Below the pieces are notes generated by a model that was given only the letters and a program-made list of their open reading frames with translations, was not told where the DNA came from and searched no databases. A stretch of DNA of 64,000 nt from assembly GCA_022711715.1 (NCBI GenBank), contig JAKLEC010000003.1:1256-65255 (forward strand), written 5' to 3'. A program made the position numbers and the translations under genes. Below, piece by piece: positions 1 to 64,000 of the stretch. Within the stretch, counting starts at the first letter, position 1. The number at the start of each line of letters is the position of its first letter. The stretch is from Acidobacteriota bacterium (GTDB lineage: Bacteria; Acidobacteriota; Aminicenantia; UBA2199).

Positions 1-285
1 AAGCGCATGGACATCAACGTTACCCGCGCCATCATCAGGGCCGTCCTCAACGGCGAGCTGGACAAGGCCGGCACGGCCGAGGACAAGACCTTCCACATCA
101 ACATCCCCGTCGCCTGCCCGGGCGTGCCCGCTGAGATCCTGCAGCCGCGCAACACCTGGAAAGACCCCGAGGCTTTCGCCGCCCGGGCGCAGAAGCTGGC
201 CAACGAGTTCAGCGCCCAGTTCGACAAGGTCTACGGCAGCAAGGACCTGCCCGAGGCGGTGCGCCGCCAGTGCCCGGGGAAGTAA
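1..285 (+). CDS. pckA: Phosphoenolpyruvate carboxykinase (ATP), C-terminal fragment; the gene begins upstream of the window
   Basis: The frame is open from base 1. The tail ...ILQPRNTWKDPEAFAARAQKLANEF... matches the conserved C-terminus of ATP-dependent PckA. Confidence 0.85.
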   Translation, partial: KRMDINVTRAIIRAVLNGELDKAGTAEDKTFHINIPVACPGVPAEILQPRNTWKDPEAFAARAQKLANEFSAQFDKVYGSKDLPEAVRRQCPGK

Positions 286-288
286 CCA

Positions 289-519
289 AAGCGAGCTCCC
301 GTGACGCGTAACGCGTGACGCGTGACGCGAAACAACCAGTCGCGAGCCAGGACGAGGGGCGATTATTCTAGGCGATCAACTTCCGCTGAGGAACGCCATC
401 GCAAAAACGAAAACACGAACCATATAGGGGTTCAAAAACTGATTATATTGCGTAATGGTTCATTTCATTGCGGCACCATGTCACGCGTTACGCGTCACGC
501 GTCACGATAGCCCGTTCCG
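289..519. repeat. Inverted heptamer-array hairpin element, copy 1 (GTRACGC class)
   Basis: Left arm 301-329 is GTGACGC GTAACGC GTGACGC GTGACGC G. Right arm 480-506 is the complementary heptamers. 300-326 pairs with 480-506 at 25 of 27 positions. The loop is about 150 nt. The element fills the convergent pckA/tsaD gap. Confidence 0.85.
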
Positions 520-521
520 TT

Positions 522-1559
522 TTATCGGTGCCTCTTGCTCTCGCGGAACGCGGCGCGCGAGTAGGCGTTGAGGCCCAGGTCGTCGTAGCGCTCGCCGGGG
601 AAAGCGGTGTAGCGTTCGTAGCCCAGCCAGGCGATCATGGCGGCGTTGTCGGTGCAGTAGCGGGGCTCGGGCAGATAGAGAGGCAGCCCGCGCGCGCCGC
701 AGGCCTCGGCGAAGCGGCGGCGCAGCAGCGAGTTGCGGCTGACCCCGCCGGAAACGATCAGCGAGCGCACGCCCAGGAAATCGGCCGCCTCGAGGGTCTT
801 GCCCGCCAGGTACTCGACGAGCGACTCCAGGAACGAGGCCAGCAGATCGTGGAAATCGCGGCCCTGCGGCTGGATGTTCCGCTCGCGCGCCAGCCGCAGC
901 AGCGCCGCCTTGTAGCCGGAGAACGAGAAATCCTCGCCGCCGTCGCTCATGCGCGGGCGGGTGAAGCGGAAGCGCCGCGGATCGCCCCGGGCGTAGAGCT
1001 CGTCGAGCAACGGCCCCCCGGGGTAGCCCAAGCCGAAGTGCTTGGCCACCTTGTCCATGACCTCGCCGGCGGCGTCGTCGCGGGTCTTGGCGACCACCCG
1101 GCCGCTGAACTTGGCTTCCTGGTGGAACAGCGTCGTGTGCCCGCCCGACACCACCAGCGCCAGCAGCGGGTAGGCGATGCCGCCGTGGCTGATGAAAGAG
1201 GCCTCGACGTGGGCGGCGACGTGGTCGACGGCCGCCAGCGGCAGCCCGCGGGCCAGGGCCAGCCCTTTGGCGAAGGAGAGGCCCACGAGCAGCGAGCCGA
1301 CCAGGCCCGGCCCCTGTGTCACCGCCAGCAGCCCGATGTCGTCGAGGCTCACGCCGGACCGGCACAGCGCCTCTTGGCAGAGGAGTTCGATGGCCTCGTA
1401 GTGGGTGCGTGCGGCGATCTCCGGCACGATCCCGCCGAAGGGGGCGTGCAGCTCGATCTGCGACTTGATCGCCTCGGAGAGCACGGCGTTCCTCTTCCCT
1501 CTCTCGATGACGGCCACGGCCGTCTCATCGCACGAGGATTCAATGCCCAGGACGTACAA
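522..1559 (-). CDS. tsaD: tRNA N6-adenosine threonylcarbamoyltransferase TsaD (Kae1/Gcp family)
   Basis: N-terminus MYVLGIESSCDETAVAV... and full-length family similarity. TTG start with GGAGG 4 nt upstream. Confidence 0.95.
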   Translation of the reverse strand: MYVLGIESSCDETAVAVIERGKRNAVLSEAIKSQIELHAPFGGIVPEIAARTHYEAIELLCQEALCRSGVSLDDIGLLAVTQGPGLVGSLLVGLSFAKGLALARGLPLAAVDHVAAHVEASFISHGGIAYPLLALVVSGGHTTLFHQEAKFSGRVVAKTRDDAAGEVMDKVAKHFGLGYPGGPLLDELYARGDPRRFRFTRPRMSDGGEDFSFSGYKAALLRLARERNIQPQGRDFHDLLASFLESLVEYLAGKTLEAADFLGVRSLIVSGGVSRNSLLRRRFAEACGARGLPLYLPEPRYCTDNAAMIAWLGYERYTAFPGERYDDLGLNAYSRAAFRESKRHR

Positions 1560-1575
1560 GCGCCCTCCTTCATGT

Positions 1576-1604
1576 CATCATAACAAACCAGAGCTCACCG
1601 GACA
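1576..1604 (-). promoter_or_regulatory. Sigma70-like promoter candidate for tsaD (TTGTCC-17-TATGAT)
   Basis: On the minus strand, TTGTCC is at 1604-1599 and TATGAT at 1581-1576, with a 17-nt spacer. It lies about 15 nt upstream of the tsaD RBS. Confidence 0.4.
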
Positions 1605-1617
1605 ATCAAAAAGAACA

Positions 1618-1800
1618 ATTCGAGCTATCGTGACGCGTAACGCGTGACGCGTGACGCGTAAAGCCATTACCGGAAGCCACAACGAACAAATTACAAAAAG
1701 AGTACTTTTTATAACTTTCCCAGAAAGCAATCCTTGAAGGCTTCAGTTTCGGCTGATGCTCGCTGCTCGTCACGCGTCACGCGTTACGCGTCACGAAGGC
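1618..1800. repeat. Inverted heptamer-array hairpin element, copy 2 (GTRACGC class)
   Basis: 1629-1655 (CGTGACGCGTAACGCGTGACGCGTGAC) is the exact reverse complement of 1769-1795, giving a perfect 27-bp stem. The loop is about 110 nt and AT-richer. Confidence 0.9.
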
Positions 1801-1803
1801 CTG

Positions 1804-2352
1804 TTACCAGTCGCGATAGTACGTCCCGTCCAGCGCCTTCTTTTCCGAGTCGCAGTAAATGTCCCAGACGTTTTCCCCTCCCCAGTCGCGGCTGCCGAGC
1901 TTGTCCTGGAAGGAGCGCAACCCCCAGTCGCCCGTGCCGGTGATGGGGTCGGTGGGGATGTGGCGCAGGAATTTCATCACTCGGGTCTTGTTCTTCTTGT
2001 CCTTGTACTCGATGCCCTTGACCAGGTCCTCCAGCTTGAGCGGATAGCCGTAGGTGTCCTCGTCGACCTCGATCTTGTTCTCGCCCACGAACTTCTTGTA
2101 ATCGTCGATGGCCGTGCGCAGGAGGCGCAGCGCCCGGCGCAGTTCGATCTCCTTGGTGCGCTGGAAGGCGTTGTGGGCCAGGGGGATGGCGGCGGCGGCC
2201 AGGATGCCGATGATCACCGTGACCGTCAGCACCTCGATGAGGGTGAAGCCGCGCGCCGGCGCGCCGGCGCCGGAAGCGGCGGACGCGGCGCGGTTCCGCG
2301 ACGGCATGGCGGCGCCTGGGGACGAGCTAGCGGCCCCCGCCGTGCGGGTCAT
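1804..2352 (-). CDS. Prepilin-type N-terminal cleavage/methylation domain protein (GspG-like pseudopilin)
   Basis: Motif ...ARG/FTLIEVLTVTVIIGILAAAAIP... is followed by a GspG-like globular domain. The start is uncertain: 2352 overlaps the pnp stop, and Met16 at 2307 is the alternative. Confidence 0.8.
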   Translation of the reverse strand: MTRTAGAASSSPGAAMPSRNRAASAASGAGAPARGFTLIEVLTVTVIIGILAAAAIPLAHNAFQRTKEIELRRALRLLRTAIDDYKKFVGENKIEVDEDTYGYPLKLEDLVKGIEYKDKKNKTRVMKFLRHIPTDPITGTGDWGLRSFQDKLGSRDWGGENVWDIYCDSEKKALDGTYYRDW

Positions 2353-4411
2353 CCTCCAATACCTTGTGGCTGAGCTTCATCTTGTTGTCGCGGTCCAGGG
2401 AAAGCACCTTGACGTCGATCACCTGACCCAGCTTGTACTCCTGGCGCGGATCGCGGATGCGCTTGTGCGAGATCTCCGACACGTGCAGCAGGCCGGTGAC
2501 GCCGGGCATGATCTCCACGAACAGGCCGTAGTCCTCGATGCGGTTGATCTTGCCGGTGTACACCTTGTCGACTTCGGGCGAGCCGGTCAGCTCCTCGATG
2601 CGGGCCATGACCTTCTCGCCGAGCTCGCGGTTGGCGGCGGCGATGGAGACCTTGCCGTCGTCCTCGGCGTTGATTTTCACGTTGTAGGTGGCCACGAGCT
2701 CCTTGATGGTCTTGCCGCCCGGGCCGATCAGGTCGCGAATCTTGTCGACGGGGATCATCATGGTGAGGATCACCGGAGCGTACTCGGACAGCTTGGCTGC
2801 CGGCGCCGGGATCGCCGCCTTCATCTTGGCCAGGATGGACTTGTAGGCCGTGGTGGCGTCGTCGATGGTGCGGCGGATGACCTCGTCGGTCAGGCCGCCG
2901 ATCTTGATGTCGAGCTGGATGGCGGTGATGCCTTTCTCGGTGCCGGCGACCTTGAAGTCCATGTCGCCGAAGTGGTCCTCGTAACCGGCGATGTCGGTGA
3001 GCACGGCGAAGTCGTCGCCCTCCTTGACCAGCCCCATGGCGATGCCGGCCACCGGCGCCTTGATGGGCACGCCGGCGTTCATCAGCGCCAGGGTGCCGCC
3101 GCAGACCGTGGCCATGGACGAGGAACCGTTCGACTCCAGGATGTCGGAGACGACGCGGATGGTATAGGGGAAGGTCTCGTTGTCGGGGATCATCAGCTTC
3201 AGTGCCTTCTCGGCCAGGTTACCGTGGCCGATCTCGCGACGGCCGGCGCCGCGCAGGAAGCTGACCTCGCCCACGGAGAAGGGCGGGAAGTTATAGTGCA
3301 GCAGGAACTTCTTCTTGGGCTCCTCGCCGCTGAGCAGGTCGAGGCGCTGGGCGTCGTCCTCGGAGCCCAGGGTGACCGTGGACAGCGACTGCGTCTCGCC
3401 GCGGGTGAAGACGGCCGAGCCATGCACGCGCGGCAGGACGCCCAGCTCGATGGTGATCGGGCGGATCTCGGTGAAGGCGCGGTTGTCGGTACGCCGCTTT
3501 TCCTTCAGCAGCGTCGCACGGAAGACCTCCGCCTCGACGTTCTCGAACGCACCCTTGAGGCTGGCAAGCTCGGATGGATCGTCCTTGCCCTTCTGGATCT
3601 CCTCCATGATGGCCTTGATCTTCAGGCGGCGCAGGACGCGGTCCTGGGTGAAGATGGCGTCGCGGATCTGCGCCGAGAAGCGGGCGCGGATGTCAGCGGT
3701 CAGGGCATCGGTCCCGGGCTTGGCCGCCGGCATGACCTTGTCGGGGTTGACCAGCTCCTTCTGCGCCCGGCAGATGCGGGCGATCACTTCCTTGGCCCGG
3801 CGCAGCCCCTCCAGGAACACCTGGTCGGAAAACTGGTTGCCGCCGGCCTCGAGCATGACCACCTCGGTCTCGGTGCCGGCCACCAGCACGATCATGTCCA
3901 GCTCCTTGCGCATGTCCAGGCCGGGGTTGACGAAATACTGCCCCGCCTTCCAGCCGATCTTGACCGCGGCCAGCGGCGTGGTGAAGGGGATGGTCGAGGA
4001 GAGCAGGGCGGCGGAGGCGCCGATGATGCCCATGGCGTCGTAGTCGATGCTGAAGTCGGCCGACAGCAGCATGGCGATCACCTGCGTGTCGTTGTGGTAG
4101 TTCTCGGGGAACAGCGGCCGGATGGGGCGGTCGATCAGCCGGGAGAGGAGCACTTCCTTCTCCGAGGGCTTGCCCTCGCGCTTGAAGAAGCCGCCGGGGA
4201 TCTTGCCGGCCGAATAGGTGTTCTCGCGGAAGTCGACCATCAGCGGCAGGAAGTCCTGGCCCTCCTTCTCCTCGTCGCGCATGTTGGCGGTGACCAGGAT
4301 CATGTTATCCTTGTAGGTCAGCAGGGCCGAGCCGTTGGACTGGCGCGCCCAGCGGTGGATGTCGATTTTCAGCGTGGAGCCCTCTATCGGGATCTCAATG
4401 GTTTTCTGCAT
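2327..4411 (-). CDS. pnp: Polyribonucleotide nucleotidyltransferase (PNPase)
   Basis: 694 aa with two RNase PH domains plus KH and S1 regions recognisable ([12 protein letters not shown]..., C-terminal S1). Confidence 0.97.
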
Positions 4412-4433
4412 GGTTGTCTCCTAGACGGGCGGA

Positions 4434-4703
4434 TTACTTGCGGAGTTCCAGTTCCTGGATGACCTTGACGTACTTGTCGTAGTCGGTGCGGCGCAGGTAG
4501 TTCAGCAGCTTCTTGCGCGTCGAGACCAGCGTCAGCAACCCCTTGCGCGAGTGGTTGTCCTTCTGGTGCGTCTTGAAATGCTCGGTCAGGTTGCGGATGC
4601 GCTCGGTCAGGACCGCGATCTGCACTTCCGACGAACCGGTGTCCTTCTCGTTTATCTGGAAGCGGCCGATCAGCTTCTGCTTGGTTTCCTTGGTAATGCT
4701 CAC
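4434..4703 (-). CDS. rpsO: 30S ribosomal protein S15
   Basis: (V)[15 protein letters not shown]...[13 protein letters not shown] start at 4703 preceded by GGAGG. The track ORF to 4769 is an upstream extension. Confidence 0.95.
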
Positions 4704-4737
4704 AAAGTCCTCCTGTGTTGATGCGAAGTTAGCCTGT

Positions 4738-4766
4738 ATTTTACCAGAAAACGGCTGCCGTGTAAA
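4738..4766 (-). promoter_or_regulatory. Sigma70-like promoter for rpsO-pnp (TTTACA-17-TAAAAT)
   Basis: On the minus strand, TTTACA is at 4766-4761 and TAAAAT at 4743-4738, with a 17-nt spacer. It lies about 35 nt upstream of the rpsO start. Confidence 0.5.
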
Positions 4767-4790
4767 CAAGCGGGGAGAAAAACGCTTCGA

Positions 4791-6320
4791 TCAGCCCTCG
4801 GCCTGGAATCCGGCGAAGTCGATGTTGTGCTCATCCAGGGTGGTGCCCAGTACCTTGCCCACCCGCGAGAGGGACAGGCTGTAGTCGATCAGCGACTTCA
4901 GCTCGGCGATGCGGGCGTTGGCGAAGTCGCGCTGGTACTGCAGGACCTGGTAGTTGGTCGAGAGGCCGACGGCCAGCTTTTTCTGCTCGGCGGCCAGCTT
5001 CTGTTCGGCCAGCTCGCGCGAGATCCGCGTGGCTTCGACGAGCTTGGCGTTGGTCTCCAGGTCCATGATGATCTGCTTGACCTCGGAATAGACGGTGCTC
5101 TCGGTCTTTTTCAGCGTCAGCAGCGACTGCTCCAGGTTCAGCCGCGCCTGGGCCAGGTCGGCGCGGGCCGAGGCGTTGACTACGGGGACGGAGAGCTGCA
5201 GGCCGAGCGAATAGTTCTCGTACAGGCGCTTCAGCGCGTCGCGCAGCGCGTCGCTCATGCCGCCCCCGACCACGCCGGGGATAGGGATGCCGTTCTTCAG
5301 GGGCATGCCGCTCAGGCCCTGGGTGTAGTAGGACGCCGTCAGCTGCAGGTCAGGCAGGGTCTGGTTGCGGTAGTAGCGCACGTCGATGTTCCTGCTCTTG
5401 AGGTCGAGGCGCACCTGCTCGATGTCGGGCCGCTTGGCCAGGGCCTTCTCGAGGAATTCGTTGAAGTCGGCCTGCCGGGGCCGGAATAGCGGCTGGTCGG
5501 CGGGGACGATCGTCTCCGGCGCCTGGCTGGTGTTCAGGATGCGGCGCAGGTTTTCCTCGTAGGCCTGGATCTGGCTGCGCGCCTGCAGCACCTCGCCCTC
5601 GCGGGCGGCGACCTCGGCCTGGGCGGTGAGGATGTCCATGGGCGCCGAGACGCCGACCCGGACCTGGGTCTCGTTCTGCTTCAGCAGGTCCTTGGCCAGC
5701 TGCAGCGACTTCTCCTTGACCTCCAGGTTCTGGTGGGAATAGACCAGGTTCCAGTAGGCCTCCTCGGTCTGGTAGATGAGATCGATCACCTGCTGGCGCA
5801 GGGTGGCCAGCGACTTGTCCTGGTTGTGGCGGGCGAGGATGATGCTCCGGCGGGTGGCGGTCAGCCCGAAGTTTTTGAGCAGGGGCTGGGACAGGGTGAA
5901 CTGCAGCTGGGAGAAGTAGCGGGGATTGATGTACACGTCGAGCGAGTTGGTCGAGTAGCGGGAGTTCTGCAGCGCGACGTCGAGGCTGCCGCCGATCGGC
6001 AGCTGCTGCTTCAGGCTGAAGCCGTAGGAGACCGACTCGGGCTTCTCGACATCGACGCCGGTGACGATGGAAGCGTTGGGCGTCGTCTGCGACGTCTTGC
6101 GGAAGCTGAACCCCACGCTGGGGATAAAGACGGCCCGGCTCTTGCGCAGCAGCGCCTTGGCGATCTCGGGATTGGCCATCTCGATCTGCAGGTCGAGGTT
6201 GTTCTTCAGGGCCTGGTTGATGACCTCCTCGAGGCTCAGGGACTTGACCGGCCGCTCCTGCGCCGGGCCCAGCAGGGCCAAGAGATGGGCCAGCACGACC
6301 ATCGCGATCATTTTCTTCAT
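4791..6320 (-). CDS. TolC-family outer membrane efflux protein
   Basis: Signal peptide MKKMIAMVVLAHLLALLGPAQE, two repeated OEP halves and coiled-coil-rich sequence. Start chosen at the ATG at 6320, which has an upstream GGAGG. Confidence 0.85.
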   Translation of the reverse strand: MKKMIAMVVLAHLLALLGPAQERPVKSLSLEEVINQALKNNLDLQIEMANPEIAKALLRKSRAVFIPSVGFSFRKTSQTTPNASIVTGVDVEKPESVSYGFSLKQQLPIGGSLDVALQNSRYSTNSLDVYINPRYFSQLQFTLSQPLLKNFGLTATRRSIILARHNQDKSLATLRQQVIDLIYQTEEAYWNLVYSHQNLEVKEKSLQLAKDLLKQNETQVRVGVSAPMDILTAQAEVAAREGEVLQARSQIQAYEENLRRILNTSQAPETIVPADQPLFRPRQADFNEFLEKALAKRPDIEQVRLDLKSRNIDVRYYRNQTLPDLQLTASYYTQGLSGMPLKNGIPIPGVVGGGMSDALRDALKRLYENYSLGLQLSVPVVNASARADLAQARLNLEQSLLTLKKTESTVYSEVKQIIMDLETNAKLVEATRISRELAEQKLAAEQKKLAVGLSTNYQVLQYQRDFANARIAELKSLIDYSLSLSRVGKVLGTTLDEHNIDFAGFQAEG

Positions 6321-6420
6321 CGGACGCCTCCAGCGTAGGAAATCCATACGGAAATAGAACAAAAAAGTTCACCGGGGCTTGCAGGATGCCCCGATATTGG
6401 CGGAAAATTTCAGCGAATGC

Positions 6421-7401
6421 CTACGCCAGGCCCTTTTCGGCCAGCCATTCGTCGTTGTAGATGGTGCTCAGGTAGCGGGAGGCGCCGTCGGGGAAGACGG
6501 TGACGATGCGCGCCGGCCCGTCGAGGCGCTTGGCCAGTTGCCGCACTCCCCACAGGGCCGCGCCGCTCGACCCCCCCACCAGGAGTCCTTCGCGGCGGGC
6601 GATCTCGCGGGCGGTGAGGAACGCCTCGCGATCGGTCACCTGCAGCATGTCGTCGATGTGGGTGAATACGGCGCAGCCGATGAGGAACTCGTCGCCCAGG
6701 CCCTCGATCAGGTAGGGGCCGGGCTTGACCAGTTTCCGGTGATGGAAATAGTCGTGGAAGACCGATCCCAGGGGATCGACGGCGATCACCCGGATGCGCG
6801 GGTCCTTCTCCTTCAGGAAGCGGGCGGTCCCGCCGACGGTGCCGCCGGTGCCGATGCCGGCGACGAAATAATCGATGCGCCCCTCCATCTGCTCCCAGAT
6901 CTCCGGGCCGGTCCCCCGGTAGTGGGCCTCGTTGTTGTCGAGGTTGTTGTGCTGGTCGGGGAAGAAGCAATTGGGGGTCTCCCGGGCCAGGCGCGGCGTG
7001 ATGTTGTTGTAACTGTCGGGATGCTCGGGCGGCAGGGTGCTGTCCACCATGTGGATCTCGACGCCGAGAGCCCGGAGCTGATCCAGCTTCTCGCGGCTGA
7101 TGCGGTCGCGCACCACCACCTTCAGGCGGTACCCCTTTTGCAGGGCGATCAGGGCCAGGCCGAGGGCGGTGTTTCCCGAGGAGTTCTCGATGATCAGGTC
7201 GCCCGGCTTGATCTTTCCCTCCCGTTCGGCCTTCTCGATCATGTAGCGGGCGATGCGGTCCTTGGAGCTGCCCATGGGATTGAGGAATTCCAGCTTGGCG
7301 TAGACCTCGCCGGGGATGTCCTGGGCGATCCGGTTCAGCCGCACCAGCGGCGTGTGGCCGATGACGTCGATGACGCTCTGACAGCAGCGGGCTTTATTCA
7401 T
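6421..7401 (-). CDS. PLP-dependent cysteine synthase / cystathionine beta-synthase family protein
   Basis: GHTPLVRLNR...LEFLNPMGSSKDR (PLP lysine motif)...GTGGT loop. 326 aa with no CBS pair. Confidence 0.85.
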   Translation of the reverse strand: MNKARCCQSVIDVIGHTPLVRLNRIAQDIPGEVYAKLEFLNPMGSSKDRIARYMIEKAEREGKIKPGDLIIENSSGNTALGLALIALQKGYRLKVVVRDRISREKLDQLRALGVEIHMVDSTLPPEHPDSYNNITPRLARETPNCFFPDQHNNLDNNEAHYRGTGPEIWEQMEGRIDYFVAGIGTGGTVGGTARFLKEKDPRIRVIAVDPLGSVFHDYFHHRKLVKPGPYLIEGLGDEFLIGCAVFTHIDDMLQVTDREAFLTAREIARREGLLVGGSSGAALWGVRQLAKRLDGPARIVTVFPDGASRYLSTIYNDEWLAEKGLA

Positions 7402-7442
7402 CGTGACCTCGGGAGGAACGCGAAAATCAAGCGGAAGGGAGG

Positions 7443-7471
7443 ATTTTACTCCAAAAGCAGGGACGAGTAAA
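7443..7471 (-). promoter_or_regulatory. Sigma70-like promoter candidate for the cysteine-synthase-family gene (TTTACT-17-TAAAAT)
   Basis: On the minus strand, TTTACT is at 7471-7466 and TAAAAT at 7448-7443, with a 17-nt spacer. It directly abuts repeat copy 3. Confidence 0.4.
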
Positions 7472-7480
7472 GATGAACCG

Positions 7481-7730
7481 AACTATCGTGACGCGTAACG
7501 CGTGACGCGTGACGAGTAACAGCAATGAAACGATACGGCGTTCAATCGCCGATGACCAACCGTGCTTCCCCGGACGATCAAGCAAGCGGCAGCAGAAAAC
7601 TATGATAAATTGAATGTCCCTGGTTCAATCGGAGCGGAAAAGTCCAATTCGCCGGCTCGGCTTTCCCGTACGCCCTATGCCGTACGCCAAGCTCCTTTCT
7701 TATTACCCGCGCGTTACGCGTCACGATTGC
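7481..7730. repeat. Inverted heptamer-array hairpin element, copy 3 (GTRACGC class)
   Basis: 7485-7502 (ATCGTGACGCGTAACGCG) is the exact reverse complement of 7710-7727. The left array continues to about 7520. The loop of about 190 nt contains CGTACGC CCTATGC CGTACGC heptamers at 7667-7687. Confidence 0.85.
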
Positions 7731-8053
7731 TCATCCTTCAACAAAGCTATGAGCTTGCGATACCCGGGATCGGCCTGCACAATCTCGATCCCCAGCCCCA
7801 CCGGCGCCTCCTCCCCCTGGACATCCGGCTTCTGTCTTTTCCACACCACCAGGCCGGTGACGGAGTAGATGTCGTCGCCCGAGGCAAGGAGGATCCGCAG
7901 CCGGCTGCGCCGGCGGATGACCCGGGTGGTGGCGACGCACATCCCGCGGCGCGAAATGTTCACCGTCACCCCCATCTGGTCCAGGCCGCGGCGGCTGATG
8001 TCGACCAGCAGGCTTTTCCTGACCCTTGGCTCCTTGCGTTTCCTTGTTTTCAT
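7721..8053 (-). CDS. PilZ domain protein (putative c-di-GMP receptor)
   Basis: 110 aa with RxxxR-like RVRKS and D/NxSxxG-like DISRRG / NISRRGMCV motifs. Confidence 0.75.
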   Translation of the reverse strand: MKTRKRKEPRVRKSLLVDISRRGLDQMGVTVNISRRGMCVATTRVIRRRSRLRILLASGDDIYSVTGLVVWKRQKPDVQGEEAPVGLGIEIVQADPGYRKLIALLKDEQS

Positions 8054-8295
8054 TCTTTTAATGTAATTATAGTATGAACCATTTCGTTAAAGCAAAAGCA
8101 ATGCATGTGCCAACCGGGTGGTGGATGGGATCGTCCAGCCAAGCCGGACAGAATTGGCCGTGTTTAGGCGGTTTATTTTTCCTAATTTTTATTCAAGGAT
8201 GGAATTTGAAAAATAAATTTGACAATTTTTTGTCGTTTCGAGTGTGTATTTTTTTTACTTTTATTACATCCAAGAAAAATTCTAGAAAAATTAAG

Positions 8296-8324
8296 TTGAC
8301 GGCAGGGGAAAGAAATGCTATATT
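8296..8324 (+). promoter_or_regulatory. Sigma70-like promoter for the SPFH operon (TTGACG-17-TATATT)
   Basis: TTGACG at 8296-8301 and TATATT at 8319-8324, inside the AT-rich island. GGAGG RBS lies before the ATG at 8361. Confidence 0.5.
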
Positions 8325-8360
8325 TATGATATCATTTCGATAGCACAAGAGGAGGAACTA

Positions 8361-9257
8361 ATGATAACCGAAAAGAAAGGCGTATCGTTCAACGGCTGGG
8401 CGGTCATCGGTCTGCATATCCTGCTGATCGCGGCCATTGTTTGGATTTTTGCCTCCGGAATGAGCTTCATCACCATGACGTTGCCGAAGATCGTGCTCGT
8501 GATCGTCCTGCTGGCGACCGTGGCGGTCATCCTTCCCCCCGGCTACTTCACCCTGCAGCCCAACGAGGCCAAGGTGCTGGTGCTGTTCGGCAAGTACAAG
8601 GGAACCGTATCCAAAGACGGCTTCCACTGGACCAACCCTCTGGCCCTGGCCCAGCCCCGCGGACGCTACACCGTCTCGCGCCGCATCCGCAACTTCGAGG
8701 TCGAGAAGCTGAAGGTCAACGACAAACGCGGCAACCCCATTGAGATCGCCGCCGTGGTGGTGTGGCGGGTGGTCGACACGGCCCACGCCCTGTTCGACGT
8801 CGACCATTACGAGCACTACGTCAAGATCCAGAGCGACGCCGCCCTGCGCCACCTGGCCAACTGCTACCCCTACGACCACGGCGAGGAGGAGGAGGAGATC
8901 ACGCTGCGCAGCGGCATGGAGGAAGTGGCCCTGGTGCTGAAAAAGGAGCTGCAGGAGCGGCTGCAGAAGGCCGGCGTCCAGGTCGAGGAGACCCGCCTCA
9001 CCCACCTGGCCTACGCCCCGGAGATCGCCAACGCCATGCTGCGCCGGCAGCAGGCCGAGGCCATCATCGCCGCCCGGCGCAAGATCGTCCACGGCGCCGT
9101 CTCCATGGTCGAGATGGCGCTGGAGGACCTGAAAACCAAGAACGTCGTCGACCTCGACGAGGAGCGCAAGGCGGCCATGGTCAGCAACCTGCTCGTCGTC
9201 TTGTGCGGCGAGGCCGAGGCCCAGCCGGTGATCAACGCCGGCACGCTGTACAAATAA
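8361..9257 (+). CDS. SPFH/band-7 (stomatin/prohibitin-like) membrane protein
   Basis: Two N-terminal TM helices, then an SPFH core (...NFEVEKLKVNDKRGNPIEIAAVVVWRVVD...). Confidence 0.9.
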   Translation: MITEKKGVSFNGWAVIGLHILLIAAIVWIFASGMSFITMTLPKIVLVIVLLATVAVILPPGYFTLQPNEAKVLVLFGKYKGTVSKDGFHWTNPLALAQPRGRYTVSRRIRNFEVEKLKVNDKRGNPIEIAAVVVWRVVDTAHALFDVDHYEHYVKIQSDAALRHLANCYPYDHGEEEEEITLRSGMEEVALVLKKELQERLQKAGVQVEETRLTHLAYAPEIANAMLRRQQAEAIIAARRKIVHGAVSMVEMALEDLKTKNVVDLDEERKAAMVSNLLVVLCGEAEAQPVINAGTLYK

Positions 9258-9275
9258 GCGCCGGGGCACGGGGCC

Positions 9276-9509
9276 ATGGCGGCGAAAAAATCGTTCCTGC
9301 TGCGCCTCAGCCAGGAGATGTGGGAGGAGCTCGAACGCTGGGCCGCGGACGACTTCCGCAGCGTCAACGGCCAGATCGAGTCCATCCTGCACGAGGCCAT
9401 CTCCCGGCGGCGGCGGCAGGCTTCGCCGCCGGCCCCATTGACCGGCGTGCCGGCCGCGGCCGAAGGCGACCCGTCGCCCGCGACGCCGGCGGAAGGGGAG
9501 GAGAAATGA
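9276..9509 (+). CDS. Arc/MetJ-type ribbon-helix-helix DNA-binding protein
   Basis: KKSFLLRLSQEMWEELERWAADDFRSVNGQIESILHEAI fits the Arc-like RHH pattern. The tail is disordered and Pro/Ala-rich. Confidence 0.7.
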   Translation: MAAKKSFLLRLSQEMWEELERWAADDFRSVNGQIESILHEAISRRRRQASPPAPLTGVPAAAEGDPSPATPAEGEEK

Positions 9510-9583
9510 AGAAGATCATTTTCATCGTCCTGTTGTTCATCCTGGCCGCGGCCCTGGTATGGGCCGGGCCGGTTATGTCGTAG
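9506..9583 (+). CDS. Candidate 25-aa hydrophobic micropeptide (MKKIIFIVLLFILAAALVWAGPVMS)
   Basis: ATGA start/stop overlap with the RHH gene, GGAGGAG just upstream, and a single predicted TM helix. No homology evidence. Confidence 0.3.
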   Translation: MKKIIFIVLLFILAAALVWAGPVMS

Positions 9584-9611
9584 GCCGAGCGCGGAACCGA
9601 GGAGGAGGATC

Positions 9612-9836
9612 ATGAAAAGCGGAACCTGCCCCCTGTGCGGGGCGAAGGAGATATACAGCGGCGCCGACGTGAGCGGCAAGTCGGGGATGCACTACAGCAA
9701 CACCATCCCGGTGTCGGCGTTCTGCGCCGCCGTGCTGGACAACTACGTGTGCGGCCAGTGCGGATACGTGCAAAGCTTCATCGCCAAGGAGAAACACCTG
9801 GCCACGATCAAGAAGAAGTGGCCGCTGGTTTTTTAG
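9612..9836 (+). CDS. Small zinc-ribbon protein (two CxxC pairs), function unknown
   Basis: CPLCG...CGQCG pairs. RBS GGAGGAGGA lies upstream of the ATG. Confidence 0.55.
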   Translation: MKSGTCPLCGAKEIYSGADVSGKSGMHYSNTIPVSAFCAAVLDNYVCGQCGYVQSFIAKEKHLATIKKKWPLVF

Positions 9837-9871
9837 CAAGGCCTAAGGCTCAGGGTTCAAGGCTTAGGGAA
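9837..9871. repeat. Tandem heptamer tract (CAAGGCC TAAGGCT CAGGGTT CAAGGCT TAGGGAA)
   Basis: Five YARGGYY heptamers begin right after the zinc-ribbon stop codon. A degenerate complementary tract lies around 9900-9937. Confidence 0.6.
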
Positions 9872-9979
9872 GAAAACCGGCAAAAACGCATTTCACCTTG
9901 AAACATGCCTGCGACCGTCAGACCCTGGCCGCGGGGGCATTTATAGCGCCGGATCGCATTCTTTTTGCAGGAATGAATT

Positions 9980-10055
9980 GGGGTGAGTGACGGGACTTGA
10001 ACCCGCAGCGGTCAGATCCACAGTCTGATACTCTACCATTGAGCTACACTCACCG
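9980..10055 (-). tRNA. tRNA-His (anticodon GTG), with encoded G-1 and CCA
   Basis: The hand-folded cloverleaf has acceptor GTGAGTG/CACTCAC, anticodon arm TCAGA-CTGTGGA-TCTGA, T-arm GCGGGTTCAAGTCCCGT, an extra 5' G and discriminator C. Confidence 0.9.
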
Positions 10056-10065
10056 CCCGGCCTCA

Positions 10066-10094
10066 TTCTATAGTATAAGCCCGCTCCTGTCAAC
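10066..10094 (-). promoter_or_regulatory. Sigma70-like promoter for tRNA-His (TTGACA-17-TAGAAT)
   Basis: On the minus strand, TTGACA is at 10094-10089 and TAGAAT at 10071-10066, about 10 nt before the tRNA 5' end. Confidence 0.45.
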
Positions 10095-10192
10095 GCGCGC
10101 CGGGAACGCGGCCGGGCCGTGAATGCGGGCGGGCGCTGGATTTCCACGGCGGAACACGCTATAATCGGAATCCCAAAGCGAGGAACCGCACC

Positions 10193-11305
10193 ATGACAAA
10201 AGCCAAGGTCGCCATACTGAGAACCAGGCCTGAAACGGCGCTCGACGACTACATCCGCCTGTTCGAGCTGGGCGGCGGCCCCGGCGCCATGAAAAAGGGG
10301 GCCACCACCATCATCAAGGACAACATTTCCTGGCATTACCCCTTCCCCTCGGCCAATACCACCCCCTGGCAGCTGGAAGGCACGGTCCTGGCCCTGAAGA
10401 AGCACGGCTTCGCCGACATCGCCTGCGTGCAGAACAAGACCGAAGTGACCAACGCCTTCAAGGGCGAGGACCTGAACAACTACAAGCCCATCTTCCGCGA
10501 CCATAACCTCAAGGTCCTGTTCAACTTCCGCGAGGAAGACATGAAATGGGTGGCCTACAAGCCCCAGGCGAGGATGCTGGCCCTGGACAAGATCTACGGC
10601 GACGAGCTGCGCATCCCCGACTACTTCATCGGCAAGAACATGGTCCACCTGCCGACGGTCAAGTGCCACATCTACACCACCACCACCGGCGCCATGAAGA
10701 ACGCCTTCGGCGGCCTGCTCAACCATAAGCGCCACCAGACCCACACCCACATCCACGAGACGCTGGTCGACCTGCTGGCCATCCAGCGCGAGATCCATCC
10801 CGGCCTGTTCTGCATGATGGACGGCACCACCGCCGGCAACGGCCCGGGGCCGCGGGTGATGCACCCGGTGGAGAAGAACGTCATCCTGGCCTCGGCCGAC
10901 CAGGTCGCCGTCGACGCCGTGGCGGCCAGGCTGATGGGCTTCGATCCCATGGCCATCCGCTACATCCGCCTGGCCCACGAGACCGGCCTGGGCACGGGGC
11001 GCCCCGAGGAGATCGAGATCGTGGGCGACGTCGAGGCAGCCAGGGAGAGCTGGAACTTCCAGGTGGGGTTCTGCTTCCACAAGGCCGTGGGCTGGGTGAC
11101 CTGGTTCGGCCCCACCCGCTTCCTGCAGAAGGCCATGACCCGGCCGCCCATCCTCTACCTCGGCAACTTCTACTCCTATTTCTACCACGACGTTCTGCAC
11201 TGGCCCTTCAAGGAGAGCAAGATCTATCGCACCTGGCTGAAAAAATCCCCCTGGGGCAAGTTGTTCCAGCAGTATCTGGACAAGGGCTCACTCAGGTCGA
11301 AATAG
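10193..11305 (+). CDS. DUF362-family protein
   Basis: 370 aa. HLPTVKCHIYTTTTGAMKNAFGGLL and ASADQVAVDAVAARLMGFDP are typical of DUF362. Confidence 0.7.
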   Translation: MTKAKVAILRTRPETALDDYIRLFELGGGPGAMKKGATTIIKDNISWHYPFPSANTTPWQLEGTVLALKKHGFADIACVQNKTEVTNAFKGEDLNNYKPIFRDHNLKVLFNFREEDMKWVAYKPQARMLALDKIYGDELRIPDYFIGKNMVHLPTVKCHIYTTTTGAMKNAFGGLLNHKRHQTHTHIHETLVDLLAIQREIHPGLFCMMDGTTAGNGPGPRVMHPVEKNVILASADQVAVDAVAARLMGFDPMAIRYIRLAHETGLGTGRPEEIEIVGDVEAARESWNFQVGFCFHKAVGWVTWFGPTRFLQKAMTRPPILYLGNFYSYFYHDVLHWPFKESKIYRTWLKKSPWGKLFQQYLDKGSLRSK

Positions 11306-11365
11306 CAACGGAACCCGGCATACGGCGTACGACAGGTTTTTATTGGATGGGTTTTTCGCCGTGGC

Positions 11366-13213
11366 CTACCGCTCCCCTGCCTGCTCCAGCCGGCGCACGG
11401 AGGCGATCAGCGGATCGGCCTGCCGGCGGAAGGAGCGCCATTCTTCATAGGTGAGGAGCCGACGGATTGGAAGCAGGAACCGCTCTCCATTCAAATCCAG
11501 CATTTGCGCCGAAAGCCATAACAGCTTGAACTGCTCCACTTGCCGCGGCGGGTCGAACGCCTGCCGGTCCCTCTCCCCCGGCGAGAAAGTCCCATAGAAA
11601 CGGCGCAATTCCCGTCGCGTTTCAGCCCCCAGCCGGCCCCGGGGGATGCAGATCGTCAGATTGGGGTCGAAATAAACAGGGAGCAGATGGGCAAGGAAGC
11701 GCCCGGGCGCCGCCAGGAAACGGGGGGTATAGTGGGTCATGGCGACCACATCGATTCGGTAGCGGTCCATGAAGCGCCTCACGGCCGCGTTATCGCCGCT
11801 TTCCAAGGCGATGAAAAAGGCGCGCAGGTCGGCGCTGCGGGCATTGATCAGCGCGGCATGGCCGTACCAGTAGGGGGTCATTCCCCGGGCCAGCCAGGTG
11901 ACGGCGCTGCACAGTCCCAGGTGGTTGCTCGCCAGGTTGCCGCGGCAGCCGAGCGCATTCAGGATCTCGACCTCACGGACCTGCTCAGCCGGCAGGACGG
12001 AAGCGATCCCGATGCCGGCGGGCAGGAACTCTTCCGCCAATTCCAGGCGCCAGGCGCGATTGATCCGGCCCACCAGGCGCGGGGAGAGCAGGAACAAGCG
12101 CTCCAGCATCAGGAAAATGCAGAGTCCGGCCAGCAGCGCCTGCCCCCACAACCGGCGGCGTGGGCGCCCGGGGCGCAGCCGGGGGTCGGGAGCCAGGGCC
12201 GAGGCGACCATGAGAAAGATCGGCAGGAACGGCAGGGCGCGCTGGTAGAACAGCGCCGGCCCCCCTACCAGCAGCAGCACCCCGAAGAACCACAGCCGGC
12301 CGGAACGGGCAGCCTGGCGCCGCCAGGGGCGGGCGGCCAGCAACGCCGCGGAGATCAAAAAAAAGAGATGGGTGTTCACGCTGACCAGGGCTGCGCTCGT
12401 CGAACGCATCGAACCGGCGGCATATTCGACACGGATCATGTTCACCGGCAAGCTGAGCAAGGCCCGCCACCCCAGCGGATTCACCAGCCAGCCAAGACCG
12501 ATGACGCCCAAATAGAGCGGCCGGCTCGGGACATTCATCGCCCGGCCTCCAGGCCGGGGCAGGAGGGTCCTGGCGTCATCCGCGATGAACAGGGCCGAAA
12601 ACAGCCCGAGACCGAGGCCATAATAGAAAAACAGGGGGTGGCTGTTCACCCAGAGGATTTCCACGGCGACCAGGGCGGCAAGCGTTCCCCCATGAGTTGA
12701 TGGCCGGCGGGCCGGCGCCAAGAGGACCAGCCAGAGAACCAGGAAGGCATAGTTGAACAGGTCGGGACGCAGGACAACCATCCCGGCCATGGCCAGCACC
12801 AGAGCGGCCGCGGCGCTCAGCAACCACATGGGGTCCCTTCGCCGGCGGAAGATCACCGACGTCAGCATAGCTAAAAAAGCCATGAACACGGCGATGCGCA
12901 GCATGTTCAAGCCCAGGAACGATCCGCTCCTGAACGCGAGCCGGAACAACGTGCCGGGGAAAAGGTTCGGATAGATCGCCAGAATGGGTTCCCCCGTCGA
13001 GATGGCGATGGGATCGCTGGTCAAGGCCCGCCCATGCTGCCAGAAATATTCGGCGCCGCGCATGTGCCACCAGCAATCCATGCTGTTGAAGGGAGTGAGG
13101 GAAAAATACAGCGCGGAAAATAGGAAGCAAATGGCCAGGACGACGGCGAGGCGTCGATCACCAGCAGGGCCGGCGGAGCAGCCGAGCGCCTGCGCTTTTT
13201 CCGGCTTGGTCAT
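11366..13213 (-). CDS. Large polytopic membrane protein with a C-terminal soluble domain (possible GT-C-like glycosyltransferase)
   Basis: 615 aa with more than 10 hydrophobic segments. No specific family recognised. Confidence 0.5.
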   Translation of the reverse strand: MTKPEKAQALGCSAGPAGDRRLAVVLAICFLFSALYFSLTPFNSMDCWWHMRGAEYFWQHGRALTSDPIAISTGEPILAIYPNLFPGTLFRLAFRSGSFLGLNMLRIAVFMAFLAMLTSVIFRRRRDPMWLLSAAAALVLAMAGMVVLRPDLFNYAFLVLWLVLLAPARRPSTHGGTLAALVAVEILWVNSHPLFFYYGLGLGLFSALFIADDARTLLPRPGGRAMNVPSRPLYLGVIGLGWLVNPLGWRALLSLPVNMIRVEYAAGSMRSTSAALVSVNTHLFFLISAALLAARPWRRQAARSGRLWFFGVLLLVGGPALFYQRALPFLPIFLMVASALAPDPRLRPGRPRRRLWGQALLAGLCIFLMLERLFLLSPRLVGRINRAWRLELAEEFLPAGIGIASVLPAEQVREVEILNALGCRGNLASNHLGLCSAVTWLARGMTPYWYGHAALINARSADLRAFFIALESGDNAAVRRFMDRYRIDVVAMTHYTPRFLAAPGRFLAHLLPVYFDPNLTICIPRGRLGAETRRELRRFYGTFSPGERDRQAFDPPRQVEQFKLLWLSAQMLDLNGERFLLPIRRLLTYEEWRSFRRQADPLIASVRRLEQAGER

Positions 13214-13473
13214 GCCGTGCCATTATAAAGGCCGGCCCGGCGCGTGTCAAAGCCCAAACGAAGCGGGAAACATGCGGCTCGGCCTCCGCAGTTCGATGTT
13301 CAAGCTCCGATCAGGCGCCGGGCGCGAGTGGCAAGACCGAATGTTCGGGAGAACGACCGGGAATTGAAGCGATCCCCGGAGCCCTCCGCGGGATTTTTTG
13401 GACAAGGCCGGCCGCGGTCTGCCTGCGCGATCCGGCCCGGCGCCGCACGACTTCCGCCATGAAAGGGCGCGCG

Positions 13474-14337
13474 CTATTGGGTCACGAAGCTCACGACATA
13501 CTCAAAATTGGCCGGCGTATCCGGCAATTTCGGATCATGCCCCCCCCATTCACCCTTCAGCCCGAGCTCGGTTGCGCTGAACTGGAAATGGCACATGGCG
13601 ATGCCCATGTCGATGCGCTGGAGATCGGCCAGCGGCATCATGGCCGAATAGGCCTTGTCGCGGCTGAGGAAGAAATGAAAGGCGTCCCCCAGGCGAACCA
13701 GGCGCCAGGGCTGCTTGTTGGAGGCCGAGGGGGCGAAACGCACGGACTCCAGGATCTGGGCCCATTGCCCCGCGTCTTCCAAGGCCATGGGCGAGCCCCA
13801 TCCCCCCGCAAAGAACAGGTCGGCGGCAGGCTTGCGCCGGTCGCCTTTGGCGCTCCAACGCACCAGGCGATCGCGCAGGGAACGTCTTTCGGCCGGCCAG
13901 CCGAGGACGATCACGGCCGGCAGCTGCTCGCCGGCGTCCATTCCCAGGGTGCGGCCGAAACGCCGGCGGTCGAAGACGCCGCCGATCCAGCAGCTGCCCA
14001 GGCCCAGGTCAGTGGCCCGGAGAACCGCCGCCTCCATGGCAAAGCCGGCGTCTTCCCAGCGGCGCGGCTCGGAGCGGCGCACCAGCACCGCCAGGTAGAA
14101 GCGCGCCCCCTTGATCATCCCGTAGCTGCCGGCGGAGAAGAGGTTCCCGGCGCGCACTATCTCGTTGTCGATCACGCCGAAGCGCGGACCGGAACCGAAG
14201 GGCACGGCCACGCCGGCGGCAAATGCCTCGAGCCCGGCCAGCAGCCGCGGCTCGGGGGCGACGGCGGCAAAGCTGCGGCAGGAGCGTCGCGCGCGGACCA
14301 ATTCGACGACCGGGCTGGCGAAGGGGTTCCCGTCCAT
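13474..14337 (-). CDS. Nitroreductase-family protein
   Basis: RRSCRSF motif and LGLGSCWIGG. Start set at MDGNPF (14337); the track ORF extends to 14412. Confidence 0.7.
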   Translation of the reverse strand: MDGNPFASPVVELVRARRSCRSFAAVAPEPRLLAGLEAFAAGVAVPFGSGPRFGVIDNEIVRAGNLFSAGSYGMIKGARFYLAVLVRRSEPRRWEDAGFAMEAAVLRATDLGLGSCWIGGVFDRRRFGRTLGMDAGEQLPAVIVLGWPAERRSLRDRLVRWSAKGDRRKPAADLFFAGGWGSPMALEDAGQWAQILESVRFAPSASNKQPWRLVRLGDAFHFFLSRDKAYSAMMPLADLQRIDMGIAMCHFQFSATELGLKGEWGGHDPKLPDTPANFEYVVSFVTQ

Positions 14338-14569
14338 GACCCGATTATAGCACAACCCCAGGGCATGGCCCGCCGGGGCCACAAGGGTCACGATCGCCCA
14401 TCCCGGAGGCACCCATGGCGGAAAGGGCAGGCCGTCGGCTTGGCATGCGACGTTTCAGGAGTCCCGGTTCCGCGGGTCCCGTGGCCGCGAATCCCACCCG
14501 CCCCATCGATCATTAAATCCATGGCCTGGCCACCGTATGGAAGGCCGCTGCCACGACAAGGTGATTGGC

Positions 14570-16108
14570 TCAGGATCCGCCGGGAGCAGCATCCCCGCCA
14601 GTCAACCGGGCGGACGGTTGCGTCTTGCCCTGCAGCCTGACCATGGGGCCCGCGTTCGTGGCGCTATAGACCCGCCCGAGTTCCCGCACATGGTAATACG
14701 GCTCATAACGGTCGGATAAATAGAGGGGGCGGCAATGGATATACTTCTCGATGATCTCGGTCATGTCCCGGACCGGGTCTGGCGACGCGTGGACGATGGA
14801 ATCGATGAATTGGGGTATGGTGATGTCGGGACGCCCGCCATATATCTTCTGGCCATAGATCAAGGCCATGCCGGGGTTGAAATCCGTGATAATGACGGCA
14901 TTCTTCTCCGCCCTGGCGAAGGCATCCTGGACATATTTCCGGGCGCTGTATTCCCATCTTTTGTCCGGCCTGAAGAAATATTCAACCGAATCCCGGTAGG
15001 GCAGCTGGCGAATATGGATCAGTTTCAAGCCAGAATGCTTGTAGATCGAAGGAAAGGCGTAATAGGTGAAAAAGGGGACCGTAACCATGGACAAATACAA
15101 AAGATTCTTGAAGAATTTCTTGGGCTGGATTTTTTCTTCCAGCAGGGAGCGGTCCAATCCGAACATGACCCATATGCCGAAAACCAGATAAGAAGGGATA
15201 AGCAGGGCGAACTGCCTTTGCAGGAAATAGGTGAACGCGAAGAAGCTGTTGAGCAGGAAAAAGAAAAAAAGCGAGAGACTGAGGATCCGATCCCTCCGCA
15301 TGAGTTTTCCCAGCCCCAGCAGTCCGGCCAGAATGGCAAAAGACGGGAATTGGTAGATCAAATAGAAGGGGAATTTCGCCATTTCCCTGATGGTTTTCTT
15401 GACCTCAAAGAAAGTAGCAAAAACGCCGGATGTCTCTGAAAAGACAGCCCGGCTGAAATCGCTGAACCCCATGCTGAGGAGCGGGATCAGGAACATCGGG
15501 GAGATGCCGATCAGAAAACAAAGAGGGGCGAGCAATGCCATTCTCAACCGGAAACGAGTGCCCAGAAAACATAGCATTGCCGTCGTCGGCAGAAGCAAGA
15601 AGGACGCCGTGTGGTTGTACAAGGCCAGCCCGGAAAAAAAGAAGGCCGAACAAAAGCAGGCCAACCGCTTCGTGTTTCGGAATTTCACGGCTGAAAGCAG
15701 GATCAGGACGGTGAAAAATGCATTCAGCGAATACGTTTCGTTGATGAGCGAATAGAGCCAGAACGAATGGGTGATGGCAAGCAGCAGGCAACCCAGCAAG
15801 CTTGCTTTGGGCGGGAGGCCCAGTTCTCTCAGCAGGTGAAACAATGCCAGGAGGGCGGCGGCGGCAAAAAAGGCCGACATCAGGTTCTGGGTATAGGCCA
15901 GTTCAAAGGGAAGCTTCGCGAACAGGATGCCCAACAAGGTATGGAGCGGATGATAGCCGTGGCCATAGCCGGCAAAATCGCGCTCCTGGACAAAAATGGC
16001 CAATTTGGCGCTGTCGGACCAGAGCATCGTGGGGGCCAGGGTGCCGAGATACAGGCCGAATGGGACAAAAAACGAAAGGATTGAGTACAACGGCTTTGCG
16101 GATTTCAT
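14570..16108 (-). CDS. DUF2723/TMEM260-like polytopic membrane protein (putative GT-C glycosyltransferase)
   Basis: MKSAKPLYSILSFFVPFGLYLGTLAPTMLWSDSAKLAIF... followed by many TM segments. Start at 16108. The track ORF to 16516 runs through the tRNA-Arg gene on the opposite strand. Confidence 0.55.
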   Translation of the reverse strand: MKSAKPLYSILSFFVPFGLYLGTLAPTMLWSDSAKLAIFVQERDFAGYGHGYHPLHTLLGILFAKLPFELAYTQNLMSAFFAAAALLALFHLLRELGLPPKASLLGCLLLAITHSFWLYSLINETYSLNAFFTVLILLSAVKFRNTKRLACFCSAFFFSGLALYNHTASFLLLPTTAMLCFLGTRFRLRMALLAPLCFLIGISPMFLIPLLSMGFSDFSRAVFSETSGVFATFFEVKKTIREMAKFPFYLIYQFPSFAILAGLLGLGKLMRRDRILSLSLFFFFLLNSFFAFTYFLQRQFALLIPSYLVFGIWVMFGLDRSLLEEKIQPKKFFKNLLYLSMVTVPFFTYYAFPSIYKHSGLKLIHIRQLPYRDSVEYFFRPDKRWEYSARKYVQDAFARAEKNAVIITDFNPGMALIYGQKIYGGRPDITIPQFIDSIVHASPDPVRDMTEIIEKYIHCRPLYLSDRYEPYYHVRELGRVYSATNAGPMVRLQGKTQPSARLTGGDAAPGGS

Positions 16109-16228
16109 CGCGGAAATGATAAGGGAAAGCGCATTCGTTTTCAATGACGGCGCGGTGGGGGCGCTTTGTTCTTTCCTGTGGAACGGGGCGCGGCGATCGG
16201 AAACGGCCGGATACAGAGCGGCCCCGCC

Positions 16229-16257
16229 TTGCCGGCGGAGTCGATAAACGCTATAAT
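16229..16257 (+). promoter_or_regulatory. Sigma70-like promoter for tRNA-Arg (TTGCCG-17-TATAAT)
   Basis: TTGCCG at 16229-16234 and TATAAT at 16252-16257, 13 nt before the tRNA 5' end. Confidence 0.5.
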
Positions 16258-16270
16258 ATCGGCCGCCTAT

Positions 16271-16343
16271 GCGCCCGTAGCTCAAAGGATAGAGCGGCAG
16301 CCTTCGAAGCTGTGCGTTGGGAGTTCGAGTCTCTCCGGGCGTA
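16271..16343 (+). tRNA. tRNA-Arg (anticodon TCG)
   Basis: Acceptor GCGCCCG/CGGGCGT, D-arm GCTC-AAAGGATA-GAGC, anticodon arm GCAGC-CTTCGAA-GCTGT, T-arm GGGAG-TTCGAGT-CTCTC. CCA is not encoded. Confidence 0.9.
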
Positions 16344-16402
16344 GGCCGCCCATGCGCTTTTTCGTTTCCCTGAGATAACCGCGCCGTGAATCCTATTTCC
16401 AT

Positions 16403-16759
16403 ATGATGATGCGCCGCCTCGCCGTGCTCGCCCTGCTGGCCCTGCCGCTCCTGGCCGGAAGCGCGCCGCATCCATTCCTGCGCATCGAGCAGCCCAACGG
16501 CGGCGAGACCCTGCACGCCGGCTCCGAGGCGCAGGTCCGCTGGCTATCCGTGGGCGTCGAGGGACCCGTGGCCATCCTGCTCTTCAAGGGCGGCGAGCAG
16601 CACGCCGTCATCGCCGCCGAGGCGCCCAATATCGGCTTCTACCGCTGGCAGGTGCCGGCCATACTCCCCGCCGGCGGCCAGTACCGGCTGCGCATCTGCT
16701 CGCTGCGCGACCTGCGCGTCAACGATTTCTCAGACAGCGACTTCGCCATTAAGAAATAA
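16403..16759 (+). CDS. Small secreted Ig-like protein (Kre9/KNH-like N-terminal domain type)
   Basis: Signal peptide MMMRRLAVLALLALPLLAGS, then ...GETLHAGSEAQVRW...GFYRWQVPAILPAGGQYRLRI... Confidence 0.55.
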   Translation: MMMRRLAVLALLALPLLAGSAPHPFLRIEQPNGGETLHAGSEAQVRWLSVGVEGPVAILLFKGGEQHAVIAAEAPNIGFYRWQVPAILPAGGQYRLRICSLRDLRVNDFSDSDFAIKK

Positions 16760-16781
16760 TACCGTCTACCGGTTCGATTAA

Positions 16782-16975
16782 AACGAGCATTCGTGACGCG
16801 TGACGCGTGACACGTGACAAGTAGCCGCAATCATGGATCTTCTGGATCTGGCATTGCGGATTTCATTTGCATATGGAAATGATCAATTCTGGTTCTTGCC
16901 TGGCACAGAAAAGGCCTCTCTCGTGCAGTTACTCGTTACGCGTCACGCGTAACGCGTCACGATAGGTCGTTTCGA
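16782..16975. repeat. Inverted heptamer-array hairpin element, copy 4 (GTRACGC class, degenerate)
   Basis: Left arm 16793-16822 is GTGACGC GTGACGC GTGACAC GTGACAA GT. Right arm 16935-16965 is GTTACGC GTCACGC GTAACGC GTCACGATAG. The outer flanks AACGAGCAT... and ...GATAGGTCGTT are shared with the other copies. Confidence 0.8.
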
Positions 16976-17012
16976 CCACTCATGCTATAATCGCTCCGGA
17001 TCGCGGCCACAT

Positions 17013-19685
17013 ATGGAAAAAAACATTATCCTGAAGGGCGTCCGCACCCACAACCTGAAGGGCATCGACCTGGAGATCCCGCTGGGCAAGATCACCGCCC
17101 TGGTCGGCGTCAGCGGCGCCGGCAAGTCATCGCTGGCCTTCCACACGCTGTACGCCGAGGGCTACATCCGCTACATCGAGTCGATCTCGCCCTACATCCG
17201 CCAGTTCCTGGACCAGGTGGAAAAGCCCGACATCGACCGTGTCGAGAACCTGCCCCCGGCCATCGCCTTCCGCCAGAAGCGGCCCAACAAGAATCCCCGC
17301 TCCATCGTGGCCACCGCCGCCGACATCTTCGACTACCTGCGCATCCTCTACGCCAAGATCGCCGACTTTTGCTGCCCGGGCTGCGGCGCGCCGGTGCGCA
17401 AGTTCAGCATCGACGAGATCGTCGCGGACCTGCTGGCGCTGCCGCCCGCCTCGCTGCGCGTCTGCTTCGCCTACCAGGGCGACATCGCCTTCCTGGCCAA
17501 CCGCGGCTATCGTTTCCGGGTCAACGGCGGCGACAAGATCCTCATCGACGGCCGCAGCAAGGGCCGGCCCATCCAGGTGCTGGTCGACGAGATGGAGAAC
17601 TCGGCGGCGAACCGCGCCCGCCTCTTCGAGGCCGTCGACTCGGCCATCGGCCTGGGCCGCAGGACCGTCAGCGTCTTCGCCGCCGCCGGCGGCGCGAAAC
17701 GGTTCGCGGAACGGAGCTATCCCTTCTCGCTCTACTGCCCCCGCTGCGACAAGGAGTACGAGAGCCCCGACGAGAACCTGTTCTCCTTCAACAGCGCCCG
17801 CGGCGCCTGCCCGAGCTGCAACGGCTTCGGCGACGTGACGGCCATTGATCCCGCCCTGGTGTTCGCCGAGGAGCTTTCCCTGGAACAGGGGGCGGTGCGC
17901 CCGCTGAACACCCCGGCCAACCGCGACTTCCGCGACGATTTCCTGCTCCATGCCCGCAAGGCCGGGCTGGACACGCGCCGGCCCCTGCGCGAGCTCAGCG
18001 GAGCCCAGAGGGAATTCCTGCTGCGGGGGTCGGGGCGCTTCCCCGGCCTGGAGGGCCTGTTCGCCTACCTGCGCAGGAAATCCTACAAGGTCGAGGCGCG
18101 CGCCTTCCTGAGCCGCTATACCTCCTACCGCCCCTGCCCGGCCTGCGGCGGCAGCCGCTTCAACCCGCTGGTCCTCTCCTTCCGCGTCCAGGGCAGGACC
18201 ATCGCCGATTTCCTGGCCATGACCATCGGCGAGGCCGAGGCCTTCGTCCGCGGCCTCGACCCCAAGCGCCATGAACGGCGCATCTCGCCCGACGTGTCCC
18301 GCGAGATCTCGGCCAAGCTGCGCTTCCTGATCCAGAACCGCCTGCACTACATCCAGCTCGACCGCCCCACGTTCACCCTGTCGCGGGGCGAGCACCAGCG
18401 CATCAACCTGGCCTTCATCATGGGCTCCACCCTCTCCGACTCGCTGCTGATCATCGACCAGCCTTCGGCCGACCTGCACCCGGCCGACTACGGCAAGATG
18501 GACCTCTTCCTGCGCCGCCTGAAGGAGCACGGCAACACCGTCGTCATGGTCGAGCACAACCCGCTGCTGGTGCGCAGCTCCGACCACGTCGTCGAACTGG
18601 GACCCGGCGCCGGCAGCGCCGGCGGCCGCGTCGTTTTCCAGGGCGGCCGCGACGAATTCTTCGCCGGCGACGCCACCATTACCCAGAAGTATTTCCGCCG
18701 CCGCGCCCGGCCGGCGGCCGCGCCGGCCGGCGGCGCGGGGTACATGGAGTTCCGCAACGCCTGCGCCCACAACCTGAAGGGCTTCGACCTGCGGCTGCCG
18801 CTGCGGGCGCTGACCGTCATCGCCGGAGTCAGCGGCGCCGGCAAGAGCTCGCTGCTGTACGACGAGATGTACCTGAAGAACCCGCGCATCCCGGGCGTGC
18901 GCGAGAAGGTGCACATCGACCCCGGCATCCGTTCGCTGCGCAGCCACAGCAACATCGCCGGCTTCCTGGACGCCTCTTCCGCGGTGCGCGACGTCTTCGC
19001 CGCCCTGCCGCCCAGCCGCCAGTTGGGCTACCAGCCCGGCCATTTCTCCTTCCATTCCCCCCTCGGCCGCTGCCCGGAGTGCGGCGGCCGCGGCTTCAAG
19101 GAGATCGAGATGCAGTTCCTGCCCGCGGTCCGCGCCGGCTGCGGGCTGTGCCGCGGCAGCGGCTTCTCCCCCGAGGTGCTGAAGATCACCCTGCGCGGCC
19201 GCAGCATCGCCGACGTCCTGGCCATGACCGCCGACGCCTTCTGCGCCGAGTTCGCCGCCCGGATCCCGGCCGCCGCCGCGGCGCTGGCCCCGCTGCGCGA
19301 GAACGGCATGGGCACCCTGCGCCTGGGGGACAAGCTGGGCGCCCTGTCCAGCGGCGAGCTGCAGAAGCTCAAGCTGATCAAGCACTTGAACAACGGCGCC
19401 CCGGGCACGCTGTTCCTGATCGACGAGCCGTCGTTCGGGCTGCATCCCTTCGACGTCGAGGTGATCCGCGGGCTGATCGCCCGGCTGCTGGCGCGCGGCG
19501 ACACGGTGGTGGCCGTCGAGCACAACCTGGCCCTGATCGCCGGCGCCGATCATGTCGTCGAGCTGGGCCCCGAGGGCGGGGCCGGCGGCGGCCGGCTGCT
19601 CTTCAGCGGACCCCCGCGCGCGCTCGCGGGAAAGGCCTCGTCGGCCACCGGCCGCCATCTGAAAAAATATCTGCAAAAGGCTTGA
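17013..19685 (+). CDS. UvrA-like excinuclease ABC ATPase, divergent paralog
   Basis: 890 aa with two ABC modules (GVSGAGKSSL twice) and CxxC zinc modules. The first signature/Walker B is degenerate (LSRGE, IIDQPS); the second is canonical (LSSGE, LIDEPS). Confidence 0.85.
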   Translation: MEKNIILKGVRTHNLKGIDLEIPLGKITALVGVSGAGKSSLAFHTLYAEGYIRYIESISPYIRQFLDQVEKPDIDRVENLPPAIAFRQKRPNKNPRSIVATAADIFDYLRILYAKIADFCCPGCGAPVRKFSIDEIVADLLALPPASLRVCFAYQGDIAFLANRGYRFRVNGGDKILIDGRSKGRPIQVLVDEMENSAANRARLFEAVDSAIGLGRRTVSVFAAAGGAKRFAERSYPFSLYCPRCDKEYESPDENLFSFNSARGACPSCNGFGDVTAIDPALVFAEELSLEQGAVRPLNTPANRDFRDDFLLHARKAGLDTRRPLRELSGAQREFLLRGSGRFPGLEGLFAYLRRKSYKVEARAFLSRYTSYRPCPACGGSRFNPLVLSFRVQGRTIADFLAMTIGEAEAFVRGLDPKRHERRISPDVSREISAKLRFLIQNRLHYIQLDRPTFTLSRGEHQRINLAFIMGSTLSDSLLIIDQPSADLHPADYGKMDLFLRRLKEHGNTVVMVEHNPLLVRSSDHVVELGPGAGSAGGRVVFQGGRDEFFAGDATITQKYFRRRARPAAAPAGGAGYMEFRNACAHNLKGFDLRLPLRALTVIAGVSGAGKSSLLYDEMYLKNPRIPGVREKVHIDPGIRSLRSHSNIAGFLDASSAVRDVFAALPPSRQLGYQPGHFSFHSPLGRCPECGGRGFKEIEMQFLPAVRAGCGLCRGSGFSPEVLKITLRGRSIADVLAMTADAFCAEFAARIPAAAAALAPLRENGMGTLRLGDKLGALSSGELQKLKLIKHLNNGAPGTLFLIDEPSFGLHPFDVEVIRGLIARLLARGDTVVAVEHNLALIAGADHVVELGPEGGAGGGRLLFSGPPRALAGKASSATGRHLKKYLQKA

Positions 19686-19740
19686 CAAAACGAGAATAAC
19701 CTCTTAAATAGAAGCCAAAAATAACGAAGGAGTTCCGCCG

Positions 19741-20097
19741 ATGGAGCAATTGGAGATCATTTCATGGCAGACGCTCGACGTGTTGAAGGCGGCTGCCACC
19801 AAGATCGTTGAAGTGGTCGGCGACCTGGACACCGACGAGCACCAGTCGGTCTTCTGCACCATCGAGGACGACTACCTGGAGCTTTTCTACAGCGAGCTGG
19901 ACGCCAACTTCATCCGCCATTTCGAGGATGAGGACGAGTTTTACAAGACCATCGAGACGCGCAAGAACGAGTTCGGCGAGGAGGACTTCGACGCCGCCAA
20001 TTACTACGAGGAAGAGGAGAACTTCGGCGACGAGGAGTCGGAGGAGGACTTGGACGGTTTCGACATGAAGGACGACGAGGAGGACGAGGATTACTGA
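19741..20097 (+). CDS. Highly acidic 118-aa protein of unknown function
   Basis: By my count 44 of 118 residues are D/E against 7 K/R. RBS AAGGAG lies upstream. No recognisable domain. Confidence 0.55.
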   Translation: MEQLEIISWQTLDVLKAAATKIVEVVGDLDTDEHQSVFCTIEDDYLELFYSELDANFIRHFEDEDEFYKTIETRKNEFGEEDFDAANYYEEEENFGDEESEEDLDGFDMKDDEEDEDY

Positions 20098-20149
20098 TCC
20101 CCGCCGTCCCCAGCCCGCGGCGCCGCCGGACGCGGGAAAACGCAAGTGG

Positions 20150-20335
20150 GTGGAATACTCGTCGGTCGGGCTGATGTTCCCCGCCTCCATCCTCGTCGGC
20201 TTCGCCATCGGCCATTTCCTGGACCGCTGGCTGAAGACTTCCCCCTGGCTGACCCTGGCATTCATCTTCTACGGCATTCTCGCCGGGTTCTACAACCTGT
20301 TCGCGCAGACGAGGCGCCATGAGCCCGAGGAATAA
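20150..20335 (+). CDS. atpZ: AtpZ/ATPase_gene1-type small membrane protein of the ATP synthase operon
   Basis: 61 aa with two TM helices (GLMFPASILVGFAIGHFLD...LTLAFIFYGILAGFYNL). GTG start. Confidence 0.65.
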   Translation: MEYSSVGLMFPASILVGFAIGHFLDRWLKTSPWLTLAFIFYGILAGFYNLFAQTRRHEPEE

Positions 20336-20707
20336 GGCATCCATGGTGACCGCTGCCGCCGTCCGCGCCGCGGCCGCCTTCGAGGCCCTGGCCCTGGCGG
20401 CGATTTTTTTTTTACAAAGCGCGCCGAGTATTGTATAATTTCCCTTGCAGGAGCCGCCGCCGGCATCGCGGGATTCCTCGCGCTGGCGCGGCAGGCTGAC
20501 CGGATCCTGGAAAAAGGCAAGGGCAAAATGCTTTTCTTCGTGTCGAGCTTGGTGAAAATCCTGGCCATCGCCGCCTTGGTCCTTGTGGTCAGCCGCATCT
20601 CCGGCGCCGGCGCGCTCTTTTTCGTCCAGGGCTGGTCCATGAGCTACCTGGGCGTCGTCGCCGCCGGCCTGCGCCGACCCGCGCGCGGCAGGCGCCATGG
20701 AACATAA
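20319..20707 (+). pseudogene. atpI: atpI-like gene split by a frameshift at a T10 homopolymer (20404-20413)
   Basis: Frame A runs 20319-20438 (MSPRNKASMVTAAAVRAAAAFEALALAAIFF...stop). A second frame is open through 20707 (...SLAGAAAGIAGFLALARQADRILEKGKGKMLFFVSSLVKILAIAALVLVVSRISGAGALFFVQGWSMSYLGVVAAGL). One extra T would join them into a ~129-aa AtpI-like protein with 4 TM helices. Confidence 0.5.
20411..20439 (+). promoter_or_regulatory. Sigma70-like promoter inside the atpI-like region (TTTACA-17-TATAAT)
   Basis: TTTACA at 20411-20416 and TATAAT at 20434-20439, with a 17-nt spacer. It follows the T10 tract directly, which could act as an UP-like element. Confidence 0.4.
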
Positions 20708-21410
20708 CCCGCTGGTCGCCGTCTGGGTCAACGGCGCGCTCCGCTCCCTGGCCGCGCTGGCCGGCGTCCGCGTCCGCGGCGACGTGCTTCCCGCCCACGT
20801 CATCATGGCCATGATCGCCACCCTGGGCCTCATCCTCTTCTTTAAGCTGGCCGCCCGCCGCCTGTCGCTTTTCCCGGCGCCCCTGCAGGCGATGCTGGAA
20901 TCGATCTATCTCTTCCTGCGCTCGCTGGTGGACGACATGATCGGCCCCGAGGGGCGGCGGTTCGTGCCGGTGCTGGGCACGCTGGGGCTGTTCATCGCCA
21001 CCGCCAACCTGCTGGGGCTGCTGCCCGAGATGGCCTCGCCGACGGCCAACCTGAACGTCCCGGCCGGCTGCGCCGTGTTCATCTTCCTGTACTACAACGC
21101 CCAGGGGGTGAAGAAGCACGGCTTCCTGGGCTACCTGAAGCACTTCTCGGGTCCAAAGTGGTGGATGGCGCCCATCTTCTTCCCCATCGAGATCATCTCG
21201 CAGTTCTCGCGCCCGCTGTCGCTGACCGTCCGTCTCTTCTGCAACATCTTCGGCGAGGACCTGGTCATCATCATCATCGTCTCGCTGGTGCCCTTCGTGG
21301 CGCCGCTGCCCATGATGGCCATGGCCATCTTTACTTCGCTTCTGCAGGCGTATATCTTTATCATGCTGTCGTCGGTCTATTTGTCCGGCGCCATCGCATC
21401 GGAGCATTGA
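20697..21410 (+). CDS. atpB: F0F1 ATP synthase subunit a
   Basis: 237 aa. The conserved ...SLTVRLFCNIFGE... motif with the essential Arg is present. Confidence 0.95.
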   Translation: MEHNPLVAVWVNGALRSLAALAGVRVRGDVLPAHVIMAMIATLGLILFFKLAARRLSLFPAPLQAMLESIYLFLRSLVDDMIGPEGRRFVPVLGTLGLFIATANLLGLLPEMASPTANLNVPAGCAVFIFLYYNAQGVKKHGFLGYLKHFSGPKWWMAPIFFPIEIISQFSRPLSLTVRLFCNIFGEDLVIIIIVSLVPFVAPLPMMAMAIFTSLLQAYIFIMLSSVYLSGAIASEH

Positions 21411-21429
21411 CACACAAGGAGGAACTTTC

Positions 21430-21792
21430 ATGAGAAACAAGGCACTGCTGACCGTCGCCGGCCTGCTGGCCCTGGCCGCCGCGCTCCCCGCCCAGGCCCA
21501 GGTGGCGCCCAAGGCCGCCGGCGCCACGTCGTCGATCTTCTTCTGGACCATCCTCATCGGCGCCGCCTGCCTGACCGTGGCGGCCATCTTCGGCATCCTC
21601 GGCCAGTCCCGGGCCTTCTGCACTGCCGCCGACAACATCGCCCGCAACCCGGCCTCGGCCGACTCCATCCGTGGCCTGCTGATCATCGCCCTGGCGCTGA
21701 TGGAATCCCTGGTCATCTACGTCCTGCTCATCGACCTGATCCTCTTCTTCGTCAAGTGGGGCGGCTCCACCCTGTCCACCATCGCTCGCTGA
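21430..21792 (+). CDS. atpE: F0F1 ATP synthase subunit c with an N-terminal signal-like extension
   Basis: Hairpin core ...GILGQSRAFCTAADNIARNPA...ALALMESLVIYVLLI... follows about 35 extra N-terminal residues (MRNKALLTVAGLLALAAALPAQAQ...). Confidence 0.9.
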   Translation: MRNKALLTVAGLLALAAALPAQAQVAPKAAGATSSIFFWTILIGAACLTVAAIFGILGQSRAFCTAADNIARNPASADSIRGLLIIALALMESLVIYVLLIDLILFFVKWGGSTLSTIAR

Positions 21793-21824
21793 CCGCGAGC
21801 GGGGGAAGACGCGGCTGAGGGGCC

Positions 21825-22694
21825 ATGGCCGGCCGGAGCGGCGCGCTGACGCCGCTGGGGTTCCTGCGCGTGCTGTGGCGCGCGCTGCGGGAATTCCTGT
21901 CCGAGGGCGGCATCGACCAGTCGTCGATCCTGGCCTACTACTCCATCTTCTCCACGTTCTTCCTGCTCATTTTCTTCACCTACCTGTTCGCCGGCGTGAT
22001 GGACTCGCCCGATGCGGCGCTGCAGAACGTCTACCCCTTTTCCCCCGAGTTCTTCCAGGACATCGCGCCGGTGTTCTTCCAGCAGGCCGCCGCGCTGTCG
22101 GCGCGCATCGGCCACCTGAGCCTGTACGGCCTGGGTTTCTTCCTCTTCCTCGGCGTCCTGATCTTCAAGAAGATGGTGCAGTTCATCAACGACATGTTCC
22201 GCATCGACGTCAAGCGCGTGTTCTTCACCCGCCGCGTCAAGGAGTTCGGGCTGCTGCTGATCGTGCTGGTGCTGGTCATCGCCTCCTTCCTGGTCACCGG
22301 CCTGGCATCGACCGTCACCGCCATCGTCAGCCAGGACGTGGCCCAGCGCGGACCGATCGACCCCGCCCTGGTGCGCGCCATCAACAGCTTCTTCGTCCGC
22401 TATGCCATGCCCTTCCTGATCACCTCGCTGTTCTTCTACATCCTGTTCAAATGGATCCCCGAGAAGCGGGTGGCCGTGCTGCCGGCGCTGGCCTCGGCGC
22501 TGTTCGCGGCGCTGCTGTGGGAGACGGTCAAGCGCGCCTACGCCTACTACCTGGTGAACGTGTCGCTGCTGCGCCGAGTGCAGGACCCGATCGTGGCCAT
22601 CATCGTATTCGGGTTCTGGATGGAGATCACCATGGGCATCATGCTCTACGGGGCCAAGATGACCTTCCTGCTCGACAAGGAGGCTCATGCCTAA
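21825..22694 (+). CDS. YihY/BrkB-family inner membrane protein
   Basis: FLSEGGIDQSSILAYYSIFSTFFLLIF and a 6-TM layout. Confidence 0.8.
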   Translation: MAGRSGALTPLGFLRVLWRALREFLSEGGIDQSSILAYYSIFSTFFLLIFFTYLFAGVMDSPDAALQNVYPFSPEFFQDIAPVFFQQAAALSARIGHLSLYGLGFFLFLGVLIFKKMVQFINDMFRIDVKRVFFTRRVKEFGLLLIVLVLVIASFLVTGLASTVTAIVSQDVAQRGPIDPALVRAINSFFVRYAMPFLITSLFFYILFKWIPEKRVAVLPALASALFAALLWETVKRAYAYYLVNVSLLRRVQDPIVAIIVFGFWMEITMGIMLYGAKMTFLLDKEAHA

Positions 22695-23709
22695 ATTGAA
22701 GGAGATCGCCGCCCTCCTCAACGGCGAGCTGCTCGGCGACGGGGAGCTGGAGATCGCCGGCGTGCAGTCGCTGCCGCGCGCCGGCCCCGGCGAGATCGCC
22801 TACGTGGCCAAGGGCAACGATGCCGCCGCCGCCGGCTCCCGCGCCGGCGCGCTGGTCGTGGCGCGCGGGAGCGTCGTGGAGCACGCCAACCGCGTCCTCG
22901 TCGCCGACCCGCAGCTGGCCTTCGCCCTCCTGCTGCGGCACTTTCACCCGCGCCGGCCCCTCTGGCAGGGCGTCTCCCCCGCCGCCTTCGTCGCCGCCAG
23001 CGCCGTGCTCGGCGCCGGGGCGAGCGTCGCCCCCTTCGCCTTCGTCGGCGAGGAGTGCCGCGTCGGCGAGCGCAGCGAGATCCACCCCGGGACGGCGCTC
23101 TACCGCGACGTGGTCATCGGCCGCGACTGCCTGATCTACGCCAACGTGGTGATCCGCGAAGGCGCGCGCATCGGCGACAACGTCATCATCCATCCCGGCG
23201 CCGTCATCGGCGCCGACGGCTTCGGCTTCGGCCGCGCGGCCGACGGCGCGGCGGTGAAGGTGCCGCAGGTGGGACGGGTGATCATCGGCGACGGCTGCGA
23301 GATCGGGGCCAACACCTGCATCGACCGCTCGACCATCGAGGAGACGGCGCTGGCGGCGAACGTCAAGCTGGACAACCTGGTGCAGATCGGCCACAACGTG
23401 CGCATCGGCCGCGACACCGCCATTTCGGCCCACACGGGCATCGCCGGCTCCACGCGCATCGGCGCCGGGGTGATCATGGGCGGCCAGGTCGGGGTGGCCG
23501 ACCACGTCGAGATCGCCGACGGCGTCATGGTCGCCGCCCTCACCGGCATCTCCGGCTCGATCAAATCCAAGATGGTCGTCGCCGGCATCCCGCACCAGGA
23601 GATGGGCGAATGGCGGCGCAACATGGTCCTGGCGCGCAACCTGGCGGCGATGCGCGACCGCATCCGCATGTTGGAGAAGAAGATAAAGGAAATGGAGGAA
23701 AAAGAATGA
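22687..23709 (+). CDS. lpxD: UDP-3-O-acylglucosamine N-acyltransferase
   Basis: N-terminal LpxD domain (LKEIAALLNGEL...) followed by long hexapeptide-repeat left-handed beta-helix sequence. Confidence 0.92.
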   Translation: MPKLKEIAALLNGELLGDGELEIAGVQSLPRAGPGEIAYVAKGNDAAAAGSRAGALVVARGSVVEHANRVLVADPQLAFALLLRHFHPRRPLWQGVSPAAFVAASAVLGAGASVAPFAFVGEECRVGERSEIHPGTALYRDVVIGRDCLIYANVVIREGARIGDNVIIHPGAVIGADGFGFGRAADGAAVKVPQVGRVIIGDGCEIGANTCIDRSTIEETALAANVKLDNLVQIGHNVRIGRDTAISAHTGIAGSTRIGAGVIMGGQVGVADHVEIADGVMVAALTGISGSIKSKMVVAGIPHQEMGEWRRNMVLARNLAAMRDRIRMLEKKIKEMEEKE

Positions 23710-24386
23710 AGAAACTCGTAGCCTTGGCCCTCTTCTTGCTGCTGCCGGTGATCGCGCTCGCCAAGCCGGCCCTCAAGTTCAAGAGCGCGACCTTCGAGTT
23801 CGGCGAGGTCTCCAGCGGCAAGATCCTCGACATCGCCTTCGAGTTCGAAAACTCCGGCGACGAGGCGCTGCTGATCAAGAACGTCGTACCCTCCTGCGGC
23901 TGCACCACGGCGGCGCTGGACAAGAAGGAATATAAGCCCGGCGAAAAGGGGACGATCAGCGGCAAGTTCAACACCAGCGGCTACAACGGCCGCGTCGTCA
24001 AGACCATCACCGTGACCAGCAACGATCCCGCCAACCCGGAGATCCGGCTGGCGGTGAGCGGCACGGTGGTCGTCAAGGACTTCGCCCAGGCCGACGTCAA
24101 GCCGGGGCAGATCGCCTTCGGCGTTGTCAAGGTCGGCAAGGCCTACGTGCGCAAGCTCAACTTGAGCAACCTGGGCAACATGGACCTGCGCGTCCTGGAG
24201 TACAGCTGCAGCCCCGAGGTGTCGCTGGCGTTCCGCACGAGCAGCGTGGCGGGGAAGAACAGCACCGAGTTCACCCTCACCTTCACCCCCTTCGAGAAAG
24301 GGACGTTCAACAACATGGTGAAGATCCGCACCAACGACTACCGCAGCCCCTACGCCTTCATCCGCCTGGAGGCCCAGGCCGACTGA
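23706..24386 (+). CDS. DUF1573-domain secreted protein (two Ig-like repeats)
   Basis: Signal peptide MKKLVALALFLLLPVIALA. FEFGEV...FENSGDEALLIKNVVPSCGCT is typical of DUF1573. The ATG overlaps the lpxD stop (ATGA). Confidence 0.8.
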   Translation: MKKLVALALFLLLPVIALAKPALKFKSATFEFGEVSSGKILDIAFEFENSGDEALLIKNVVPSCGCTTAALDKKEYKPGEKGTISGKFNTSGYNGRVVKTITVTSNDPANPEIRLAVSGTVVVKDFAQADVKPGQIAFGVVKVGKAYVRKLNLSNLGNMDLRVLEYSCSPEVSLAFRTSSVAGKNSTEFTLTFTPFEKGTFNNMVKIRTNDYRSPYAFIRLEAQAD

Positions 24387-24392
24387 GCCAGA

Positions 24393-24866
24393 TTATTGCT
24401 TGGTGTTCGGCAGGACGGTGAAGCGGCCGTCGCTGTAAATGATGTCCTGGTTGAAATCGGATAAAGAACGCAACGGATATTGGCCAACCGGCGTGTTATC
24501 GGTAACTTTGTTGCGGCCCCAGGACATAACCGAATAGGCGTCAAAAGCGCTTCCCCCGCCAGCATCGTATGCGAAGAGGGTATTCCAGCCATCTCGATCG
24601 GGCAGTATCTTGATGTAAAAAGGGCGGAACCAAGGTCGATCCAAACCGGTTATCAGGGTTTCACCCGGGGCAGGAGCGAAAGCCCAGTCGACGAGATACG
24701 ATTCGATGGCCGCTCCGATCGAGGTCATGTCCCCCATGGTCGCTTTCTGCCGGCCTTTATGCAGGGCCACCAGCAGGTTGGGGATGGCGATGGCGGCGAT
24801 GATGCCAATGATGGCCACGACGATAAGGAGCTCAATCAGCGTAAAGCCTCTTGTTCTCACTGGCAC
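24393..24866 (-). CDS. Type IV pilin-like / pseudopilin protein (paralog 1)
   Basis: MPVRTRG/FTLIELLIVVAIIGIIAAIAIPNLL prepilin motif. It is a paralog of the gene at 28167-28646. Confidence 0.85.
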   Translation of the reverse strand: MPVRTRGFTLIELLIVVAIIGIIAAIAIPNLLVALHKGRQKATMGDMTSIGAAIESYLVDWAFAPAPGETLITGLDRPWFRPFYIKILPDRDGWNTLFAYDAGGGSAFDAYSVMSWGRNKVTDNTPVGQYPLRSLSDFNQDIIYSDGRFTVLPNTKQ

Positions 24867-24891
24867 CTCCTCGTGATCCTATAATAAGAAA

Positions 24892-24906
24892 GCAATCTTG
24901 CTGCCA
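24892..24906 (-). promoter_or_regulatory. Sigma54 (-24/-12) promoter for pilin paralog 1
   Basis: The minus strand reads TGGCAGCAAGATTGC (consensus TGGCAC-N5-TTGC), 26 nt upstream of the ATG at 24866. Confidence 0.6.
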
Positions 24907-24929
24907 AATCGCTTTCATTCACGGCATTC

Positions 24930-26756
24930 TTATTTCCTAGAAGCCCGCTCAGGAAACTGGTGCAACTTGAAGACATAGGATCCGGGAGGGGCATGAAGGC
25001 GATCCGCCTGCTCGCGAATACGGGCGATCCGCTCCCGCAGCACGGGGTCATCGGCAGGAAGCCCCTCCAGCTCATGGAGGAACAGGATCGCCGCCACATA
25101 GGACGGCTCCAGGTCCAGGGCGGCCAGCGCCAGTTTTCGGGCTTCGGCCTTGCGGCCCGAATCCCGCAGGACCAGCGCCTGACGTAGCTTTAAAAACGGA
25201 TTGAACGGCTCAAGCGATTCGGCCCGGCGCAGCGGCCGCAGAATCTCATCGGCCAAATGGGGGTAAGCCAATTTACCAGCCTGGAATCCCCGGAACAGCT
25301 CCGACTCCAGGAACAGGGCCTCGCTGCCGTTGCGGTTCAAGCGCTGGGCCCGGCGCACGCGCTCCCAAGCATCGGTCCAGGCGTCCAGGTTGCCGGTTTC
25401 CGCGGCGATCATGCGCAAGTTTTCGCCCATAAAAAGCACAGGCCGCTCGTCCAGCGGGCTGAGAACCGCCGCCTGCCTGAGCAGGGAGAGCCGGCGCGAG
25501 AGATCTTTTTCGGCGGAGGCGGCAGCGAAACGCTGTTCCGCCATGTAGGGGAACAGGTAGAGCAGAACGACAATAAAAACAAGCAGTACAGACAAAAAGA
25601 GGCGCCCCGCGGGACGCAGCGAAACGAAACGGGGCCTTGAATACAGGAAATCCTGCAGGAGCAAGAAAAAGAGCATCAGGAAAAAAAAGTTGAAAAGGCA
25701 ATTGATCAAGAGGATCTGCGCCAGCAGGAAAGCCAGCAGCCATTTCGACAGATCGGACCATGGAGGGGAGAGCAACCGCCGAATGGCCGAAAACAGAGCC
25801 GCCAGCACGAATATCAGCCCCGGTGCCCCGTTTTCGACTATGATCTTCCAATAATCGCTGTGCGGGGATTCGGGAATCTTTCCGTAACGCGAAGGGCCCA
25901 TGTCTTGGGGAAAATTGAAGCGCGGCGCCGCCTCGGCAAACAGGTCGGGGCCGACCCCGGTCCAAAAATGGGCGCGAAACATGCGCGCCGACATGCTCCA
26001 GATGTCCAGGCGGTCGAAGACATAGGGATCGTGGCGCAGCGAATGGGCCAGCGAATGCCTGAAGGGATTGGGCAATACGACGAGGATGAGCAGCAGCAGG
26101 CCCAGGTAAACCATCCAGCGCCGGCGGCGAAGGAGGATCATGGCGGCCGAGAATAGGAACAGCCCCAGGAAGGCGGCCTTGGAGGCGCCGATGATCACGG
26201 CGGTCCCGTTCAGCACCAGAAGGGCGAGGCCGGCATGGGAATACCGGCGCAGAAGCAGGTGAAGGAAAACCAGGACCGCGAACGCCGAGGCGATACTCTG
26301 CAGGATGGGGTTCGCGAAGCAGGGAGTGGCGATCCCCCGCCCCCACTGCAGGGCAAACGCCGCCACCATCGCCAGCGATGAGATGGAGATCACTCCGGCC
26401 GCCAGGAACAGATACCGCTCCATGTCCCTTTTCTCCAGGAAAAAGAAAACGGCCCAGAACGAGACCAGGAAAACGTCGGCCACGAAAAGGAGCGACTTGT
26501 AGGGATGGGGGGAAAAGAAGGCGCTGAACATCAGAAACGAATTCAGGACCAGAAGAAAGGCCGAAAAACGGTGCAGGGCGATGTTTTTAAGAACTTGGAG
26601 CTTGGCCAGGGAGAAAACCGCCAGCAGGCAAACGAAACCGAGGTAATAGGCATAACCGATCTTGGCCGGAAACAGCAGCGCCCAGGCCAAAAGAAGGGAG
26701 AACTCAATTTCCTGGAAGTGCAGTCCGCTGGGCGATAGCCCCTTTAATGAAATCAT
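24930..26756 (-). CDS. O-antigen ligase (Wzy_C) family membrane protein with C-terminal TPR-like repeats
   Basis: Polytopic N-terminal part with ...FWTGVGPDLF...SPHSDYWKIIVENGAPGL. The C-terminal ~200 aa are helical-repeat/TPR-like. Confidence 0.8.
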   Translation of the reverse strand: MISLKGLSPSGLHFQEIEFSLLLAWALLFPAKIGYAYYLGFVCLLAVFSLAKLQVLKNIALHRFSAFLLVLNSFLMFSAFFSPHPYKSLLFVADVFLVSFWAVFFFLEKRDMERYLFLAAGVISISSLAMVAAFALQWGRGIATPCFANPILQSIASAFAVLVFLHLLLRRYSHAGLALLVLNGTAVIIGASKAAFLGLFLFSAAMILLRRRRWMVYLGLLLLILVVLPNPFRHSLAHSLRHDPYVFDRLDIWSMSARMFRAHFWTGVGPDLFAEAAPRFNFPQDMGPSRYGKIPESPHSDYWKIIVENGAPGLIFVLAALFSAIRRLLSPPWSDLSKWLLAFLLAQILLINCLFNFFFLMLFFLLLQDFLYSRPRFVSLRPAGRLFLSVLLVFIVVLLYLFPYMAEQRFAAASAEKDLSRRLSLLRQAAVLSPLDERPVLFMGENLRMIAAETGNLDAWTDAWERVRRAQRLNRNGSEALFLESELFRGFQAGKLAYPHLADEILRPLRRAESLEPFNPFLKLRQALVLRDSGRKAEARKLALAALDLEPSYVAAILFLHELEGLPADDPVLRERIARIREQADRLHAPPGSYVFKLHQFPERASRK

Positions 26757-28110
26757 GCCACCTCTGATATTCGTTGTTCTTCCTGTTCGCTTCCGCCGCC
26801 CGGCAGGCGTGGGCCAATGCCGTCAGATAGGCCCCGCGGCGCACGGCGATGTGCGAAACGAGATAATGGGCATACGCCTGCCCGGGAAAGGCGCCGAAGA
26901 CCCGGTCCAGGCATTTTTCCGCCGCCGGGCCATCTCCTCTTTCCCAGGCGATATGGGCCAGACCCAGCCAGGCACGGTAGGAAAACGGCTCGATCTTCAA
27001 GGCCGAGCGGTAGGAGCTCTCCGCACGCTGGGGCTTCCCGCGGCTTAGCCAAAGATCGCCCGCCTGCTGGCGGCTGGCGGCCGCGGCATGAACCAGAAGC
27101 ACGATCGCCGGCAGGAGAAGAGACGAGACATGCCGCGGCCGGACCGGTCCCGGCAAGCGGACAACTTGGGAGAGGACCAGGGAAAAGCTGATGCCAGCGG
27201 CAAAAAAGAAGTTGCCGATGTCGAACATATTGAAGCACAGGATCAGGACGCAGGCCGAGGCGAACAGGGCGTTTTCCCGGTCCGCGAAGCGGGGCAGATT
27301 CGATTTCAGCCAGTGCAGCGTCATGATGGCCAGCAGCAGGAACAAGGGCAGGCCGGCCTCGGCGGCAAACTGCAGGAAAAAATTATGGGCATAAATGGAG
27401 GTCGGCTCGTTCGCGCGAATGTGCGGGGAGACCGCCGACTCATAATTCCCCAGCCCCACGCCCAGGAGCGGGGCCTGGATGATGAGGCGGCCGGCCTGGG
27501 CCCAGTTGGCGAAGCGCAGCCTGGCCGGGGTCATTTCCCGGGCATCGGAAAACCGCAGGGCCGTGACCAGGAAAAACACCAGGGTCAGGACCATGAGCAG
27601 GGGCGCCAGGTGCCTGGCCCGGAACCTCCGTGAGGCAAAAAGATAAAACAAAATGCCGACCGTGAAGAAAAGGATGCCGCCGAAAGACTGGGTCAAGACC
27701 AGGTTGAAGGCGCCAAGGAGAAAAAGGCCGCCCCAAAAAAACTGCGCTCGGCCCCGCGAGCGGTACAGGTAGTGGACAACGAAGATCAGCAGCAGCCCGC
27801 AGACCATGGCGTACAGCGTGGGCAGGGGGAAAACGGCGAAGATCCGGCCAAAGGCAACGCGGGCGTGCAGGGCATGGGCGTAGAACGACGGTCCCGGCTC
27901 GAGCTGCCGGAGAATGGCGGGAAAAATAAGGTATTTCTGCAGGATTCCGTAAATGAAGAAGATCAGGGCGATCCCGCCGCTGATGGGGGCCAGGATTTTT
28001 TCAAGCCGGCAGCGCCGGCATAGGGAAAAAACACCCGACAGAAAAGCGAAATAGGCCAGGCGCAGCCAGAACAGCCCTTTCGCCTGGCTGGCGGAAAAAT
28101 TCAGCAGCAA
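26704..28110 (-). CDS. O-antigen ligase (Wzy_C) family membrane protein with C-terminal TPR repeats
   Basis: ...PLLGVGLGNYE...IYAHNFFLQFAAEAGLP... and a TPR tail. The TTG start at 28110 lies inside the terminator T-run, so the start is uncertain. Confidence 0.75.
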   Translation of the reverse strand: MLLNFSASQAKGLFWLRLAYFAFLSGVFSLCRRCRLEKILAPISGGIALIFFIYGILQKYLIFPAILRQLEPGPSFYAHALHARVAFGRIFAVFPLPTLYAMVCGLLLIFVVHYLYRSRGRAQFFWGGLFLLGAFNLVLTQSFGGILFFTVGILFYLFASRRFRARHLAPLLMVLTLVFFLVTALRFSDAREMTPARLRFANWAQAGRLIIQAPLLGVGLGNYESAVSPHIRANEPTSIYAHNFFLQFAAEAGLPLFLLLAIMTLHWLKSNLPRFADRENALFASACVLILCFNMFDIGNFFFAAGISFSLVLSQVVRLPGPVRPRHVSSLLLPAIVLLVHAAAASRQQAGDLWLSRGKPQRAESSYRSALKIEPFSYRAWLGLAHIAWERGDGPAAEKCLDRVFGAFPGQAYAHYLVSHIAVRRGAYLTALAHACRAAEANRKNNEYQRWHDFIKGAIAQRTALPGN

Positions 28111-28142
28111 AAAAAAAGCGGCTGGAAAATATTTCCAGCCGC
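28109..28142 (-). terminator. Rho-independent terminator/attenuator after pilin paralog 2
   Basis: The minus strand reads GCGGCTGGAAA-TAT-TTTCCAGCCGC, an 11-bp perfect stem, followed by T9. It sits between the pilin stop (28167) and the ligase ORF. Confidence 0.75.
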
Positions 28143-28166
28143 TTTCGAAGAACGAGTCGCGAACGA

Positions 28167-28646
28167 TTATCTCTTGACCTGGGGCCCGACCGTGTAGATG
28201 CCGTTGGAGAAGAAGATGTCGTTGTTGAAATCAGCCAGGCTGGTCACAGTATACAGATTGTTCGGGGGGGCGGGAATGGGGCCATTCAATTTATTGCGAC
28301 CCCAGGACTGGATCGTATACAAGTCACCGCCTGCAGCAATGGCGCTGTGATCATACCGGAAAATAGTGCCCCAGCCATCGGTTTGCGGGAGAATCTTGAT
28401 GTAGAAAGGCTGGAACCAGTTAACCGCCATGGTGTTGATTGGACCTGCCGCCACTTGCGGAGCAAACGACCAGTCAGTGATGTAGGACTCGATGGCCGAG
28501 CCGATCGACTTCATGTCGCCCATGGTCGCTTTCTGCTTGCCCTTCTGCAGGGCAACCAGCAGGTTGGGTATGGCGATGGCGGCAATGATACCGATAATGG
28601 CCACGACAATCAGCAATTCGATGAGCGTGAAACCTTTTTTATTCAT
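28167..28646 (-). CDS. Type IV pilin-like / pseudopilin protein (paralog 2)
   Basis: MNKKG/FTLIELLIVVAIIGIIAAIAIPNLL. RBS AAAGGAGG. Confidence 0.85.
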   Translation of the reverse strand: MNKKGFTLIELLIVVAIIGIIAAIAIPNLLVALQKGKQKATMGDMKSIGSAIESYITDWSFAPQVAAGPINTMAVNWFQPFYIKILPQTDGWGTIFRYDHSAIAAGGDLYTIQSWGRNKLNGPIPAPPNNLYTVTSLADFNNDIFFSNGIYTVGPQVKR

Positions 28647-28678
28647 TCGAACCTCCTTTAAGATTCACAATATATTAA

Positions 28679-28693
28679 GCAATTTCGCTGCCA
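28679..28693 (-). promoter_or_regulatory. Sigma54 (-24/-12) promoter for pilin paralog 2
   Basis: The minus strand reads TGGCAGCGAAATTGC, 33 nt upstream of the ATG at 28646. A palindrome TGACA-AATTC-TGTCA at 28766-28780 lies about 75-90 bp further upstream and is a candidate enhancer-binding-protein site. Confidence 0.6.
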
Positions 28694-28782
28694 AGCAAAA
28701 CTCTAGGTTTGAACAGGGCTTTTTGAAAATTTGTAGGGATTATTGCCAATTACCGTCAGCTGAAATGACAAATTCTGTCACA

Positions 28783-28811
28783 TTGACCGATGGTCAGTTT
28801 TGCCATAAAAC
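28783..28811 (+). promoter_or_regulatory. Sigma70-like promoter candidate for the glycan cluster (TTGACC-17-TAAAAC)
   Basis: TTGACC at 28783-28788 and TAAAAC at 28806-28811, 16 nt before the ATG at 28827. Confidence 0.35.
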
Positions 28812-28826
28812 GCAGGTTCTGTTAAT

Positions 28827-29834
28827 ATGACAAATGCTGGAAACATGTTCAACAATTGGATCAACATCCACGATCTAGAGCGGTTCTGGGAAAAGGCCGG
28901 CAGCGGCGGGTGGCGGCAGATTGTCAGGAGGGCATCGGCTGCCAAACAGGATCGAACCCGGTCAGCCTGGGAGCATACACAAAGCCCCCCCATTCATGCC
29001 TGGGAAATTCCGGAGCTGCGCCGGCGCTGGAATTTCATGGTATCCGGGAACGCCCAGATCGATCACGTCGCCCATGTCAAAAACAATTTCCTGGCGGGGA
29101 AAACGGGCCTTGCCGCCTTCTCGCCCGGCTGCGGCGGCGGCGGCAACGAGATGAGCTGGGCCCGGACCGGCCTCTTCCGGCGCATCGACGCCTGTGACCT
29201 TTCGCAGCCGCGCATCGCCGCCGCCCGACGGGCCGCCGAACAAGCGGGCCTGGACCGGATCCTGAACTTCCAGGTGGGCGACGTGGGCTCAATGGCCGGA
29301 GCCGGCCCCTACGACCTGGTGATCACCGAAGGCGCGCTCCATCATTTCTTCCCCATGCGCCGCGCGCTGGAAGAGATACGGGACATGCTCAGGCCCGGCG
29401 GCTTCCTGGTGATCAACGAATTCGTCGGCCCCTCCCGTTTCCAATGGACGGGGCGGCAGCTGCAGGCGGCCAATGAACTGCTGAACCAGATCCCGGAGGC
29501 ATACCGGCGGCGCTGGGAGAACGGCAGGGTCAAGAAAAGGATCGACGCGCCGGGGCGCCTGCGCATGATGCTGGCGGACCCCTCCGAGGCGGCCGAGTCT
29601 TCGGCGATCCTGCCTTTGCTCAATGAAATGTTCCTGCCGCTGGAGGTCAAGGAGAAGGGCGGCACCCTCGCCTGCCTGGTATTCCACGGCATCGCCCACC
29701 ACTTCCTGGAACCCGAAGCAGAAGCCGAAGCAGTCCTGCGCCGTTGCTTCGCAGTTGAGGACAGCCTCATGAAAAGCGGCGAGATCACCAGCGATTATGT
29801 CTTCGGGGTATTTGGCAACCGGGCAGGCGGATAG
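28827..29834 (+). CDS. Class I SAM-dependent methyltransferase
   Basis: ...YDLVITEGALHHFFPMRRALEEIRDMLRPGGFLVINEF... (motifs II/III). Start uncertain. Confidence 0.7.
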   Translation: MTNAGNMFNNWINIHDLERFWEKAGSGGWRQIVRRASAAKQDRTRSAWEHTQSPPIHAWEIPELRRRWNFMVSGNAQIDHVAHVKNNFLAGKTGLAAFSPGCGGGGNEMSWARTGLFRRIDACDLSQPRIAAARRAAEQAGLDRILNFQVGDVGSMAGAGPYDLVITEGALHHFFPMRRALEEIRDMLRPGGFLVINEFVGPSRFQWTGRQLQAANELLNQIPEAYRRRWENGRVKKRIDAPGRLRMMLADPSEAAESSAILPLLNEMFLPLEVKEKGGTLACLVFHGIAHHFLEPEAEAEAVLRRCFAVEDSLMKSGEITSDYVFGVFGNRAGG

Positions 29835-29871
29835 CCGGCGATTATTGCCGGCGGTCTGCGCGGCCAGCCGG

Positions 29872-29901
29872 TTGTCAATCAAGCCTGAAATCATGTATGA
29901 T
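29872..29901 (+). promoter_or_regulatory. Sigma70-like promoter candidate (TTGTCA-18-TATGAT)
   Basis: TTGTCA at 29872-29877 and TATGAT at 29896-29901, upstream of the aminotransferase gene. Confidence 0.3.
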
Positions 29902-30027
29902 GAACATGAGATGGCCTGAGCCCATGCTTGCGCCAACAAATCCGCCAGCCCGGCCGCATGCAGCGGCGGCAGCTTAGGAAAAAGGACGGAATTCCTTCTC
30001 GGCAGACAGCCCCCAAGGAGACACAGC

Positions 30028-31140
30028 ATGCAGTTCATCGACTTACCGGCCCAGCAAAAAAGGATCCGCGAGCGGATCGAAGCCGGAATGAAACGAATAC
30101 TGGACCACGGCCAGTACATCATGGGCCCGGAAATCCGCGAGCTTGAGGCAAAGCTGGCCGCCTTCACCGGCTCGCGTTACGCCGTGGCCGTGGCCAGCGG
30201 CACCGACGCCCTGCTCATGCCGCTGCTGGCCGAAAACGTCGGGCGGGGCGACGCCGTTTTCGTCCCCACGTTCACGTTCATCGCCACCGCCGGCGCCGTC
30301 GCCCTCACCGGGGCGACGCCGGTCTTCGTTGACATCGACCCGGAAACGTTCAATATCGACCCGGCAAGCCTCGAGGGGGCGATAGAAAAAATCATTGCCG
30401 AGAAAAAACTCACGCCCAGGGGAATCATGCCGGTCGACCTGTTCGGCCAGCCCGCCGATTACGACGCCATCCAGGCCATCGCCGACAAGCACCGGATGTT
30501 CGTCCTGGAGGACGCGGCCCAGAGTTTCGGCGCCGGCCAAAAGGGGAGGAAGGCCGGCGCGCTGGCCCGGGTGGCGGGGACGAGCTTCTTCCCGGCCAAG
30601 CCGCTGGGCTGTTATGGCGATGGCGGCATGGTCTTCACCGATGACACGGCCGTTCATGAGCAGCTGCTGTCCATCCGCGTGCACGGCCAGGGGGCCGACA
30701 AGTACACCAACGTGCGGGTGGGCATCAACGGCCGCATGGACTCCCTGCAGGCGTCCGTGCTGCTGGCCAAAATGGATATCTTTCCCGAGGAGATCGAACT
30801 GCGCCAGCAGGTCGCCGGCCGTTACGACCGGCTGCTGGCCGGAGCCGTGAAAACGCCCAGGATCCTGCCCGGGAATGTCTCCGCCTGGGCACAGTACTCG
30901 GTTCTCCATCCGCACCGCGACAAGGTCATCGCCAAGCTGCGCGAGGAAGGCATCCCGACCGCCGTTTATTACCCGATCCCCCTGCACATGCAGCAGGCCT
31001 TCGCTGGCCTGGGATACCGCCAGGGAGACTTCCCGGTCGCCGAAAAGACCGCCAACGAGATATTCAGCCTGCCCATGCACCCCTATCTGCAGCCAGCGGA
31101 CCAGGAGCGGATCGCCGAGGTCATCACTCGGTTTTCATGA
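30028..31140 (+). CDS. DegT/DnrJ/EryC1/StrS-family sugar aminotransferase
   Basis: MQFIDLPAQQKRI...GQYIMGPEIRELE...ASGTDALLM... and full-length family similarity. Confidence 0.9.
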   Translation: MQFIDLPAQQKRIRERIEAGMKRILDHGQYIMGPEIRELEAKLAAFTGSRYAVAVASGTDALLMPLLAENVGRGDAVFVPTFTFIATAGAVALTGATPVFVDIDPETFNIDPASLEGAIEKIIAEKKLTPRGIMPVDLFGQPADYDAIQAIADKHRMFVLEDAAQSFGAGQKGRKAGALARVAGTSFFPAKPLGCYGDGGMVFTDDTAVHEQLLSIRVHGQGADKYTNVRVGINGRMDSLQASVLLAKMDIFPEEIELRQQVAGRYDRLLAGAVKTPRILPGNVSAWAQYSVLHPHRDKVIAKLREEGIPTAVYYPIPLHMQQAFAGLGYRQGDFPVAEKTANEIFSLPMHPYLQPADQERIAEVITRFS

Positions 31141-32003
31141 AGAGATTCGTGCGCAAGCACTTCCCGGTCGGGGTGCAATCCTGGCTGCGAAGGGCATATT
31201 ACCGATATCCCCTCCTGCGTCGCCTGTATTATCTCCCCCAGGACGCGGCGCAGCGATTGCGGAGAAGGGGTGGTTCCATAACGCCGCCCCGATCGCTGAT
31301 CTCGGTCGGCGACGGGGATTTCGCCGCCATCGGCGGCGAATTTCTTGGATATTTCAAGGATCTGGCCGGGCTGCAGCCGGATGAAAAGGTACTTGAGATC
31401 GGCTGCGGAGTCGGCCGCATGGCCATCCCCCTGACGACGTATCTCAGCGACCAGGGAGAGTATGTTGGGTTTGATATTGTCCGGCCCGAGATCCGCTGGT
31501 GCCAGAAGCGCATCACCCCGCGCTTCCCCAACTTCCATTTCCACTATATTGACATCCACAACGAACAGACGAACCGGCGGGGCCGGCAGCAAGCCGGTTC
31601 CTGCCGTTTCCCCTTCACAGACGGTCGCTTCGACTTCGTCTTCCTGACATCCGTCTTCACCCATATGCTCCTGGAGGACATCGGGAACTACCTGCTCGAA
31701 ATCTCGCGGGTCCTGAAGCCCAACGGCCGGATGCTGGCCACCTGCTTCCTGCTGGACCCGCCAGCCCGCGAGCGGTTAAAGAAAATGAACAGCCGTTTCC
31801 GCCATGTTCATGGCGACAGCTTGGCCATCGATCCCAGGCTGCCGGAGGCCAGCATCGCCCACGAGGAAGCCGCAATCCGAAACCTGTTCAAAAAAAGCGG
31901 CCTGGCCATTCAAGATCCGGTCCGCTACGGCAATTGGAACGGACGGGAAAATTTTTTATCTTCCCAGGATATCATCGTTGCCCGAAAAAATGAATCGGAA
32001 TAA
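31137..32003 (+). CDS. Class I SAM-dependent methyltransferase
   Basis: Motif I VLEIGCGVGR and post-I/II motifs (FDFVFLTSVFTHM, LKPNGRM). Confidence 0.75.
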   Translation: MKRFVRKHFPVGVQSWLRRAYYRYPLLRRLYYLPQDAAQRLRRRGGSITPPRSLISVGDGDFAAIGGEFLGYFKDLAGLQPDEKVLEIGCGVGRMAIPLTTYLSDQGEYVGFDIVRPEIRWCQKRITPRFPNFHFHYIDIHNEQTNRRGRQQAGSCRFPFTDGRFDFVFLTSVFTHMLLEDIGNYLLEISRVLKPNGRMLATCFLLDPPARERLKKMNSRFRHVHGDSLAIDPRLPEASIAHEEAAIRNLFKKSGLAIQDPVRYGNWNGRENFLSSQDIIVARKNESE

Positions 32004-32832
32004 GGATAAGCTCCCAGTCCTACTGATCATCGAGGCCGGAAAAGGCCGCCGGCAGTTCTTCCGCGATCTGTGGAACTACCGCGAACTCTTCCTGTTCCTC
32101 TCCTGGCGCGATATCCTGGTCCGCTACAAGCAGGCGGTCCTGGGCATACTGTGGAGCGTTCTGCGCCCGCTTCTGACCATCGCCGTCTTCTCGCTGGTAT
32201 TCGGGCGGCTGGCCAAATTGCCCGCCCAGGGTGTCCCCTACCCGGTCCTGGTGTTCGCGGCCATGCTCCCCTGGCAGTTCTTTGCCGGCGCCCTACAAGA
32301 GAGCAGCAACAGCCTGCTGGGGAACACCAACCTGATCTCCAAGATCTACTTCCCGCGCCTGATCATTCCCGCCTCATCGGTCATGGTCCACCTTCTGGAC
32401 TTCCTCATTTCACTGGCGCTCCTGTTGAGCATGATGGCCTGGACCCGCTGCCTGCCCGACGCCCGCGTCCTCTTCCTGCCGCTCTTCCTGCTCCTAGCCC
32501 TGCTGCTGGCGCTGGGATGCGGTTTCTGGTTCTCGGCGCTAAACGTCAAGTACCGCGACTTCCGCTACGTCGTCCCATTCATCGTCCAGTTCGGCCTGTA
32601 CATCTCCCCGGTCGGGTTCAGCAGCACCGTCATCCCCGAACGCTGGCGGCTGCTCTATGCGCTGAACCCGTTGGTGGGCATCATCGACGGTTTCCGCTGG
32701 TCGCTGCTACGGGGCCGGGCGGAGCTCAACATGCAAGGTTTCTGGCTGTCACTCCTGCTGGTGCTGCTGGTGTTTCTTTCCGGCCTCACTTATTTCCGCC
32801 GCACCGAGCGCCTTTTCGCCGATGTTATCTGA
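31990..32832 (+). CDS. wzm: ABC-2 type polysaccharide export permease (Wzm/TagG-like)
   Basis: ...FRDLWNYRELFLFLSWRDILVRYKQAVLGILWSVLRPLL... with 6 TM. Start at the ATG at 31990. Confidence 0.85.
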   Translation: MNRNKDKLPVLLIIEAGKGRRQFFRDLWNYRELFLFLSWRDILVRYKQAVLGILWSVLRPLLTIAVFSLVFGRLAKLPAQGVPYPVLVFAAMLPWQFFAGALQESSNSLLGNTNLISKIYFPRLIIPASSVMVHLLDFLISLALLLSMMAWTRCLPDARVLFLPLFLLLALLLALGCGFWFSALNVKYRDFRYVVPFIVQFGLYISPVGFSSTVIPERWRLLYALNPLVGIIDGFRWSLLRGRAELNMQGFWLSLLLVLLVFLSGLTYFRRTERLFADVI

Positions 32833-34105
32833 AATGAAATTTGTGATTCGCGTCGCCGGCCTGGGCAAGAAATACCTCATCCGCCACCAGTCGCGGCCGC
32901 GCTACGAAACGCTGCGCGACACGCTGGCCCACGGTGCCCGGCGGCTGCTGCGAAAAAACGCCGCACCCTGCAGGGAGGACTTCTGGGCCCTGCGCGATGT
33001 TACTATTGAGGTGAAGCCAGGCGACAAGCTCGGCATCATCGGCCGCAACGGCGCCGGCAAGACCACGCTGCTAAAGATCCTCAGCCGCATCACCGAGCCC
33101 AGCGCCGGCCGGGCAGAGATCCGCGGCCGCGTGGCCAGCCTGCTTGAGGTGGGCACCGGCTTCCACCCTGAGTTGACCGGCCGGGAGAACATCTTTCTCA
33201 ACGGGGCGATCCTGGGCATGCGCCGCCACGAGATCGCGCGCAAGTTCGACGAGATCGTGACCTTCGCCGAAGTGGAAAAATTCCTCGACACGCCGGTCAA
33301 GCGCTATTCCTCGGGTATGTACGTGCGCCTGGCCTTCGCCGTAGCGGCCCACCTGGAACCGGAAATATTGATCATCGACGAGGTTCTGGCTGTGGGCGAC
33401 GCCCAGTTCCAGAAAAAGTGCCTGGGAAAGATGGGTGACGTGACGAAAGAAGGCCGGACAGTGCTGTTCGTCAGTCATAATTTGGGGGCCATCGAAACAC
33501 TTTGCGATGCGGCCATCCTTCTCGATCGTGGAAGACTGCAACAGGTCGGCGAGACGCATCAAGTGATCGCCGCCTATCTATCGACATTCGACGACGGGAC
33601 AATCGGCGATCTGCGTACGCGAACGGACCGCAGCGGTTCTGGAAAAGCGAGAATCACGGCCATCGGCATGAAGGGAGAGGGTGGGGAAGCGCTGCAACAA
33701 GTATTGTCCGGACAAGATTGCACAGTTACGATCGACTTCCACTCGTCGATTGAACTCGTCAGGCCAACGTTCAGGTTTACAATCTACAACAGCATGGGAC
33801 AGCCGCTCCTTCATTTCAACAGCTCACTCGGCGAAAAGCCCTTGACCGGCCTTTCGCGCAGCGGGTGCGCTGGCTGCCGTATCAACAAGCTCCCGCTGGC
33901 GAAAGGCAACTATCGTCTGAATGCGTCACTGGAGGACAGCGGGCTACTGCTGGACCATGTGAACGGAGCGTATTCTTTCGCAGTTGATGAAGGAAACTTC
34001 TATGGCGCCGGTCGCAATGTCATCGACTTAAAGGAGATCTGCTTGGCCGAGCAGGAATGGCTGCCTGTCGAGCCCAGACAACCCGCGGTGAAAAGTGAAA
34101 ACTAA
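32822..34105 (+). CDS. wzt: Polysaccharide export ABC ATPase (Wzt/TagH-like) with an extra C-terminal domain
   Basis: GRNGAGKTTLLK, YSSGMYVRLAFA and ILIIDEVLAVGD motifs. The ~170-aa C-terminal extension is like a Wzt carbohydrate-binding domain. Confidence 0.9.
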   Translation: MLSEMKFVIRVAGLGKKYLIRHQSRPRYETLRDTLAHGARRLLRKNAAPCREDFWALRDVTIEVKPGDKLGIIGRNGAGKTTLLKILSRITEPSAGRAEIRGRVASLLEVGTGFHPELTGRENIFLNGAILGMRRHEIARKFDEIVTFAEVEKFLDTPVKRYSSGMYVRLAFAVAAHLEPEILIIDEVLAVGDAQFQKKCLGKMGDVTKEGRTVLFVSHNLGAIETLCDAAILLDRGRLQQVGETHQVIAAYLSTFDDGTIGDLRTRTDRSGSGKARITAIGMKGEGGEALQQVLSGQDCTVTIDFHSSIELVRPTFRFTIYNSMGQPLLHFNSSLGEKPLTGLSRSGCAGCRINKLPLAKGNYRLNASLEDSGLLLDHVNGAYSFAVDEGNFYGAGRNVIDLKEICLAEQEWLPVEPRQPAVKSEN

Positions 34106-34940
34106 ATCGCATCCCATACTCCACGCCGCGGCCAACAGTCTCGCCAAGAGGTATTTTTACAAATTCCTGCGCACGTTCCTCATTCCGATCGATTATACGA
34201 GGACCAAGGAAATTCCGGCCATGCTGGACTTGAGCGGTTTGCTGGAATGTCAGGAGCGGAAGCTGAAAATCCTGGATATCGGCTCGCCTCAGATATTATC
34301 TCTTTCATTGGGAAAGTACTCTGCTGCGTGGGAAATCACCTATGTAAATTCCTGGGAGCCAGAGCTGGAAGACATGCGGCAAAAAGCCTCGGCCCTTGGG
34401 CTTAGCCAGATGCAGATCATCCATGCCGATATAACCCGTTTTGACACCGTCTCCGGGTTGGGAACGTTCGACTTTATTTTTTCCTGCTCGGTATTCGAAC
34501 ATATTCACCCTGAGGATGGAGGCGATTCGCTGGCAGCAAAGATCGTCCCGCGCTTGCTGAATCCCTCTGGCGTTTTTACTTTTTCTGTCCCTTTTTATAC
34601 AGAAAAATTCAATGAATACATGCCCGGGGACGTATATGGCATGAAGGGCACACTTCTGAACAAAACGTTCTTTCAGCGCTTCTATGATGAAAAATCCCTG
34701 AAGGATCAGATCATAACGCCAACCGGTCTGCGCGTCAGCGGGAAAACGTATGTCGGTGAAAGATACTATGCGGTAAATAATATAAAAAAGAGGATGTCGC
34801 TTCTCGTTGGTCTCGGGAAACGCGCATTCATCATGGGGAGATCATTCAATGCGCTATCCACTGTGTTCATGGAAGAATCGCGCGATTACAAAAAATTGAA
34901 GAAGCCATATCTAGCCATCATTGCCATGATAAAGGATTAA
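34095..34940 (+). CDS. Class I SAM-dependent methyltransferase-like protein
   Basis: KILDIGSP...FDFIFSCSVFEHI...LNPSGVF. The gene is visibly AT-richer than its neighbours. Confidence 0.6.
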   Translation: MKTKSHPILHAAANSLAKRYFYKFLRTFLIPIDYTRTKEIPAMLDLSGLLECQERKLKILDIGSPQILSLSLGKYSAAWEITYVNSWEPELEDMRQKASALGLSQMQIIHADITRFDTVSGLGTFDFIFSCSVFEHIHPEDGGDSLAAKIVPRLLNPSGVFTFSVPFYTEKFNEYMPGDVYGMKGTLLNKTFFQRFYDEKSLKDQIITPTGLRVSGKTYVGERYYAVNNIKKRMSLLVGLGKRAFIMGRSFNALSTVFMEESRDYKKLKKPYLAIIAMIKD

Positions 34941-34952
34941 TTCTCTGACTAT

Positions 34953-36086
34953 GTGACTATGAAAAGAATAGGATTGATCACAACCTTGAACACCAATATC
35001 GGCGATGACTTCATCCGCGAAGGCATCTGTCTGTTGCTGCGAGAACAATTCAGGGGAGAAGAAATCGAGTTCATTCCGGTCAACAAACATAGACCTCTCT
35101 CGGCCTACCCGAAATGGCATCCCATTCAGCTCAGCAAAGCAGCTCACATTTTACCAAGAGGTAGAAAACGCTTAAGTCGTTTTCTAGAAACCTTCGCAGC
35201 AAAGCTAAAATCAAGCCGTTTCGATAATTGTGACCTGATCGTTCAATGTGGGACCCCTGTTTTTTCGCCTAGCTGCAGTCATACCGAGTGGGTGAAGCCC
35301 ATTTGGGAGGGAATCATCGGCCGACTCCACGAGCAGATCCCGGTTTTTAACCTGGCGGCAGGTTCATGCTATCCTTGGGAGAGACAACCCGTAAAAATTG
35401 ACTCTCCTGAAGACGAAAAGTATTTAAGGGCGATACTCAGCTATTGCCGGCTGACCACTGTCCGCGACCGACTTTCACAAAAACTGTGCAAAACGCTTGG
35501 CGCCGATTTGCCATTGATCCCCTGCAGCGCACTCTTGGTGGGCAAGGGAAGAAAAGTGCAGGGCTCTCCCTCTAGCTATATTTTATTCAACTACATGAGG
35601 GGCGGTGGACATTACACATGGGAGCAGGGAATCGATGAACAAAAATGGGAAAACTCAGTGAAAACGCTCATTGCCCGACTTTCTAAAAGACACAAGGTGG
35701 CTTTCCTGTGCCATGACGAAAAAGAGTATTCTCTGGCCAAAAGACTTGATCCCAGGCTGCCCGCCTTTTTCCCGAAGTCGCCCCGAGATTATCTTGAATG
35801 CGCTTCTGAAGCCAAGTTTGCCGTTTGCAATCGGATGCATGCATCAATCGCCATGGCTGGAATAGGCATACCTTCAATAGCTGTATGTACCGATACACGG
35901 ATGTTAATGGTGTCACAGATAGGACTTGCTACTCACTATGTCAAGGATGTGAATGCAGATGACTTGGAAGATGAGACCGAAAATGGCATCCAATCAGTCC
36001 GATCCGAGCAGGATAGGCTTCTTGTCATCCAATCAGAAACATGGGCAAGCTACACTTCAATTATCAAAGAAACACTTCATCCCTGA
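34953..36086 (+). CDS. Polysaccharide pyruvyl transferase family protein
   Basis: N-terminal IGLITTLNTNIGDDFIREG resembles the PS_pyruv_trans signature. AT-richer gene. Confidence 0.6.
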   Translation: MTMKRIGLITTLNTNIGDDFIREGICLLLREQFRGEEIEFIPVNKHRPLSAYPKWHPIQLSKAAHILPRGRKRLSRFLETFAAKLKSSRFDNCDLIVQCGTPVFSPSCSHTEWVKPIWEGIIGRLHEQIPVFNLAAGSCYPWERQPVKIDSPEDEKYLRAILSYCRLTTVRDRLSQKLCKTLGADLPLIPCSALLVGKGRKVQGSPSSYILFNYMRGGGHYTWEQGIDEQKWENSVKTLIARLSKRHKVAFLCHDEKEYSLAKRLDPRLPAFFPKSPRDYLECASEAKFAVCNRMHASIAMAGIGIPSIAVCTDTRMLMVSQIGLATHYVKDVNADDLEDETENGIQSVRSEQDRLLVIQSETWASYTSIIKETLHP

Positions 36087-37141
36087 TGAATTGCATTTCG
36101 ATTTGGCAAAGAGCAAAGAAATATTGGAACCGCTTCAGGCATCGCCTGATTCTCAAGTTGTCGTTTCGGATCAACGGCGCCTTACTTTGCCGACACCTGA
36201 AGCGGGCAGGCGTCCGCACTGATCATCGGCGAGTGATCGTCATCAGTCAGGTTGAGCATCTGGGTGATATCGTGGCCTGCGAACCGGTAGTGCGCGAGAT
36301 GCGCCGGCAATGGCCAGGAGCATTCATCGTATTTGCCCTCCGCCCTGAATACAGAGAACTGATGGATGTGCATCCAGATGTTGACTATGTATTGCCAGTA
36401 ACCTGCGTCTCAGAATGGGCCCGCTATACTGTTTCTGATATTTTCAACCAAGTCATTGACTTGAATATCGAGGATCGCAAGTGTAGGATCTGTTGCGAAT
36501 CTTGGTATAAGCGGATTGGTAACCACGGCGTCACCTTTAGTAATTATTTAAATCTGGGCAGCCTGATGGAGAGTTTCTGCCGGTCAGCCGGAATAACCCC
36601 ACCAAACGGGGGGCCGAAAATTTATCAGGATAAAAACAATGTGACGATTATCAACAATTTTCGGCTTCCCAATTCGTTCGTCGTTATCCATACTAATAGC
36701 AATATGCCCAACAAATCTCTTCCATCGAATATGTGGCAACAGATATTCTCCTACATCACCAGGCGTTGGGACTTGCCAATCGTCGAAATTGGACTCGAGA
36801 CAGGAATACTCATGTCAAATGAAACGAGAAACCGCTGTCTGTGTGGACAGTTATCAATATTACAATCTGCAGAAGTAATCCGCCGAAGTGTTCTTTTTTT
36901 AGGTGTAGACAGCGGACCTGCGCATCTGGCTAACGCGGTTGGAGCATATGGGATAATTATTCTGGGGCATTATCAACATTTTCGGCGATATATACCTTAT
37001 TCCGGAGACTACGCCCATGGGATCCGCAGCGAGCTTCTCCATCACGATGGTCCAATAGCCGAAATTCCCATCACACGAATCTTTGAGGCCATTGACCGCC
37101 GCCTGTCCGCAGTAATGATTCCCGGCTTGAAGTTATCGTGA
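36086..37141 (+). CDS. Glycosyltransferase family 9 (heptosyltransferase-like)
   Basis: ...HLGDIVACEPVVREM... and ...GVDSGPAHLANAVGAYGIIILG. ATGA overlap with the upstream gene. AT-richer gene. Confidence 0.7.
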   Translation: MNCISIWQRAKKYWNRFRHRLILKLSFRINGALLCRHLKRAGVRTDHRRVIVISQVEHLGDIVACEPVVREMRRQWPGAFIVFALRPEYRELMDVHPDVDYVLPVTCVSEWARYTVSDIFNQVIDLNIEDRKCRICCESWYKRIGNHGVTFSNYLNLGSLMESFCRSAGITPPNGGPKIYQDKNNVTIINNFRLPNSFVVIHTNSNMPNKSLPSNMWQQIFSYITRRWDLPIVEIGLETGILMSNETRNRCLCGQLSILQSAEVIRRSVLFLGVDSGPAHLANAVGAYGIIILGHYQHFRRYIPYSGDYAHGIRSELLHHDGPIAEIPITRIFEAIDRRLSAVMIPGLKLS

Positions 37142-37156
37142 CCGTTGGGAGTTCAC

Positions 37157-38146
37157 ATGAAGGAAATTAATTTTAGAGGCAGGAAAGTCTTGATCACCGG
37201 GGGCCTGGGGATGATCGGCAGCAGCATTGCCATACGGCTGCGGCAGCTGGGCGCAGACATCACGATCCTTGACGCAGAGCTGCCCATGTACGGTGCCAAT
37301 AAGTTCAACCTGGAGCCGATACGCGGCCAGGTCAAAATGGTGAAGGCGGATATCCGGGACCGCCGATCCCTGGAACAGCTGAAGTGGGATTTTGACATGA
37401 TATTCAACCTTGCCGGCCAGGTCAGTCACAATGACAGCATTGAAAACCCGTACCTGGACACCGAGATCAACTATCTTGGTCAGTTGAATGTCCTGGAGCA
37501 GGCCCGAAAAAAGAATCCCAAGGCCCGGATCTTTTTTTCCGGTTCACGGCTGCAATTCGGCAAGATCGAGGCCGTTCCCGTTGCGGAAAACCACCCTCAG
37601 CATCCCCTCACGCCCTATGCGTTGAACAAGAACGCGGCGGAGAACCTCCACCTTTTCTATCATCACATTCACGGCATTTCGGTGGTGGTCTTCCGCATTG
37701 CCAATCCGTACGGCCCCCGCGGCCAGATGAAGCATAGCAAATATTGCATCGTCAACTGGTTTGTCCGCCAGGCCATGGAAGGCAAGACGATCACGGTTTT
37801 CGGCGACGGCAAGCAGCTGCGGGACTACATCTTCATCGATGATCTCGTCGAGGCGATGCTCGCGGCCATGTCCTCCCCCCAAGCCGGCGGCGAGGTGTTC
37901 AACGTGGGCTCCGGCGTCGGAATATCGTTTCAGGACATGACCGCCCTAGTCGTACGAACGGTCGGCAGGGGAAGCATCCGCCATGTCGGCTGGCCGGCGG
38001 ATTACATCAATGTGGAAACCGGGGATTACGTGTCAAACATCCAGAAGCTTTGCCGCCTGACCAGTTGGCGGCCTCGGATCAGCATCGAAGAGGGAATCCG
38101 GCGGACCGTCGCCTATTTCCGGCGGCACGGCTGCCATTATTTCTGA
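37157..38146 (+). CDS. NAD-dependent epimerase/dehydratase (extended SDR) family protein
   Basis: VLITGGLGMIGSSI Rossmann motif and YALNK catalytic motif. Confidence 0.85.
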   Translation: MKEINFRGRKVLITGGLGMIGSSIAIRLRQLGADITILDAELPMYGANKFNLEPIRGQVKMVKADIRDRRSLEQLKWDFDMIFNLAGQVSHNDSIENPYLDTEINYLGQLNVLEQARKKNPKARIFFSGSRLQFGKIEAVPVAENHPQHPLTPYALNKNAAENLHLFYHHIHGISVVVFRIANPYGPRGQMKHSKYCIVNWFVRQAMEGKTITVFGDGKQLRDYIFIDDLVEAMLAAMSSPQAGGEVFNVGSGVGISFQDMTALVVRTVGRGSIRHVGWPADYINVETGDYVSNIQKLCRLTSWRPRISIEEGIRRTVAYFRRHGCHYF

Positions 38147-38188
38147 TGCCCGCCTTCCCGAGGCCGCGAGCGGCCCGCGCCGCCTCCC

Positions 38189-39160
38189 ATGCCTAAGGTT
38201 TCCATCATCGTGCCGAATTACAACCACGGCCGTTATTTGCCTCGGCGTTTGGACAGCATCTTCGGCCAGACATTCCAAGATTTCGAGGTCACCGTCGTCG
38301 ACGACGCCTCGCGCGACGACAGCATCGATGTCCTGCGGCGATACGAGCACGATCCCCGGCTGCGCCTGATCCTAAACTCGATCAACAGCGGCAGCCCCTT
38401 TAAGAGCTGGAATGCCGGTGCCCGGGCTTCGGTCGGCGAATTCCTCTGGATCGCAGAATCGGACGACTACGCCGACCCCCGCTTCCTCGAGCATCTCGTC
38501 CCCCGCCTGGAGCGTTCTCCTTCGATCGGCATGGTTTACTGCCGCTCGTACATGGTCGGCGAACACGACGAGGTCCTGGGAACGGACGATGCTCTTAAGG
38601 AAAGGCTTTTCGGCGCACATTGGTCGAGCGATTACCAGGCGCGCGGCCGCGATGAGATCGCCGACTACCTGGTTTTCCGCAACACCATTCCCAACGCCAG
38701 CGCCGTCCTGCTGCGCCGGGAGCGTTTCGAAGGGATTGGCTTCGCTCCCGAGGAGATGACCCTGGCCGGCGACTGGCTCACCTGGGTGAGGATCCTGCTC
38801 GACTCGGACATCGCTTACAGCGCGCAGCCGCTCAATTATTTCCGCCGCCACCCGGACACCGTCCGCCAGCGGCTTACCGGCAGGGTTGAGGAGATCGAGG
38901 AGAGCTGCCGCATCATCCACCTCGTTCTATCCGCGATGAATCTGGAGCGGAGCAAGATCGAGGAGATCCAGGATTTTCTGGTTGAAAAATGGTGGGCCAC
39001 GCTGCGCAATCATCCGCGCGAGCTCCTGAGCCGAAAAAACATCTCGGTCTACCGCCTGGCCTCACGGCAAGACCCGCGTCTTCGCTCCAGGATCGCGAAG
39101 AAGATCCTGGCCAAATTCTTGCATCCCTCACGCCGCCGTAGCAGCAAGCAGTCCCCATGA
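38189..39160 (+). CDS. Glycosyltransferase family 2
   Basis: VSIIVPNYNHGRYL...VTVVDDASRDDS (GT-A DxD region). Confidence 0.85.
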   Translation: MPKVSIIVPNYNHGRYLPRRLDSIFGQTFQDFEVTVVDDASRDDSIDVLRRYEHDPRLRLILNSINSGSPFKSWNAGARASVGEFLWIAESDDYADPRFLEHLVPRLERSPSIGMVYCRSYMVGEHDEVLGTDDALKERLFGAHWSSDYQARGRDEIADYLVFRNTIPNASAVLLRRERFEGIGFAPEEMTLAGDWLTWVRILLDSDIAYSAQPLNYFRRHPDTVRQRLTGRVEEIEESCRIIHLVLSAMNLERSKIEEIQDFLVEKWWATLRNHPRELLSRKNISVYRLASRQDPRLRSRIAKKILAKFLHPSRRRSSKQSP

Positions 39161-40302
39161 AGAAGAAGGGGAAGCCGGTCCGGATCGTGCTATTCCTGCG
39201 CTCCCTGGAGATCGGCGGCGCCCAGACCCACGCCGCAATGCTGGCGGAGTATCTCGACCGCGCCGGGCCTTACGCGGTGCAGGTATGGACCTTCTCCGCG
39301 CGCGGCCTGATCGCCGAGGCGTTGCGCGCAAAGGGCATCACCATCGTCGATGTCCCCGAAATTCCGAACGACATCGTCGGCAAGGTCGTCGCCCTCACAC
39401 GTTTGATTCAGCGGCTGCGAAAGGCGAAGCCGGCGATCCTTCTTCCGTTTTGCGACTACCCCAATAAGCTGCTGGGCGCCATATGGGAATTCACTGGTGC
39501 CGAAGCCTGCGTCTGGAACCAGCTGGACGAAGGGCGCGAGGTGACCGGAAAATTCCTGGAAAAACGCTCGCTGAATCGGACATCGGCGTTCGTCGCCAAC
39601 GCGGTGGAAGGGAAGTCTTTCCTGATGCGGCGGTTCAAGGTCCCTGCCGAAAAGATCCGCATCATCCACAACGGCGTCCGCCTGGAGAAACCCGAGCTGG
39701 ATCGGGGCGGCTGGCGCAGGAAGCTGAGAATCCCGGAACAAGCTTCCCTGGCGGTGATGGTAGCCAACTTCACACCGTTCAAGGACCAGCCGACGCTGCT
39801 GAAAGCCTGGCGCATCGTCCAGGAGCGCCGCTGGCCGCGGCAGCGGCCGATCCTGCTGCTCGTCGGCAATGTGCGCCAAACCGAGGGCGAGCTGCGCGCG
39901 CTGGCCGGGCGGCTGGGGCTGGCGAAAACGGTGATCTTCACGGGGCAGGTCAAAGACCTGAGTGGCCTCCTGCTTGCCAGCGACCTAGGCGTTTTTAGCT
40001 CCAAGCGCGAGGGAATGCCGTATGCCGTACTCAGCTGCATGCTAGCCCGGCTCCCGGTAGTCGCCAGCGACATCACCGGCATCCGCGAGGCGCTGGGGCC
40101 AGAGTATCCCTACCTGGTCCCTCCCGATGATCCGGCGCAATTCGCTGAAAAGATAATGGAATGGATCGATCATCCCGACGCCGGGAAGAAGTGGATTGAG
40201 GCCAATCATGAGCGCGCGTCCAGCCTCTTCTCCCCGGAGATCATGGGGAAGAATTATGAAGAACTATTCTCCGAGCTTCTGGGAAAGCGCCCCCTCGCCT
40301 GA
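39157..40302 (+). CDS. Glycosyltransferase family 4 (GT-B)
   Basis: C-terminal ...SKREGMPYAVLSCMLARLPVVASDITGIRE... EX7E-type motif. Confidence 0.85.
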   Translation: MKKKGKPVRIVLFLRSLEIGGAQTHAAMLAEYLDRAGPYAVQVWTFSARGLIAEALRAKGITIVDVPEIPNDIVGKVVALTRLIQRLRKAKPAILLPFCDYPNKLLGAIWEFTGAEACVWNQLDEGREVTGKFLEKRSLNRTSAFVANAVEGKSFLMRRFKVPAEKIRIIHNGVRLEKPELDRGGWRRKLRIPEQASLAVMVANFTPFKDQPTLLKAWRIVQERRWPRQRPILLLVGNVRQTEGELRALAGRLGLAKTVIFTGQVKDLSGLLLASDLGVFSSKREGMPYAVLSCMLARLPVVASDITGIREALGPEYPYLVPPDDPAQFAEKIMEWIDHPDAGKKWIEANHERASSLFSPEIMGKNYEELFSELLGKRPLA

Positions 40303-40395
40303 GGCGCTCGAGCGACAAGCGCATCTTGGCCGCGCTGGCAGGAGCGCGATTCTTGGAAATTTGCCTACGGCGAATAAATTATCGACGGACGAACC

Positions 40396-41211
40396 ATGAA
40401 CGCAAGAAAACTCGTTTCCAGGATCCGTCATTCCGGACTTGTTACCCGCTGGATCGATTATGAAGCGCGGAAAAAATCCCAAGTGGTGAAGAGATTTCGC
40501 TGCCCCTTCGGCCTGCCCACCATTGATATACTGGAATTGCTGCCTGGCTTGGAGGAAACGATTTCCCCCTATAGCTTCCTTGATGGAGCCGCCTCTCCCA
40601 TCGACATGGCCATCCTGAAAGGGCTGGCCCGCGGCATCCCCGATTGCCATTACCTGGAAATCGGCAGTTTGCGCGGCGAAAGCGTGGCCAACGTGGCGAC
40701 CGTGGCCAGCCGCTGCGTCGCGCTCTCCCTACCGCCGGGGCGGATGAAGGAGCTCGGCTACAGTGACGACCTGATCCGCTCGCACCATTTTTATTCCCGC
40801 ACAATCGCGAACGTGACCCATGTCGAGCACGACTCGCAGACGTTCGACTTCTCCACGCTGGGCATGAAATTCGACCTGGTATTCATTGATGGAGACCATT
40901 ATGACGCCAGCGTCAGGCGGGACACGATCAACGCTTTCCAGGTCCTGCGCGGCAGGAATTCCCTGATTGTCTGGCACGACTACGCCTTCACGCCGGGCCA
41001 GGTCCGCTGGTCGGTCCTGAGCGGGATACTCGAGGGAATGCCGGAAGACAAAAGAAGGCATCTCTTTCATATCTCCAACTCCCAGTGCGCGATTTATTCC
41101 TATCAGCATTTCGCTTCGTCTTCCCCGGTTCAGCCGGAAATGCCCGACAAGTCTTTTGCCGTTTCCATCCGCCTGGCCAGCCTTGCGTCCAGCCATGAAC
41201 GAACCACCTAA
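40396..41211 (+). CDS. Class I methyltransferase-like protein (FkbM/CmcI/Methyltransf_24-like)
   Basis: ...YLEIGSLRGES...FDLVFIDGDHYDASVRRD... Confidence 0.55.
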   Translation: MNARKLVSRIRHSGLVTRWIDYEARKKSQVVKRFRCPFGLPTIDILELLPGLEETISPYSFLDGAASPIDMAILKGLARGIPDCHYLEIGSLRGESVANVATVASRCVALSLPPGRMKELGYSDDLIRSHHFYSRTIANVTHVEHDSQTFDFSTLGMKFDLVFIDGDHYDASVRRDTINAFQVLRGRNSLIVWHDYAFTPGQVRWSVLSGILEGMPEDKRRHLFHISNSQCAIYSYQHFASSSPVQPEMPDKSFAVSIRLASLASSHERTT

Positions 41212-42388
41212 AATCCGGGTTCTCTTCTGGCCGGGCTGGTGGTACCCCGACCGCTTCAACTCGATGAACGGCATCTTTATCCGCCGCCACGCCGAGGCAG
41301 TGGCGCCGCTGGTCGACCTGGCCGTGCTGTACGTCACCCCGGACCCGGGCCTAAATAATAAAGCAATTGAGGTCGTAACAGACTGGGCGGACGGCTGGCC
41401 GACAATCCGCGTGTATTATCGCCTTATCCCTCCGCCATTCCGCTCAAGCAAAGTTCTGAATGCCTGGCGTTATTTCCGGGCCGCCCGCCAGGGCATATGG
41501 AAGCTGCGAACGATCTGGGGAGATCCTGTGCTTGTTCACTTGCACGTCAACCCTCCCTGGGGCCAGATCGCCGCTCTGAAGACTTGTTTTCCTCGCCTCC
41601 CCTTTCTCTTAACCGAACACTGGACGGGCTATCAAAATGAAGGCGGCTACCGTGGCTTCTTTCGCAAGCTCCTTACCTCGTGGGTGGTGCGGCACGCATT
41701 CGCCGTTGCCCCTGTCTCTCATGACCTTCAAGCGAAGATGGAAGGGCATGGGTTAAAAGGCAATTTCGCCGTCATCCCCAATGCTGTCCGCACCAACCTC
41801 TTCTATCCGGCTGCAGCGGCAACATCAGGAACGAATTTCACCTTTCTCCATGTATCCACCTTGATCCCAAGAAAGAATGTTGCCGGCATATTGCGCGCTA
41901 CGGCAGTCCGGTGGCGTGAGCGCCGAGATTTCAGGCTGGTCATTGTCGGCGACGGAAAGGACAGGCCGTCATTGGAAAGGTTGGCCAAAGAACTGTCCCT
42001 GGACAACGGATGCATCCTTTTTTTGGGTCAAAAGGAGGAAACCGAACTGGCAGCGATCATGCGCCAGGCCAGCTGCTTTGTGCTATTCAGTGACAACGAG
42101 AACCTGCCTTGCGTCATCTCCGAAGCGCAGGCCAGCGGTTTACCGGTTATCGCCTCCAGGGTAGGGGGGATTCCGGAGCAGGTCAATGAGGGGAAGGGAA
42201 TACTGGTGGAGCCGGGCGACGAAGCCGGGTTGGCGAAGGCGATGGACAACATGATCGGCGGGAAGCTGCAGCCAGACCGGGAGAAAATCCGCCGCTTCGC
42301 TGTAGACAATTACAGTTTTCCAGCCGTCGGGACGAGCATCGTTCGCCTTTATCAGCAAGCCCTGGAGCAACGTCGGGGCCGCATATGA
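41195..42388 (+). CDS. Glycosyltransferase family 4 (GT-B)
   Basis: ...VLFSDNENLPCVISEAQASGLPVIASRVGGIPE... Start set at MNEPPKIRVLF. Confidence 0.8.
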   Translation: MNEPPKIRVLFWPGWWYPDRFNSMNGIFIRRHAEAVAPLVDLAVLYVTPDPGLNNKAIEVVTDWADGWPTIRVYYRLIPPPFRSSKVLNAWRYFRAARQGIWKLRTIWGDPVLVHLHVNPPWGQIAALKTCFPRLPFLLTEHWTGYQNEGGYRGFFRKLLTSWVVRHAFAVAPVSHDLQAKMEGHGLKGNFAVIPNAVRTNLFYPAAAATSGTNFTFLHVSTLIPRKNVAGILRATAVRWRERRDFRLVIVGDGKDRPSLERLAKELSLDNGCILFLGQKEETELAAIMRQASCFVLFSDNENLPCVISEAQASGLPVIASRVGGIPEQVNEGKGILVEPGDEAGLAKAMDNMIGGKLQPDREKIRRFAVDNYSFPAVGTSIVRLYQQALEQRRGRI

Positions 42389-43638
42389 ACATACTCCTCA
42401 TCGCCTATTATTATCCGCCGCTGGAGGGCGCGGGGGTGACCCGGGCACTCCAGATGGTCAAATACCTGCGCGCCGCCGGGCATAAGGTTTCCGTGCTGAC
42501 TCATTCCTATGCCGGTGACCGGATCGGCGGCGAAGGGCTGTTCCGCATCCATGATGCCGGCTTCAACCGACGGCGCACAGGGTTCCGGGGTTTCGTCTGG
42601 CTTGGCCGCCGCTTGTGGTGCGAAGCGTCGAACCGGATCGGCATTTACGCCAGCATCTACGACGCCTGGAAAAGACGGGTGCTGGCTCATGGCGACGAAA
42701 TCCTGAACATCATCCGTCCCGATGCGCTGCTGGCCACTTATCCGCCGGTGGAGTCACTGGAGATCGCCCTGCGCCTGGGCCATGATCGCGGCATCCCCCT
42801 CATCGCCGATTTCCGCGACGGACTGCTTTTCGAACCCATTGAGAGCAAGAAGATGAGCCGGTTCGCCTGCGTTGGCCGGGCATATGCAAAGATTGAAGCG
42901 GAGATCGCGGCTCGGGCTTCCGTGCTGGTCACGGTGTCGGATCCTCTTAGCCGCTACTTTCGCGACCAGTACGGCCATGAACGGGTGATCACCGTGGCCA
43001 ACGGATTCGACCCCGAAGAAAACGCCATGACGCTTCCGGAAGTGACGCTGGAACCCGGATGCTTCCACGTCGTGCATACCGGCCGCTTTGCCCTTTCCGA
43101 TGCCGGCTGCGACATCGCCCCGCTGGTCGAAGCGCTGCAGGGGCTTCTTGCCGCCCGGTCCGAACTGGCCGTCAAGCTGCGCTTGCACCTGCTGGGAGAC
43201 CTGGCGCGCCGCGAAAGAAAACTGCTGGCTCCTTTAGAAGAATGCGGGCTGGTCCGGGTCCACGGCGCGGTCGACCGGGCGCAAGCCCTGGCCTTCCAGC
43301 GCCGCGCCGACCTGCTGCTTCTGGTCACGGACCCGAACCGCCGCAGCGTCGCCTCGACCAAGATCTTCGAATACCTGCAGGCGCGCCGGCCGATACTGGC
43401 CCTGACCGGACCTACGTTCGCGGCTGAGATCGTCGCGAAAACCCGCAGCGGCTGGGTGGTTTCGCCGCTGGCCGCAAAAGAAATCCGGGATATCCTGGAG
43501 CGCCTGATCGACGATCCGAACCTGGATCAAAAAGTGGACCTCTCCCCCGCGGCCATCGCCGCCTACTCGTTCCCGACCTCCCTAACCCGATTGAGCGAAT
43601 CATTGGGGGCAATGGAGCGCCCAGGGCCGCTGCCATAG
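42385..43638 (+). CDS. Glycosyltransferase family 4-like (GT-B)
   Basis: MNILLIAYYYPPLEGAGVTRAL... GT-B N-terminal pattern and ...STKIFEYLQARRPILAL... Confidence 0.7.
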   Translation: MNILLIAYYYPPLEGAGVTRALQMVKYLRAAGHKVSVLTHSYAGDRIGGEGLFRIHDAGFNRRRTGFRGFVWLGRRLWCEASNRIGIYASIYDAWKRRVLAHGDEILNIIRPDALLATYPPVESLEIALRLGHDRGIPLIADFRDGLLFEPIESKKMSRFACVGRAYAKIEAEIAARASVLVTVSDPLSRYFRDQYGHERVITVANGFDPEENAMTLPEVTLEPGCFHVVHTGRFALSDAGCDIAPLVEALQGLLAARSELAVKLRLHLLGDLARRERKLLAPLEECGLVRVHGAVDRAQALAFQRRADLLLLVTDPNRRSVASTKIFEYLQARRPILALTGPTFAAEIVAKTRSGWVVSPLAAKEIRDILERLIDDPNLDQKVDLSPAAIAAYSFPTSLTRLSESLGAMERPGPLP

Positions 43639-43733
43639 CCGGACTCGAGGAATTCCCCGGGCCGGGTTTGATTTTTGATAATTTTCCTTTACAATGACCG
43701 GGTGGCAACTGCATTCAGCCTGAAGGACCGCGA

Positions 43734-44462
43734 ATGAGCGATATCCGTTCAAATTCCGACATCGAGCCCTGCCTGTCGGTGGTGATGCCCGCCTACAACG
43801 AAGCCGCCACCATCGAGAAGGCCGCCGCTGCCGTGCTGGCCCAGCGCCCGGTCCAGGAGCTGATCATCGTGGATGACGGCTCGCAGGACGGTACGCGCGA
43901 CATCCTGGTCCGAATGGCCGCGGCGGCGCCGCGCATCCAGCTGATCATCCAGGAGCGCAACCAGGGGAAGGGGGCCGCGCTGCGCAAGGGCTTCGCGCAG
44001 GCATCGGCTCCCTACGTCATCGTCCAGGACGCCGACCTGGAATATGACCCGGCTGAATATCATTTGCTCCTGGCGCCGCTGCTTGCGGACCGCGCCGACG
44101 TTGTCTTCGGTTCGCGCTTCAAGGGCGCCACGGCCCAGCGCGTGCTGTATTATTGGCACTCCATCGGCAACAAGTTCCTGACCTCCCTCTCGAACATGGC
44201 CACCAACCTCAACCTGACCGACATGGAGACATGCTACAAGGTCTTCCGCCGCGGGCTGATCCAGAAGATCCGCCTGGAGGAAGACCGCTTCGGCTTCGAG
44301 CCCGAGGTCACGGCCAAGGTTGCCCAGCTCGGCGTACGCATCTACGAGGTGGCCATCTCCTACTACGGCCGCACCTATGCCGAGGGCAAGAAGATCAACT
44401 GGCAGGACGGCATGCACGCCATCTGGTGCATCTTCCGCTATAACCTGATCCGCCGGCCATGA
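43734..44462 (+). CDS. Polyprenol-phosphate glycosyltransferase (GT2, DPM1/ArnC-like)
   Basis: LSVVMPAYNEAATI...IIVDDGSQDGT...VIVQDADLEYDP... with a short soluble architecture. Confidence 0.8.
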   Translation: MSDIRSNSDIEPCLSVVMPAYNEAATIEKAAAAVLAQRPVQELIIVDDGSQDGTRDILVRMAAAAPRIQLIIQERNQGKGAALRKGFAQASAPYVIVQDADLEYDPAEYHLLLAPLLADRADVVFGSRFKGATAQRVLYYWHSIGNKFLTSLSNMATNLNLTDMETCYKVFRRGLIQKIRLEEDRFGFEPEVTAKVAQLGVRIYEVAISYYGRTYAEGKKINWQDGMHAIWCIFRYNLIRRP

Positions 44463-45172
44463 GCCGGGATCCCCGGGCGGAAGCGCCCAGCCGCTACGAA
44501 TTCGCGGCCCTGGAGTCGGCGCAGAATTACCGCGCCGCCCTGATTCGGGAATTCCGTTCCCATCTGCGCGGCCGGGTCCTGGAAGTCGGCGGCGGCGTGG
44601 GCCAGATCACCGGGCTTCTGCTGGCCGAGGCGGCGATCGACCACCTGCAGGTCGTTGAACCCGAGGCGGGCTTCGCCGCGCGCTTGCAGCGGAGTTTCCC
44701 CGGGCTCGATCTGGTCGAAGGAACGATCGCCGCCGTGCCCGCGGCCGAGACCTTCGACGCCCTGGTCAGCATCAACGTCCTCGAACACATCCAGAAGGAC
44801 GAACTCGAACTCGCGGCCTACCGGCAGCGCCTGGCGGCGCGGCGCGGCGCGCTCTGCCTGTTCGTTCCCGCGCGACCCGAACTCTACGGGAGCATCGACC
44901 GTGATTTCGGCCACTGCCGCCGCTATCGACTCAAAGAACTTCAATTAAAGCTCGAAACGGCTGGGTTTCAAATCGAAAGCCTATCCTATTTCAATTTTGC
45001 CGGTTATTTCGCCTGGTGGTGGAATTTCCGCCTGTGGCGCAGGCATGCGTTTGACCCCGCTGCGATACGCCTTTTCGACCGCTGCCTTTTCCCGTTGCAG
45101 CACGCATTCGAATCACGACTGCTACGCCCACCGCTCGGTCAGAGTTTGATCACCATCGCCGCAGCAAACTGA
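44459..45172 (+). CDS. Class I SAM-dependent methyltransferase
   Basis: VLEVGGGVGQ motif I and FDALVSINVLEHI. Confidence 0.75.
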   Translation: MSRDPRAEAPSRYEFAALESAQNYRAALIREFRSHLRGRVLEVGGGVGQITGLLLAEAAIDHLQVVEPEAGFAARLQRSFPGLDLVEGTIAAVPAAETFDALVSINVLEHIQKDELELAAYRQRLAARRGALCLFVPARPELYGSIDRDFGHCRRYRLKELQLKLETAGFQIESLSYFNFAGYFAWWWNFRLWRRHAFDPAAIRLFDRCLFPLQHAFESRLLRPPLGQSLITIAAAN

Positions 45173-45210
45173 TACCTTCTCCGATTCCCGTCAAGACCGA
45201 CAGCGGAGCA

Positions 45211-47043
45211 TCAATCTATGCGATACACGCACAATGCACCCCGGCGGAATTCCGGCGCCATAGTTCGCAAAAAGGACAGCAGCTTCACTTTTTCGGCTGC
45301 TGTTAATATCCGGTAGCGCCCCTGAAGGCGCTCTAGTTCGCTGAAATTGACCAACAAGTAGGCAAAACCATCGGTACGGATGGCGGCGACGAATCCAGTG
45401 GCGTCCTGCCCAGCGCTCAGGTACTTTTTCAAGATGCAATGGTCTAGGGCGGAGGAAAGCCGGTAGGGCCTCTTCAGGTAGAAGTTGCGGGCTTCGCCGG
45501 CGATCAGTATCTTCGCTCCTGGAGGTGCCTGGTGATTGAGATAAGAAAAGGCCGAGTAGGCCGGGAAAAAATGTTCCCGGTAACTTTCAGAATCATAGGT
45601 TCCGCTTAAGACAGAATGGGCCTGGTAAAATTTTTCCAGCATGGCGAACCCCATGATGAAATTCAAGACGATCAACAGGTAAAAGACCGTTTTGAGAAGT
45701 TTGCAGCCCGACGTTTCATACGCTCGCGCGGCAAAAATGGTCAGCACCACAAAAACAATGAAGATGAAGCGTAGGCTGGCCGTAAAGAACGGGGCGGCCG
45801 CAAGGGCGAGCATGGCCCACAAAAACCATCTCTTCTCCCGGACCGGTTCCAAAAGGAGAAAGGGAAGGAAGACCAGAAAAAATGGCCCGACCAGGCCGCC
45901 GTAGCCGTGGTTGAAAAAAGACAGGTCGTAGGGCAGGCGCAGCATGTCGGCCGGGGCGTGCACCATCTTTCCCACGTCGTCCTGAAGGATGCGAAAGCGG
46001 CCACCATCCCAAACATCGGAAGGAAAAATACTGTGGAGGAAAGGGAAGAACGGGTTGCCGGTAAAGCGATAATTCTTGATCAACAGCGGCGAAACGACCG
46101 ATAACACAATAAGCCCCGTGAGCAGCATTTTTTTTAAATCGTCTTTTCTCCAGGGCTTGAACGCGATTAGCACGAAGAGCGCCAGCGGCAGCAGGTTGAA
46201 ATACTTGATGCCCACAGCAAAGCCCCAGAATGCGGCCGACAGTTTCCAATCTCCATGCCGGAACCGCATGATCGCCAAAAAAATGAATATGGCGCCGGTC
46301 AGGTCATTTTTACACGTCGTAAGGAGAAAAAGGGTCATTGGCAGCGAAACCAGTGCCAGGATGAGGAGGATCTTTTTTTTGACTCCCCAATGTTCGACCG
46401 CTTCGTCGGCCACGCCCAGGACAAAGAGCGATCCCAGCAAAAAATGGAACAGCCGCGGCACCAGGTCGCCGAGGAAAACGGCGGGAATCAGCGATATTTC
46501 GTAATAGATGAATGTGTTCGCAAAAACGAACTGGGGAGTGGGGACGAAGCCTCCGCTTTGCAGGTAGAGGTTCGGGATCCCCAGGTGGTAGACCAGCGTA
46601 TCGTAAAACGAAGGAGGCAGGGCGGCATAGACCAAGGGCAGGAGGAAAACGCTGTACTCGGACAGAGGCCGTGAAAAGAATCTTCGCATGCCCTCCCGGC
46701 TCTCGCGCCGGCCCTGATGAACAAAAAAGCGCTCGATGAAGAGCACCAGGGAAACGGTGAAGAACGACAGGATGGTCCAAAGACCCAGGATCTTGAAAAA
46801 ACTCACCAAGTAAAAATATACCGTGGCCGCCATCAGCCCCAGGGCGGCCTTATCCATGATCCCGGCTTCCGGGACCCTGAACAGCCTGGCCAGACATTCA
46901 CCCAGGCCGATGAGGGCGGCCAGCAGCATCAGGGCACCCAGCAGCGGCAGGATGACATGCTGGCTATAATTAAAAAAGATCAGGTTCAGGGTAAGGATCA
47001 CAGCCGCGGCGGAGAGGATAGCGCGCAGGAACGGCTTGCTCAT
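45211..47043 (-). CDS. Large polytopic membrane protein, GT-C (ArnT/PMT)-like
   Basis: 610 aa starting MSKPFLRAILSAAAVILTL..., with many TM helices and a C-terminal soluble domain. The gene is AT-richer. The track ORF to 48606 is a fusion with a recN antisense shadow. Confidence 0.55.
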   Translation of the reverse strand: MSKPFLRAILSAAAVILTLNLIFFNYSQHVILPLLGALMLLAALIGLGECLARLFRVPEAGIMDKAALGLMAATVYFYLVSFFKILGLWTILSFFTVSLVLFIERFFVHQGRRESREGMRRFFSRPLSEYSVFLLPLVYAALPPSFYDTLVYHLGIPNLYLQSGGFVPTPQFVFANTFIYYEISLIPAVFLGDLVPRLFHFLLGSLFVLGVADEAVEHWGVKKKILLILALVSLPMTLFLLTTCKNDLTGAIFIFLAIMRFRHGDWKLSAAFWGFAVGIKYFNLLPLALFVLIAFKPWRKDDLKKMLLTGLIVLSVVSPLLIKNYRFTGNPFFPFLHSIFPSDVWDGGRFRILQDDVGKMVHAPADMLRLPYDLSFFNHGYGGLVGPFFLVFLPFLLLEPVREKRWFLWAMLALAAAPFFTASLRFIFIVFVVLTIFAARAYETSGCKLLKTVFYLLIVLNFIMGFAMLEKFYQAHSVLSGTYDSESYREHFFPAYSAFSYLNHQAPPGAKILIAGEARNFYLKRPYRLSSALDHCILKKYLSAGQDATGFVAAIRTDGFAYLLVNFSELERLQGRYRILTAAEKVKLLSFLRTMAPEFRRGALCVYRID

Positions 47044-47079
47044 GGCCGCAGTATAGCATGTTTTGCCAGGGCCGGCCAT

Positions 47080-47109
47080 TTGACTTCGCGACCGTTTTTC
47101 ACGTATAGT
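47080..47109 (+). promoter_or_regulatory. Sigma70-like promoter candidate for recN (TTGACT-18-TATAGT)
   Basis: TTGACT at 47080-47085 and TATAGT at 47104-47109. Confidence 0.4.
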
Positions 47110-47148
47110 GCCCAAGGCAGGGAACGCAAAACTTTCCCGCCCGACAAC

Positions 47149-48771
47149 ATGCTTTCCTATCTCAAGGTCGAGAACCTGGCGGTGGTGGAGAAGGTCGGAC
47201 TCGACTTCTCCCCGCGGTTGAACGTCCTGACCGGCGAGACCGGCGCCGGCAAGTCGATCCTCATCGACGCCGTCACCCTGCTGCTCAACAAGAAGGCGCC
47301 GGCCGCCCTGATCCGCGGCGGCGAGGAGAAGCTCACCGTCGAGGCGCTGTTCGCCAGCGGCGACGAGGAGACGGTGCTGCGCCGCGAGGTCACGCGCGGC
47401 AAGTCGCTGGCCTTCCGCGACGGCGAGCCGGTCCCCTTCGCCCGGGTGCAGGAGGCGGCCGAGGCGCGGCTCAACATTTACGGCCAGCGGGATCACGTCT
47501 TCCTGCTCAACGCCGCCAACCACCAGGCCTACCTCGACCGGTTCGCCGGCAACGGCGAGCTGCTGGGGGAGCTGGCCGAGCGCTGCCGCGCCGTGCGTGT
47601 CCTGCAGGCGCGGCGCAACGAGCTCCTGGAGAAGAAGCAGCAGGCCGGCGAGCGCCTGGACTACCTGGGGTTCCAGCTGCAGGAGATCGACGCCCTGGAC
47701 CTCAAGGAAGGCGACGAGGAGCGCTGGCAGGAGCGGCTGAAGATCCTCGCCGACGCCGAGACCATCCTGGAGAAGGCCCGCGCCCTGGTAGACGACCTGC
47801 ACCAGAAGGACGAGTCGGTCTACGGCGTGCTGGCCCGCTCCCTGCCGGCGGCCGAGTACCTCGCCGCCATGTTCCCCGACTTCGCCCCGCTCAAGGAGGA
47901 GATCGACCGCTTCTACGCCGCGCTGCCCGAGATCTCGGCCCAGCTGGACGCCCTCGCCGCCCGCGTCGAGTTCAACGAGGGAGAGTTGAACGAGACCGCG
48001 GAGAAGCTGTCGCGCCTGGAGCGGCTCAAGGCCAAGCACAAGCTGGACCTGCCGGGGCTGCTGCGCCGCGCCGAGCAGATGCGCGCCGAGCGCGACGGGC
48101 TGGTCAACCTGCAATTCGACCTGGCCGACGTGGAGCAGGAGATCGCCCGGGCGCTGGCCGAGTACCGGGCGCGGATGGAGCGGCTGCGCCAGGCGCGGCG
48201 CCAGGCCGCCGGGAAGCTGGGCCAGCTGGTGGTCAGGGAGCTGGCGCGGCTGGAGATGGCCAAGGCGCGCTTCGAGGCCCGCGTCGAGGAGGTCGAGCCC
48301 GACGCCGGCAACGTGGCCGAGGACGGCACCGACCGGCTCGAGTTCTACTTCAGCTCCAACCCCGGCCAGCCGCCGGGCAGGCTGAAGGACGTCGCCTCGG
48401 GCGGCGAACTGTCGCGGCTGATGCTGGTGCTGAAGTCGATCTCCGGCGACGAGCCGGGCGCCACCTTCATTTTCGACGAGATCGACGCCGGCATCGGCGG
48501 CAAGACCGCCGAGTTCGTCGGCGAGAAGCTGCGCCGGATCGCCGAGCGCAACCAGGTGATCTGCATCTCGCACCTGCCGCAGATCGCCCGCTTCGCCGAC
48601 CGCCACTTCCTCATCCGCAAGGAGGTGCGCGGCGGCCAGACCTTCAGCTCCGCCGCCGCGCTGGAGCGGAACGAGCGCGTGCGCGAGATCGCCCGGCTGA
48701 TGGCCGGCAGCGCCATCAACGCCGACGTGCTGAAGGCCGCCGAGCTGCTCCTGTCCCGCCGGCCGGAATGA
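47149..48771 (+). CDS. recN: DNA repair protein RecN
   Basis: MLSYLKVENLAVVEKVGLDFSPRLNVLTGETGAGKSILIDAV..., coiled coil, and C-terminal ...SGGELSRLMLVLK...FDEIDAGIGG. Confidence 0.92.
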   Translation: MLSYLKVENLAVVEKVGLDFSPRLNVLTGETGAGKSILIDAVTLLLNKKAPAALIRGGEEKLTVEALFASGDEETVLRREVTRGKSLAFRDGEPVPFARVQEAAEARLNIYGQRDHVFLLNAANHQAYLDRFAGNGELLGELAERCRAVRVLQARRNELLEKKQQAGERLDYLGFQLQEIDALDLKEGDEERWQERLKILADAETILEKARALVDDLHQKDESVYGVLARSLPAAEYLAAMFPDFAPLKEEIDRFYAALPEISAQLDALAARVEFNEGELNETAEKLSRLERLKAKHKLDLPGLLRRAEQMRAERDGLVNLQFDLADVEQEIARALAEYRARMERLRQARRQAAGKLGQLVVRELARLEMAKARFEARVEEVEPDAGNVAEDGTDRLEFYFSSNPGQPPGRLKDVASGGELSRLMLVLKSISGDEPGATFIFDEIDAGIGGKTAEFVGEKLRRIAERNQVICISHLPQIARFADRHFLIRKEVRGGQTFSSAAALERNERVREIARLMAGSAINADVLKAAELLLSRRPE

Positions 48772-50066
48772 CCTTCTTCATCAAGACCTTCGGCTGCCAG
48801 ATGAACGTCAACGACTCGGAGAAGATGCGCCACCTTCTCGTGCAGCGCGGGCTGGCCCCGGCCGCGGACGAGGAGCACGCCGACCTGCTGATCATCAACA
48901 GCTGCACCGTGCGCGCCCGGCCGCAGGAAAAGATCTTCTCTTACGCCGGCCGCTTCGGCCGCGGCCGCAAGGTGATCCTGGCCGGCTGCGTGGCCCAGGT
49001 CGAGAAGGAGGCGGCGTTGGCGCGCAAGGCGCGGGTGGACTACGTTGTGGGCACCCACCAGGTCCACCGCATCGGCGAGATCGCCGGCGAAATCCTCGCC
49101 GGCGGCCGGCCGGGGCTGGAGGTGGGCTTCAGCCGCCGCTGGCAGGAGCTGGTGCCCGCCGCAGGCGCCCGGAGCAGCGCCGTCACCGGCTTCGTGCCGG
49201 TCATGGAGGGCTGCGACAACTTCTGCTCCTACTGCATCGTCCCCTTCACCCGCGGCCGCGAGAAGCACCGCCCGCTGGCCGCCATCCTGCGCGAAGCCGA
49301 GGGGCTGGCCGCGGCCGGCTACAAGGAGATCGTGCTCTTGGGCCAGAACGTCAACCACTGGCGCGATCCTGGCTCCGGAGAGGGTTTTCCCGGGCTGCTG
49401 CGCCGCCTGTCCCGCCTCGGCGTCCCCTGGATCCGTTTCATCACCTCCTACCCCGGCTACCACGAGCCCGAGCTCGTCGCGGCCGTGGCCGAGTGCCGCG
49501 CCATCGCCCGCCACATCCATTTCCCGGCGCAGTCGGGATCGACGCGCGTGCTGCGGCGCATGAACCGCGCCTACACGCGCGAAGGCTACCTGCGCATTGT
49601 CGCCGCCTTCCGCACCGCCGTGCCGGGGATGAAGTTCAGCTCCGACTTCATCGTCGGCTTCCCGGGCGAGAGCGAGCGCGACTTCCGCCTGACCCTGTCG
49701 CTGCTGGAGCGGGTGGAGTACGAGTCGGTATTTTCCTTCGTCTATTCGCCGCGGCCGCGCACCCGGGCCGCCGCCTGGAAAACGGACGTGCCGGCGGCGA
49801 CAGCCAAGGCGCGGCTGGCCGAGCTGCAGGTAACTCAGGCGGCGATCCAGCTGCGCAACAACCTGCGACTGGTCGGCGCCGAGATCGACGTGCTGGTCTG
49901 CGAGCCGCACCCGCGCCAGGCGGGCGAAATGATCGGTCGCAGCGAGAGCTACCGCGTGGTCAATTTCGCCTCGCGCACCCCGGCGGGCGCGTTTACCCGG
50001 GTGCGCATCACCGGCGCCGGCCCCCATTCCCTGCGCGGGGAAGAGATCATCGTCCCTCATGCCTGA
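48768..50066 (+). CDS. miaB: tRNA-i6A37 methylthiotransferase MiaB (radical SAM MTTase)
   Basis: FIKTFGCQMNVNDSE (UPF0004), CDNFCSYC radical-SAM cluster and a C-terminal TRAM domain. Confidence 0.88.
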   Translation: MTFFIKTFGCQMNVNDSEKMRHLLVQRGLAPAADEEHADLLIINSCTVRARPQEKIFSYAGRFGRGRKVILAGCVAQVEKEAALARKARVDYVVGTHQVHRIGEIAGEILAGGRPGLEVGFSRRWQELVPAAGARSSAVTGFVPVMEGCDNFCSYCIVPFTRGREKHRPLAAILREAEGLAAAGYKEIVLLGQNVNHWRDPGSGEGFPGLLRRLSRLGVPWIRFITSYPGYHEPELVAAVAECRAIARHIHFPAQSGSTRVLRRMNRAYTREGYLRIVAAFRTAVPGMKFSSDFIVGFPGESERDFRLTLSLLERVEYESVFSFVYSPRPRTRAAAWKTDVPAATAKARLAELQVTQAAIQLRNNLRLVGAEIDVLVCEPHPRQAGEMIGRSESYRVVNFASRTPAGAFTRVRITGAGPHSLRGEEIIVPHA

Positions 50067-51525
50067 TCCGTCACCGTCCGGGGCTTCTCCCGGCAAAACG
50101 GCCGGCGCGCCCGTGCTGTACCCGTTCCTTTTCTCCCTGTATCCCGTGCTTTTCCTGTACGCACGCAACGTCCGCGAGGCCGCCTGGGAGCAGGTGCTGG
50201 CGGCCGGCACCGTTTCCCTGGCGATTGCCGCCGCCCTCTGGCTTCTGTCCGGCCTGGTCGTTGCCGGCAGGGGGAAGCGGGCGCTGCTTCTCTTTGTCTT
50301 TCTCCTGTTCTTTCATTCCTATGGAATCCTCTTCGACCTGTTCAAGGGGCTGCTGCCCGAAGGCTTGGGTCTCGTGCCGTCCCATCTGCTGGTCTTCATC
50401 CTGCCGGGCGGCATCTGGCTGGTCCTGCTGGTCCGGATCGCTCGCTCCAGGCGGGGTGTTGAGGCTGCCGGCCGGCTCCTGAGGGTGGCAGTGCTCTTCC
50501 TCCTGATCTGGACCGCTGTCAGGATCCTGTACATCCGGCTTCAGCCGTATCCCGATCCGGGGCTGGCCGGCCAACAGGAGGGAAGCGGCATCAGGGTCCC
50601 GCGCGCGGCGCTCCCCGACATCTACTGCATCATCCCGGATGAATACCCTTCCCCCGAAACCCTTCGTGACCGGCTCGGGCACGACCCGGCCGGCTTCGTC
50701 GCTTCCCTGCGGAGGCGGGGCTTTTTTGTCGCTGAAAAGAGCAGATCAAGGTTCGCCTGGACCGAGTTCGCCATTGCCGACCTGCTGAACTTCGGCCAAT
50801 TCAAGCAAGGTGACGATCCGTTCCTTGCCGTCCGCCGCAGCGCCGTCGTTTCCGCGCTGGACCGTCTGGGCTACCGCATCGTCGATTTCGCCTCCATCAG
50901 GCAGCTGGTCCTGCCCGGGACCGACCGCCGCTTTTTTTACGACATGGTCCACGCGTCGGTCTTTTTCGACGACTTCTACCGCGCCCTGTTCGAGAGGTCC
51001 CTGCTGCGCATCCTTCCTGACCTATGGAAGGATCGGGCAACCGACCTGATCCCCTATTACCGGCAGCGGGTCCTGCAGGTGTTTGCCGAGCTTCCCGGGG
51101 TGATCGGGGAAAAGGGACCCAAATTCGTCTTCGTCCATCTCTTTTCCCCGCACGAGCCGTTCGTGTTCGACCGGCGGGGCGGCCCGGTCGGTCCTGACCG
51201 CATTTGGGAGCGGAGCGATCCGCGCTATTACCTGGAGCAGTGCGCGTACGTGCAGAATCGCATCCTGGAGACCGTCGACCGGATTCTGGCGAACTCAGCA
51301 GTCCCGCCGGTGATCCTCCTGCAGTCAGACCACGGTTACCGCGGCTCCAGGCGCCCTGACCGGAACCGGATCCCCTACGGCGAATGGTTCAGCGTATTCA
51401 ATGCCCTCTATCTGCCCGGCATTTCCACGCACGCGATCGGCCGCAACCTGTCGCCGGCGAACAATTTCCGGCTGGTCTTCACCCACGCCCTGGGAACGGA
51501 ATACCCGCTGCTGCCCGATCCCTGA
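50059..51525 (+). CDS. Membrane-anchored alkaline-phosphatase-superfamily (sulfatase/LtaS-like) protein
   Basis: About 5 N-terminal TM helices, then ...IYCIIPDEYP...FVFVHLFSPHEPF...LLQSDHGYRG. Confidence 0.55.
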   Translation: MPDPSPSGASPGKTAGAPVLYPFLFSLYPVLFLYARNVREAAWEQVLAAGTVSLAIAAALWLLSGLVVAGRGKRALLLFVFLLFFHSYGILFDLFKGLLPEGLGLVPSHLLVFILPGGIWLVLLVRIARSRRGVEAAGRLLRVAVLFLLIWTAVRILYIRLQPYPDPGLAGQQEGSGIRVPRAALPDIYCIIPDEYPSPETLRDRLGHDPAGFVASLRRRGFFVAEKSRSRFAWTEFAIADLLNFGQFKQGDDPFLAVRRSAVVSALDRLGYRIVDFASIRQLVLPGTDRRFFYDMVHASVFFDDFYRALFERSLLRILPDLWKDRATDLIPYYRQRVLQVFAELPGVIGEKGPKFVFVHLFSPHEPFVFDRRGGPVGPDRIWERSDPRYYLEQCAYVQNRILETVDRILANSAVPPVILLQSDHGYRGSRRPDRNRIPYGEWFSVFNALYLPGISTHAIGRNLSPANNFRLVFTHALGTEYPLLPDP

Positions 51526-51543
51526 CGCTGCCCCCGGCGACGC

Positions 51544-51972
51544 TCAGGGGGCGACGATCCTGAGCGCGGGGACGATCTCGCAGCTCCCCTTCAGCATGGC
51601 CCAGACCGGGCAGATCGTCCCCTCGGCCATGGAAACCGCCTTCTGCAGGTCGGCCGGGGCCGCGTCGGGGGAGGACAGCGCGAACTCAATGTCGATGCGC
51701 TCGAAGCTCGTCGGGTGCCGGTCGCGGCGCTTCCCGGCGGCGCTCACCCTGAGGCCGGCGACCGTTTTGCCCATGCGCCGCAGCAGGGGCAGGATGGCCG
51801 TGCCGCTGCAGACGGCCAGGCTCAGCAGCAGCAGCTCCAGACCGGTGTAGCCCTGGCTGTCGCCGAGCGGCGGGAAATAGTCGGCACTCACCGGCGGCAG
51901 GCCGCGGGTGGAGCCGCTGAAGCGCACCTTGTCGTTGACCAGCTCGACGGCGATGGAAAGCGGGACGTCCAT
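51544..51972 (-). CDS. OsmC/Ohr-family protein
   Basis: 142 aa. ...GLELLLLSLAVCSG... and ...EGTICPVWAML... carry the two conserved Cys. Confidence 0.8.
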   Translation of the reverse strand: MDVPLSIAVELVNDKVRFSGSTRGLPPVSADYFPPLGDSQGYTGLELLLLSLAVCSGTAILPLLRRMGKTVAGLRVSAAGKRRDRHPTSFERIDIEFALSSPDAAPADLQKAVSMAEGTICPVWAMLKGSCEIVPALRIVAP

Positions 51973-51991
51973 GAGAACCTCCGGGAATGAT

Positions 51992-54037
51992 TTATGATCT
52001 CTTGCCCAGCAGGGCGACGAACTCGTCCTCGCTGACGACCGTCGCCTTCAATTTTTCGGCCTTGGCCAGCTTGGATCCGGGATGGGCGCCGGCCAGCAGA
52101 TGGGTGGTGCGCGAGGAGACGCTCTCGGCCACCCGCCCGCCGCGGCGGCGAATCTCCTCGGCGGCACGCTCGCGCGGCTCGAAGCGCGCGAACGAGCCGG
52201 TGATCACCCACACCTGGCCGGCGAAAGAGTCGTCCAGGCGGTCGGCGGCGTCCCCTTCGGCCCTGAATTTCAGCCCCGCCGCCCGCAGCCGGGCGATGAG
52301 ATCCAGGTTCTGCGGGTCGCGGAAATGGGCGACCAGCTGCCGCGCCGTGGTCTCGCCGACGCCATCGACGGCGGCGAAGGCCTGCCAGTCGTCGCGCGCG
52401 GCGGCGGCGATGATCGTGTCGATGTCGGCGAAGCCGTGGCCGATCAGGGCGGCGGCGACCGCAGCGGCCAGGTTTTCGAAGCCCAGCGAGGCCAGCACGC
52501 GCACGAAGGGCCGCTCCCTGCTCTTATCCACCCCCTCGCGGATACGGGCGATCTTGCGCTCCTTGAATCCCTCCTCGCCCTCCAGGCGCGAGTAGTCGAA
52601 GGAGTAGATGTCGGGGATGGTCCGCACCCAGCCCTTCTCGTACAGGAAGGCCAGGGTCTTCTCGCCCAGCGTCTCGATGTCCATCTGGTCCTTGGCGCAG
52701 AAATAGCCGAGTGCCCGCCGCCGCCGCTCGGGGCAGTCGAGGTTGCGGCAGAAGTGGTGGCCGCCCTCGCGCACCAGGGTCGAGCCGCAGAACGGGCAGA
52801 GCTCGGGCAGCTTGTAGACCGAAGGCCGCTTGGCGCTCTTCTCCAGCACCTCCTCCACGGCCGGGATGACGTCGCCGCGCTTGGAGATGCTGACCTGGTC
52901 GCCGATGCCCAGCTCCAGCATGTCGACGTAGTCCTGGTTGTGCAGCGTCGCCCGGGTGACGGTGCTGCCGGCCAGCGCGACCGGCTTCAGCACCGCCACC
53001 GGCGTGACGCGGCCGTTGCGCCCCACCTGCACCAGCACGTCCAGCAGCTCGGTGCGCGCCTGCGGCGCCTCGAACTTGTAGGCCATGGCCCAGCGCGGGT
53101 GGTGGGCGGTGAAGCCCAGCTCGCGGCGCATGGCCAGGTCGGTCAGCTTGATCACCAGGCCGTCGATGTCGTAAGGCACCCCGGCGCGGGCCGCCGCCCG
53201 CCGTCCCAGGTACTCCTCCACACCGGCCAGCGGCGCGGCATGGGCCTCGGGGAACAGGGCCAGCGCACGGCGCCGCCGCCCGTTGCCGTCGCAGAAAAAC
53301 CCCAGCCGCGGGTTGACGCGGAAGCCGAGCCCGCGCAGGCGGGCCAGGACCTCCAGGTGGTCGCCGCCGGACTCGCCGGCGAAGAAGCCCTCGTAGGCGA
53401 AGAAGTTCAGCGGCACGCGCGCGGTCAGCGCCGACTTGAGGTTGCGCAACGAGCCGGCGGCCAGGTTGCGCGGGTTGGCGTACTTCTCGGGCAGGGCGGC
53501 GTTGAAGCGGGCGAAGTCGGCGCGGGTGATGTAGACCTCGCCGCGCACGGCCAGGCTGCCGGGTTCGCCGACGCGCAGCGGCACCTGGCGGATGGTGCGC
53601 ACGTTGTCGCTGACGTCGTTGCCGGTCACGCCGTCGCCGCGCGTTAGCGCGCGGCTCAGCTCGCCGCCCTCGTAGTAGAGGACGATGGCGGCGCCGTCGA
53701 TCTTCTCCTCCACGGTGAAGGCCGCTCCTCCCGGGCAGGCGCCGGCGGTCTTGCGCAGCCATTGCGCCGCCTCGCCGGCGTCGTAGAGCTTGTCCAGGCT
53801 GAGCACCGGCACCGCGTGCGGCCGCTCGGGGAAGCTGCCGTCCAGGTCGGAGCCCACGCGGCGGCTGGGCGAGTTGGGGCTGGCATACTGAGGGTATTCC
53901 CGCTCCAGCCGCAGCAGCTCGTCCAGCTTGCGGTCGTACTCGGCGTCGCTGATCTCGGGGCGGGCCAGCACGTAGTAGAGGTGCTGGTGGCGCAGCAGCT
54001 CACCGGCCAGCCGCTCCATGCGTTTGCGGGGCTCCAT
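51992..54037 (-). CDS. ligA: NAD-dependent DNA ligase
   Basis: ...LLRHQHLYYVLARPEISDAEYD..., adenylation motif VEEKIDG, Zn finger CPFCGS...C, HhH and BRCT. Start at MEPRKR (54037). Confidence 0.95.
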   Translation of the reverse strand: MEPRKRMERLAGELLRHQHLYYVLARPEISDAEYDRKLDELLRLEREYPQYASPNSPSRRVGSDLDGSFPERPHAVPVLSLDKLYDAGEAAQWLRKTAGACPGGAAFTVEEKIDGAAIVLYYEGGELSRALTRGDGVTGNDVSDNVRTIRQVPLRVGEPGSLAVRGEVYITRADFARFNAALPEKYANPRNLAAGSLRNLKSALTARVPLNFFAYEGFFAGESGGDHLEVLARLRGLGFRVNPRLGFFCDGNGRRRRALALFPEAHAAPLAGVEEYLGRRAAARAGVPYDIDGLVIKLTDLAMRRELGFTAHHPRWAMAYKFEAPQARTELLDVLVQVGRNGRVTPVAVLKPVALAGSTVTRATLHNQDYVDMLELGIGDQVSISKRGDVIPAVEEVLEKSAKRPSVYKLPELCPFCGSTLVREGGHHFCRNLDCPERRRRALGYFCAKDQMDIETLGEKTLAFLYEKGWVRTIPDIYSFDYSRLEGEEGFKERKIARIREGVDKSRERPFVRVLASLGFENLAAAVAAALIGHGFADIDTIIAAAARDDWQAFAAVDGVGETTARQLVAHFRDPQNLDLIARLRAAGLKFRAEGDAADRLDDSFAGQVWVITGSFARFEPRERAAEEIRRRGGRVAESVSSRTTHLLAGAHPGSKLAKAEKLKATVVSEDEFVALLGKRS

Positions 54038-54106
54038 GGGCCCATTATAGGCAAAAGCGGCGGGTGAGTAAACGCCACGGGCGCCGGCGCCGATTTTCCC
54101 GGCAAT

Positions 54107-54135
54107 CTTGACAAAATGGAACAAAATTTATACTA
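54107..54135 (+). promoter_or_regulatory. Sigma70-like promoter (TTGACA-17-TACTAT)
   Basis: TTGACA at 54107-54112 and TACTAT at 54130-54135, upstream of the DUF4388 gene. Confidence 0.5.
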
Positions 54136-54171
54136 TTGTTCCTTGAAACGCTCCATGAAGAGAAACAAACC

Positions 54172-54714
54172 ATGAGCCTAAAAGGATCGTTGAGTTCGAT
54201 CAACCTGGCGGACATCATCCAGCTGGTCTCCAACTCCAAGCAGACCGGCCGCTTCGTACTCTCGCGCAGCAGCGGCCAGAAGGGGGCGATCTACCTCAAG
54301 AACGGCGAGATCGTCCACGCCGAGGTCGATGAATACAAGGGCGAGGACGCCATCTTCACCGTCATCTCCTGGGACGACGGCGAGTTCGTCTTCGAGGAGG
54401 GGGCGTTCGACACGGCGGGCACCAGCGTCATCCGCCCCATCACCTCGCTGCTGATGGAGGCGGCGCGGCGCATCGACGAATGGAAGCTGCTGCGCAAGAA
54501 GATCGGCTCGATCAACGCCATCCCCGAGTTCAGCGACATCGACCGCCAGGAGCGGCGCAAGATCTCGCTGTCCACCATGGAATGGGTGATCATCGCCAAG
54601 ATCGACGGCAAGAAGAGCATCGACCAGATCTCGCGCGAGTGCGGCGTCAACATCTACGACACCTCGCGCATCATCTACGGGATGGTCACCTCCGATTTGA
54701 TCAAGCTGAAATAG
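54172..54714 (+). CDS. DUF4388 (PATAN-like) domain protein
   Basis: MSLKGSLSSINLADIIQLVSNSKQTGRFVL...GAIYLKNGEIVHA... is typical of DUF4388. Confidence 0.65.
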   Translation: MSLKGSLSSINLADIIQLVSNSKQTGRFVLSRSSGQKGAIYLKNGEIVHAEVDEYKGEDAIFTVISWDDGEFVFEEGAFDTAGTSVIRPITSLLMEAARRIDEWKLLRKKIGSINAIPEFSDIDRQERRKISLSTMEWVIIAKIDGKKSIDQISRECGVNIYDTSRIIYGMVTSDLIKLK

Positions 54715-54895
54715 CCAAGAAATTTTTGTGATAGTGGTAGTGATAGTGGTAGTAACAGCAATAAAAAGCTTTAATTAGAATCTGGCGAAAGTATCTTCAC
54801 TTTTACCTTTTTACTTTTACCTTTTACCTTTGGCTTCAGTTGTCATTACAGGGCTTGCCACTACCACTACCACTATCACTACCACTTAGAATTCA
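54715..54895. repeat. Inverted hexamer-array hairpin element, copy 1 (GTGRTA class)
   Basis: Left arm 54728-54757 is GTGATA GTGGTA GTGATA GTGGTA GTAACA. Right arm 54858-54887 is CCACTA CCACTA CCACTA TCACTA CCACTT. 54734-54753 is the exact reverse complement of 54866-54885 (20 bp). The interior holds a (C)TTTTAC(C) tandem tract at 54795-54833. Confidence 0.85.
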
Positions 54896-54908
54896 CTGCG
54901 ATCCCTAG

Positions 54909-55280
54909 CTACTCGATGACCACCAGGGCGACGGCCATGCCGCGCGTGTGCGACAGCGAGAGCAGGGCGCGCTTGAGGCGGCGGCGGCGGAACCGGCGCA
55001 GGGCGGCGGCGGCCAGGCGCAGCTGCGGCTTGCCTAGCTTGTCGTTCTCCACCTCCACGTCCTGCCAGCTCATGCCACCGCGGAAGCCCGTCCCCAGGGC
55101 CTTGAAGAATGCCTCCTTGGCGGTGAAGCGGGCGGCGTAGTGCTGGGCGCGGGAAAACTTGCCCTCGCAGTAGGCGATCTCGCGCGGGGTGAAGACGCGC
55201 GCGGCGAAGCCGCTGTCGCTCTCGATCAGCCGCCGCACGCGCTCGATCTCCACCATGTCCACGCCGACTCCCTTGATCAT
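54909..55280 (-). CDS. acpS: Holo-[acyl-carrier-protein] synthase
   Basis: MIKGVGVDMVEIERV...FTAKEAFFKALGTG... Confidence 0.92.
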   Translation of the reverse strand: MIKGVGVDMVEIERVRRLIESDSGFAARVFTPREIAYCEGKFSRAQHYAARFTAKEAFFKALGTGFRGGMSWQDVEVENDKLGKPQLRLAAAALRRFRRRRLKRALLSLSHTRGMAVALVVIE

Positions 55281-55369
55281 GCCGTCTCCCGGCGTGCACT
55301 ATAGCGGAAGCGGCGCGAAATTTCAACCCGCCCCTGTGGCCGGAAAATGTGATATACTGGAGCGCAGTC

Positions 55370-57709
55370 ATGAAGACCTTCCTGAAGAAACACCGCAGAA
55401 AGCTGCTGTTCGCGTTCAGCCTCGTCCTGGTGGTCCTGCTGGGCATCGTGATCGGCGTGGTCCTCGTCTACCAGAAGGGGTTCCCGCAGATCCGCAACCT
55501 GGAGGACATCAAGCCGGTGGTGATGACCACCGTCTACGACGACCAGAACGTCGCCATCAAGGACTTCGCCATCGAGAAGCGCATCATCGTGCGCAGCGCC
55601 GACATCCCCCAGCGCCTCAAGCAGGCGATCGTCGCCGCCGAGGACAACCAGTTCTACTCCCACTGGGGCATCAACATCCGTGGCGCCTTCCGCGCCGCCG
55701 TCGGCGTGGCGCTGGGCAAGAAGGGCATCCGCTGGGGCGGCGGCAGCTCGATCACCCAGCAGCTGGCCCGCGGCCTCTTCCTCACCCCCGAGTTCACCGT
55801 CTCGCGCAAGCTGCAGGAGATGCTGCTGGCCATCCAGATCGAGAAGAAGTACACCAAGGACCAGATCATGACCTTCTATCTCAACAAGATCTTCCTTGGC
55901 GGCTCGGTGTACGGCGTAGGGGCGGCGGCGCGTTATTACTTCGGCAAGCCCATCCGGGAGGTCAGCCTGGCCGAGGCGGCGCTGATCGCCGGCATCATCC
56001 CCAACCCCAACGGCCTGTACGCGGTCTTCAAGCGGCCGGAGGGCGCGCGCCGGCGGCGCAACTACGTGCTGCTGAAGATGATGCTGCTGAAAATGATCAG
56101 TGTCGCCGAGTACCAGGCGGCGGAGAAGGAGCCTCTCCCCGCGCGCCCGGCCGACGCCGGCGCCGAGACGCTGGCCGACTACTTCACCGAGGACACGCGC
56201 AAGTACCTGGAAACCAAGTACGGCGACAACCTGCTCTACAAGGGCGGTCTGAAGGTCTACACCACCCTCAACGGCGAGATGCAGAAATGGGCCGAGGACG
56301 CCCTGCGCGAGGGGCTGCGGGCGCTGGACAAGCGCCGCGGCTGGCGCAGCCGCGAGAAGCTGTTCAACCTGGCGGAGAACAAGCTGGACGTCCGCTCCTA
56401 CCCGCTCCCTTCCTGGGAAAACGCCCGCGTGGAGGCCGGCCAGATCCTCGAGGGCGTGGTGCTGGAGGTGGGCAAGAACGCGGCCGAGGTGCGCATCGCC
56501 GGCTATTCCGGGGTGCTGCCGGCCGCCGGCGCCCGCTGGACCAACCGGCCGCTGGCACGCCTGTTCAAGGCCGGCGACGTGGCCCTGTTCCGCGTCGTGA
56601 CGGCGGACGCCAAGGCGCGCCGGCTGGAGCTTTCCCTGGAGCAGGAGCCGCAGGTCGAGGGCGCGCTGCTGGCGGTGGACAACCGCAGCGGCGAGATCAA
56701 GGTCATGGTCGGCGGCTACGAGTTCCAGAAGAGCAAGTTCAACCGCGCCACCCAGGCCCTGCGCCAGACCGGCTCCACCTTCAAGCCCATCATCTACACG
56801 GCGGCGCTGGAGAACGGTTTCTCGGCGGCGACCATCATCCAGGACGAGCCCTTCTCCTACGTCGACGAATGGACCGGCGAGCTCTGGGAGCCGCGCAACC
56901 ACAAGGGCGACTACCTGGGGCCGCTGACCCTGCGCCGCGGGCTGGAGCTCTCGCGCAACGTGGTCACGGCCCGCATCCTGCAGGCCATCACCCCCGAGGT
57001 GGGCGTGCGCTACGCCAAGAAATTCGGCATCACCTCCGACCTCAAGCCCTACATGTCACTGGGGCTGGGCGCCTTCGAGGTCACGCTCAAGGAGATGGTC
57101 GAGGCCTTCACCGTCTTCGCCAACCTGGGCACGCGGGTGAGCGCCTACTTCATCCGCGGCATCCGCGACCTGGACAACAACCTCATCGAGGAGAACGGCC
57201 CCGAGCGGCGGCAGGTCATCGAGAAGGAGACCGCCTTCATCATGAACTACCTGCTGCAGGGCGTGGTGCGCTCCGGCACCGGCTGGCGGGCGCGGGCCCT
57301 GCCGGCCCCCATCGGCGGCAAGACCGGCACGACCAACGATTTCACCGACGCCTGGTTCATCGGCTTCACTCCCACCCTGACCGTCGGCGTCTGGGTGGGC
57401 TTCGACCAGAAGAAGAGCCTCGGCGTCGAGATGACCGGCAGCGAGGCGGCGTCGCCGATCTTCGTCTCCTTCATGGAGAAGTACCTGGCCAAGTTCCCGG
57501 AGACGGGAAAGTTCACCCCGCCGTCGGGCGTCTACATGATCGACATCGACAAGTATACGGGGAAGCTCCTGACCCCGGACTGTCTGTATGCCCTGCACGA
57601 GGCCTTCCTGCCGGGCACCGAGCCCCTCGAGTTCTGCAACGAAGAGGAGCACGCCAAGATCACCAATTATTACAAGACCGAAGAGGGCGAGGACAGCACG
57701 GACGACTGA
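55370..57709 (+). CDS. Class A penicillin-binding protein (PBP1A-type transglycosylase/transpeptidase)
   Basis: GT51 motifs (AIVAAEDNQFYSHWGI, GGSSITQQLAR) and transpeptidase motifs STFKP, SRN and KTGTT. Confidence 0.93.
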   Translation: MKTFLKKHRRKLLFAFSLVLVVLLGIVIGVVLVYQKGFPQIRNLEDIKPVVMTTVYDDQNVAIKDFAIEKRIIVRSADIPQRLKQAIVAAEDNQFYSHWGINIRGAFRAAVGVALGKKGIRWGGGSSITQQLARGLFLTPEFTVSRKLQEMLLAIQIEKKYTKDQIMTFYLNKIFLGGSVYGVGAAARYYFGKPIREVSLAEAALIAGIIPNPNGLYAVFKRPEGARRRRNYVLLKMMLLKMISVAEYQAAEKEPLPARPADAGAETLADYFTEDTRKYLETKYGDNLLYKGGLKVYTTLNGEMQKWAEDALREGLRALDKRRGWRSREKLFNLAENKLDVRSYPLPSWENARVEAGQILEGVVLEVGKNAAEVRIAGYSGVLPAAGARWTNRPLARLFKAGDVALFRVVTADAKARRLELSLEQEPQVEGALLAVDNRSGEIKVMVGGYEFQKSKFNRATQALRQTGSTFKPIIYTAALENGFSAATIIQDEPFSYVDEWTGELWEPRNHKGDYLGPLTLRRGLELSRNVVTARILQAITPEVGVRYAKKFGITSDLKPYMSLGLGAFEVTLKEMVEAFTVFANLGTRVSAYFIRGIRDLDNNLIEENGPERRQVIEKETAFIMNYLLQGVVRSGTGWRARALPAPIGGKTGTTNDFTDAWFIGFTPTLTVGVWVGFDQKKSLGVEMTGSEAASPIFVSFMEKYLAKFPETGKFTPPSGVYMIDIDKYTGKLLTPDCLYALHEAFLPGTEPLEFCNEEEHAKITNYYKTEEGEDSTDD

Positions 57710-57802
57710 TCCCCGCCCCGGGGGCTCCGCGTCAGGAAAGCCGCTATGGCGCGGAAACGGAGGCCGCAGGCCCCTTTCCCGGCGGGCGCGGAACGGCGGA
57801 CC

Positions 57803-58246
57803 TTATTTCTTGATCAGGAAAAAGCCCAGCAGCCATTCTCCAGGGGCATTGACGCGCACGCGGAAGAATTCATCCCCGGAGGTCAGCTTCCGGCTCACCT
57901 GGAAGCCGCCGCCGCCGCGATGGGGCATGGCGATGGCCAGTTCCTCGAACAGCGGCTCGCGGCGCTCGTCCTGCACCACAAAGGAGCGCTGCCCGTCCTT
58001 CTCGGTCAGCACCAGCCAGTAGTTCCCCGCCGGGAACTCCTTTCCGGCGTGGACGAAGGCCATGGGGATGCGCACGCGCTGGAGGTCGCGGCCCGGGGCC
58101 GGCGGCGGCTCCACGGCCTGCTGCGGCGCCGGCTGCGCCTGCTCGTCGGGCAGGACCGGGACCTGCTCCGGCTCCTGTTCCTGGGCCGCAAGCAGCAGGG
58201 AGAACAGGATCAGAACGGCGAAAACGATCGATCTCTTCATGGGCAT
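57803..58246 (-). CDS. Secreted hypothetical protein
   Basis: Signal peptide (MKRSIVFAVLILFSLLLAAQ) and a Pro/Gln-rich linker. No domain recognised. Confidence 0.45.
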   Translation of the reverse strand: MPMKRSIVFAVLILFSLLLAAQEQEPEQVPVLPDEQAQPAPQQAVEPPPAPGRDLQRVRIPMAFVHAGKEFPAGNYWLVLTEKDGQRSFVVQDERREPLFEELAIAMPHRGGGGFQVSRKLTSGDEFFRVRVNAPGEWLLGFFLIKK

Positions 58247-58440
58247 CTCTCCTCGCGAATATTATAGGAAAGCGGGGAATTCCCTGTCAAGTCGCGGCTG
58301 GGCAATAAAAAAGAAACTCGCACCCGGTGTCAGCATCGGTGTTGGTGACAGCAACAGCGATCAGCAAGCACTTATTGGAATCCTGGCAGATAGCCCTTCA
58401 CTTTTTCCTTTTACCTTGTTAGCGCCTTTGTGAGGAGAGC

Positions 58441-58472
58441 AAAAAAAAGGGCCAGGTCGCGGGACCTGGCCC
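58441..58472 (-). terminator. Rho-independent terminator
   Basis: The minus strand reads GGGCCAGGTC-CCGC-GACCTGGCCC, a 10-bp perfect stem, followed by T8. It lies 26 nt downstream of the stop at 58499. Confidence 0.8.
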
Positions 58473-58498
58473 TCGTGTCTCTCGGTCTTGGCTTCGCC

Positions 58499-59689
58499 CT
58501 AGAAGATGTAGCGGAAGCCCAGCAGCAGCTTGTGGTTGTGCTCCCAGTCGCGGCCCTCGGTGAAGACCGGGGCGCGCAGCTCGCCGAACAGCGAGCCGGT
58601 CGAATCGTTGTGCTTGAACAGGTTGATCCCCAGCTGGCCGACCAGGTCGATGCCGCCCTTCTTGACTGCCTGATCGCGGTCCTTGGTGCTGAAGCCGAGG
58701 CCGCCGCCCAGGTAGGCCTGGCCGGCATGCAGGTTCAGCACGGCATTGCCCATGAAGAAGGACTTCCAGGGGTCGCCCTGCAGCGGCACGCCGCCGCCGA
58801 GGGTGAAGATGGCATCCAGCTTGTCCTCGACCAGTCCGAACAGGACGCCGGCGCGGGCCCAGAGCATGGAGGTGTAGGTGCCCTTCAGCAGGCCGGGGCC
58901 GCCTTCCAGCAGGAACGCCAGCGGCAGGGCCGCCTTGGCGGGCGGCGGGGGCGGCGGAGGCGGCGGGGGCGCCAGCACCTTGATGGTGGCCTCGCAGGGG
59001 TTGGCGGCCTTCATGGCGTACTGGCCCTCGACAACGGCCGTTACCGAGTACTCGCCCACCTTGTCCAGGTTGAGCTCGGCGGCGCAGTTTTCCGGCGTCA
59101 GGTCGAAGGTCTTGACGACCGCGCCGGCGGCGTCGCTGACCGTCACCGTGGTTTTCAGGGCGTTCTGCGAGCCGCACATCTCGATCTTGACCGGCGTGCC
59201 CAGCTCGGCCTCGGCCGGGGAGACCTTCAGGTCGCAGACCGGCGCCGGAACTTCGCTGACGTTCTTCAGCGAGATGTTGCCGCAGATCTTGGGGACGATG
59301 AAGGTGTAGAGCTTGCCGTCGCGGAATATGGTGAAGGTGTAGGCCGTGAGGGGCTTCTTGCCGGCCCAGACCACGTCGTTCATGACCGTGACCTTGCGGT
59401 TTTTCTTGAACAGCATCCACTTGACCGTGTCGCCCGGCTGCATGTCCACGGTCTGGACGTCGGCCTTCTGGATCTGCTCGAGGAAAGCGAAGACCAGCTC
59501 GCCGTTGCCGGCCATCTCGAAGCCCTGCTTGACCTCGCCGGCCTTGTCCAGGGCGATGACCTTCAGGTCCTCGGGCTTCAGGTCCCTGCTTTTATAAAAG
59601 GGATGCTGCCCGAGCCGGACGACCCGCTCTTCGGCGCTGATGGTAAAAACGAAGCAGAAAATCAGCACAAGGAAAATGACTTTTTTCAT
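58499..59689 (-). CDS. Putative outer-membrane protein: signal peptide, Ig-like region, poly-Pro linker, C-terminal beta-barrel-like domain
   Basis: MKKVIFLVLIFCFVFTISA. A run of about 10 Pro. The C-terminus ...LLLGFRYIF ends in an aromatic residue, as in OMP signatures. RBS GGAGG. Confidence 0.5.
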   Translation of the reverse strand: MKKVIFLVLIFCFVFTISAEERVVRLGQHPFYKSRDLKPEDLKVIALDKAGEVKQGFEMAGNGELVFAFLEQIQKADVQTVDMQPGDTVKWMLFKKNRKVTVMNDVVWAGKKPLTAYTFTIFRDGKLYTFIVPKICGNISLKNVSEVPAPVCDLKVSPAEAELGTPVKIEMCGSQNALKTTVTVSDAAGAVVKTFDLTPENCAAELNLDKVGEYSVTAVVEGQYAMKAANPCEATIKVLAPPPPPPPPPPAKAALPLAFLLEGGPGLLKGTYTSMLWARAGVLFGLVEDKLDAIFTLGGGVPLQGDPWKSFFMGNAVLNLHAGQAYLGGGLGFSTKDRDQAVKKGGIDLVGQLGINLFKHNDSTGSLFGELRAPVFTEGRDWEHNHKLLLGFRYIF

Positions 59690-59732
59690 GCGAAAACCTC
59701 CTGAATCTCCTGAGTTTCCCGTGTCTTCAGGA

Positions 59733-59761
59733 TTCATATACCTTTGATATGCAAAAGTCAA
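59733..59761 (-). promoter_or_regulatory. Sigma70-like promoter candidate (TTGACT-17-TATGAA)
   Basis: On the minus strand, TTGACT is at 59761-59756 and TATGAA at 59738-59733, upstream of the OMP-like gene. Confidence 0.4.
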
Positions 59762-59825
59762 GGGGATCGTCACGATTCCGCAGCAGCATGGCCATTCAGG
59801 AAGGGGCGCGGCTCGGATCGCGGGA

Positions 59826-60356
59826 TCAGCGCTCGATGCCGTCACGGGCCATGACGCCGCGCTGATAGTAGTGGCGCTCCTCGCGCATTTCGGTCACCAG
59901 GTCGGCGCGGTCCAGGACGGCCTGGGGGGAGTAGCGCCCGGTCAGCACCAGCTCCACCTGGGGAGGGCGGATGTCCAGCAGCGCCAGGACGCGCGCGACG
60001 GGCACGATGCCGAAGTGCAGCAGGGTATTGACCTCGTCGAGGACGACGATGCGGTAGGCGCCGCCGCGCAGGGCAGCCTCGGCCGCCGCCAATCCGGCCT
60101 CGGCGGCGCGCGTTTCCGCCTCCGTAACCCCCTGCTCGCGGTGGTGGAACTCGGGGAGGCCGAACTGCTCGATGGTGATCATGTCGGCGAGGCGCTCGCG
60201 CACTGCCAGCAGCTCGCCGTAGTCGCCCTTCTTCATGAACTGCGCCACGTAGGTGCGCAGGCCGCGTCCCGCCGCCCGCAGGGCCAGCCCCAGGGCGGCC
60301 GTAGTCTTGCCCTTGCCGTTGCCGGTGTAGACCTGGACGAAGCCGGGGGCCGCCAT
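59826..60356 (-). CDS. cobO: Cob(I)yrinic acid a,c-diamide adenosyltransferase
   Basis: VQVYTGNGKGKTTAALGLALRAAG...DEVN... CobA/CobO/BtuR pattern. Confidence 0.88.
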   Translation of the reverse strand: MAAPGFVQVYTGNGKGKTTAALGLALRAAGRGLRTYVAQFMKKGDYGELLAVRERLADMITIEQFGLPEFHHREQGVTEAETRAAEAGLAAAEAALRGGAYRIVVLDEVNTLLHFGIVPVARVLALLDIRPPQVELVLTGRYSPQAVLDRADLVTEMREERHYYQRGVMARDGIER

Positions 60357-60363
60357 GTCCGCC

Positions 60364-63300
60364 TCAGGTCATCTTCATGGAGTAGAGCTTGGACACGCCG
60401 GGCTCGTCCATGCTGACGCCGTAGATGAAGTCGGCCTCCTCCATGGTCTTGAAGTTGTGGGTGATGATGACGAACTGCGTCTGGCTCTTCAGCTGGTGCA
60501 GGAACTTGAGGAAGCGCTGGATGTTGGCCTCGTCGAGCGAGGCGTCGACCTCGTCGAAGACGCAGAAGGGCGAGGGCTTGTATTCGAACAGCGAGAAGAG
60601 GAAGGCCAGGGAGGTGAGGGTCTTCTCGCCCCCCGACAGCAGGCGCATGCTCTGCAGCTTCTTGCCCGGCGGCTGCACCTGGATCTCCAGGCCGGCCTCG
60701 AGCACGTTCTCGTTGTCGGTCAGGGCCAGCTCGGCCTCGCCGCCCTCGAAGAGGATCTTGAAGTTCTTGACGAAGTTTTCCTTGATGGCGTTGAAGGCGG
60801 CCAGGAAGCTCGACTGGGAGTCGCTGTCGATGCGGGCGATGGCGGCGTTCATGTCGGCGATGGACTTGACGATGTCCTCCTTCTGCCCGCCCAGGAAGTT
60901 GTAGTCCTTCTCCAGGATCTCGTACTCGGCCTCGGCGGAAAAGTTCAGGCGGTCGCTGTCGCGCATGCGGTTGAGCTTGGCTACCAGCTCGTTGTATTGC
61001 CCCTCCAGCTCGGCGGCGTCGCGCTGCAGCGCCTCGGGGTCGGCCTCAAGGTCCTTGAGCTCCATGCCCAGCTCCTGGCCGGAGACTTCCTCCAGCTGGA
61101 ACAGGTCCTTCTTGACGGCGGCGATGCGGATCTCGCTCTCCTTCTTGTTCTCGCGCCACTCCTCGAGGACCTGGCGCTTGGAAGCCAGGTCGGCGGCGGC
61201 CTTCTTGGCCTGGGCGCTCACTTCGTCCAGCGCCAGCTCGTCCTTCTTCATGAGCTTCTCCAGGTCGGCCTTTTCCAGCCCCAGGACCTTGCCGCGCGCC
61301 TGGATCTCCTGGATCTTGCCGGCGCTGTCGGCGATCTCCTGCTCCAGCCGCTTCCTTTCGCCGGCGGCGGCCTGGACCTGCTGGCGGCGCTTCTCCGCCC
61401 GCGCCTGGCTCTCGCGCAGCAGGCTGCGCCGCGAGCTCATCTTCTCGCGGATCAGGCTCAGGGCATGGTCGCGCTGGATCTTTTCCTTCTCCTTTCCGTT
61501 CAGCTGCTGCTGCAGCGCCTCGGCGGCGGCGGCGGCTTCCTCCTTCTCGCGCTCCAGGGCCTGGCTGCGCCGGTCGAGTTCGGCCTTCTCCTTCTCCAGC
61601 TCGGCCAGGCGCTGCCTGAGCTTCTCCGTCTCGGCGGCGAAGCCCTCGATCTCGGCATGGGCGATCTGGATGCGCTTCTGGCCCATTTCGCGGTTCTGGC
61701 GCAGCGCCTCCAGCCGCGAGCGCAGGGCGATCCCCTCCTCCTTCTGCAGGTTCAGCGCCCCCTCGGCCTCCTGCAGGCGCAGGGCCTTCTCCTGGCGGCC
61801 GCGGCCGGCGGACTCCAGCCCGGAGCGGATGCCGGCCAGGCCGGAGCCCAGGGAATCGACGCGCCGCTCGATGGCCTTGATCTCGTCGAGCACCTCGAGG
61901 ATGCCGCGGTCGCGGTTCTTGATCAAGACGCCGCCGGCGCCGATCACCTCGGCGTTCTCGGTGACGACGTCGACGCCGTACTTGGCGAAGATGGCCAGGC
62001 CGTTCTTCAGCGAGTCGACCAGCACGCCGTCGCGGAATCCCGTCTTCAGCTCCCGGTCCTCGAGCTCGAAGAGCTCCTTGACGAAGCGGCGGAAACCCGG
62101 CTCGCGGCGGATGGCGTCGGGCAGGGCCGGCGCCGCCGGCCGCACCAGGAAGGCCTTGCGCAGCTCGGGGCGCAGGGCGGCGTCGGCGTCGGCCAGGATC
62201 GGCGCGTCCAGCTCGTCGAAGTAGAAGCTCTCCAGCACGGCATGCAGGTTCTTGGGCGCCTGCAGCTGCTCCTGCAGGAATCCGCGGTGCCCGGCCGGGG
62301 CGGAGCGGGCGTCGGTGCCGGTGATCTTGGCCTTGATCTCCAGGTATTTTTCCTTCTGCCGCTCCAGGTTGGCGATCTCGGCCTGGGCGTCGCGCAGCTG
62401 CTTCTCCAGCGCCTCGCCCGCCGCGCGCGCGGCGGCGAACTCGGCCGCGGCGCGCGCATGCCCGGCCTCGCGTCCGGCCAGAGCCTCGGCCAGGCCGGCC
62501 ACCGCCTGCTCCACCTGGGCGGTCTCCGGGTCGCTGCCCTGCTTCTCCAGGTCCTCGATGGTGTGGCGGCGCGAGGCGACGTCGCCCTCCAGCCGCGACA
62601 GGTTCTTTTCCAGGTGGGCCGCCTCGTTGCGATTGCGCGAGACCTCCACCTGCAGGTTAAACATGGACTTCTTGAGGTGGCCGTCGTTGATGTTGCGCTC
62701 GGCGATGGCCTGGCGCGCCGCCTGCAGGGCGCGCTCGAGCTCCTGGTCGCCGCCGGCGCGGCCGGCCAGCTCCTTCTCGAACTCCGCCAGCTCCGCCGCC
62801 AGCGCCCGGTCCTGGCGCTCGCTCTCGCCCGTCTCGGCCTCGCTCTCGGAGGCGAAGCGCTCCAGCTCGGCGATCTTTTGGCGCAGGAACTCCTGGCGCT
62901 GCTGCGTCTTCTCGATCTCCTTGCTGCCCTCCAGGAGCTTGTTGTTGTGGTCGAAGATGAACTGCTGGTTGCTCTTGATCCCCTGCTCCAGGGCCCAGCG
63001 CTTGTTCTCCAGCTCGAGCAGCTGCCGGTCGTACTCGGCGATTTCCTTGACCATGGCCGTCTCGCCGTTGATGAACTCCATGATCTTGGCGCCCTGGCGG
63101 TCGAACTCCTCCTTGAACACGACGTACTTCTTCTTCAGCAGGGTCTTCAGCAGCTCGTTGCGCGAATTCTTGACGTCGCGGTAGCGGCGGGCGAAGTGGA
63201 CCTGGTTCTTCAGGTCGCGCAGGCGGTTGCCCTTCTCCTGCAACACCAGCTCCAGGCTGTCGAGGTTCTGCTGGGCGATGATCAGCTTTCCGGCCGTCTC

Positions 63301-63810
63301 CTTCTTGCGCTCCAGGTACTGGGCGATGCCCGCCGCCTCCTCGATGAGGATGCGGCGCTCGCTGGGCTTGAGGTTCACCATCTTTTCGACGCTGCCCTGC
63401 TCGAAGATGAAGTAGTTGCGTTCGCCGATGCCCAGGTCGAACAGAGTGTCCTGGATGTCCTTGTTGCGGCAGAACTTCTCGTTGAGGATGTACTTGCCCT
63501 CGCCGCTGCGGAAGAAGCGGCGGGCGATGTAGGTCTCGCTGTCGTTGTTCTGGAAGAAGGCGCCGACCTCGGTCATGCCCAGGGGTTTCTTGGAGACGCT
63601 GCCGGTGAAGATCAGGTCCTCGTTGTTCTCGCCGCGCAGGTTCTTGATGCGCTGCTCGCCGAGCACCCACAGCAGGGCGTCGACGAGGTTGCTCTTGCCA
63701 CAGCCGTTCGGGCCGATGACGGCGGTGATCCCCTGGTGGAACTGGACGACGGTCTTTTCCGGAAACGACTTGAATCCGTGCAATTCGAGTTTTTTCAGGT
63801 AGATATGCAT
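60364..63810 (-). CDS. smc: Chromosome segregation protein SMC
   Basis: 1148 aa. N-terminal GPNGCGKSN Walker A, long coiled coils, a hinge, and C-terminal LSGGEKTLTSLAFLFS...DEVDASLD. Confidence 0.95.
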   Translation of the reverse strand: MHIYLKKLELHGFKSFPEKTVVQFHQGITAVIGPNGCGKSNLVDALLWVLGEQRIKNLRGENNEDLIFTGSVSKKPLGMTEVGAFFQNNDSETYIARRFFRSGEGKYILNEKFCRNKDIQDTLFDLGIGERNYFIFEQGSVEKMVNLKPSERRILIEEAAGIAQYLERKKETAGKLIIAQQNLDSLELVLQEKGNRLRDLKNQVHFARRYRDVKNSRNELLKTLLKKKYVVFKEEFDRQGAKIMEFINGETAMVKEIAEYDRQLLELENKRWALEQGIKSNQQFIFDHNNKLLEGSKEIEKTQQRQEFLRQKIAELERFASESEAETGESERQDRALAAELAEFEKELAGRAGGDQELERALQAARQAIAERNINDGHLKKSMFNLQVEVSRNRNEAAHLEKNLSRLEGDVASRRHTIEDLEKQGSDPETAQVEQAVAGLAEALAGREAGHARAAAEFAAARAAGEALEKQLRDAQAEIANLERQKEKYLEIKAKITGTDARSAPAGHRGFLQEQLQAPKNLHAVLESFYFDELDAPILADADAALRPELRKAFLVRPAAPALPDAIRREPGFRRFVKELFELEDRELKTGFRDGVLVDSLKNGLAIFAKYGVDVVTENAEVIGAGGVLIKNRDRGILEVLDEIKAIERRVDSLGSGLAGIRSGLESAGRGRQEKALRLQEAEGALNLQKEEGIALRSRLEALRQNREMGQKRIQIAHAEIEGFAAETEKLRQRLAELEKEKAELDRRSQALEREKEEAAAAAEALQQQLNGKEKEKIQRDHALSLIREKMSSRRSLLRESQARAEKRRQQVQAAAGERKRLEQEIADSAGKIQEIQARGKVLGLEKADLEKLMKKDELALDEVSAQAKKAAADLASKRQVLEEWRENKKESEIRIAAVKKDLFQLEEVSGQELGMELKDLEADPEALQRDAAELEGQYNELVAKLNRMRDSDRLNFSAEAEYEILEKDYNFLGGQKEDIVKSIADMNAAIARIDSDSQSSFLAAFNAIKENFVKNFKILFEGGEAELALTDNENVLEAGLEIQVQPPGKKLQSMRLLSGGEKTLTSLAFLFSLFEYKPSPFCVFDEVDASLDEANIQRFLKFLHQLKSQTQFVIITHNFKTMEEADFIYGVSMDEPGVSKLYSMKMT

Positions 63811-63911
63811 GATCTCCGTCCGCGCCGGGCGCGTTGCGCGCTCCGTTCGTACTCAATGTACCACAAGTCGGCCCCTTTGTAAATTTGGCTCTTCTCAGAA
63901 ATTTGAAGAAA

Positions 63912-64000
63912 GTGATAGTGGTAGTGATAATGGTAGTTAAACACACTCGACCGATTTCTTTATGCTTTAAAGACCAAAATAAGTGCGGCTCTTTTTACAA
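63912..64000. repeat. Inverted hexamer-array element, copy 2 (GTGRTA class), truncated by the window end
   Basis: 63912-63941 is GTGATA GTGGTA GTGATA ATGGTA GTTAAA. It is preceded by AGAAATTT, as in the 54.7-kb copy. The partner arm would lie beyond base 64000. Confidence 0.6.

What the first reader, a model, noticed from the sequence alone, without database searches (positions are those of the whole stretch)
289..519. Unrecognised intergenic element family: long hairpins whose arms are tandem GTRACGC heptamers (type copy)
The convergent pckA/tsaD gap is filled by a ~230-bp element. The left arm is four tandem heptamers (GTGACGC GTAACGC GTGACGC GTGACGC, 301-329). The right arm is the complementary heptamers (480-506), pairing at 25 of 27 positions. 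The loop is about 150 nt and AT-richer. Every heptamer carries the palindrome ACGCGT, so each arm is an array of ACGCGT sites at 7-bp pitch, and the two arms differ only in the spacer base (purine versus pyrimidine). The same architecture and shared outer termini (AACGAGCTATCGTGACGCG ... CGCGTCACGATAGNNCGTT) recur at 1618-1800, 7481-7730 and 16782-16975, giving four copies in 17 kb. All start within about 5-30 nt of a stop codon. Three end within about 15 nt of a sigma70-like promoter for the next gene. I cannot match this to REP/BIME, ERIC, Correia, RUP, BOX or similar. The nearest analogy I know is the heptameric STRR repeats of heterocystous cyanobacteria, which this high-GC diderm does not resemble. 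Possible roles are a MITE, a transcriptional insulator/terminator, an mRNA-stabilising hairpin, or a binding array for an ACGCGT-recognising protein.
Basis: seen in the sequence. Interest (0 to 1): 0.78.

Follow-up and report, generated by a model that had tools for sequence, protein, structure and literature searches.

The report
Hairpin repeats built from GTRA heptamers
The gap between pckA and tsaD holds one copy of a real intergenic repeat whose two ends are inward-pointing arrays of about four 7-base units (constant GTGA/GTAA plus three free bases); such arrays occur in many bacterial phyla, come and go between relatives like small insertion elements, and extend the known but unexplained class of bacterial heptanucleotide repeats.

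Summary
Four elements (window 289-519, 1618-1800, 7481-7730, 16782-16975) have GTRACGC heptamer arms that pair into 28-40 bp stems around unrelated, AT-richer loops. Shuffled sequence gives no such arrays, and Rfam has no match even at E<=1.

The interpretation needs correcting.
- The constrained core is GTRA at a 7-nt pitch, not ACGCGT. Within arrays, G1, T2 and A4 vary about 1-2%, position 3 toggles G/A, and positions 5-7 vary 9-17%.
- The same window holds hexamer-armed (GTGATA/GTGGTA) elements, and close relatives carry other heptamer arms in the same gaps.
- GTRA-N3 arrays occur in more than 10 phyla. They are 91% intergenic, most often four units long, and always point away from the nearest gene (convergent pairs 53, divergent 2). 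They start a median 8 nt from stop codons, and some genes use the array's own TGA as their stop.
- In an AT-rich lineage the two arms are usually not complementary, so the hairpin is not universal.
- A relative with 71% TsaD identity has empty sites. Other relatives show unit gain or loss and replacement.

Best reading (about 0.45): a non-autonomous, foldback or MITE-like insertion family with heptad-repeat ends. This is a new variant of known heptanucleotide repeats (STRR, TAACTGA). No mobilising or binding protein was found.

The parts
289..300 (.). Element 1, outer terminal flank (AAGCGAGCTCCC); begins 4 nt after the pckA stop codon (283-285)
   Evidence: The flank consensus AACGAGCTATC is shared by most ends in the window.
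301..328 (+). Element 1, left arm: 4 GTRACGC heptads (GTRA on the + strand)
329..479 (.). Element 1, loop: 150 nt, 47% GC, unrelated to the other loops. 5 substitutions against a 98.6%-identical strain.
480..520 (-). Element 1, right arm (GTRA heptads on the - strand, 480-506) plus outer flank GATAGCCCGTT; ends 1-2 nt before the tsaD stop codon (522-524)
1618..1661 (+). Element 2, outer flank (CGAGCTATC) plus left arm of 5 GTRA units
1662..1767 (.). Element 2, loop (42% GC). About 65-70% identical to the orthologous loop in a relative with 90% TsaD identity, while the arms stay near-identical.
1768..1800 (-). Element 2, right arm plus flank; ends 4 nt before the stop codon of the pseudopilin gene (1804-1806)
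1577..1605 (-). Promoter-like site for tsaD (TTGTCC-17-TATGAT with TG), 13 nt outside element 2
   Evidence: Conserved in relatives that lack the element.
7481..7519 (+). Element 3, outer flank (GAACTATC) plus left arm of 5 GTRA units. Strain L122 has exactly two heptads (14 nt) fewer.
7666..7688 (.). Element 3, subterminal CCGTACGCC repeats inside the loop. Also present in the element of L115 and in the L121 replacement allele.
7710..7732 (-). Element 3, right arm (2 heptads) plus flank. The TGA stop codon of the PilZ gene (7721-7723, - strand) is the first GTGA of this arm.
7443..7471 (-). Promoter-like site for the cysteine-synthase-like gene (TTTACT-17-TAAAAT), 10 nt outside element 3
16781..16829 (+). 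Element 4, outer flank (AAACGAGCATTC) plus left arm, whose inner heptads are degenerate
   Evidence: I1: 49-nt arms, 82% complementary
16924..16972 (-). Element 4, right arm plus outer flank (GATAGGTCGTTT)
16983..16991 (+). Extended -10-like TGCTATAAT upstream of uvrA (start 17013), about 10 nt outside element 4
   Evidence: read from the sequence; not listed by the scan (no -35 match)
54719..54894 (.). Second family, same build: GTGATA/GTGGTA hexamer arms (54728-54754 and 54858-54886) with an internal CTTTTAC x4.6 array (54800-54831). Lies just downstream of the stop of the PatA_N-domain gene (54136-54714).
63911..64000 (.). Second family, second copy, cut by the window end. The full copy, read in L124, has hexamer arms, an internal TCGTCAC array and a 153-nt loop. 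It lies between the CstA stop and the SMC promoter.
58385..58417 (-). Degenerate CTTTTAC-type array (GTAAAAG on the - strand) in another intergenic gap

Best explanation
The element is one copy of a family of small (about 100-260 bp), non-coding, insertion-type repeats. Each end carries a conserved module: a short outer flank, about four tandem heptads of the form GTRA+NNN reading inward, and a purine-rich inner flank. In this lineage both ends use the same heptad (GTRACGC), so the element is a foldback with a 28-40 bp stem and an unconstrained loop.

Shown:
- The elements are gained, lost and replaced between relatives.
- The arrays change by whole heptads.
- The GTRA core, the 7-nt pitch, a preferred length of four units and the inward polarity are all maintained, while loops drift.
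- Elements sit flush against stop codons and just upstream of promoters.

Inferred:
- The heptad arrays are repeated binding or cleavage sites for a protein that mobilises or maintains the ends. That protein is not identified.
- Because every heptad carries TGA or TAA and 7 is not a multiple of 3, each end closes all three reading frames. This is why insertions at or inside the last codons of genes are tolerated.
- Once inserted and transcribed, the long stem would act as an RNase III substrate, a 3'-end protecting hairpin or a transcriptional insulator between neighbouring units, as described for REP and Correia elements.
For: Insertion, gain and loss:
- In a syntenic relative (TsaD 71% identical) the pckA and tsaD stop codons are 3 nt apart. 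The pilin-tsaD gap there holds only the promoter region, so both sites are empty.
- In relatives at 79-99% identity the same two gaps hold GTRACGC, GTRACGA, GTAAAAG, ACGG-N3 or AAATTCC-armed hairpins, or remnant single arms.
- In the AT-rich lineage, orthologous gaps are filled versus empty (81 nt versus 4 nt), hold different arrays, or hold nested copies.
- An element with the same 45-nt left end (94% identical) and the same subterminal CCGTACGCC repeats as element 3 sits at a non-orthologous site in another genome.

Slippage:
- Strain L122 lacks exactly 2 heptads. One pair of related genomes shows 4 versus 3 heptads.

Constraint on the ends:
- Within-array variant fractions at positions 1-7 are 0.011, 0.017, 0.194, 0.007, 0.098, 0.087, 0.082 (228 arrays). 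With GTRACGC arrays removed they are 0.02, 0.02, 0.108, 0.013, 0.167, 0.149, 0.127 (83 arrays).
- Among consensus units with TGA, GTGA occurs in 117 arrays and A/C/T-TGA in 20.
- Array length peaks at 4 units (164), against 108 for three and 40 for five.
- The flanks are shared by genomes of 35% and 62% GC: C at -1 in 96% and 82%, and inner GCG followed by purines.
- Arms stay near-identical where the loop has fallen to about 65-70% identity or is unalignable.

Polarity and position:
- Adjacent arrays are convergent 53 times, divergent 2, and in tandem 14+19. At gene-length spacing the ratio reverses to 46 versus 13.
- 91% of arrays lie in the 14% of sequence that is intergenic. The outer side is a median 8 nt from stop codons and 58 nt from start codons.
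- 22 of 84 upstream ORFs end on the TGA/TAA of the first, second or third heptad, that is in all three frames, and 4 more on other stops inside the array. The PilZ gene in the window and a gene in L115 do the same.

Build:
- The loops of the copies in the window are unrelated.
- The stems fold with z of -5.6 to -8.8.
Against: - No target-site duplication could be recognised at any copy (reading).
- No transposase or recombinase gene lies between inward-facing arrays in 13 candidate intervals.
- No recurrent transposase-like family appears among 2,034 ORFs of the array-bearing loci.
- Copies within one genome do not share their interiors, unlike ordinary MITE families.
- Arms are conserved far beyond the loops, which a decaying selfish insertion would not show unless the ends are homogenised or selected.
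- The same gaps are occupied again and again in different lineages. That could mean selection for occupancy rather than insertion preference.
- Only about 1.2 Mb of array-selected sequence was examined, not whole genomes.
Confidence: 0.45

Rival explanations
1. Host-maintained gene-boundary signals read as double-stranded DNA. A small DNA-binding protein binds one GTRA per subunit at a 7-bp pitch, as the ribbon-helix-helix protein Omega/ParB of pSM19035 binds WATCACW heptads. Under this reading, polar arrays of about four sites mark the edges of transcription units, acting as roadblocks, insulators or nucleoid organisers. The hairpin would be a by-product of two identical arrays facing each other.
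For: - The pattern is four constrained bases plus three free bases at a strict 7-bp pitch, with R tolerated at position 3.
- Preferred length is four units.
- Convergent polarity holds even when the arms are not complementary.
- Arrays face gene starts as often as gene stops (118 versus 97), so the GTRA strand is often not the mRNA strand of the adjacent gene.
- Arrays end just upstream of promoters.
- Arms are conserved while loops drift, and the same gaps are re-occupied.
- Precedent: one Omega dimer binds each 7-bp WATCACW heptad (reverse complement WGTGATW, the same GTGA core), in direct or inverted orientation, and at least four contiguous heptads are needed for full activity (PMC9499535).
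Against: - No candidate protein was identified or tested.
- A syntenic relative manages without any element at both sites.
- Filled and empty sites occur between related genomes.
- Heptad types differ between close relatives at one site, including types without GTRA (ACGG-N3, AAATTCC). One protein could not read all of them.
Confidence: 0.2
2. The selected function is in the RNA. The long stem would act as a transcription terminator or insulator, an RNase III processing site, or a 3'-end stabiliser for the upstream mRNA. The three-frame UGA/UAA array would release any ribosome before it reaches the stem.
For: - Stems are very stable (-94 to -96 kcal/mol, z -5.6 to -8.8).
- The location is always between a stop codon and the next promoter.
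- Canonical intrinsic terminators are not enriched in the window (19 found, 17.1 expected).
- The stop codons of the arrays are really used.
- In element 2 the G/A pattern moved from heptad 2 to heptad 3 in both arms between the window and a 90% relative, which keeps the pairing (a single case).
Against: - No U-tract follows the stems.
- In the AT-rich lineage the arms are usually not complementary.
- G1 of GTRA is as constrained as the stop codon itself, which a stop-codon role does not explain.
- Half of the arrays put UYAC, not GURA, on the sense strand of the adjacent gene.
- No expression data were available.
Confidence: 0.15
3. Neutral by-product: ordinary heptanucleotide simple-sequence repeats made by polymerase slippage. 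The two arms would be kept alike by template-switch 'palindrome correction', with no binding protein and no function.
For: - Heptanucleotide repeats are the commonest long simple repeats in many prokaryotes, and slippage has been proposed as the cause (PMC4679880 citing Mrazek 2007; PMC4692102).
- Whole-heptad gain and loss is seen.
- Many different heptads form inverted pairs in these genomes.
Against: - Variability differs about ten-fold between GTRA and the three spacer bases inside arrays.
- Length has a mode at four units instead of a monotonic decay.
- Polarity is strict (53 versus 2).
- The same end module, with flanks, is shared by genomes of 35% and 62% GC in different phyla.
Confidence: 0.12
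4. The loop encodes a small RNA or peptide, and the arms are only its processing stem.
For: Loops are 100-200 nt and bounded by a stem, as in rRNA precursor processing stems (my own knowledge). Small hairpins followed by T-rich runs occur inside the loops of elements 1 and 3.
Against: - Loops are unrelated between copies.
- Loops drift towards randomness in relatives.
- There are no Rfam hits at E<=1.
- In the AT-rich lineage the loop is a median 34 nt.
Confidence: 0.03

Closest known systems
Long simple sequence repeats of 7 nt in prokaryotes, including cyanobacterial STRR heptamers (Mrazek 2007 and Mazel 1990, as cited in PMC4679880 and PMC4692102)
   Same: Tandem heptanucleotides. Strongly intergenic. 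Several different heptamers in one genome. Whole-unit length variation between relatives. Function unknown.
   Different: Here the arrays are short (mode four units) and share a constrained GTRA core with free spacers. They come as inward-facing pairs with defined flanks and occur in non-cyanobacterial phyla. The STRR units (CCCCAGT and others, from my own knowledge) are not these.
TAACTGA direct repeats of Beggiatoaceae, Cyanobacteria and Bacteroidetes (PMC4679880)
   Same: An intergenic heptamer carrying stop codons. 2-6 copies per set. Patchy distribution across phyla suggesting transfer with no known vehicle. A protein-binding role has been proposed.
   Different: TAACTGA sets are almost all direct repeats immediately upstream of start codons, and related heptamers are rare. 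The present arrays are polar pairs, abut stop codons, and tolerate any spacer triplet.
GGGAATC repeats of Xanthomonas and GGGGAYT repeats of Nostoc (PMC4692102); GGGACCG x4 and MTYCTGA x5 elements of Geobacter metallireducens (PMC2700814)
   Same: Intergenic heptamer arrays of 4-5 units. Some form inverted pairs able to make stem-loops. Length and sequence vary between close relatives.
   Different: Those units are G-rich and were interpreted as quadruplex-forming or as regulator sites. No shared GTRA core, no cross-phylum end module.
MITEs and foldback-type insertion elements: Correia/NEMIS, ERIC, RUP, and Drosophila FB elements whose inverted ends are made of short tandem repeats (my own knowledge)
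   Same: Small and non-coding with terminal inverted repeats. Intergenic and multi-copy. Filled and empty sites between relatives. Long hairpins when transcribed.
   Different: No target-site duplication and no autonomous partner were found. Interiors are unrelated between copies. The ends are tandem heptads. The arms need not be complementary in some lineages.
REP/BIME/REPIN elements with RAYT transposases (PMC3116915, which I did not open, and my own knowledge)
   Same: Extragenic. Located at the 3' ends of genes and between operon genes. Occur as inverted pairs. A conserved tetranucleotide (GTAG) heads each unit. Many copies per genome.
   Different: Each REP unit is itself an imperfect palindrome of 20-40 nt, not a tandem array of heptads. 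No RAYT gene was looked for genome-wide or found.
Heptad operator/centromere arrays bound by the ribbon-helix-helix protein Omega (ParB) of pSM19035 (PMC9499535)
   Same: Contiguous 7-bp units with a GTGA/TCAC core (WATCACW). Direct or inverted orientation. At least 4 units needed for full activity.
   Different: Those arrays are a few plasmid sites of 7-10 units overlapping promoters of the par/copy-control genes. Here the arrays are dispersed chromosomal sites of about 4 units, no binding protein is known, and position 5 is not T.

Membership tests
Prokaryotic heptanucleotide simple-sequence repeats (LSSR / STRR-like) | Tandem head-to-tail copies of a 7-nt unit, longer than chance | tested here: met
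   TRF gives period 7 with 3.9-4.4 copies in every arm. 15 matches against 0 in shuffles. In related loci, period 7 gives 448 arrays against 20-32 for periods 6, 8 and 9.
Prokaryotic heptanucleotide simple-sequence repeats (LSSR / STRR-like) | Intergenic location and whole-unit length polymorphism | tested here: met
   91% of arrays are intergenic. There is a 14-nt (2-unit) difference in strain L122 and 4 versus 3 units in L020/L069.
Cyanobacterial STRR proper | STRR unit sequences in a heterocystous cyanobacterial host | tested here: not met
   Units are GTRACGC and similar. The hosts are Acidobacteriota/Aminicenantes-like and other MAGs, going by record titles and protein names. The STRR unit sequences are from my own knowledge.
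MITE (miniature inverted-repeat transposable element) | Small non-coding element with terminal inverted repeats, in multiple copies | tested here: met
   184-252 bp for the four heptamer-armed copies. Ends of about 40 nt share flank plus array. 4+2(+1) copies in 64 kb, and many in other genomes.
MITE (miniature inverted-repeat transposable element) | Presence/absence polymorphism (filled and empty sites) | tested here: met
   L130 has empty sites at both gaps that flank tsaD. L009 is filled where L119 is empty.
MITE (miniature inverted-repeat transposable element) | Target-site duplication flanking each copy | tested here: inconclusive
   No consistent direct repeat was seen at the four window copies. 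A TTCGA near both ends of element 4 is not symmetric (my reading). The empty sites available are too diverged to fix the junctions.
MITE (miniature inverted-repeat transposable element) | Copies of a family share their internal sequence | tested here: not met
   Loops of the window copies show no similarity beyond shared heptad arrays. Only subterminal parts are shared with L115.
MITE (miniature inverted-repeat transposable element) | An autonomous element with the same ends encoding a transposase | tested here: inconclusive
   None among 13 inward-facing array pairs 0.5-4 kb apart. No recurrent transposase family in 2,034 ORFs. Whole genomes were not searched.
REP/BIME/REPIN | Unit is a 20-40 nt imperfect palindrome headed by GTAG; a RAYT gene is present in the genome | tested here: not met
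   The unit here is a non-palindromic heptad array. The RAYT gene could not be tested with the sequence in hand.
Intrinsic (Rho-independent) terminator | Short G+C-rich stem with a 3-8 nt loop, followed by a U-tract | tested here: not met
   Loops are 106-200 nt and no T-run follows the right arms. The scan lists none at the arms.
Any Rfam family | Covariance-model match | tested here: not met
   Only two tRNAs at gathering score in the whole window. Nothing else at E<=1 in 1-18000.
Omega/ParB-type heptad operator or centromere | Contiguous 7-bp units with a conserved core, at least 2-4 units, direct or inverted | tested here: met
   GTRA core at a strict 7-bp pitch. Length mode is 4 units. 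Both orientations occur. Comparison with WATCACW from PMC9499535.
Omega/ParB-type heptad operator or centromere | A cognate ribbon-helix-helix protein binds the array; the arrays overlap the promoters of its own operon | not testable with these tools
   No binding data, and no candidate gene identified. The flanking genes are housekeeping genes.
Integron attC site | R''/R' core sites RYYYAAC ... GTTRRRY bounding an imperfect hairpin downstream of a cassette ORF, in an array next to intI | tested here: not met
   GCGTAAC and GTTACGC each match 6 of 7 positions only (core consensus from my own knowledge). The flanking genes are pckA, tsaD, pnp, uvrA and smc, not cassettes.

The most novel reading that the evidence does not exclude
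A cross-phylum '4+3 heptad code'. Polar arrays of about four units, each a constrained tetranucleotide (GTRA here; possibly ACGG or AAAT in sister families) plus three free bases, would be read at a 7-bp or 7-nt pitch by a dedicated and still unidentified protein family. Candidates are a ribbon-helix-helix-like DNA binder or an HUH-type single-strand nuclease. That protein would place and maintain these modules at gene boundaries, which would give the long-noted excess of heptanucleotide repeats in bacteria a molecular cause other than polymerase slippage.
Probability: 0.2. Interest if true: 0.8.

Novelty: new variant of a known kind. Interest (0 to 1): 0.6.

Why it matters
Bacterial genomes have long been known to hold too many heptanucleotide repeats. 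The only general explanation offered is polymerase slippage, and no function or mechanism is established for STRR, TAACTGA or similar repeats.

This family gives that problem handles that can be tested:
- a four-base core under strong constraint
- a preferred length of four units
- a strict inward polarity
- an end module shared by unrelated phyla
- clear gain, loss and replacement at orthologous sites

If a protein reads these arrays, it would define a new kind of mobile or boundary element. It could also explain why genes in these organisms can end on the repeat's own stop codons.

For annotation, these elements account for otherwise unexplained 100-300 bp gaps, and for short C-terminal differences between orthologues in Aminicenantes-like and other uncultured lineages.

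Tried and rejected
1. Known RNA family: Rfam at gathering score and at E<=1 gave only two tRNAs.
2. Literal sequence in the literature: no paper holds 14-nt strings of the arm.
3. ACGCGT as the functional site: rejected, because arrays with other spacer triplets lack it while GTRA is constant.
4. Pure stop-codon array: G1 is as constrained as T-R-A, NTGA with N other than G is rare (20 versus 117 arrays), and TAG is avoided. Stop codons are therefore used but do not explain the motif.
5. 'Caps added to an old intergenic region': rejected for element 1, because the relative's gap is 3 nt, so the whole 236 nt is new DNA.
6. Classical MITE with a shared interior: loops are unrelated.
7. Transposase between inward-facing arrays, or any protein family recurring next to arrays: only ordinary families were found, by my reading of the sequences with no Pfam scan (TPR, kinases, ABC, SDR, PilT and others).
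8. Viral origin: only 9 matches in 2.9 million viral contigs.
9. Arm G/A covariation across 20 hairpins: no consistent in-register match. One orthologous pair shows a concerted shift. This is too little to count.
10. Exact look-ups of tsaD and of a spurious ORF at 54886-55446 failed. One search timed out, one search was an empty script and one search was a malformed search.
11. Loop small RNA or peptide: no conservation.
Full report
**1.

Window 289-519 lies between the C-terminus of a PEPCK_ATP gene (stop at 283-285) and the stop of tsaD (522-524, minus strand).
- The left arm is GTGACGC GTAACGC GTGACGC GTGACGC (301-328).
- The right arm is the complementary array (480-506).
- The loop is 150 nt at 47% GC, in a 62% GC window.

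The same build recurs at 1618-1800 (29-nt arms, perfectly complementary), 7481-7730 and 16782-16975.
- (GTRACGC)3 with up to two mismatches occurs 15 times, against none in 100 dinucleotide shuffles.
- The stems dominate the predicted folds: -96.1 kcal/mol, z -8.75 for element 2; -94.4 kcal/mol, z -5.61 for element 1.
- Rfam has nothing there, even at E<=1.
- The literal arm sequence is in no searchable paper.

**2. More of the same build in the window.**

Two further elements have hexamer arms (GTGATA/GTGGTA) with an extra internal heptamer array. One is at 54719-54894. The other starts at 63911 and was completed from an identical contig. A degenerate CTTTTAC-type array lies near 58400.

The loops of all copies are unrelated to one another. 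Every element has one end 0-25 nt from a stop codon. The TGA of the PilZ gene (7721-7723) is the first GTGA of the right arm of element 3. On the sides that face gene starts, promoter-like sites lie 10-13 nt outside the element. Canonical terminators are not enriched (19 found, 17.1 expected).

**3. The family is not confined to this organism.**

By record title the hosts include Aminicenantes, Acidobacteria, Nitrospirae, Chloroflexi, Planctomycetota, Bacteroidetes, Acetothermia, Desulfobacterales and others. A set of about 35% GC MAGs labelled Vulcanimicrobiota or Synergistia is very rich in them. Many of these loci show the same arrangement of array, loop and inverted array between genes. 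Viral contigs hold only 9 matches.

**4. What is conserved is GTRA at a 7-nt pitch.**

- In these loci, tandem arrays of three or more copies are overwhelmingly of period 7. There are 448, or 224 after removing the seed unit, against 20-32 for periods 6, 8 and 9.
- Among distinct heptamer units, 41 of 106 contain GTGA or GTAA, where 11 are expected. Almost all units seen in several loci do, for example GTGATGC, GTGAGTA, GTGAAAA, GTAATGC and GTGAGTC; AAATTCC is the main exception.
- Inside arrays, the fraction of units that differ from the array's own majority at positions G, T, R, A, N, N, N is 0.011, 0.017, 0.194, 0.007, 0.098, 0.087, 0.082. With all GTRACGC arrays removed it is 0.02, 0.02, 0.108, 0.013, 0.167, 0.149, 0.127. 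Most changes at position 3 are G to A.
- GTGA is in 117 array consensus units, and A/C/T-TGA in 20. So the motif is more than a stop codon, and ACGCGT is incidental.
- Array length peaks at four GTRA units (164, against 108 and 40 for three and five), in both low-GC and high-GC genomes. The seed pattern contributes some ascertainment here.
- The module has flanks shared across GC classes: C at -1 (96% and 82%), T at -2, and an inner GCG followed by purines.

**5. Polarity and position.**

In 489 kb of the AT-rich lineage, 235 of 259 arrays are intergenic, although ORFs cover 86% of the sequence.
- The 5' side of the GTRA strand always faces the nearest gene. It is a median 8 nt from a stop codon or 58 nt from a start codon. 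The other side is 84-151 nt from the next gene.
- Neighbouring arrays within 300 nt are convergent 53 times and divergent twice. At gene-length spacing the ratio reverses to 46 versus 13, as expected if arrays bracket intergenic gaps.
- Of 84 upstream ORFs, 22 end on the TGA/TAA of the first, second or third heptad (offsets 1, 8 and 15). That is all three frames. Four more end on other stops in the array.
- In that lineage the spacer triplets of the two arms match no more often than randomly paired arms (5 observed, 8 expected), and loops are short (median 34 nt).

So the long hairpin seen in the window is a lineage feature, not the defining one.

**6. Turnover.**

The window is 99.99% identical to a JGI contig, and 98.6% identical over 17.4 kb to GCA_016294905.1.
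- In the latter, element 1 is conserved.
- The whole pilin-tsaD gap is a divergent allele carrying a GTAAAAG/CTTTTAC-armed hairpin plus CCGTACG repeats.
- Another strain lacks exactly two heptads of element 3.

Relatives with conserved synteny give a series for the two gaps that flank tsaD:

| Relative (TsaD identity) | pilin-tsaD gap | tsaD-pckA gap |
|---|---|---|
| 90% (L219) | Element 2 is orthologous. Arms are near-identical; the loop is about 65-70% identical. | A hairpin with ACGG-N3/CCGT arms |
| 80% (L220) | An AAATTCC-armed hairpin next to a remnant right arm | A 108-nt GTRACGA hairpin |
| 79% (L222) | A remnant right arm (the upstream gene differs) | A GTRACGC element with homologous ends and an unalignable loop |
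| 71% (L130) | Promoter region only | Empty: the two stop codons are 3 nt apart |

Orthologous gaps in the AT-rich lineage likewise show filled versus empty sites, different arrays, nested copies and single-heptad changes.

An element sharing the left end of element 3 (94% over 48 nt) and its subterminal repeats sits at a non-orthologous site in another genome. There the neighbouring gene again ends on the array's first TGA.

**7. What I could not find.**

- No target-site duplication.
- No transposase between inward-facing arrays.
- No recurrent mobile-element protein among 2,034 ORFs.
- No conserved loop.

**8. Reading.**

The elements are insertions that are gained, lost and replaced. They are small and non-coding, and their ends are conserved modules in inverted orientation. 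This is the behaviour of a non-autonomous foldback or MITE-like family, and I hold that reading at about 0.45.

The ten-fold constraint on GTRA, the 7-nt pitch and the four-unit mode point to a protein that reads the arrays. Whether that protein is a mobilising enzyme or a host factor is open. The heptad operators of the plasmid protein Omega (WATCACW, the same GTGA core, 7-bp pitch, at least 4 units; PMC9499535) show that such reading is physically plausible.

The three-frame stop property is real and is used. It best explains why insertions at the very ends of genes are tolerated. The likely consequences of the stem in RNA (processing, protection, insulation) are inferred by analogy with REP and Correia elements and are untested.

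Arms stay conserved while loops decay, and the same gaps are re-occupied. This keeps a host-function reading alive (0.2 for DNA-level boundary arrays, 0.15 for an RNA-level role). Neutral slippage alone (0.12) does not fit the positional constraint, the length mode or the polarity.

**9. Relation to known things.**

Over-representation of intergenic heptanucleotide repeats is documented. Documented cases include STRR, TAACTGA (shared between phyla, vehicle unknown), Xanthomonas GGGAATC (some as inverted pairs) and the Geobacter four- and five-heptad elements (PMC4679880, PMC4692102, PMC2700814).

The present family belongs to that class by composition, and to MITE/REP-like elements by behaviour. 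It adds the GTRA+3 rule, the polar paired architecture and the cross-phylum end module, none of which I found described. I rate it a new variant of a known kind, with interest 0.6.

Noticed in passing
window 54719-54894; 63911-64000 (complete copy in L124 about 9690-9910): A second element family with the same build but hexamer arms (GTGATA/GTGGTA). Each copy has an extra internal heptamer array (CTTTTAC x4.6, or TCGTCAC) just inside the right arm.
   Followed up: partly
L121 15598-15835 (equivalent to window 1586-1803), with extra substitutions in window 1500-1900: In a 98.6%-identical genome the whole pilin-tsaD gap is a divergent allele carrying a different heptamer hairpin. Raised divergence in the flanks suggests import by homologous recombination.
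   Followed up: partly
window 8400-8600: A second patch of raised divergence between the window and L121 (about 50 differences in 200 nt), inside the Band_7 gene. It may be another recombination tract.
   Followed up: no
L003 3330-3480; L220 2230-2420; L059 6200-6350; L083 1270-1410: Hairpins whose arms are AAATTCC-type heptamers (constant AAAT plus a variable triplet) recur in Aminicenantes-like genomes. One sits in the gap orthologous to element 2.
   Followed up: partly
L219 2991-3154; L079 1985-2016; window 7666-7688: A third heptad type (ACGG plus three variable bases; CCGT on the other arm) also forms inverted arrays and occurs inside the loops of GTRA elements.
   Followed up: partly
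L005-L119 (contigs JBEHWO, JBEHWP, DAIOEN, CAYSLJ): MAGs labelled Vulcanimicrobiota and Synergistia are about 35% GC and share near-identical element subfamilies (for example ...ctgaggtgagcataaataat... next to arrays, and ATGACCGGTTCGGTCAC before right arms). They look like one lineage under inconsistent taxonomic labels.
   Followed up: no
L221 3646-5323: In one relative the PEPCK gene is called as a 231-aa fragment followed by a 310-aa ORF with no Pfam hit. This may be an insertion in pckA or an assembly problem.
   Followed up: no
window 58440-58475: An A-run followed by a G+C-rich hairpin (ggccaggtcgcgggacctggcc). On the minus strand this is a classical intrinsic terminator, so canonical terminators do exist in this genome.
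   Followed up: no
window 9982-10053 (-) and 16271-16343 (+): Two tRNA genes. The second lies about 440 nt upstream of element 4.
   Followed up: no
L011 4540-4600; L030 3620-3680; L060 5452-5521: A few GTGACGC/GCGTCAC arrays appear to lie inside coding sequence (Verrucomicrobia, Dehalococcoidia, Streptomyces; up to 10 units). They would encode 7-residue peptide repeats, so they may be a different phenomenon from the intergenic modules.
   Followed up: no

What the first reader, a model, noticed from the sequence alone, without database searches (positions are those of the whole stretch)
1618..1800. Copy 2: perfect 27-bp heptamer stem between a pseudopilin stop codon and the tsaD promoter
1629-1655 is the exact reverse complement of 1769-1795. 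The element begins 4 nt after the pseudopilin stop (1804). It ends about 14 nt before a TTGTCC-17-TATGAT promoter candidate for tsaD (1576-1604). A perfect 27-bp stem in an otherwise diverged loop implies recent origin or selection on pairing. The position fits an insulator between two co-oriented but functionally unrelated genes.
Basis: seen in the sequence. Interest (0 to 1): 0.6.

Follow-up and report, generated by a model that had tools for sequence, protein, structure and literature searches.

The report
One copy of a heptamer-armed repeat
The perfect 29-bp hairpin between the pseudopilin and tsaD genes is real, but it is one of more than 100 copies of an undescribed, genus-restricted repeat whose ends are fixed arrays of the 7-base unit CGTGACG, and nothing shows it is an insulator built for this locus.

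Summary
Window 1628-1656 is the exact reverse complement of 1768-1796 (29 nt). The element fills the gap between the pseudopilin stop codon and a tsaD promoter motif.

- The arms are the consensus of a family: four copies in the window, and 58 arm pairs plus about 90 unpaired arrays in this 2.1-Mb draft genome. The motif was found only in this genus.
- Sixteen of 57 elements have perfect runs of at least 27 nt.
- An arm matches its own partner no better than arms of other elements (permutation p = 0.41), so there is no sign of selection on pairing.
- The 111-nt core has no relative in 28 genomes, so this is not a fresh copy of a whole element.
- The closest relative (92-95% nucleotide identity in the flanking genes) carries a hairpin with different heptamers at the same site. 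Seven of 13 syntenic genomes have no strong hairpin there.
- All 13 keep the extended -10 promoter motif, so tsaD probably has its own promoter with or without the element.

No target-site duplication, partner transposase or Rfam match was found. The genome's two Y1 transposases have a separate repeat family. RNA data could not be obtained. This is an ordinary copy of an unusual, unpublished repeat family.

The parts
1804..2352 (-). Pseudopilin gene (prepilin-type N-terminal methylation motif). Stop codon TAA at 1804-1806. The true start is probably downstream of 2352.
   Evidence: ORF; Pfam N_methyl 4e-7; the C-terminus aligns to residue 182 in all congeners.
1796..1805 (.). Stop-proximal outer terminus of the element (AAGGCCTGTT, a degenerate match to the family's ATAGnTCGtt). 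It overlaps the stop codon.
   Evidence: Terminus logo from 116 ends: conservation extends 10 nt outside the heptamers.
1768..1796 (.). Stop-proximal arm: CGTCACG CGTCACG CGTTACG CGTCACG (+A). This is the exact family consensus 'CCTC'.
1657..1767 (.). Core or loop, 111 nt, 42% GC. It is a singleton sequence and contains a weak A/U-rich inner hairpin.
   Evidence: No match elsewhere in this genome or in 27 congeners; fold; no Rfam hit at E<=1.
1628..1656 (.). Promoter-proximal arm: (T)CGTGACG CGTAACG CGTGACG CGTGACG. This is the exact family consensus 'GAGG'.
1619..1628 (.). Promoter-proximal outer terminus TTCGAGCTAT (family consensus aaCGAnCwaT).
   Evidence: logo; listing.
1577..1605 (-). 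tsaD promoter motif: -35 TTGTCC (1600-1605), 17-nt spacer, extended -10 TGT-TATGAT (1577-1585). The Shine-Dalgarno AGGAGG lies at 1564-1569.
   Evidence: Scan. The motif is conserved in 13 of 13 syntenic congeners whether or not an element is present (sequences).
522..1559 (-). tsaD gene (TTG start at 1557-1559).
   Evidence: Pfam TsaD 9e-80.
300..506 (.). Copy 1 of the same family, between the convergent pckA and tsaD genes.
7487..7725 (.). Copy 3 of the same family. Its right arm is reduced to about two units.
16792..16961 (.). Copy 4 of the same family, with degenerate arms.

Best explanation
Window 1619-1805 is one ordinary member of a very abundant, genus-restricted family of non-coding foldback repeats.

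SHOWN
- Each member has terminal inverted repeats of about 55 nt. They consist of a weakly conserved 10-nt outer piece (aaCGAnCwaT), four good heptamers in a fixed order (CGTGACG-CGTAACG-CGTGACG-CGTGACG), and about two decaying units (CGTGACA-AGTAACA-GCAAT).
- These enclose an unconstrained, AT-drifted core of 24-498 nt.
- The arm sequence is what is maintained. It is identical across dozens of loci and across species, while the cores are unrelated or 59-79% alike. The two arms of one element do not co-vary.
- Elements lie flush against stop codons and leave downstream promoters intact.
- At this locus the site was occupied in the ancestor of a seven-genome clade and has since been remodelled, with different heptamer families, nested hairpins and remnants in different lineages.

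INFERRED
- The arms are recognition sequences for an unidentified trans-acting protein that installs, copies or refreshes them. It is not a transposase that leaves target-site duplications, and it is not obviously the genome's Y1 transposases.
- When the pseudopilin gene is transcribed into the element, the 29-bp stem forms at the 3' end of the mRNA. As with REP hairpins, it would protect the upstream message from 3' exonucleases and may impede read-through.
- tsaD is expressed from its own conserved extended -10 promoter. Any insulating effect is therefore a by-product and not the reason the element is there.
For: - Family size and layout: 206 arrays of at least 2 units, 58 F..R pairs against 2 R..F.
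- Taxonomic range: the motif is in 20 of 25 genomes of this genus and 0 of 16 from other families of the class.
- Termini: outer and inner conservation logos.
- Arms versus cores: arms 28/28 identical where cores are 59-66% identical. Core GC is 47.5%, against 55.9% for other spacers and 67.5% for coding DNA.
- No within-element covariation.
- Copy 2's core is unique.
- Placement: median 10 nt from arm to stop codon and 59 nt from arm to start codon. Convergent spacers are enriched (19/51, p = 1.8e-4). In co-directional spacers the element is nearer the upstream stop in 21/25 cases (p = 9e-4).
- Site history: G005 is 92-95% identical in the genes but unalignable in the spacer. The tsaD tree shows an occupied clade of 7 and an empty clade of 6. 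The outer end of the right arm sits 22-23 nt from the -35 box in five genomes.
- Dynamics: orthologous arms differ by exact 7-nt indels, and a whole four-unit module is present in one species and absent in the other.
- The promoter is conserved independently of the element.
Against: - No RNA data, so the hairpin's effect on the transcript is inference by analogy.
- No trans-acting factor was identified.
- The genome is an 82%-complete draft that breaks at these repeats, so a partner gene or a source copy for the core could be missing.
- The gene coordinates behind the placement statistics come from my own crude gene caller.
- The strict stop-codon adjacency and the enrichment in convergent spacers would also fit a selected terminator role for the family as a whole.
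Confidence: 0.8

Rival explanations
1. The element is a locus-specific insulator or terminator. It is kept between the pseudopilin and tsaD genes by selection on base pairing, to stop read-through.
For: It fills the gap between the stop codon and the promoter exactly. It forms a very stable RNA hairpin. Six of seven genomes in the occupied clade carry a strong hairpin of some kind at the site, and the seventh only a short 11-bp stem.
Against: There is no arm covariation. The arms equal the family consensus. The closest relative has a different element at the site. Seven of 13 syntenic genomes have only 23-154 nt of unstructured spacer with the same promoter. No U-tract or compact loop is present.
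Confidence: 0.07
2. It is a classical MITE: a recent cut- or copy-and-paste insertion of a whole non-autonomous element, mobilised by a DDE transposase that recognises the terminal inverted repeats.
For: It has long terminal inverted repeats, a size of 150-350 bp and an AT-richer core. The family has many copies, and presence varies between species. A few element pairs share cores at 69-79% identity.
Against: No target-site duplication of 2-8 bp at any offset in 58 elements. Copy 2's core has no relative anywhere. The arms are far better conserved than the cores. No long element with these ends was found in this genome, in a candidate G005 locus or in viral contigs.
Confidence: 0.1
3. It is a REPIN-type doublet mobilised by the genome's RAYT-like Y1 (HUH) transposases.
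For: The genome has two 303-306-aa Y1_Tnp genes. The elements lack target-site duplications, are extragenic, form hairpins and sit at gene 3' ends, as REPs do.
Against: Both Y1 genes are bracketed by a different inverted repeat, GGGnCGGnACTTTAATT.... That repeat forms its own set of about 10 REPIN-like doublets, usually kilobases from any CGTNACG array. The arms are tandem heptamers and not single imperfect palindromes. Loop length ranges from 24 to 498 nt.
Confidence: 0.07
4. The heptamer arrays are host-used DNA or RNA protein-binding sites, a gene-end 'punctuation' system such as factor-dependent termination or nucleoid organisation. The whole family would then be kept by selection on arm sequence.
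For: The same 28-nt GAGG arrangement is kept at dozens of loci and in several species, while the cores drift. The elements sit flush against stop codons and are enriched twofold in convergent spacers. Read inward, the arms carry TGA or TAA in all three frames, and 13 of 63 adjacent genes terminate inside an arm.
Against: About 15 different heptamer families coexist and substitute for each other at the same site, which is hard to reconcile with one binding protein. Copy number ranges from 0 to 128 among congeners. Many sites in relatives have no element.
Confidence: 0.15

Closest known systems
REP / BIME / REPIN elements (enterobacteria, Pseudomonas; RAYT-associated; e.g. PMC2817692, listed)
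   Same: They are extragenic, present in hundreds of copies and form hairpins. They lack target-site duplications and sit mostly at gene 3' ends and between convergent genes. Presence varies between relatives. The expected RNA effect is the same: a 3' hairpin that stabilises the upstream message (from established knowledge of REPs).
   Different: The arms here are ordered arrays of four 7-nt units plus outer and inner pieces, not a single 20-40-nt imperfect palindrome. The loop varies from 24 to 498 nt and its sequence is unique. The Y1 transposases of this genome are flanked by a different repeat with its own doublets.
Bacterial MITEs (e.g. Correia/NEMIS, MITEAba12; review PMC10969869, listed)
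   Same: Terminal inverted repeats, small size, non-coding, an AT-richer interior, intergenic location.
   Different: No target-site duplication. No matching insertion sequence was found. The interiors are mostly unrelated between copies. The repeats are internally periodic.
Intergenic heptamer tandem repeats: TAACTGA repeats of Beggiatoaceae, cyanobacteria and Bacteroidetes (MacGregor 2015, PMC4679880), and cyanobacterial STRR sequences
   Same: Short arrays (2-6 units) of a 7-nt unit that contains stop codons. They are abundant in intergenic DNA, lineage-patchy and of unknown origin.
   Different: The TAACTGA sets are direct repeats (169 direct, one indirect), mostly a few nucleotides upstream of start codons (abstract). 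Here the arrays come as inverted pairs around a core and sit next to stop codons.
Foldback (FB) transposons of eukaryotes (recalled from general knowledge, not tested here)
   Same: Long terminal inverted repeats that are themselves made of short tandem subrepeats. Copy length varies, the central loop is variable or unrelated, and most copies are non-coding.
   Different: FB elements are eukaryotic and much longer, have target-site duplications and, in some copies, coding capacity. No homology is implied.
Rho-independent (intrinsic) terminators
   Same: A GC-rich stem directly after a stop codon. The element is symmetric, so it could act on both strands in convergent spacers.
   Different: The stem is 29 bp and encloses 111 nt. 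No U-tract follows it: the downstream sequence is AUAGCUCGAAUUG... The scan found none.

Membership tests
REPIN / REP-RAYT system | The repeat unit is a short imperfect palindrome, and two inverted units form the doublet. | tested here: not met
   Each arm is a tandem array of four heptamers plus decaying units. The pair does form a long hairpin, but the loop is 24-498 nt and variable.
REPIN / REP-RAYT system | A RAYT (Y1 HUH transposase) gene is flanked by the same repeat. | tested here: not met
   Two Y1_Tnp genes are present. Both are flanked by GGGnCGGnACTTTAATT-type inverted repeats, not CGTGACG arrays. That repeat has its own doublets away from the arrays.
REPIN / REP-RAYT system | Extragenic, high copy number, no target-site duplication. 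| tested here: met
   58 pairs plus about 90 unpaired arrays, all intergenic or overlapping only stop codons. No target-site duplication.
MITE | Terminal inverted repeats and a small non-coding body. | tested here: met
   Terminal inverted repeats of about 55 nt. Total length about 100-550 nt.
MITE | A target-site duplication flanks the element. | tested here: not met
   No excess of 2-8-bp direct repeats at offsets 0-14, compared with shuffled partners, in 58 elements.
MITE | A cognate autonomous element has the same terminal inverted repeats. | tested here: inconclusive
   Wide F..R pairs in this genome enclose ordinary high-GC genes. The G005 candidate L206 holds housekeeping genes. The arm 28-mer is absent from viral contigs. 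The draft genomes may lack multi-copy insertion sequences, and no broad transposase screen was done.
MITE | Copies share a homologous body derived from a source copy. | tested here: not met
   Copy 2's core is unique in 28 genomes. Only a few element pairs share cores at 69-79% identity.
Intrinsic terminator | A compact GC-rich stem-loop (loop 3-8 nt) followed at once by a U-tract. | tested here: not met
   Zero terminator-like sites in 1300-2400. The loop is 111 nt, and no T-run lies within 10 nt of the stem.
Heptamer simple-sequence repeats (STRR / TAACTGA type) | Tandem direct arrays of a 7-nt unit in intergenic DNA. | tested here: met
   488 period-7 arrays, against 9 at period 8 and 19 at period 9. 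The CGTGACG/CGTAACG family makes up 162 of them.
Heptamer simple-sequence repeats (STRR / TAACTGA type) | Arrays vary freely by slippage, with no fixed unit order and no paired inverted partner. | tested here: not met
   The unit order GAGG is fixed in 40 of 96 arms and shared with G005. Arms are paired F..R 58 times against 2 R..F. Exact 7-nt indels between orthologous arms show that slippage also occurs.
Known structured RNA (Rfam) | A match to a curated covariance model. | tested here: not met
   Only two tRNAs in the window at gathering score. No hit at E<=1 in 1540-1840.

The most novel reading that the evidence does not exclude
The heptamer arms may be sequence-specific modules that are installed or refreshed independently of the DNA between them, by an unidentified enzyme system. 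That system would be neither a transposase that leaves target-site duplications nor the resident REPIN-RAYT pair. This would be a new kind of bacterial foldback element. Its ends stay at an exact 28-nt consensus across loci and species while the interiors decay, and different heptamer families replace each other at fixed gene-end sites. The host may use them as generic gene-end punctuation.
Probability: 0.2. Interest if true: 0.75.

Novelty: new variant of a known kind. Interest (0 to 1): 0.42.

Why it matters
This locus on its own matters little: it is one ordinary copy, and the insulator idea is not needed to explain it.

The family is more interesting. It shows a pattern that current models of bacterial dispersed repeats (REPIN-RAYT, MITE-IS, slippage-prone simple repeats) do not explain well:
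- The terminal arrays have a fixed unit order and are held at consensus in dozens of loci and several species.
- They surround interiors that are unique and drifting towards AT.
- There are no target-site duplications.
- The elements sit flush against stop codons.
- Related heptamer families replace each other at the same site between genomes that are 92-95% identical in the flanking genes.

Finding the factor that recognises or writes these arrays would explain a large share of the non-coding DNA in this uncultured lineage. It might also shed light on the long-unexplained heptamer repeats of cyanobacteria and Beggiatoaceae.

Tried and rejected
1. A fuzzy arm regex confused left- and right-type arms, which differ by one base per unit. 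I discarded it and redid the census by classifying the central base.
2. RAYT association: tested and rejected.
3. Target-site duplications: none.
4. Autonomous element: wide arm pairs in this genome enclose normal genes. The G005-specific locus L206, with arms 1.6 kb apart, holds MnmA-, Dus- and lipoprotein-type housekeeping ORFs.
5. Viral contigs: no exact match to the 28-mer arm.
6. The search for related loci with the pseudopilin on metagenome contigs and genome contigs returned only distant GspG-type pilins (at most 52% identity). A scan with the arm pattern would have been a better use.
7. Rfam at gathering and at E<=1: nothing.
8. Literature: the motif string gives only coincidental primer hits, and no paper covers repeats in Aminicenantes.
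10. The census of ACGCGT (the MluI-type palindrome inside the arms) was uninformative because the arrays themselves inflate the expectation.
11. Taxon name: I did not verify 'Aminicenantes', which comes from earlier notes. The nearest named pilin hits outside the genus are Acidobacteriota MAGs.

Full report
**Observation**

The window holds a perfect 29-nt inverted repeat, 1628-1656 against 1768-1796, separated by 111 nt. Each arm is four tandem heptamers: CGTGACG-CGTAACG-CGTGACG-CGTGACG on the left and the complement on the right. In the sense of the flanking genes, which lie on the minus strand, the RNA of 1600-1815 folds at -99.5 kcal/mol. The mean for 200 dinucleotide shuffles is -64.0 +/- 4.8 (z = -7.4).

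The pseudopilin ORF (Pfam N_methyl) stops at 1804-1806, 7 nt from the arm. tsaD (Pfam TsaD 9e-80) starts with TTG at 1557-1559, behind AGGAGG at 1564-1569. The promoter scan finds TTGTCC-17-TATGAT at 1605-1577.

**It is one member of a large family**

The arm motif occurs 31 times in the window against 0.01 expected. It defines four elements, at 300-506, 1629-1795, 7487-7725 and 16792-16961.

In the whole draft genome (2.09 Mb, 138 contigs, 82% complete, 66% GC) I count 206 arrays of at least two units:
- 58 are arranged as left-type then right-type pairs within 700 nt, and only 2 in the opposite order.
- The cores are 24-498 nt long (median 168).
- About 90 arrays are unpaired. Many have decayed partners or lie at contig ends.

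Period-7 arrays of any unit number 488, against 9 at period 8 and 19 at period 9. The CGTGACG/CGTAACG family is the largest, at 162, among about 15 recurrent heptamer families.

The 21-nt arm motif is present in 20 of 25 genomes of the same genus, at 1 to 128 hits, with this genome the richest. It is present in 0 of 16 genomes from other families of the class, and the reversed control pattern gives zero hits everywhere. It is absent from viral contigs, from Rfam and, as a string, from the searchable literature.

**Anatomy**

A logo of 116 termini shows weak conservation for 10 nt outside the heptamers (aaCGAnCwaT) and none beyond that. Inside the four good units the periodicity decays through CGTGACA, AGTAACA and GCAAT. 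The terminal inverted repeat is therefore about 55 nt long. No direct repeat of 2-8 bp is enriched at any offset from 0 to 14, so there is no target-site duplication.

The cores average 47.5% GC, against 55.9% in other spacers and 67.5% in coding DNA. Only a few cores resemble each other, the best at 79% over 247 nt.

**The 'perfect stem' argument**

The most common left arm is the exact GAGG form (40 of 96) and the most common right arm its complement CCTC (25 of 109). Copy 2 simply has both. Sixteen of 57 elements have perfect runs of at least 27 nt, and seven have at least 28.

The direct test for selection on pairing asks whether an arm is more complementary to its own partner than to the partners of other elements. 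It is not:
- Heptamer region: 24.75 vs 24.71 of 28, permutation p = 0.41.
- The four variable centre bases: p = 0.31.
- Outer 10 nt: p = 0.99.

'Recent origin' as a whole-element copy is also unsupported. Copy 2's 111-nt core (42% GC) has no match elsewhere in this genome or in 27 congeners. Among elements that do share cores, the arms are 28/28 identical while the cores are 59-66% identical.

The thing being maintained is therefore each arm's sequence, and it is maintained family-wide. The same GAGG/CCTC order dominates in the closest relative, G005. Simple within-genome homogenisation would let species drift apart. This pattern points instead to a conserved recognition or templating factor. 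That step is inference.

**The same site in relatives**

The pseudopilin and tsaD genes are adjacent in 13 of 26 genus loci examined, with spacers of 102-595 nt.

Reading the sequences printed, all 13 keep TGn-TAT(G/C)AT just upstream of the Shine-Dalgarno sequence, and 12 of 13 keep TTGnnn 17 nt upstream. In four genomes this promoter drives an extra gene of about 149 codons, with no Pfam match, that precedes tsaD. The promoter call is thus supported by conservation, and it exists with or without the element.

The interval from the stop codon to the -35 box is 198-280 nt and strongly structured (z <= -4.4) in six genomes. It is 23-154 nt with no exceptional structure (z from -2.5 to +1.7) in seven.

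On a tsaD tree the occupied genomes form one clade of seven, and the six genomes of the sister clade are all empty (this fork has 83/93 support). Within the occupied clade the occupant differs:
- This genome has the CGTGACG pair.
- Its sister G005 has an (ACGGCNT)n array plus a (GTAAAAG)n/(CTTTTAC)n hairpin.
- G043 has a short GTGAAAA-type stem.
- G002, G003, G013 and G041 have a (CCAAATT)n/(AATTTGG)n hairpin nested next to a two-unit remnant, CGTTACGCGTCACG.

The outer end of that remnant lies 22-23 nt from the -35 box, exactly as in this genome. The right arm is therefore probably old at this site, yet in this genome both arms are at exact consensus.

The G005 contig is collinear with window 1-7493 at 92-95% nucleotide identity in the genes. 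The spacers at copy 1 and copy 2 do not align at all. The breakpoints fall at the stop codons on one side and at the promoter or the neighbouring gene end on the other.

**Turnover elsewhere**

I compared 20 G005 sites that carry CGTGACG arms with this genome. Three patterns appear:
- Orthologous arms that differ by exact 7-nt unit gains or losses (L213, L215).
- A whole four-unit module plus about 23 nt present in G005 and absent here, next to a shared (TCGTGAT)n array (L202).
- Sites where one genome has a 130-330-nt element and the other has 40-80 nt.

Arms therefore persist across speciation, slip by whole units, and are gained, lost or replaced as modules.

**Placement**

These statistics use a self-trained gene caller that gave 1,513 genes, 78% coding, and reproduced the window's genes.
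- The heptamer arm lies a median of 10 nt from an adjacent stop codon. There are peaks at 8-10 nt, where the outer terminus abuts the stop, and at -5, -12 and -19, where the stop lies inside the arm. Read inward, CGTGACG and CGTAACG give TGA or TAA in all three frames.
- The arm lies a median of 59 nt from an adjacent start codon.
- Convergent spacers hold 19 of 51 elements, against 16% of all spacers (p = 1.8e-4). Divergent spacers are neither enriched nor avoided (7 of 51).
- In co-directional spacers the element is nearer the upstream stop in 21 of 25 cases (p = 9e-4).

This is the placement known for REP-type repeats. It fits insertion into very short ancestral spacers with selection against disrupting promoters. 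It also fits a family-wide role at gene 3' ends. The present data cannot separate these readings.

**Mobilising enzyme**

There are two Y1_Tnp genes of 303-306 codons. Both are bracketed by a different inverted repeat, GGGnCGGnACTTTAATT.... That repeat forms about 10 REPIN-like doublets of its own, usually kilobases from any CGTNACG array. The genome therefore has a conventional REPIN-RAYT-type system that is separate from the heptamer-armed elements.

Wide arm pairs enclose ordinary genes. tsaD itself sits between copy 1 and copy 2. A G005-specific candidate locus holds housekeeping genes. No partner was found, but draft bins often lack multi-copy insertion sequences, and I did not run a broad transposase screen.

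**Function at this locus**

There is no canonical intrinsic terminator: the stem encloses 111 nt and no U-tract follows it. I infer from REP biology, without having tested it, that transcription of the pseudopilin gene into the element yields a 3' hairpin that protects the upstream mRNA and may reduce read-through. tsaD would start from its own extended -10 promoter.

Seven syntenic relatives manage with a short unstructured spacer and the same promoter. Any insulating effect is therefore dispensable and most likely incidental.

**Comparison with known systems**

The element behaves like REP/REPIN repeats in placement, hairpin formation and lack of target-site duplications. It resembles MITEs in having terminal inverted repeats and a small non-coding body. 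It fails defining tests of both: the RAYT genes are flanked by a different repeat, there is no target-site duplication, and the bodies are not shared.

It belongs to the poorly understood class of bacterial heptamer repeats. The closest described case is the TAACTGA direct repeats of Beggiatoaceae, cyanobacteria and Bacteroidetes (PMC4679880). Those are direct arrays just upstream of start codons. These are ordered, inverted pairs next to stop codons. In architecture it recalls eukaryotic foldback transposons; that comparison is from memory and was not tested.

**Verdict**

The promoter is supported. Selection on pairing, recent origin and a locus-specific insulator role are not. The copy is ordinary, and the family is a new variant of a known kind of dispersed repeat. 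Earlier notes of this scan reached a similar family-level view.
- the covariation test
- the singleton-core result
- the negative target-site-duplication and RAYT tests
- the promoter conservation
- the site history on a tree

Noticed in passing
window 480-506 and 1629-1656: tsaD (522-1559) is bracketed by the right arm of copy 1 and the left arm of copy 2. These are 27-28-nt inverted repeats 1.1 kb apart and could in principle mediate inversion of the gene. All syntenic relatives examined keep the same orientation.
   Followed up: partly
L019, L021, L024, L025 (genomes G012, G008, G015, G011), between the conserved promoter and tsaD: Four congeners carry an extra gene of about 149 codons (MKKK... 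signal-like N-terminus, no Pfam match) between the promoter and tsaD. It is absent from this genome's clade.
   Followed up: partly
G000 C51:58083-58994 (L005 1435-2346) and C1:83266-83583 region (L006): Two 303-306-aa Y1 (IS200-like, HUH) transposase genes, each bracketed by GGGnCGGnACTTTAATT-type inverted repeats. The same repeat forms about 10 REPIN-like doublets elsewhere, for example C60:4659-4784, 12011-12137 and 15081-15204, and C62:67110-67175 just beyond the window's end.
   Followed up: partly
whole genome G000: Period-7 tandem arrays are about 50 times more common than period-8 arrays (488 vs 9). About 15 heptamer families recur. Roughly half contain GTGA or GTAA and so give stop codons in every frame.
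   Followed up: partly
window 54728-54886 and 63911-63937: Clusters of other short-unit arrays: (GTGATA)n, (CTTTTAC)n, (CCACTA)n and (AGTGAT)n. (CTTTTAC)n is the unit that forms the hairpin at the copy-2 site in the closest relative, G005.
   Followed up: no
L197 (G005:C80) end = window 7493; G000 contigs C29, C34, C65, C92: Draft contigs in this genus often end exactly inside heptamer arms. The repeats break the assemblies, so copy numbers are underestimates.
   Followed up: no
window 1564-1585 and the orthologous sites in 12 congeners: The tsaD promoter has an extended -10 (TGn-TATGAT) only about 7 nt upstream of AGGAGG, which implies a 5' leader of roughly 11-14 nt. This geometry is conserved across the genus. 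It may explain why repeats can sit so close to promoters without harm.
   Followed up: partly
window 2327-2352: The annotated pseudopilin start at 2352 overlaps the end of pnp and gives a leader of about 35 aa before the G|FTLIE cleavage motif. Relatives align only from about residue 30, so the true start is probably further downstream.
   Followed up: no

What the first reader, a model, noticed from the sequence alone, without database searches (positions are those of the whole stretch)
7481..7730. Copy 3 supplies the last codons and stop codon of the PilZ gene and carries nested heptamer tracts
The right terminus (CGCGTTACGCGTCACGAT, 7710-7727) overlaps the PilZ ORF end. The final codons CAA TCG TGA (7729-7721, minus strand) are element sequence. 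This suggests the element inserted into or reshaped the 3' end of the gene. The loop also holds a second heptamer class (CGTACGC CCTATGC CGTACGC, 7667-7687). Its complement type (GGCATAC GGCGTAC) appears at 11317-11330 in another convergent gap. The left arm ends in GTAACAGCAAT, a junction motif also seen in the hexamer-class element at 54752-54762 and as GTGACAGCAAC at 58346-58356. That links elements whose arm units differ.
Basis: seen in the sequence. Interest (0 to 1): 0.62.

Follow-up and report, generated by a model that had tools for sequence, protein, structure and literature searches.

The report
Heptamer-armed repeat ends the PilZ gene
A small non-coding repeat, present in over 100 copies in this uncultured digester bacterium (called Aminicenantes in earlier scan notes), has replaced the tail of a PilZ gene and now supplies its last three codons and stop codon; this is routine for the family, because its 7-base repeat arms stop translation in every reading frame.

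Summary
Window 7479-7733 is one gene-less copy of an abundant, genus-restricted foldback repeat. Each end has an 8-nt flank (CGArCwAT), 2-4 heptamers (CGTRACG) and a 12-nt junction (AGTARCNGCAAT). The two ends face each other across a unique, AT-richer loop.

The PilZ ORF (8053..7721, minus strand) reads GAG CAA TCG TGA inside the flank and first heptamer. All 19 same-genus orthologues run 2-38 residues further, and one species shows the empty site, so the element replaced the tail.

This is general. In 28 of 126 class-A arms that a gene reads into, the stop codon lies in the arm, because inward-reading arms hold TGA/TAA in all three frames. The junction motif is about 20-fold enriched genome-wide and follows four array classes. 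The nested GGCGTAC-type tract is itself a dispersed module.

The copies have no target duplication, no shared loop sequence and no left/right arm covariation. So this is neither a classical MITE nor a co-evolving RNA helix.

One copy with identical arms carries a PF05635 (23S-rRNA-IVS protein) gene. Across the genus these genes are bracketed by inverted 6-7-mer arrays whose unit tracks the protein tree. Copy 3 is best read as a gene-less derivative of an IVS-like cassette. How it moves and what it does remain unproven.

The parts
7479..7486 (+). Outer flank of the PALP-side end (CGAACTAT)
   Evidence: Matches the 8-nt consensus CGArCwAT derived from 218 arms. It is directly followed outward by GTTCATC, the sequence that sits next to the PilZ stop codon at the empty site of G002.
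7487..7514 (+). PALP-side arm: four heptamers CGTGACG CGTAACG CGTGACG CGTGACG
   Evidence: It has the commonest centre pattern, GAGG. A sister strain (L034) has only two units here.
7515..7526 (+). Inner junction AGTAACAGCAAT
   Evidence: Conserved at positions +1..+12 after class-A arms. The exact motif occurs 34 times genome-wide against about 1.5 expected.
7527..7711 (.). Unique, AT-richer loop; the junction on the PilZ side (7700-7711) is degenerate
   Evidence: No match elsewhere in the genome or genus except for the nested tract. No Rfam family. No PF05635 remnant. There are 17 substitutions against strain GCA_016294905.1 while the PilZ CDS has none.
7666..7688 (-). Nested second-class tract GGCGTAC GGCATAG GGCGTAC (class E)
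   Evidence: This is the only part of the loop that recurs in the genus: 22 other places in G000, 32 in G005 and 23 in G043.
7712..7725 (-). PilZ-side arm: two heptamers (minus strand CGTGACG CGTAACG). The first holds the PilZ stop TGA (7723-7721) and two bases of the Ser codon
   Evidence: row C62 - 58210, d=5.
7726..7733 (-). Outer flank of the PilZ-side end (minus strand TGAGCAAT); encodes Glu-Gln and the first base of Ser
   Evidence: Matches the flank consensus at 7 of 8 positions. In strain GCA_016294905.1 and in run X6 the variant GAG TAA here ends PilZ at 108 aa.
7721..8053 (-). PilZ-domain gene, 110 aa, C-terminal tail replaced
   Evidence: Pfam PF07238 over residues 5-103. PilZ-PALP synteny is kept in 19 relatives. 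Tail comparison.
7443..7471 (-). Promoter-like site TTTACT-17-TAAAAT for the PALP gene, just outside the element
   Evidence: The same TTTACA...TAAAAT block is conserved in the relatives' short intergenic regions.
6421..7401 (-). Downstream PLP-dependent enzyme gene (PALP family), not part of the element

Best explanation
Window 7479-7733 is a gene-less copy of a genus-restricted foldback element family. The organism is an uncultured bacterium found in anaerobic-digester and wastewater metagenomes; the earlier scan notes place it in Aminicenantes.

Anatomy. Each end is a module of about 48 nt: outer flank CGArCwAT, then (CGTRACG)2-5, then junction AGTARCNGCAAT. The two modules point inward across a loop that is unique to each copy.

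Origin. The complete form of the element carries a PF05635 (23S-rRNA intervening-sequence protein, pentameric four-helix bundle) gene in the loop. One such copy with identical arms sits at C54:9339-9890 of this genome. Copy 3 is therefore a non-autonomous derivative of an IVS-like cassette.

What happened here. The element lies exactly between the PilZ coding end and the promoter of the next gene. It replaced roughly the last 10 or more codons of the PilZ tail. The ORF now runs 11 nt into the element and stops at TGA in the first heptamer.

Why this is tolerated. Read inward, CGTGACG and CGTAACG hold TGA and TAA, and the 7-nt period shifts the frame by one at each unit. Any incoming ORF therefore stops within 19 nt.

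Shown: the anatomy, copy number, empty site, tail replacement, stop supply, the association with PF05635 genes, and variation in unit number between strains.

Inferred:
- The element is co-transcribed as the PilZ 3' UTR.
- Its arms pair into a long dsRNA stem that RNase III cuts, as in rRNA IVSs.
- The heptamer arrays are the binding sites of the cognate PF05635 protein.

The spreading mechanism is unknown.
For: Anatomy and abundance:
- 213 arm tracts and 63 clean inward-facing pairs against 2 outward-facing pairs.
- Arm read depth about 20,000 against 40-77 for the flanks in four metagenomes.
- Present in 20 of 25 genus genomes and in none of 16 genomes from other families.

Tail replacement:
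- Orthologues are 112-148 aa with a tail that is basic in most.
- G002 empty site: TAG|GTTCATCCTTTACA. G000...ATAGTTCG|GTTCATCTTTAC.

Stop supply:
- 28 of 126 gene-facing arms hold the stop codon (18/8/2 in units 1/2/3), 7 more have it in the flank and 9 abut it exactly.
- 139 arms face stop codons (median gap 14 nt) against 69 facing starts (median 59 nt).
- The three-frame stops were verified by translation.
- A natural allele, GAG TAA, ends PilZ two codons earlier, still inside the element.

PF05635 link:
- C54:9428-9796 encodes a PF05635 protein (135 bits; PDB 2GSC at 1.4e-28) inside a canonical class-A element.
- Most of 29 PF05635 loci fetched from the genus are bracketed by inverted 6-7-mer arrays.
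- The protein tree splits by arm unit with the minimum possible number of changes (14; shuffled mean 21.2; 0 of 200 as low). The CGTRACG clade is sister to AGTRACR.
- The three genomes with a class-A-type PF05635 gene have more class-A arms than the rest (Mann-Whitney p=0.011).

Transcription and folding:
- A metatranscriptome contig with 0 mismatches runs from the PilZ CDS through the arm into the loop, 7572-7845.
- The RNA fold pairs the arms: -104 kcal/mol, z=-3.15.

Literature:
- The Coxiella IVS has tandem heptamers of variable number upstream of its S23p ORF, and an RNase III cut at the first repeat (PMC4990558).
Against: - Copy 3 has no PF05635 remnant, so its descent from a gene-bearing cassette is inferred from shared arms only.
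- The protein/arm correlation may simply reflect physical linkage, and some loci are orthologous.
- At least eight genus genomes, some 93-97% complete, have class-A arms without a detectable class-A-type PF05635 gene.
- The two arms of one element are no more complementary to each other than arms of different elements (32.7 vs 33.5 of 48). There is therefore no evidence of selection for the stem itself.
- No empty site was found among close strains, so mobility is seen only between species.
- The RNA evidence is a single unstranded assembled contig and could come from DNA carry-over.
- PF05635 proteins have no known catalytic activity that would move DNA.
Confidence: 0.65

Rival explanations
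1. Each arm module is an independent binding array for a DNA- or RNA-binding protein, placed at gene boundaries as an insulator, nucleoid protein site or mRNA-end factor site. It is not a mobile element. Inverted pairs arise because both sides of an intergenic gap need one.
For: There is no covariation between the two arms of an element and no target duplication. The loops are unique. Arms abut stop codons and are enriched in convergent gaps: 18% of such gaps against 5-10% of others.
Against: At the PilZ-PALP site the whole 255 nt, loop included, is absent in G002 and in most relatives, so arms and loop arrived together. Inward-facing pairs outnumber outward-facing ones 63 to 2, and 69 arms face gene starts, including the distal arm here. 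The same arms bracket a PF05635 gene as a discrete cassette at different loci in three species.
Confidence: 0.1
2. The element is a structured cis-regulatory RNA or unusual terminator that serves PilZ or the downstream PALP gene, kept for its fold.
For: The predicted fold is more stable than shuffles (z=-3.15). The element lies in the PilZ 3' UTR and is probably transcribed.
Against: No Rfam family matches. No compensatory variation between arms. The loop is the fastest-changing part, 13% divergent against 0% for the neighbouring CDS. The PALP promoter lies outside and downstream of the element. There is no U-tract terminator. More than 100 copies sit next to unrelated genes.
Confidence: 0.1
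3. It is a REP/REPIN-type repeat moved by a RAYT (Y1 tyrosine transposase).
For: No target duplication. It is a foldback of two inverted units. The genome has two 304-aa Y1_Tnp genes.
Against: Neither Y1_Tnp gene is flanked by class-A modules. The C1 copy is flanked by a different hairpin repeat of about 70 nt. Y1_Tnp genes occur in 25 of 26 genus genomes regardless of class-A abundance. Loops are 100-250 nt and unique, unlike REPIN spacers.
Confidence: 0.07
4. It is a classical cut-and-paste MITE derived from an insertion sequence with a DDE transposase.
For: It has terminal inverted repeats, a high copy number, an intergenic location, and presence/absence differences between species.
Against: No target-site duplication at any offset from 0 to 13 and any length from 2 to 8. 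Internal sequences are unrelated between copies. The only gene found between such arms is a PF05635 four-helix bundle, not a transposase.
Confidence: 0.05
5. The overlap is coincidental: PilZ always ended here, and the matching bases are chance resemblance to the element's end.
For: PilZ tails vary in length within the genus, 110-148 aa.
Against: No orthologue ends at this residue. 7 of 8 flank bases plus the full heptamer match the family consensus. 27 other genes end the same way. No trace of an ancestral tail or stop lies beyond the element.
Confidence: 0.03

Closest known systems
ORF-bearing intervening sequences (IVS) of 23S rRNA (Coxiella burnetii, Leptospira, Xanthomonas; S23p/IVP protein, PF05635)
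   Same: Both are stem-loop elements bounded by inverted repeats. Tandem heptamers of variable number lie next to the ORF (GACAGAT in Coxiella, PMC4990558). The loop may carry a PF05635 gene; here C54:9428-9796, with PDB 2GSC as homologue. Neither has a transposase or a known means of spread.
   Different: Copy 3 lies between protein-coding genes, not in rRNA. It has no ORF. It is one of more than 100 gene-less copies. Its arm provides a host gene's stop codon. RNase III excision is not shown here.
TAACTGA heptamer direct repeats of Beggiatoaceae, cyanobacteria and Bacteroidetes (MacGregor 2015, PMC4679880)
   Same: Both are short intergenic arrays of 2-6 heptamers, with stop codons in all three frames in one orientation. 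MacGregor already noted that such arrays can overlap a gene end by at most about 18 nt. Their function is unknown.
   Different: The TAACTGA arrays are mostly solitary direct arrays just upstream of start codons. Here the arrays come as inward-facing inverted pairs with a conserved flank and junction, mostly at stop codons.
Cyanobacterial STRR heptanucleotide repeats
   Same: Lineage-specific families of tandem 7-nt units dispersed in non-coding DNA (from my own knowledge and the earlier scan notes).
   Different: As far as I know, no conserved flank or junction modules, no paired foldback architecture and no stop-codon supply have been described for STRR. This was not tested here.
REPIN/BIME repeats with RAYT transposases
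   Same: Both are abundant intergenic foldbacks made of two inverted units, without target duplications, and some are built as mosaics of modules.
   Different: The arms here are tandem heptamers and the loops are long and unique. The RAYT-like genes of this genome are not flanked by these arms.
Rickettsia palindromic elements and Neisseria Correia elements
   Same: Small foldback repeats whose insertion alters coding ends or transcripts of host genes (from my own knowledge).
   Different: Those families have homogeneous internal sequences. Correia elements make TA duplications, and RPEs insert in frame. Here the loops are unique, there is no duplication, and the arms terminate ORFs.

Membership tests
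IVS-like PF05635 cassette with inverted heptamer arrays | Two inward-facing arrays of tandem 6-7-nt units bracket the element | tested here: met
   7487-7514 (4 units) and 7712-7725 (2 units).
IVS-like PF05635 cassette with inverted heptamer arrays | PF05635 (IVP/S23p) ORF in the loop | tested here: not met
   No PF05635 match in C62. tblastn with 29 genus IVPs against the loops gives nothing for copy 3. It is therefore filed as a gene-less derivative, not a full member.
IVS-like PF05635 cassette with inverted heptamer arrays | Same flank, unit and junction as a gene-bearing copy | tested here: met
   C54:9339-9890 reads cgaacatt-(CGTGACG CGTAACG CGTGACG CGTGACG)-AGTAAAAGCAAT ... (CGTCACG CGTCACG CGTTACG CGTCACG)-atagactg around the ORF. 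The G019 and G009 cassettes have the same build.
IVS-like PF05635 cassette with inverted heptamer arrays | Excision of the stem-loop from the transcript by RNase III | not testable with these tools
   Only a predicted stem and one unstranded RNA contig across the arm.
23S rRNA intervening sequence (strict sense) | Inserted in helix 25 or 45 of 23S rRNA | tested here: not met
   It lies between the PilZ and PALP genes, and there is no rRNA in the window.
MITE (DDE-type) | Target-site duplication flanking the terminal inverted repeats | tested here: not met
   63 pairs, offsets 0-13, lengths 2-8: no excess over shuffled partners.
MITE (DDE-type) | Copies share internal sequence derived from a parent IS | tested here: not met
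   48 of 62 loops match nothing else in the genome.
REP/REPIN-RAYT | RAYT gene flanked by the same repeat | tested here: not met
   The Y1_Tnp genes at C51:58083-58994 and C1:82711-83622 have no class-A modules beside them.
Heptanucleotide repeat arrays (STRR / TAACTGA kind) | Short tandem arrays of a 7-nt unit dispersed in intergenic DNA | tested here: met
Heptanucleotide repeat arrays (STRR / TAACTGA kind) | Stops in all frames in one orientation limit the overlap with gene ends | tested here: met
   Translation of the canonical arm. Observed overlaps are 5, 12 or 19 nt only. The same property is described in PMC4679880.
Intrinsic terminator | Short GC-rich hairpin followed by a U tract at the gene end | tested here: not met
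   The only terminator-like hit is a 5-bp stem inside the loop, no more than shuffles give.
Any Rfam RNA family | Score at or above the gathering threshold | tested here: not met
   Only two tRNAs in the window. Best match in 7380-7780 is 14.9 bits against a gathering score of 50.

The most novel reading that the evidence does not exclude
The heptamer arrays are the cognate recognition sites of pentameric PF05635 (IVP) proteins. One master cassette (C54:9339-9890) would then service more than 100 gene-less class-A copies in trans. The elements would be removed from transcripts at the RNA level (RNase III at the arm stem, guided or protected by the protein). That would explain how they can sit codon-to-codon at gene boundaries and even supply stop codons without harm. 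rRNA intervening sequences, STRR-like heptamer repeats and these Aminicenantes foldbacks would then be one class of transposase-free element.
Probability: 0.3. Interest if true: 0.8.

Novelty: new variant of a known kind. Interest (0 to 1): 0.55.

Why it matters
On its own, a repeat that trims a non-essential PilZ tail is a small event. It is, however, a clean and datable example, with an empty site, two natural stop alleles and a variable unit number. It shows how an unusually abundant repeat family lives at gene boundaries: its arms are three-frame stop traps, so genes can fuse to them safely.

Together with the gene-bearing sibling copy, it ties the unexplained bacterial heptamer repeats and the function-unknown PF05635 / 23S-IVS protein family to one testable system. 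I found no paper describing such elements in Aminicenantes.

For annotation, it warns that many C-termini in these genomes are repeat-derived, and that assemblies break at these arms (contigs L035 and L036 start inside the arm).

Tried and rejected
- Rfam at gathering and at permissive thresholds found no family.
- The target-site duplication scan found none.
- All-against-all comparison of loops, and loops against the genome, found only shared nested arrays. The loop against 28 genus genomes matched only through the class-E tract.
- 27 unique loops (4.3 kb) against 50,697 phage records gave no match, so there is no support for captured phage DNA.
- RAYT hypothesis: Y1_Tnp genes are present but not associated with the arms.
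- Hairpin covariation between the two arms of each element: none. I therefore dropped 'conserved RNA helix' as the main reading.
- Homology between the G000 loop and the different insert at the same site in G013/G003 is only weak, in reverse orientation (z about 4). I left open whether this was an inversion or an independent insertion.
- Searching the close strain's whole record through its locus handle failed because the record is not held. I walked to it through an identical PALP protein instead.
- Search for an empty site among close strains in four DNA metagenomes: none. The few 'skip' joints have short sides and come from other copies.
- PF05635 remnants in gene-less loops: none.

Full report
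**What is there.**
The region lies on the minus strand between a 110-aa PilZ-domain gene (8053..7721; Pfam PilZ over residues 5-103) and a PLP-dependent enzyme gene (7401..6421).

The 319-nt gap holds a foldback element. On the plus strand it reads as follows:
- outer flank CGAACTAT (7479-7486);
- four heptamers CGTGACG CGTAACG CGTGACG CGTGACG (7487-7514);
- junction AGTAACAGCAAT (7515-7526);
- a loop of about 185 nt;
- two heptamers CGTTACG CGTCACG (7712-7725);
- outer flank ATTGCTCA (7726-7733).

The one exception is GTGACAGCAAC, which is at 58345-58355 rather than 58346-58356.

**The family.**
The arm pattern occurs 22 times in the window against 0.06 expected. In the whole 2.09-Mb assembly (138 contigs, 82% complete, 66% G+C) I found 213 arm tracts. 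Sixty-three form clean inward-facing pairs with loops of 31-498 nt.

A position profile over 218 arms shows three conserved parts: an 8-nt outer flank CGArCwAT, the heptamers, and a 12-nt junction AGTARCNGCAAT.

Inward-facing pairs outnumber outward-facing ones 63 to 2. In digester and wastewater metagenomes the summed depth over the arm is about 20,000, against 40-77 over the flanks.

The class-A arm is found in 20 of 25 genomes of the same genus, with 0-128 hits per genome. It is found in none of 16 genomes from other families of the class. Earlier notes of this scan place the genome in Aminicenantes and describe the family in general terms. I did not rely on them for the points below.

**The PilZ end.**
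The ORF ends GAT GAG CAA TCG TGA. GAG-CAA-T is the outer flank (7 of 8 matches to the consensus), and CG-TGA-CG is the first heptamer. Three residues and the stop codon are therefore element sequence.

PilZ-PALP synteny is kept in 19 other species of the genus. Their PilZ proteins are 112-148 aa, mostly 119, and most carry a basic tail after the conserved PGY-x-K-F-I-A block. None ends where G000 does, and G000 is the shortest.

In species G002 the gap is only 79 nt and reads TAG|GTTCATCCTTTACA...; this is the promoter of the next gene. In G000 the distal end of the element reads ...CGTCACGATAGTTCG|GTTCATCTTTAC.... The element thus occupies exactly the space between PilZ codon ~106 and the first base after the ancestral stop. 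No displaced coding remnant is left, so this is a replacement of the tail rather than a simple insertion.

The promoter-like TTTACT-17-TAAAAT (7471-7443, minus strand) lies outside the element.

Two species, G013 and G003, carry a different, degenerate insert at the same place.

**Close strains.**
A strain with 1.1% coding divergence (GCA_016294905.1), another metagenome contig and four DNA metagenomes all carry the element at this site. Three kinds of variation were seen:
- A C-to-T change gives GAG TAA, so PilZ ends at 108 aa. The stop is still inside the element. This allele is fixed in one metagenome.
- The distal arm has two units instead of four in one assembly.
- The loop carries 17 substitutions in 132 nt, while the PilZ CDS has none and the PALP gene has one.

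The arms are unchanged in all of these. At window 1560-1803 the same strain pair differs by a complete exchange of the intergenic element, with extra substitutions in the adjoining codons. That looks like recombination with a diverged allele.

**Stop supply is a family property.**
Read inward, the canonical arm translates with TGA or TAA in all three frames within 19 nt. Read outward, the arm is open.

I used a GC3-based gene call (1,679 genes, 86% coding). Of 126 class-A arms with a gene reading into them:
- 28 hold the stop codon in the arm: 18 in unit 1, 8 in unit 2 and 2 in unit 3 (chi-square p=0.0009 against equal frames);
- 7 hold it in the flank;
- 9 abut the stop codon exactly.

Arms face stop codons twice as often as start codons (139 vs 69), with a median gap of 14 nt against 59 nt. 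The same logic was described for TAACTGA heptamers by MacGregor (PMC4679880).

**Junction and nested tracts.**
The exact motif GTARCNGCAAT occurs 34 times in the genome, against about 1.5 expected under Markov models and 0 for the reversed control. It or a close variant follows arrays of four classes: CGTRACG, TCGTRAT, GTGRTA and GTGTTN. In the window alone, with one mismatch allowed, it is not enriched.

The loop tract GGCGTAC GGCATAG GGCGTAC (minus strand) belongs to a class with 102 arrays in the genome. It is the only part of the loop that recurs elsewhere in the genus. Nine of 62 class-A loops hold such foreign arrays, usually right next to the junction. The 11317-11330 pair is a two-unit member of the same class.

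**What it is not.**
- No target-site duplication at any offset.
- Loops are unrelated to each other and to the rest of the genome (48 of 62). They are 47% G+C against 66% for the genome. They match no phage record.
- No Rfam family matches.
- The two Y1_Tnp (RAYT-like) genes are not flanked by these arms.
- The two arms of one element are not more complementary to each other than arms taken from different elements (32.7 vs 33.5 +/- 0.3 of 48 positions).

The last point means each arm is held to a family consensus; the pair is not maintained as a co-evolving helix. This argues for sequence-specific recognition of each arm rather than for a selected RNA stem.

**The gene-bearing sibling.**
One class-A element (C54:9339-9890, canonical flank, arms and junction) carries a 122-aa PF05635 protein in its loop. 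This is the 23S-rRNA intervening-sequence protein family. The hit scores 135 bits, and the protein matches the pentameric Xanthomonas structure 2GSC at 1.4e-28.

A second PF05635 gene, at C116, lies between inverted GTACCAC-type heptamers.

In the genus, 18 of 28 genomes have 1-13 such genes. Most of the 29 loci I fetched are bracketed by inverted 6-7-mer arrays that abut the neighbours' stop and start codons.

On a maximum-likelihood tree of 27 of these proteins, the arm-unit class needs only the minimum 14 changes (shuffled mean 21.2; 0 of 200 as low). The CGTRACG clade (four different loci in three species) is sister to an AGTRACR clade. Linkage, and some orthologous loci, could explain part of this.

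Close relatives of the C54 protein (69% identity or more) occur only in G000, G019 and G009. These three have more class-A arms than the other genomes (p=0.011). Even so, at least eight genomes have arms without such a gene.

Other agents of this scan had already reported PF05635 cassettes with heptamer arms in many phyla. My result is an independent confirmation within this genus, and it connects this gene-less copy to that class.

In the literature, the Coxiella IVS has tandem GACAGAT heptamers of variable number next to its S23p ORF, and an RNase III cut at the first repeat (PMC4990558).

**Likely working.**
Shown: the element arrived as an arm-loop-arm unit, replaced the PilZ tail and provides the stop codon. 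The PilZ domain itself is intact.

Inferred, with odds:
- It is transcribed as the PilZ 3' UTR (about 60%). The basis is one error-free metatranscriptome contig over 7572-7845, which is unstranded and could be DNA carry-over.
- The arms pair and are cut by RNase III, as in rRNA IVSs (about 30%).
- The arrays are bound by the cognate PF05635 protein made from the C54 copy (about 35%).

How copies spread is not known. Recombination between the identical arms, or in the flanking genes, clearly shuffles loops and whole elements between strains.

**Verdict.**
The element is a new variant, gene-less, high-copy and stop-supplying, of a known but unexplained kind: IVS-like, heptamer-array elements. 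The single event has modest interest. Its value lies in the clean comparative evidence and in the link to a testable protein partner.

Noticed in passing
window 1560-1803: Two strains differ by 1.1% in coding DNA, yet the whole intergenic element here differs. G000 has a class-A heptamer foldback. GCA_016294905.1 has an element with AAAAGGT-type arms plus a GCCGTAC tract. Substitutions also cluster in the last codons of the neighbouring genes, which suggests recombination with a diverged allele.
   Followed up: partly
window 7537-7668: The loop of copy 3 is 13% divergent between two strains whose flanking PilZ and PALP genes differ by 0 and 1 base. Metagenomes show mosaic loop haplotypes. The cause could be import through the identical arms or local hypermutation; this is not resolved.
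   Followed up: partly
G000 C54:9339-9890 (outside the window): A canonical class-A element whose loop encodes a 122-aa PF05635 (23S rRNA IVS protein) gene. It is a candidate master copy of the family.
   Followed up: yes
G000 C116:4100-4600 (outside the window): A second, possibly truncated PF05635 gene lies between inverted GTACCAC/GTACCAT heptamer arms. This array class is not otherwise examined here.
   Followed up: no
G000 C1:82300-84000 (outside the window): A 304-aa Y1_Tnp (RAYT-like) gene is flanked on both sides by a hairpin repeat of about 70 nt (GGGGACGGAGGATTAA...TTAAAGTTCCGTCCCC). This is a separate REP-like family.
   Followed up: no
window 8401-8800: There are 60 substitutions in 400 nt of the Band_7 gene between the two close strains, against 2-4 per 400 nt elsewhere. 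This is a recombination tract inside a gene.
   Followed up: no
L006 (G013) and L007 (G003), PilZ-PALP gap: The two species share a different insert of about 140 nt at the same site. It has degenerate arms (one CGTCACG unit left in G003) and a GCCTTAC-GCC tract, in the opposite orientation to the G000 element.
   Followed up: partly
L035, L036 (Logan contigs): Short-read contigs of two runs begin inside the distal arm (GCGTCACGCGTTACG...). The arms break assemblies, so copy numbers in MAGs are underestimates.
   Followed up: no
window 58345-58475: A degenerate element with a CTTTTAC-type tract is followed by a clean GC-rich hairpin (GGGCCAGGTCGCGGGACCTGGCCC) that looks like an ordinary terminator.
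   Followed up: no
window 8054-8360: The stretch upstream of PilZ is unusually AT-rich and about 300 nt long (runs of T/A, e.g. 8170-8290), in a genome of 66% G+C. It was not examined.
   Followed up: no
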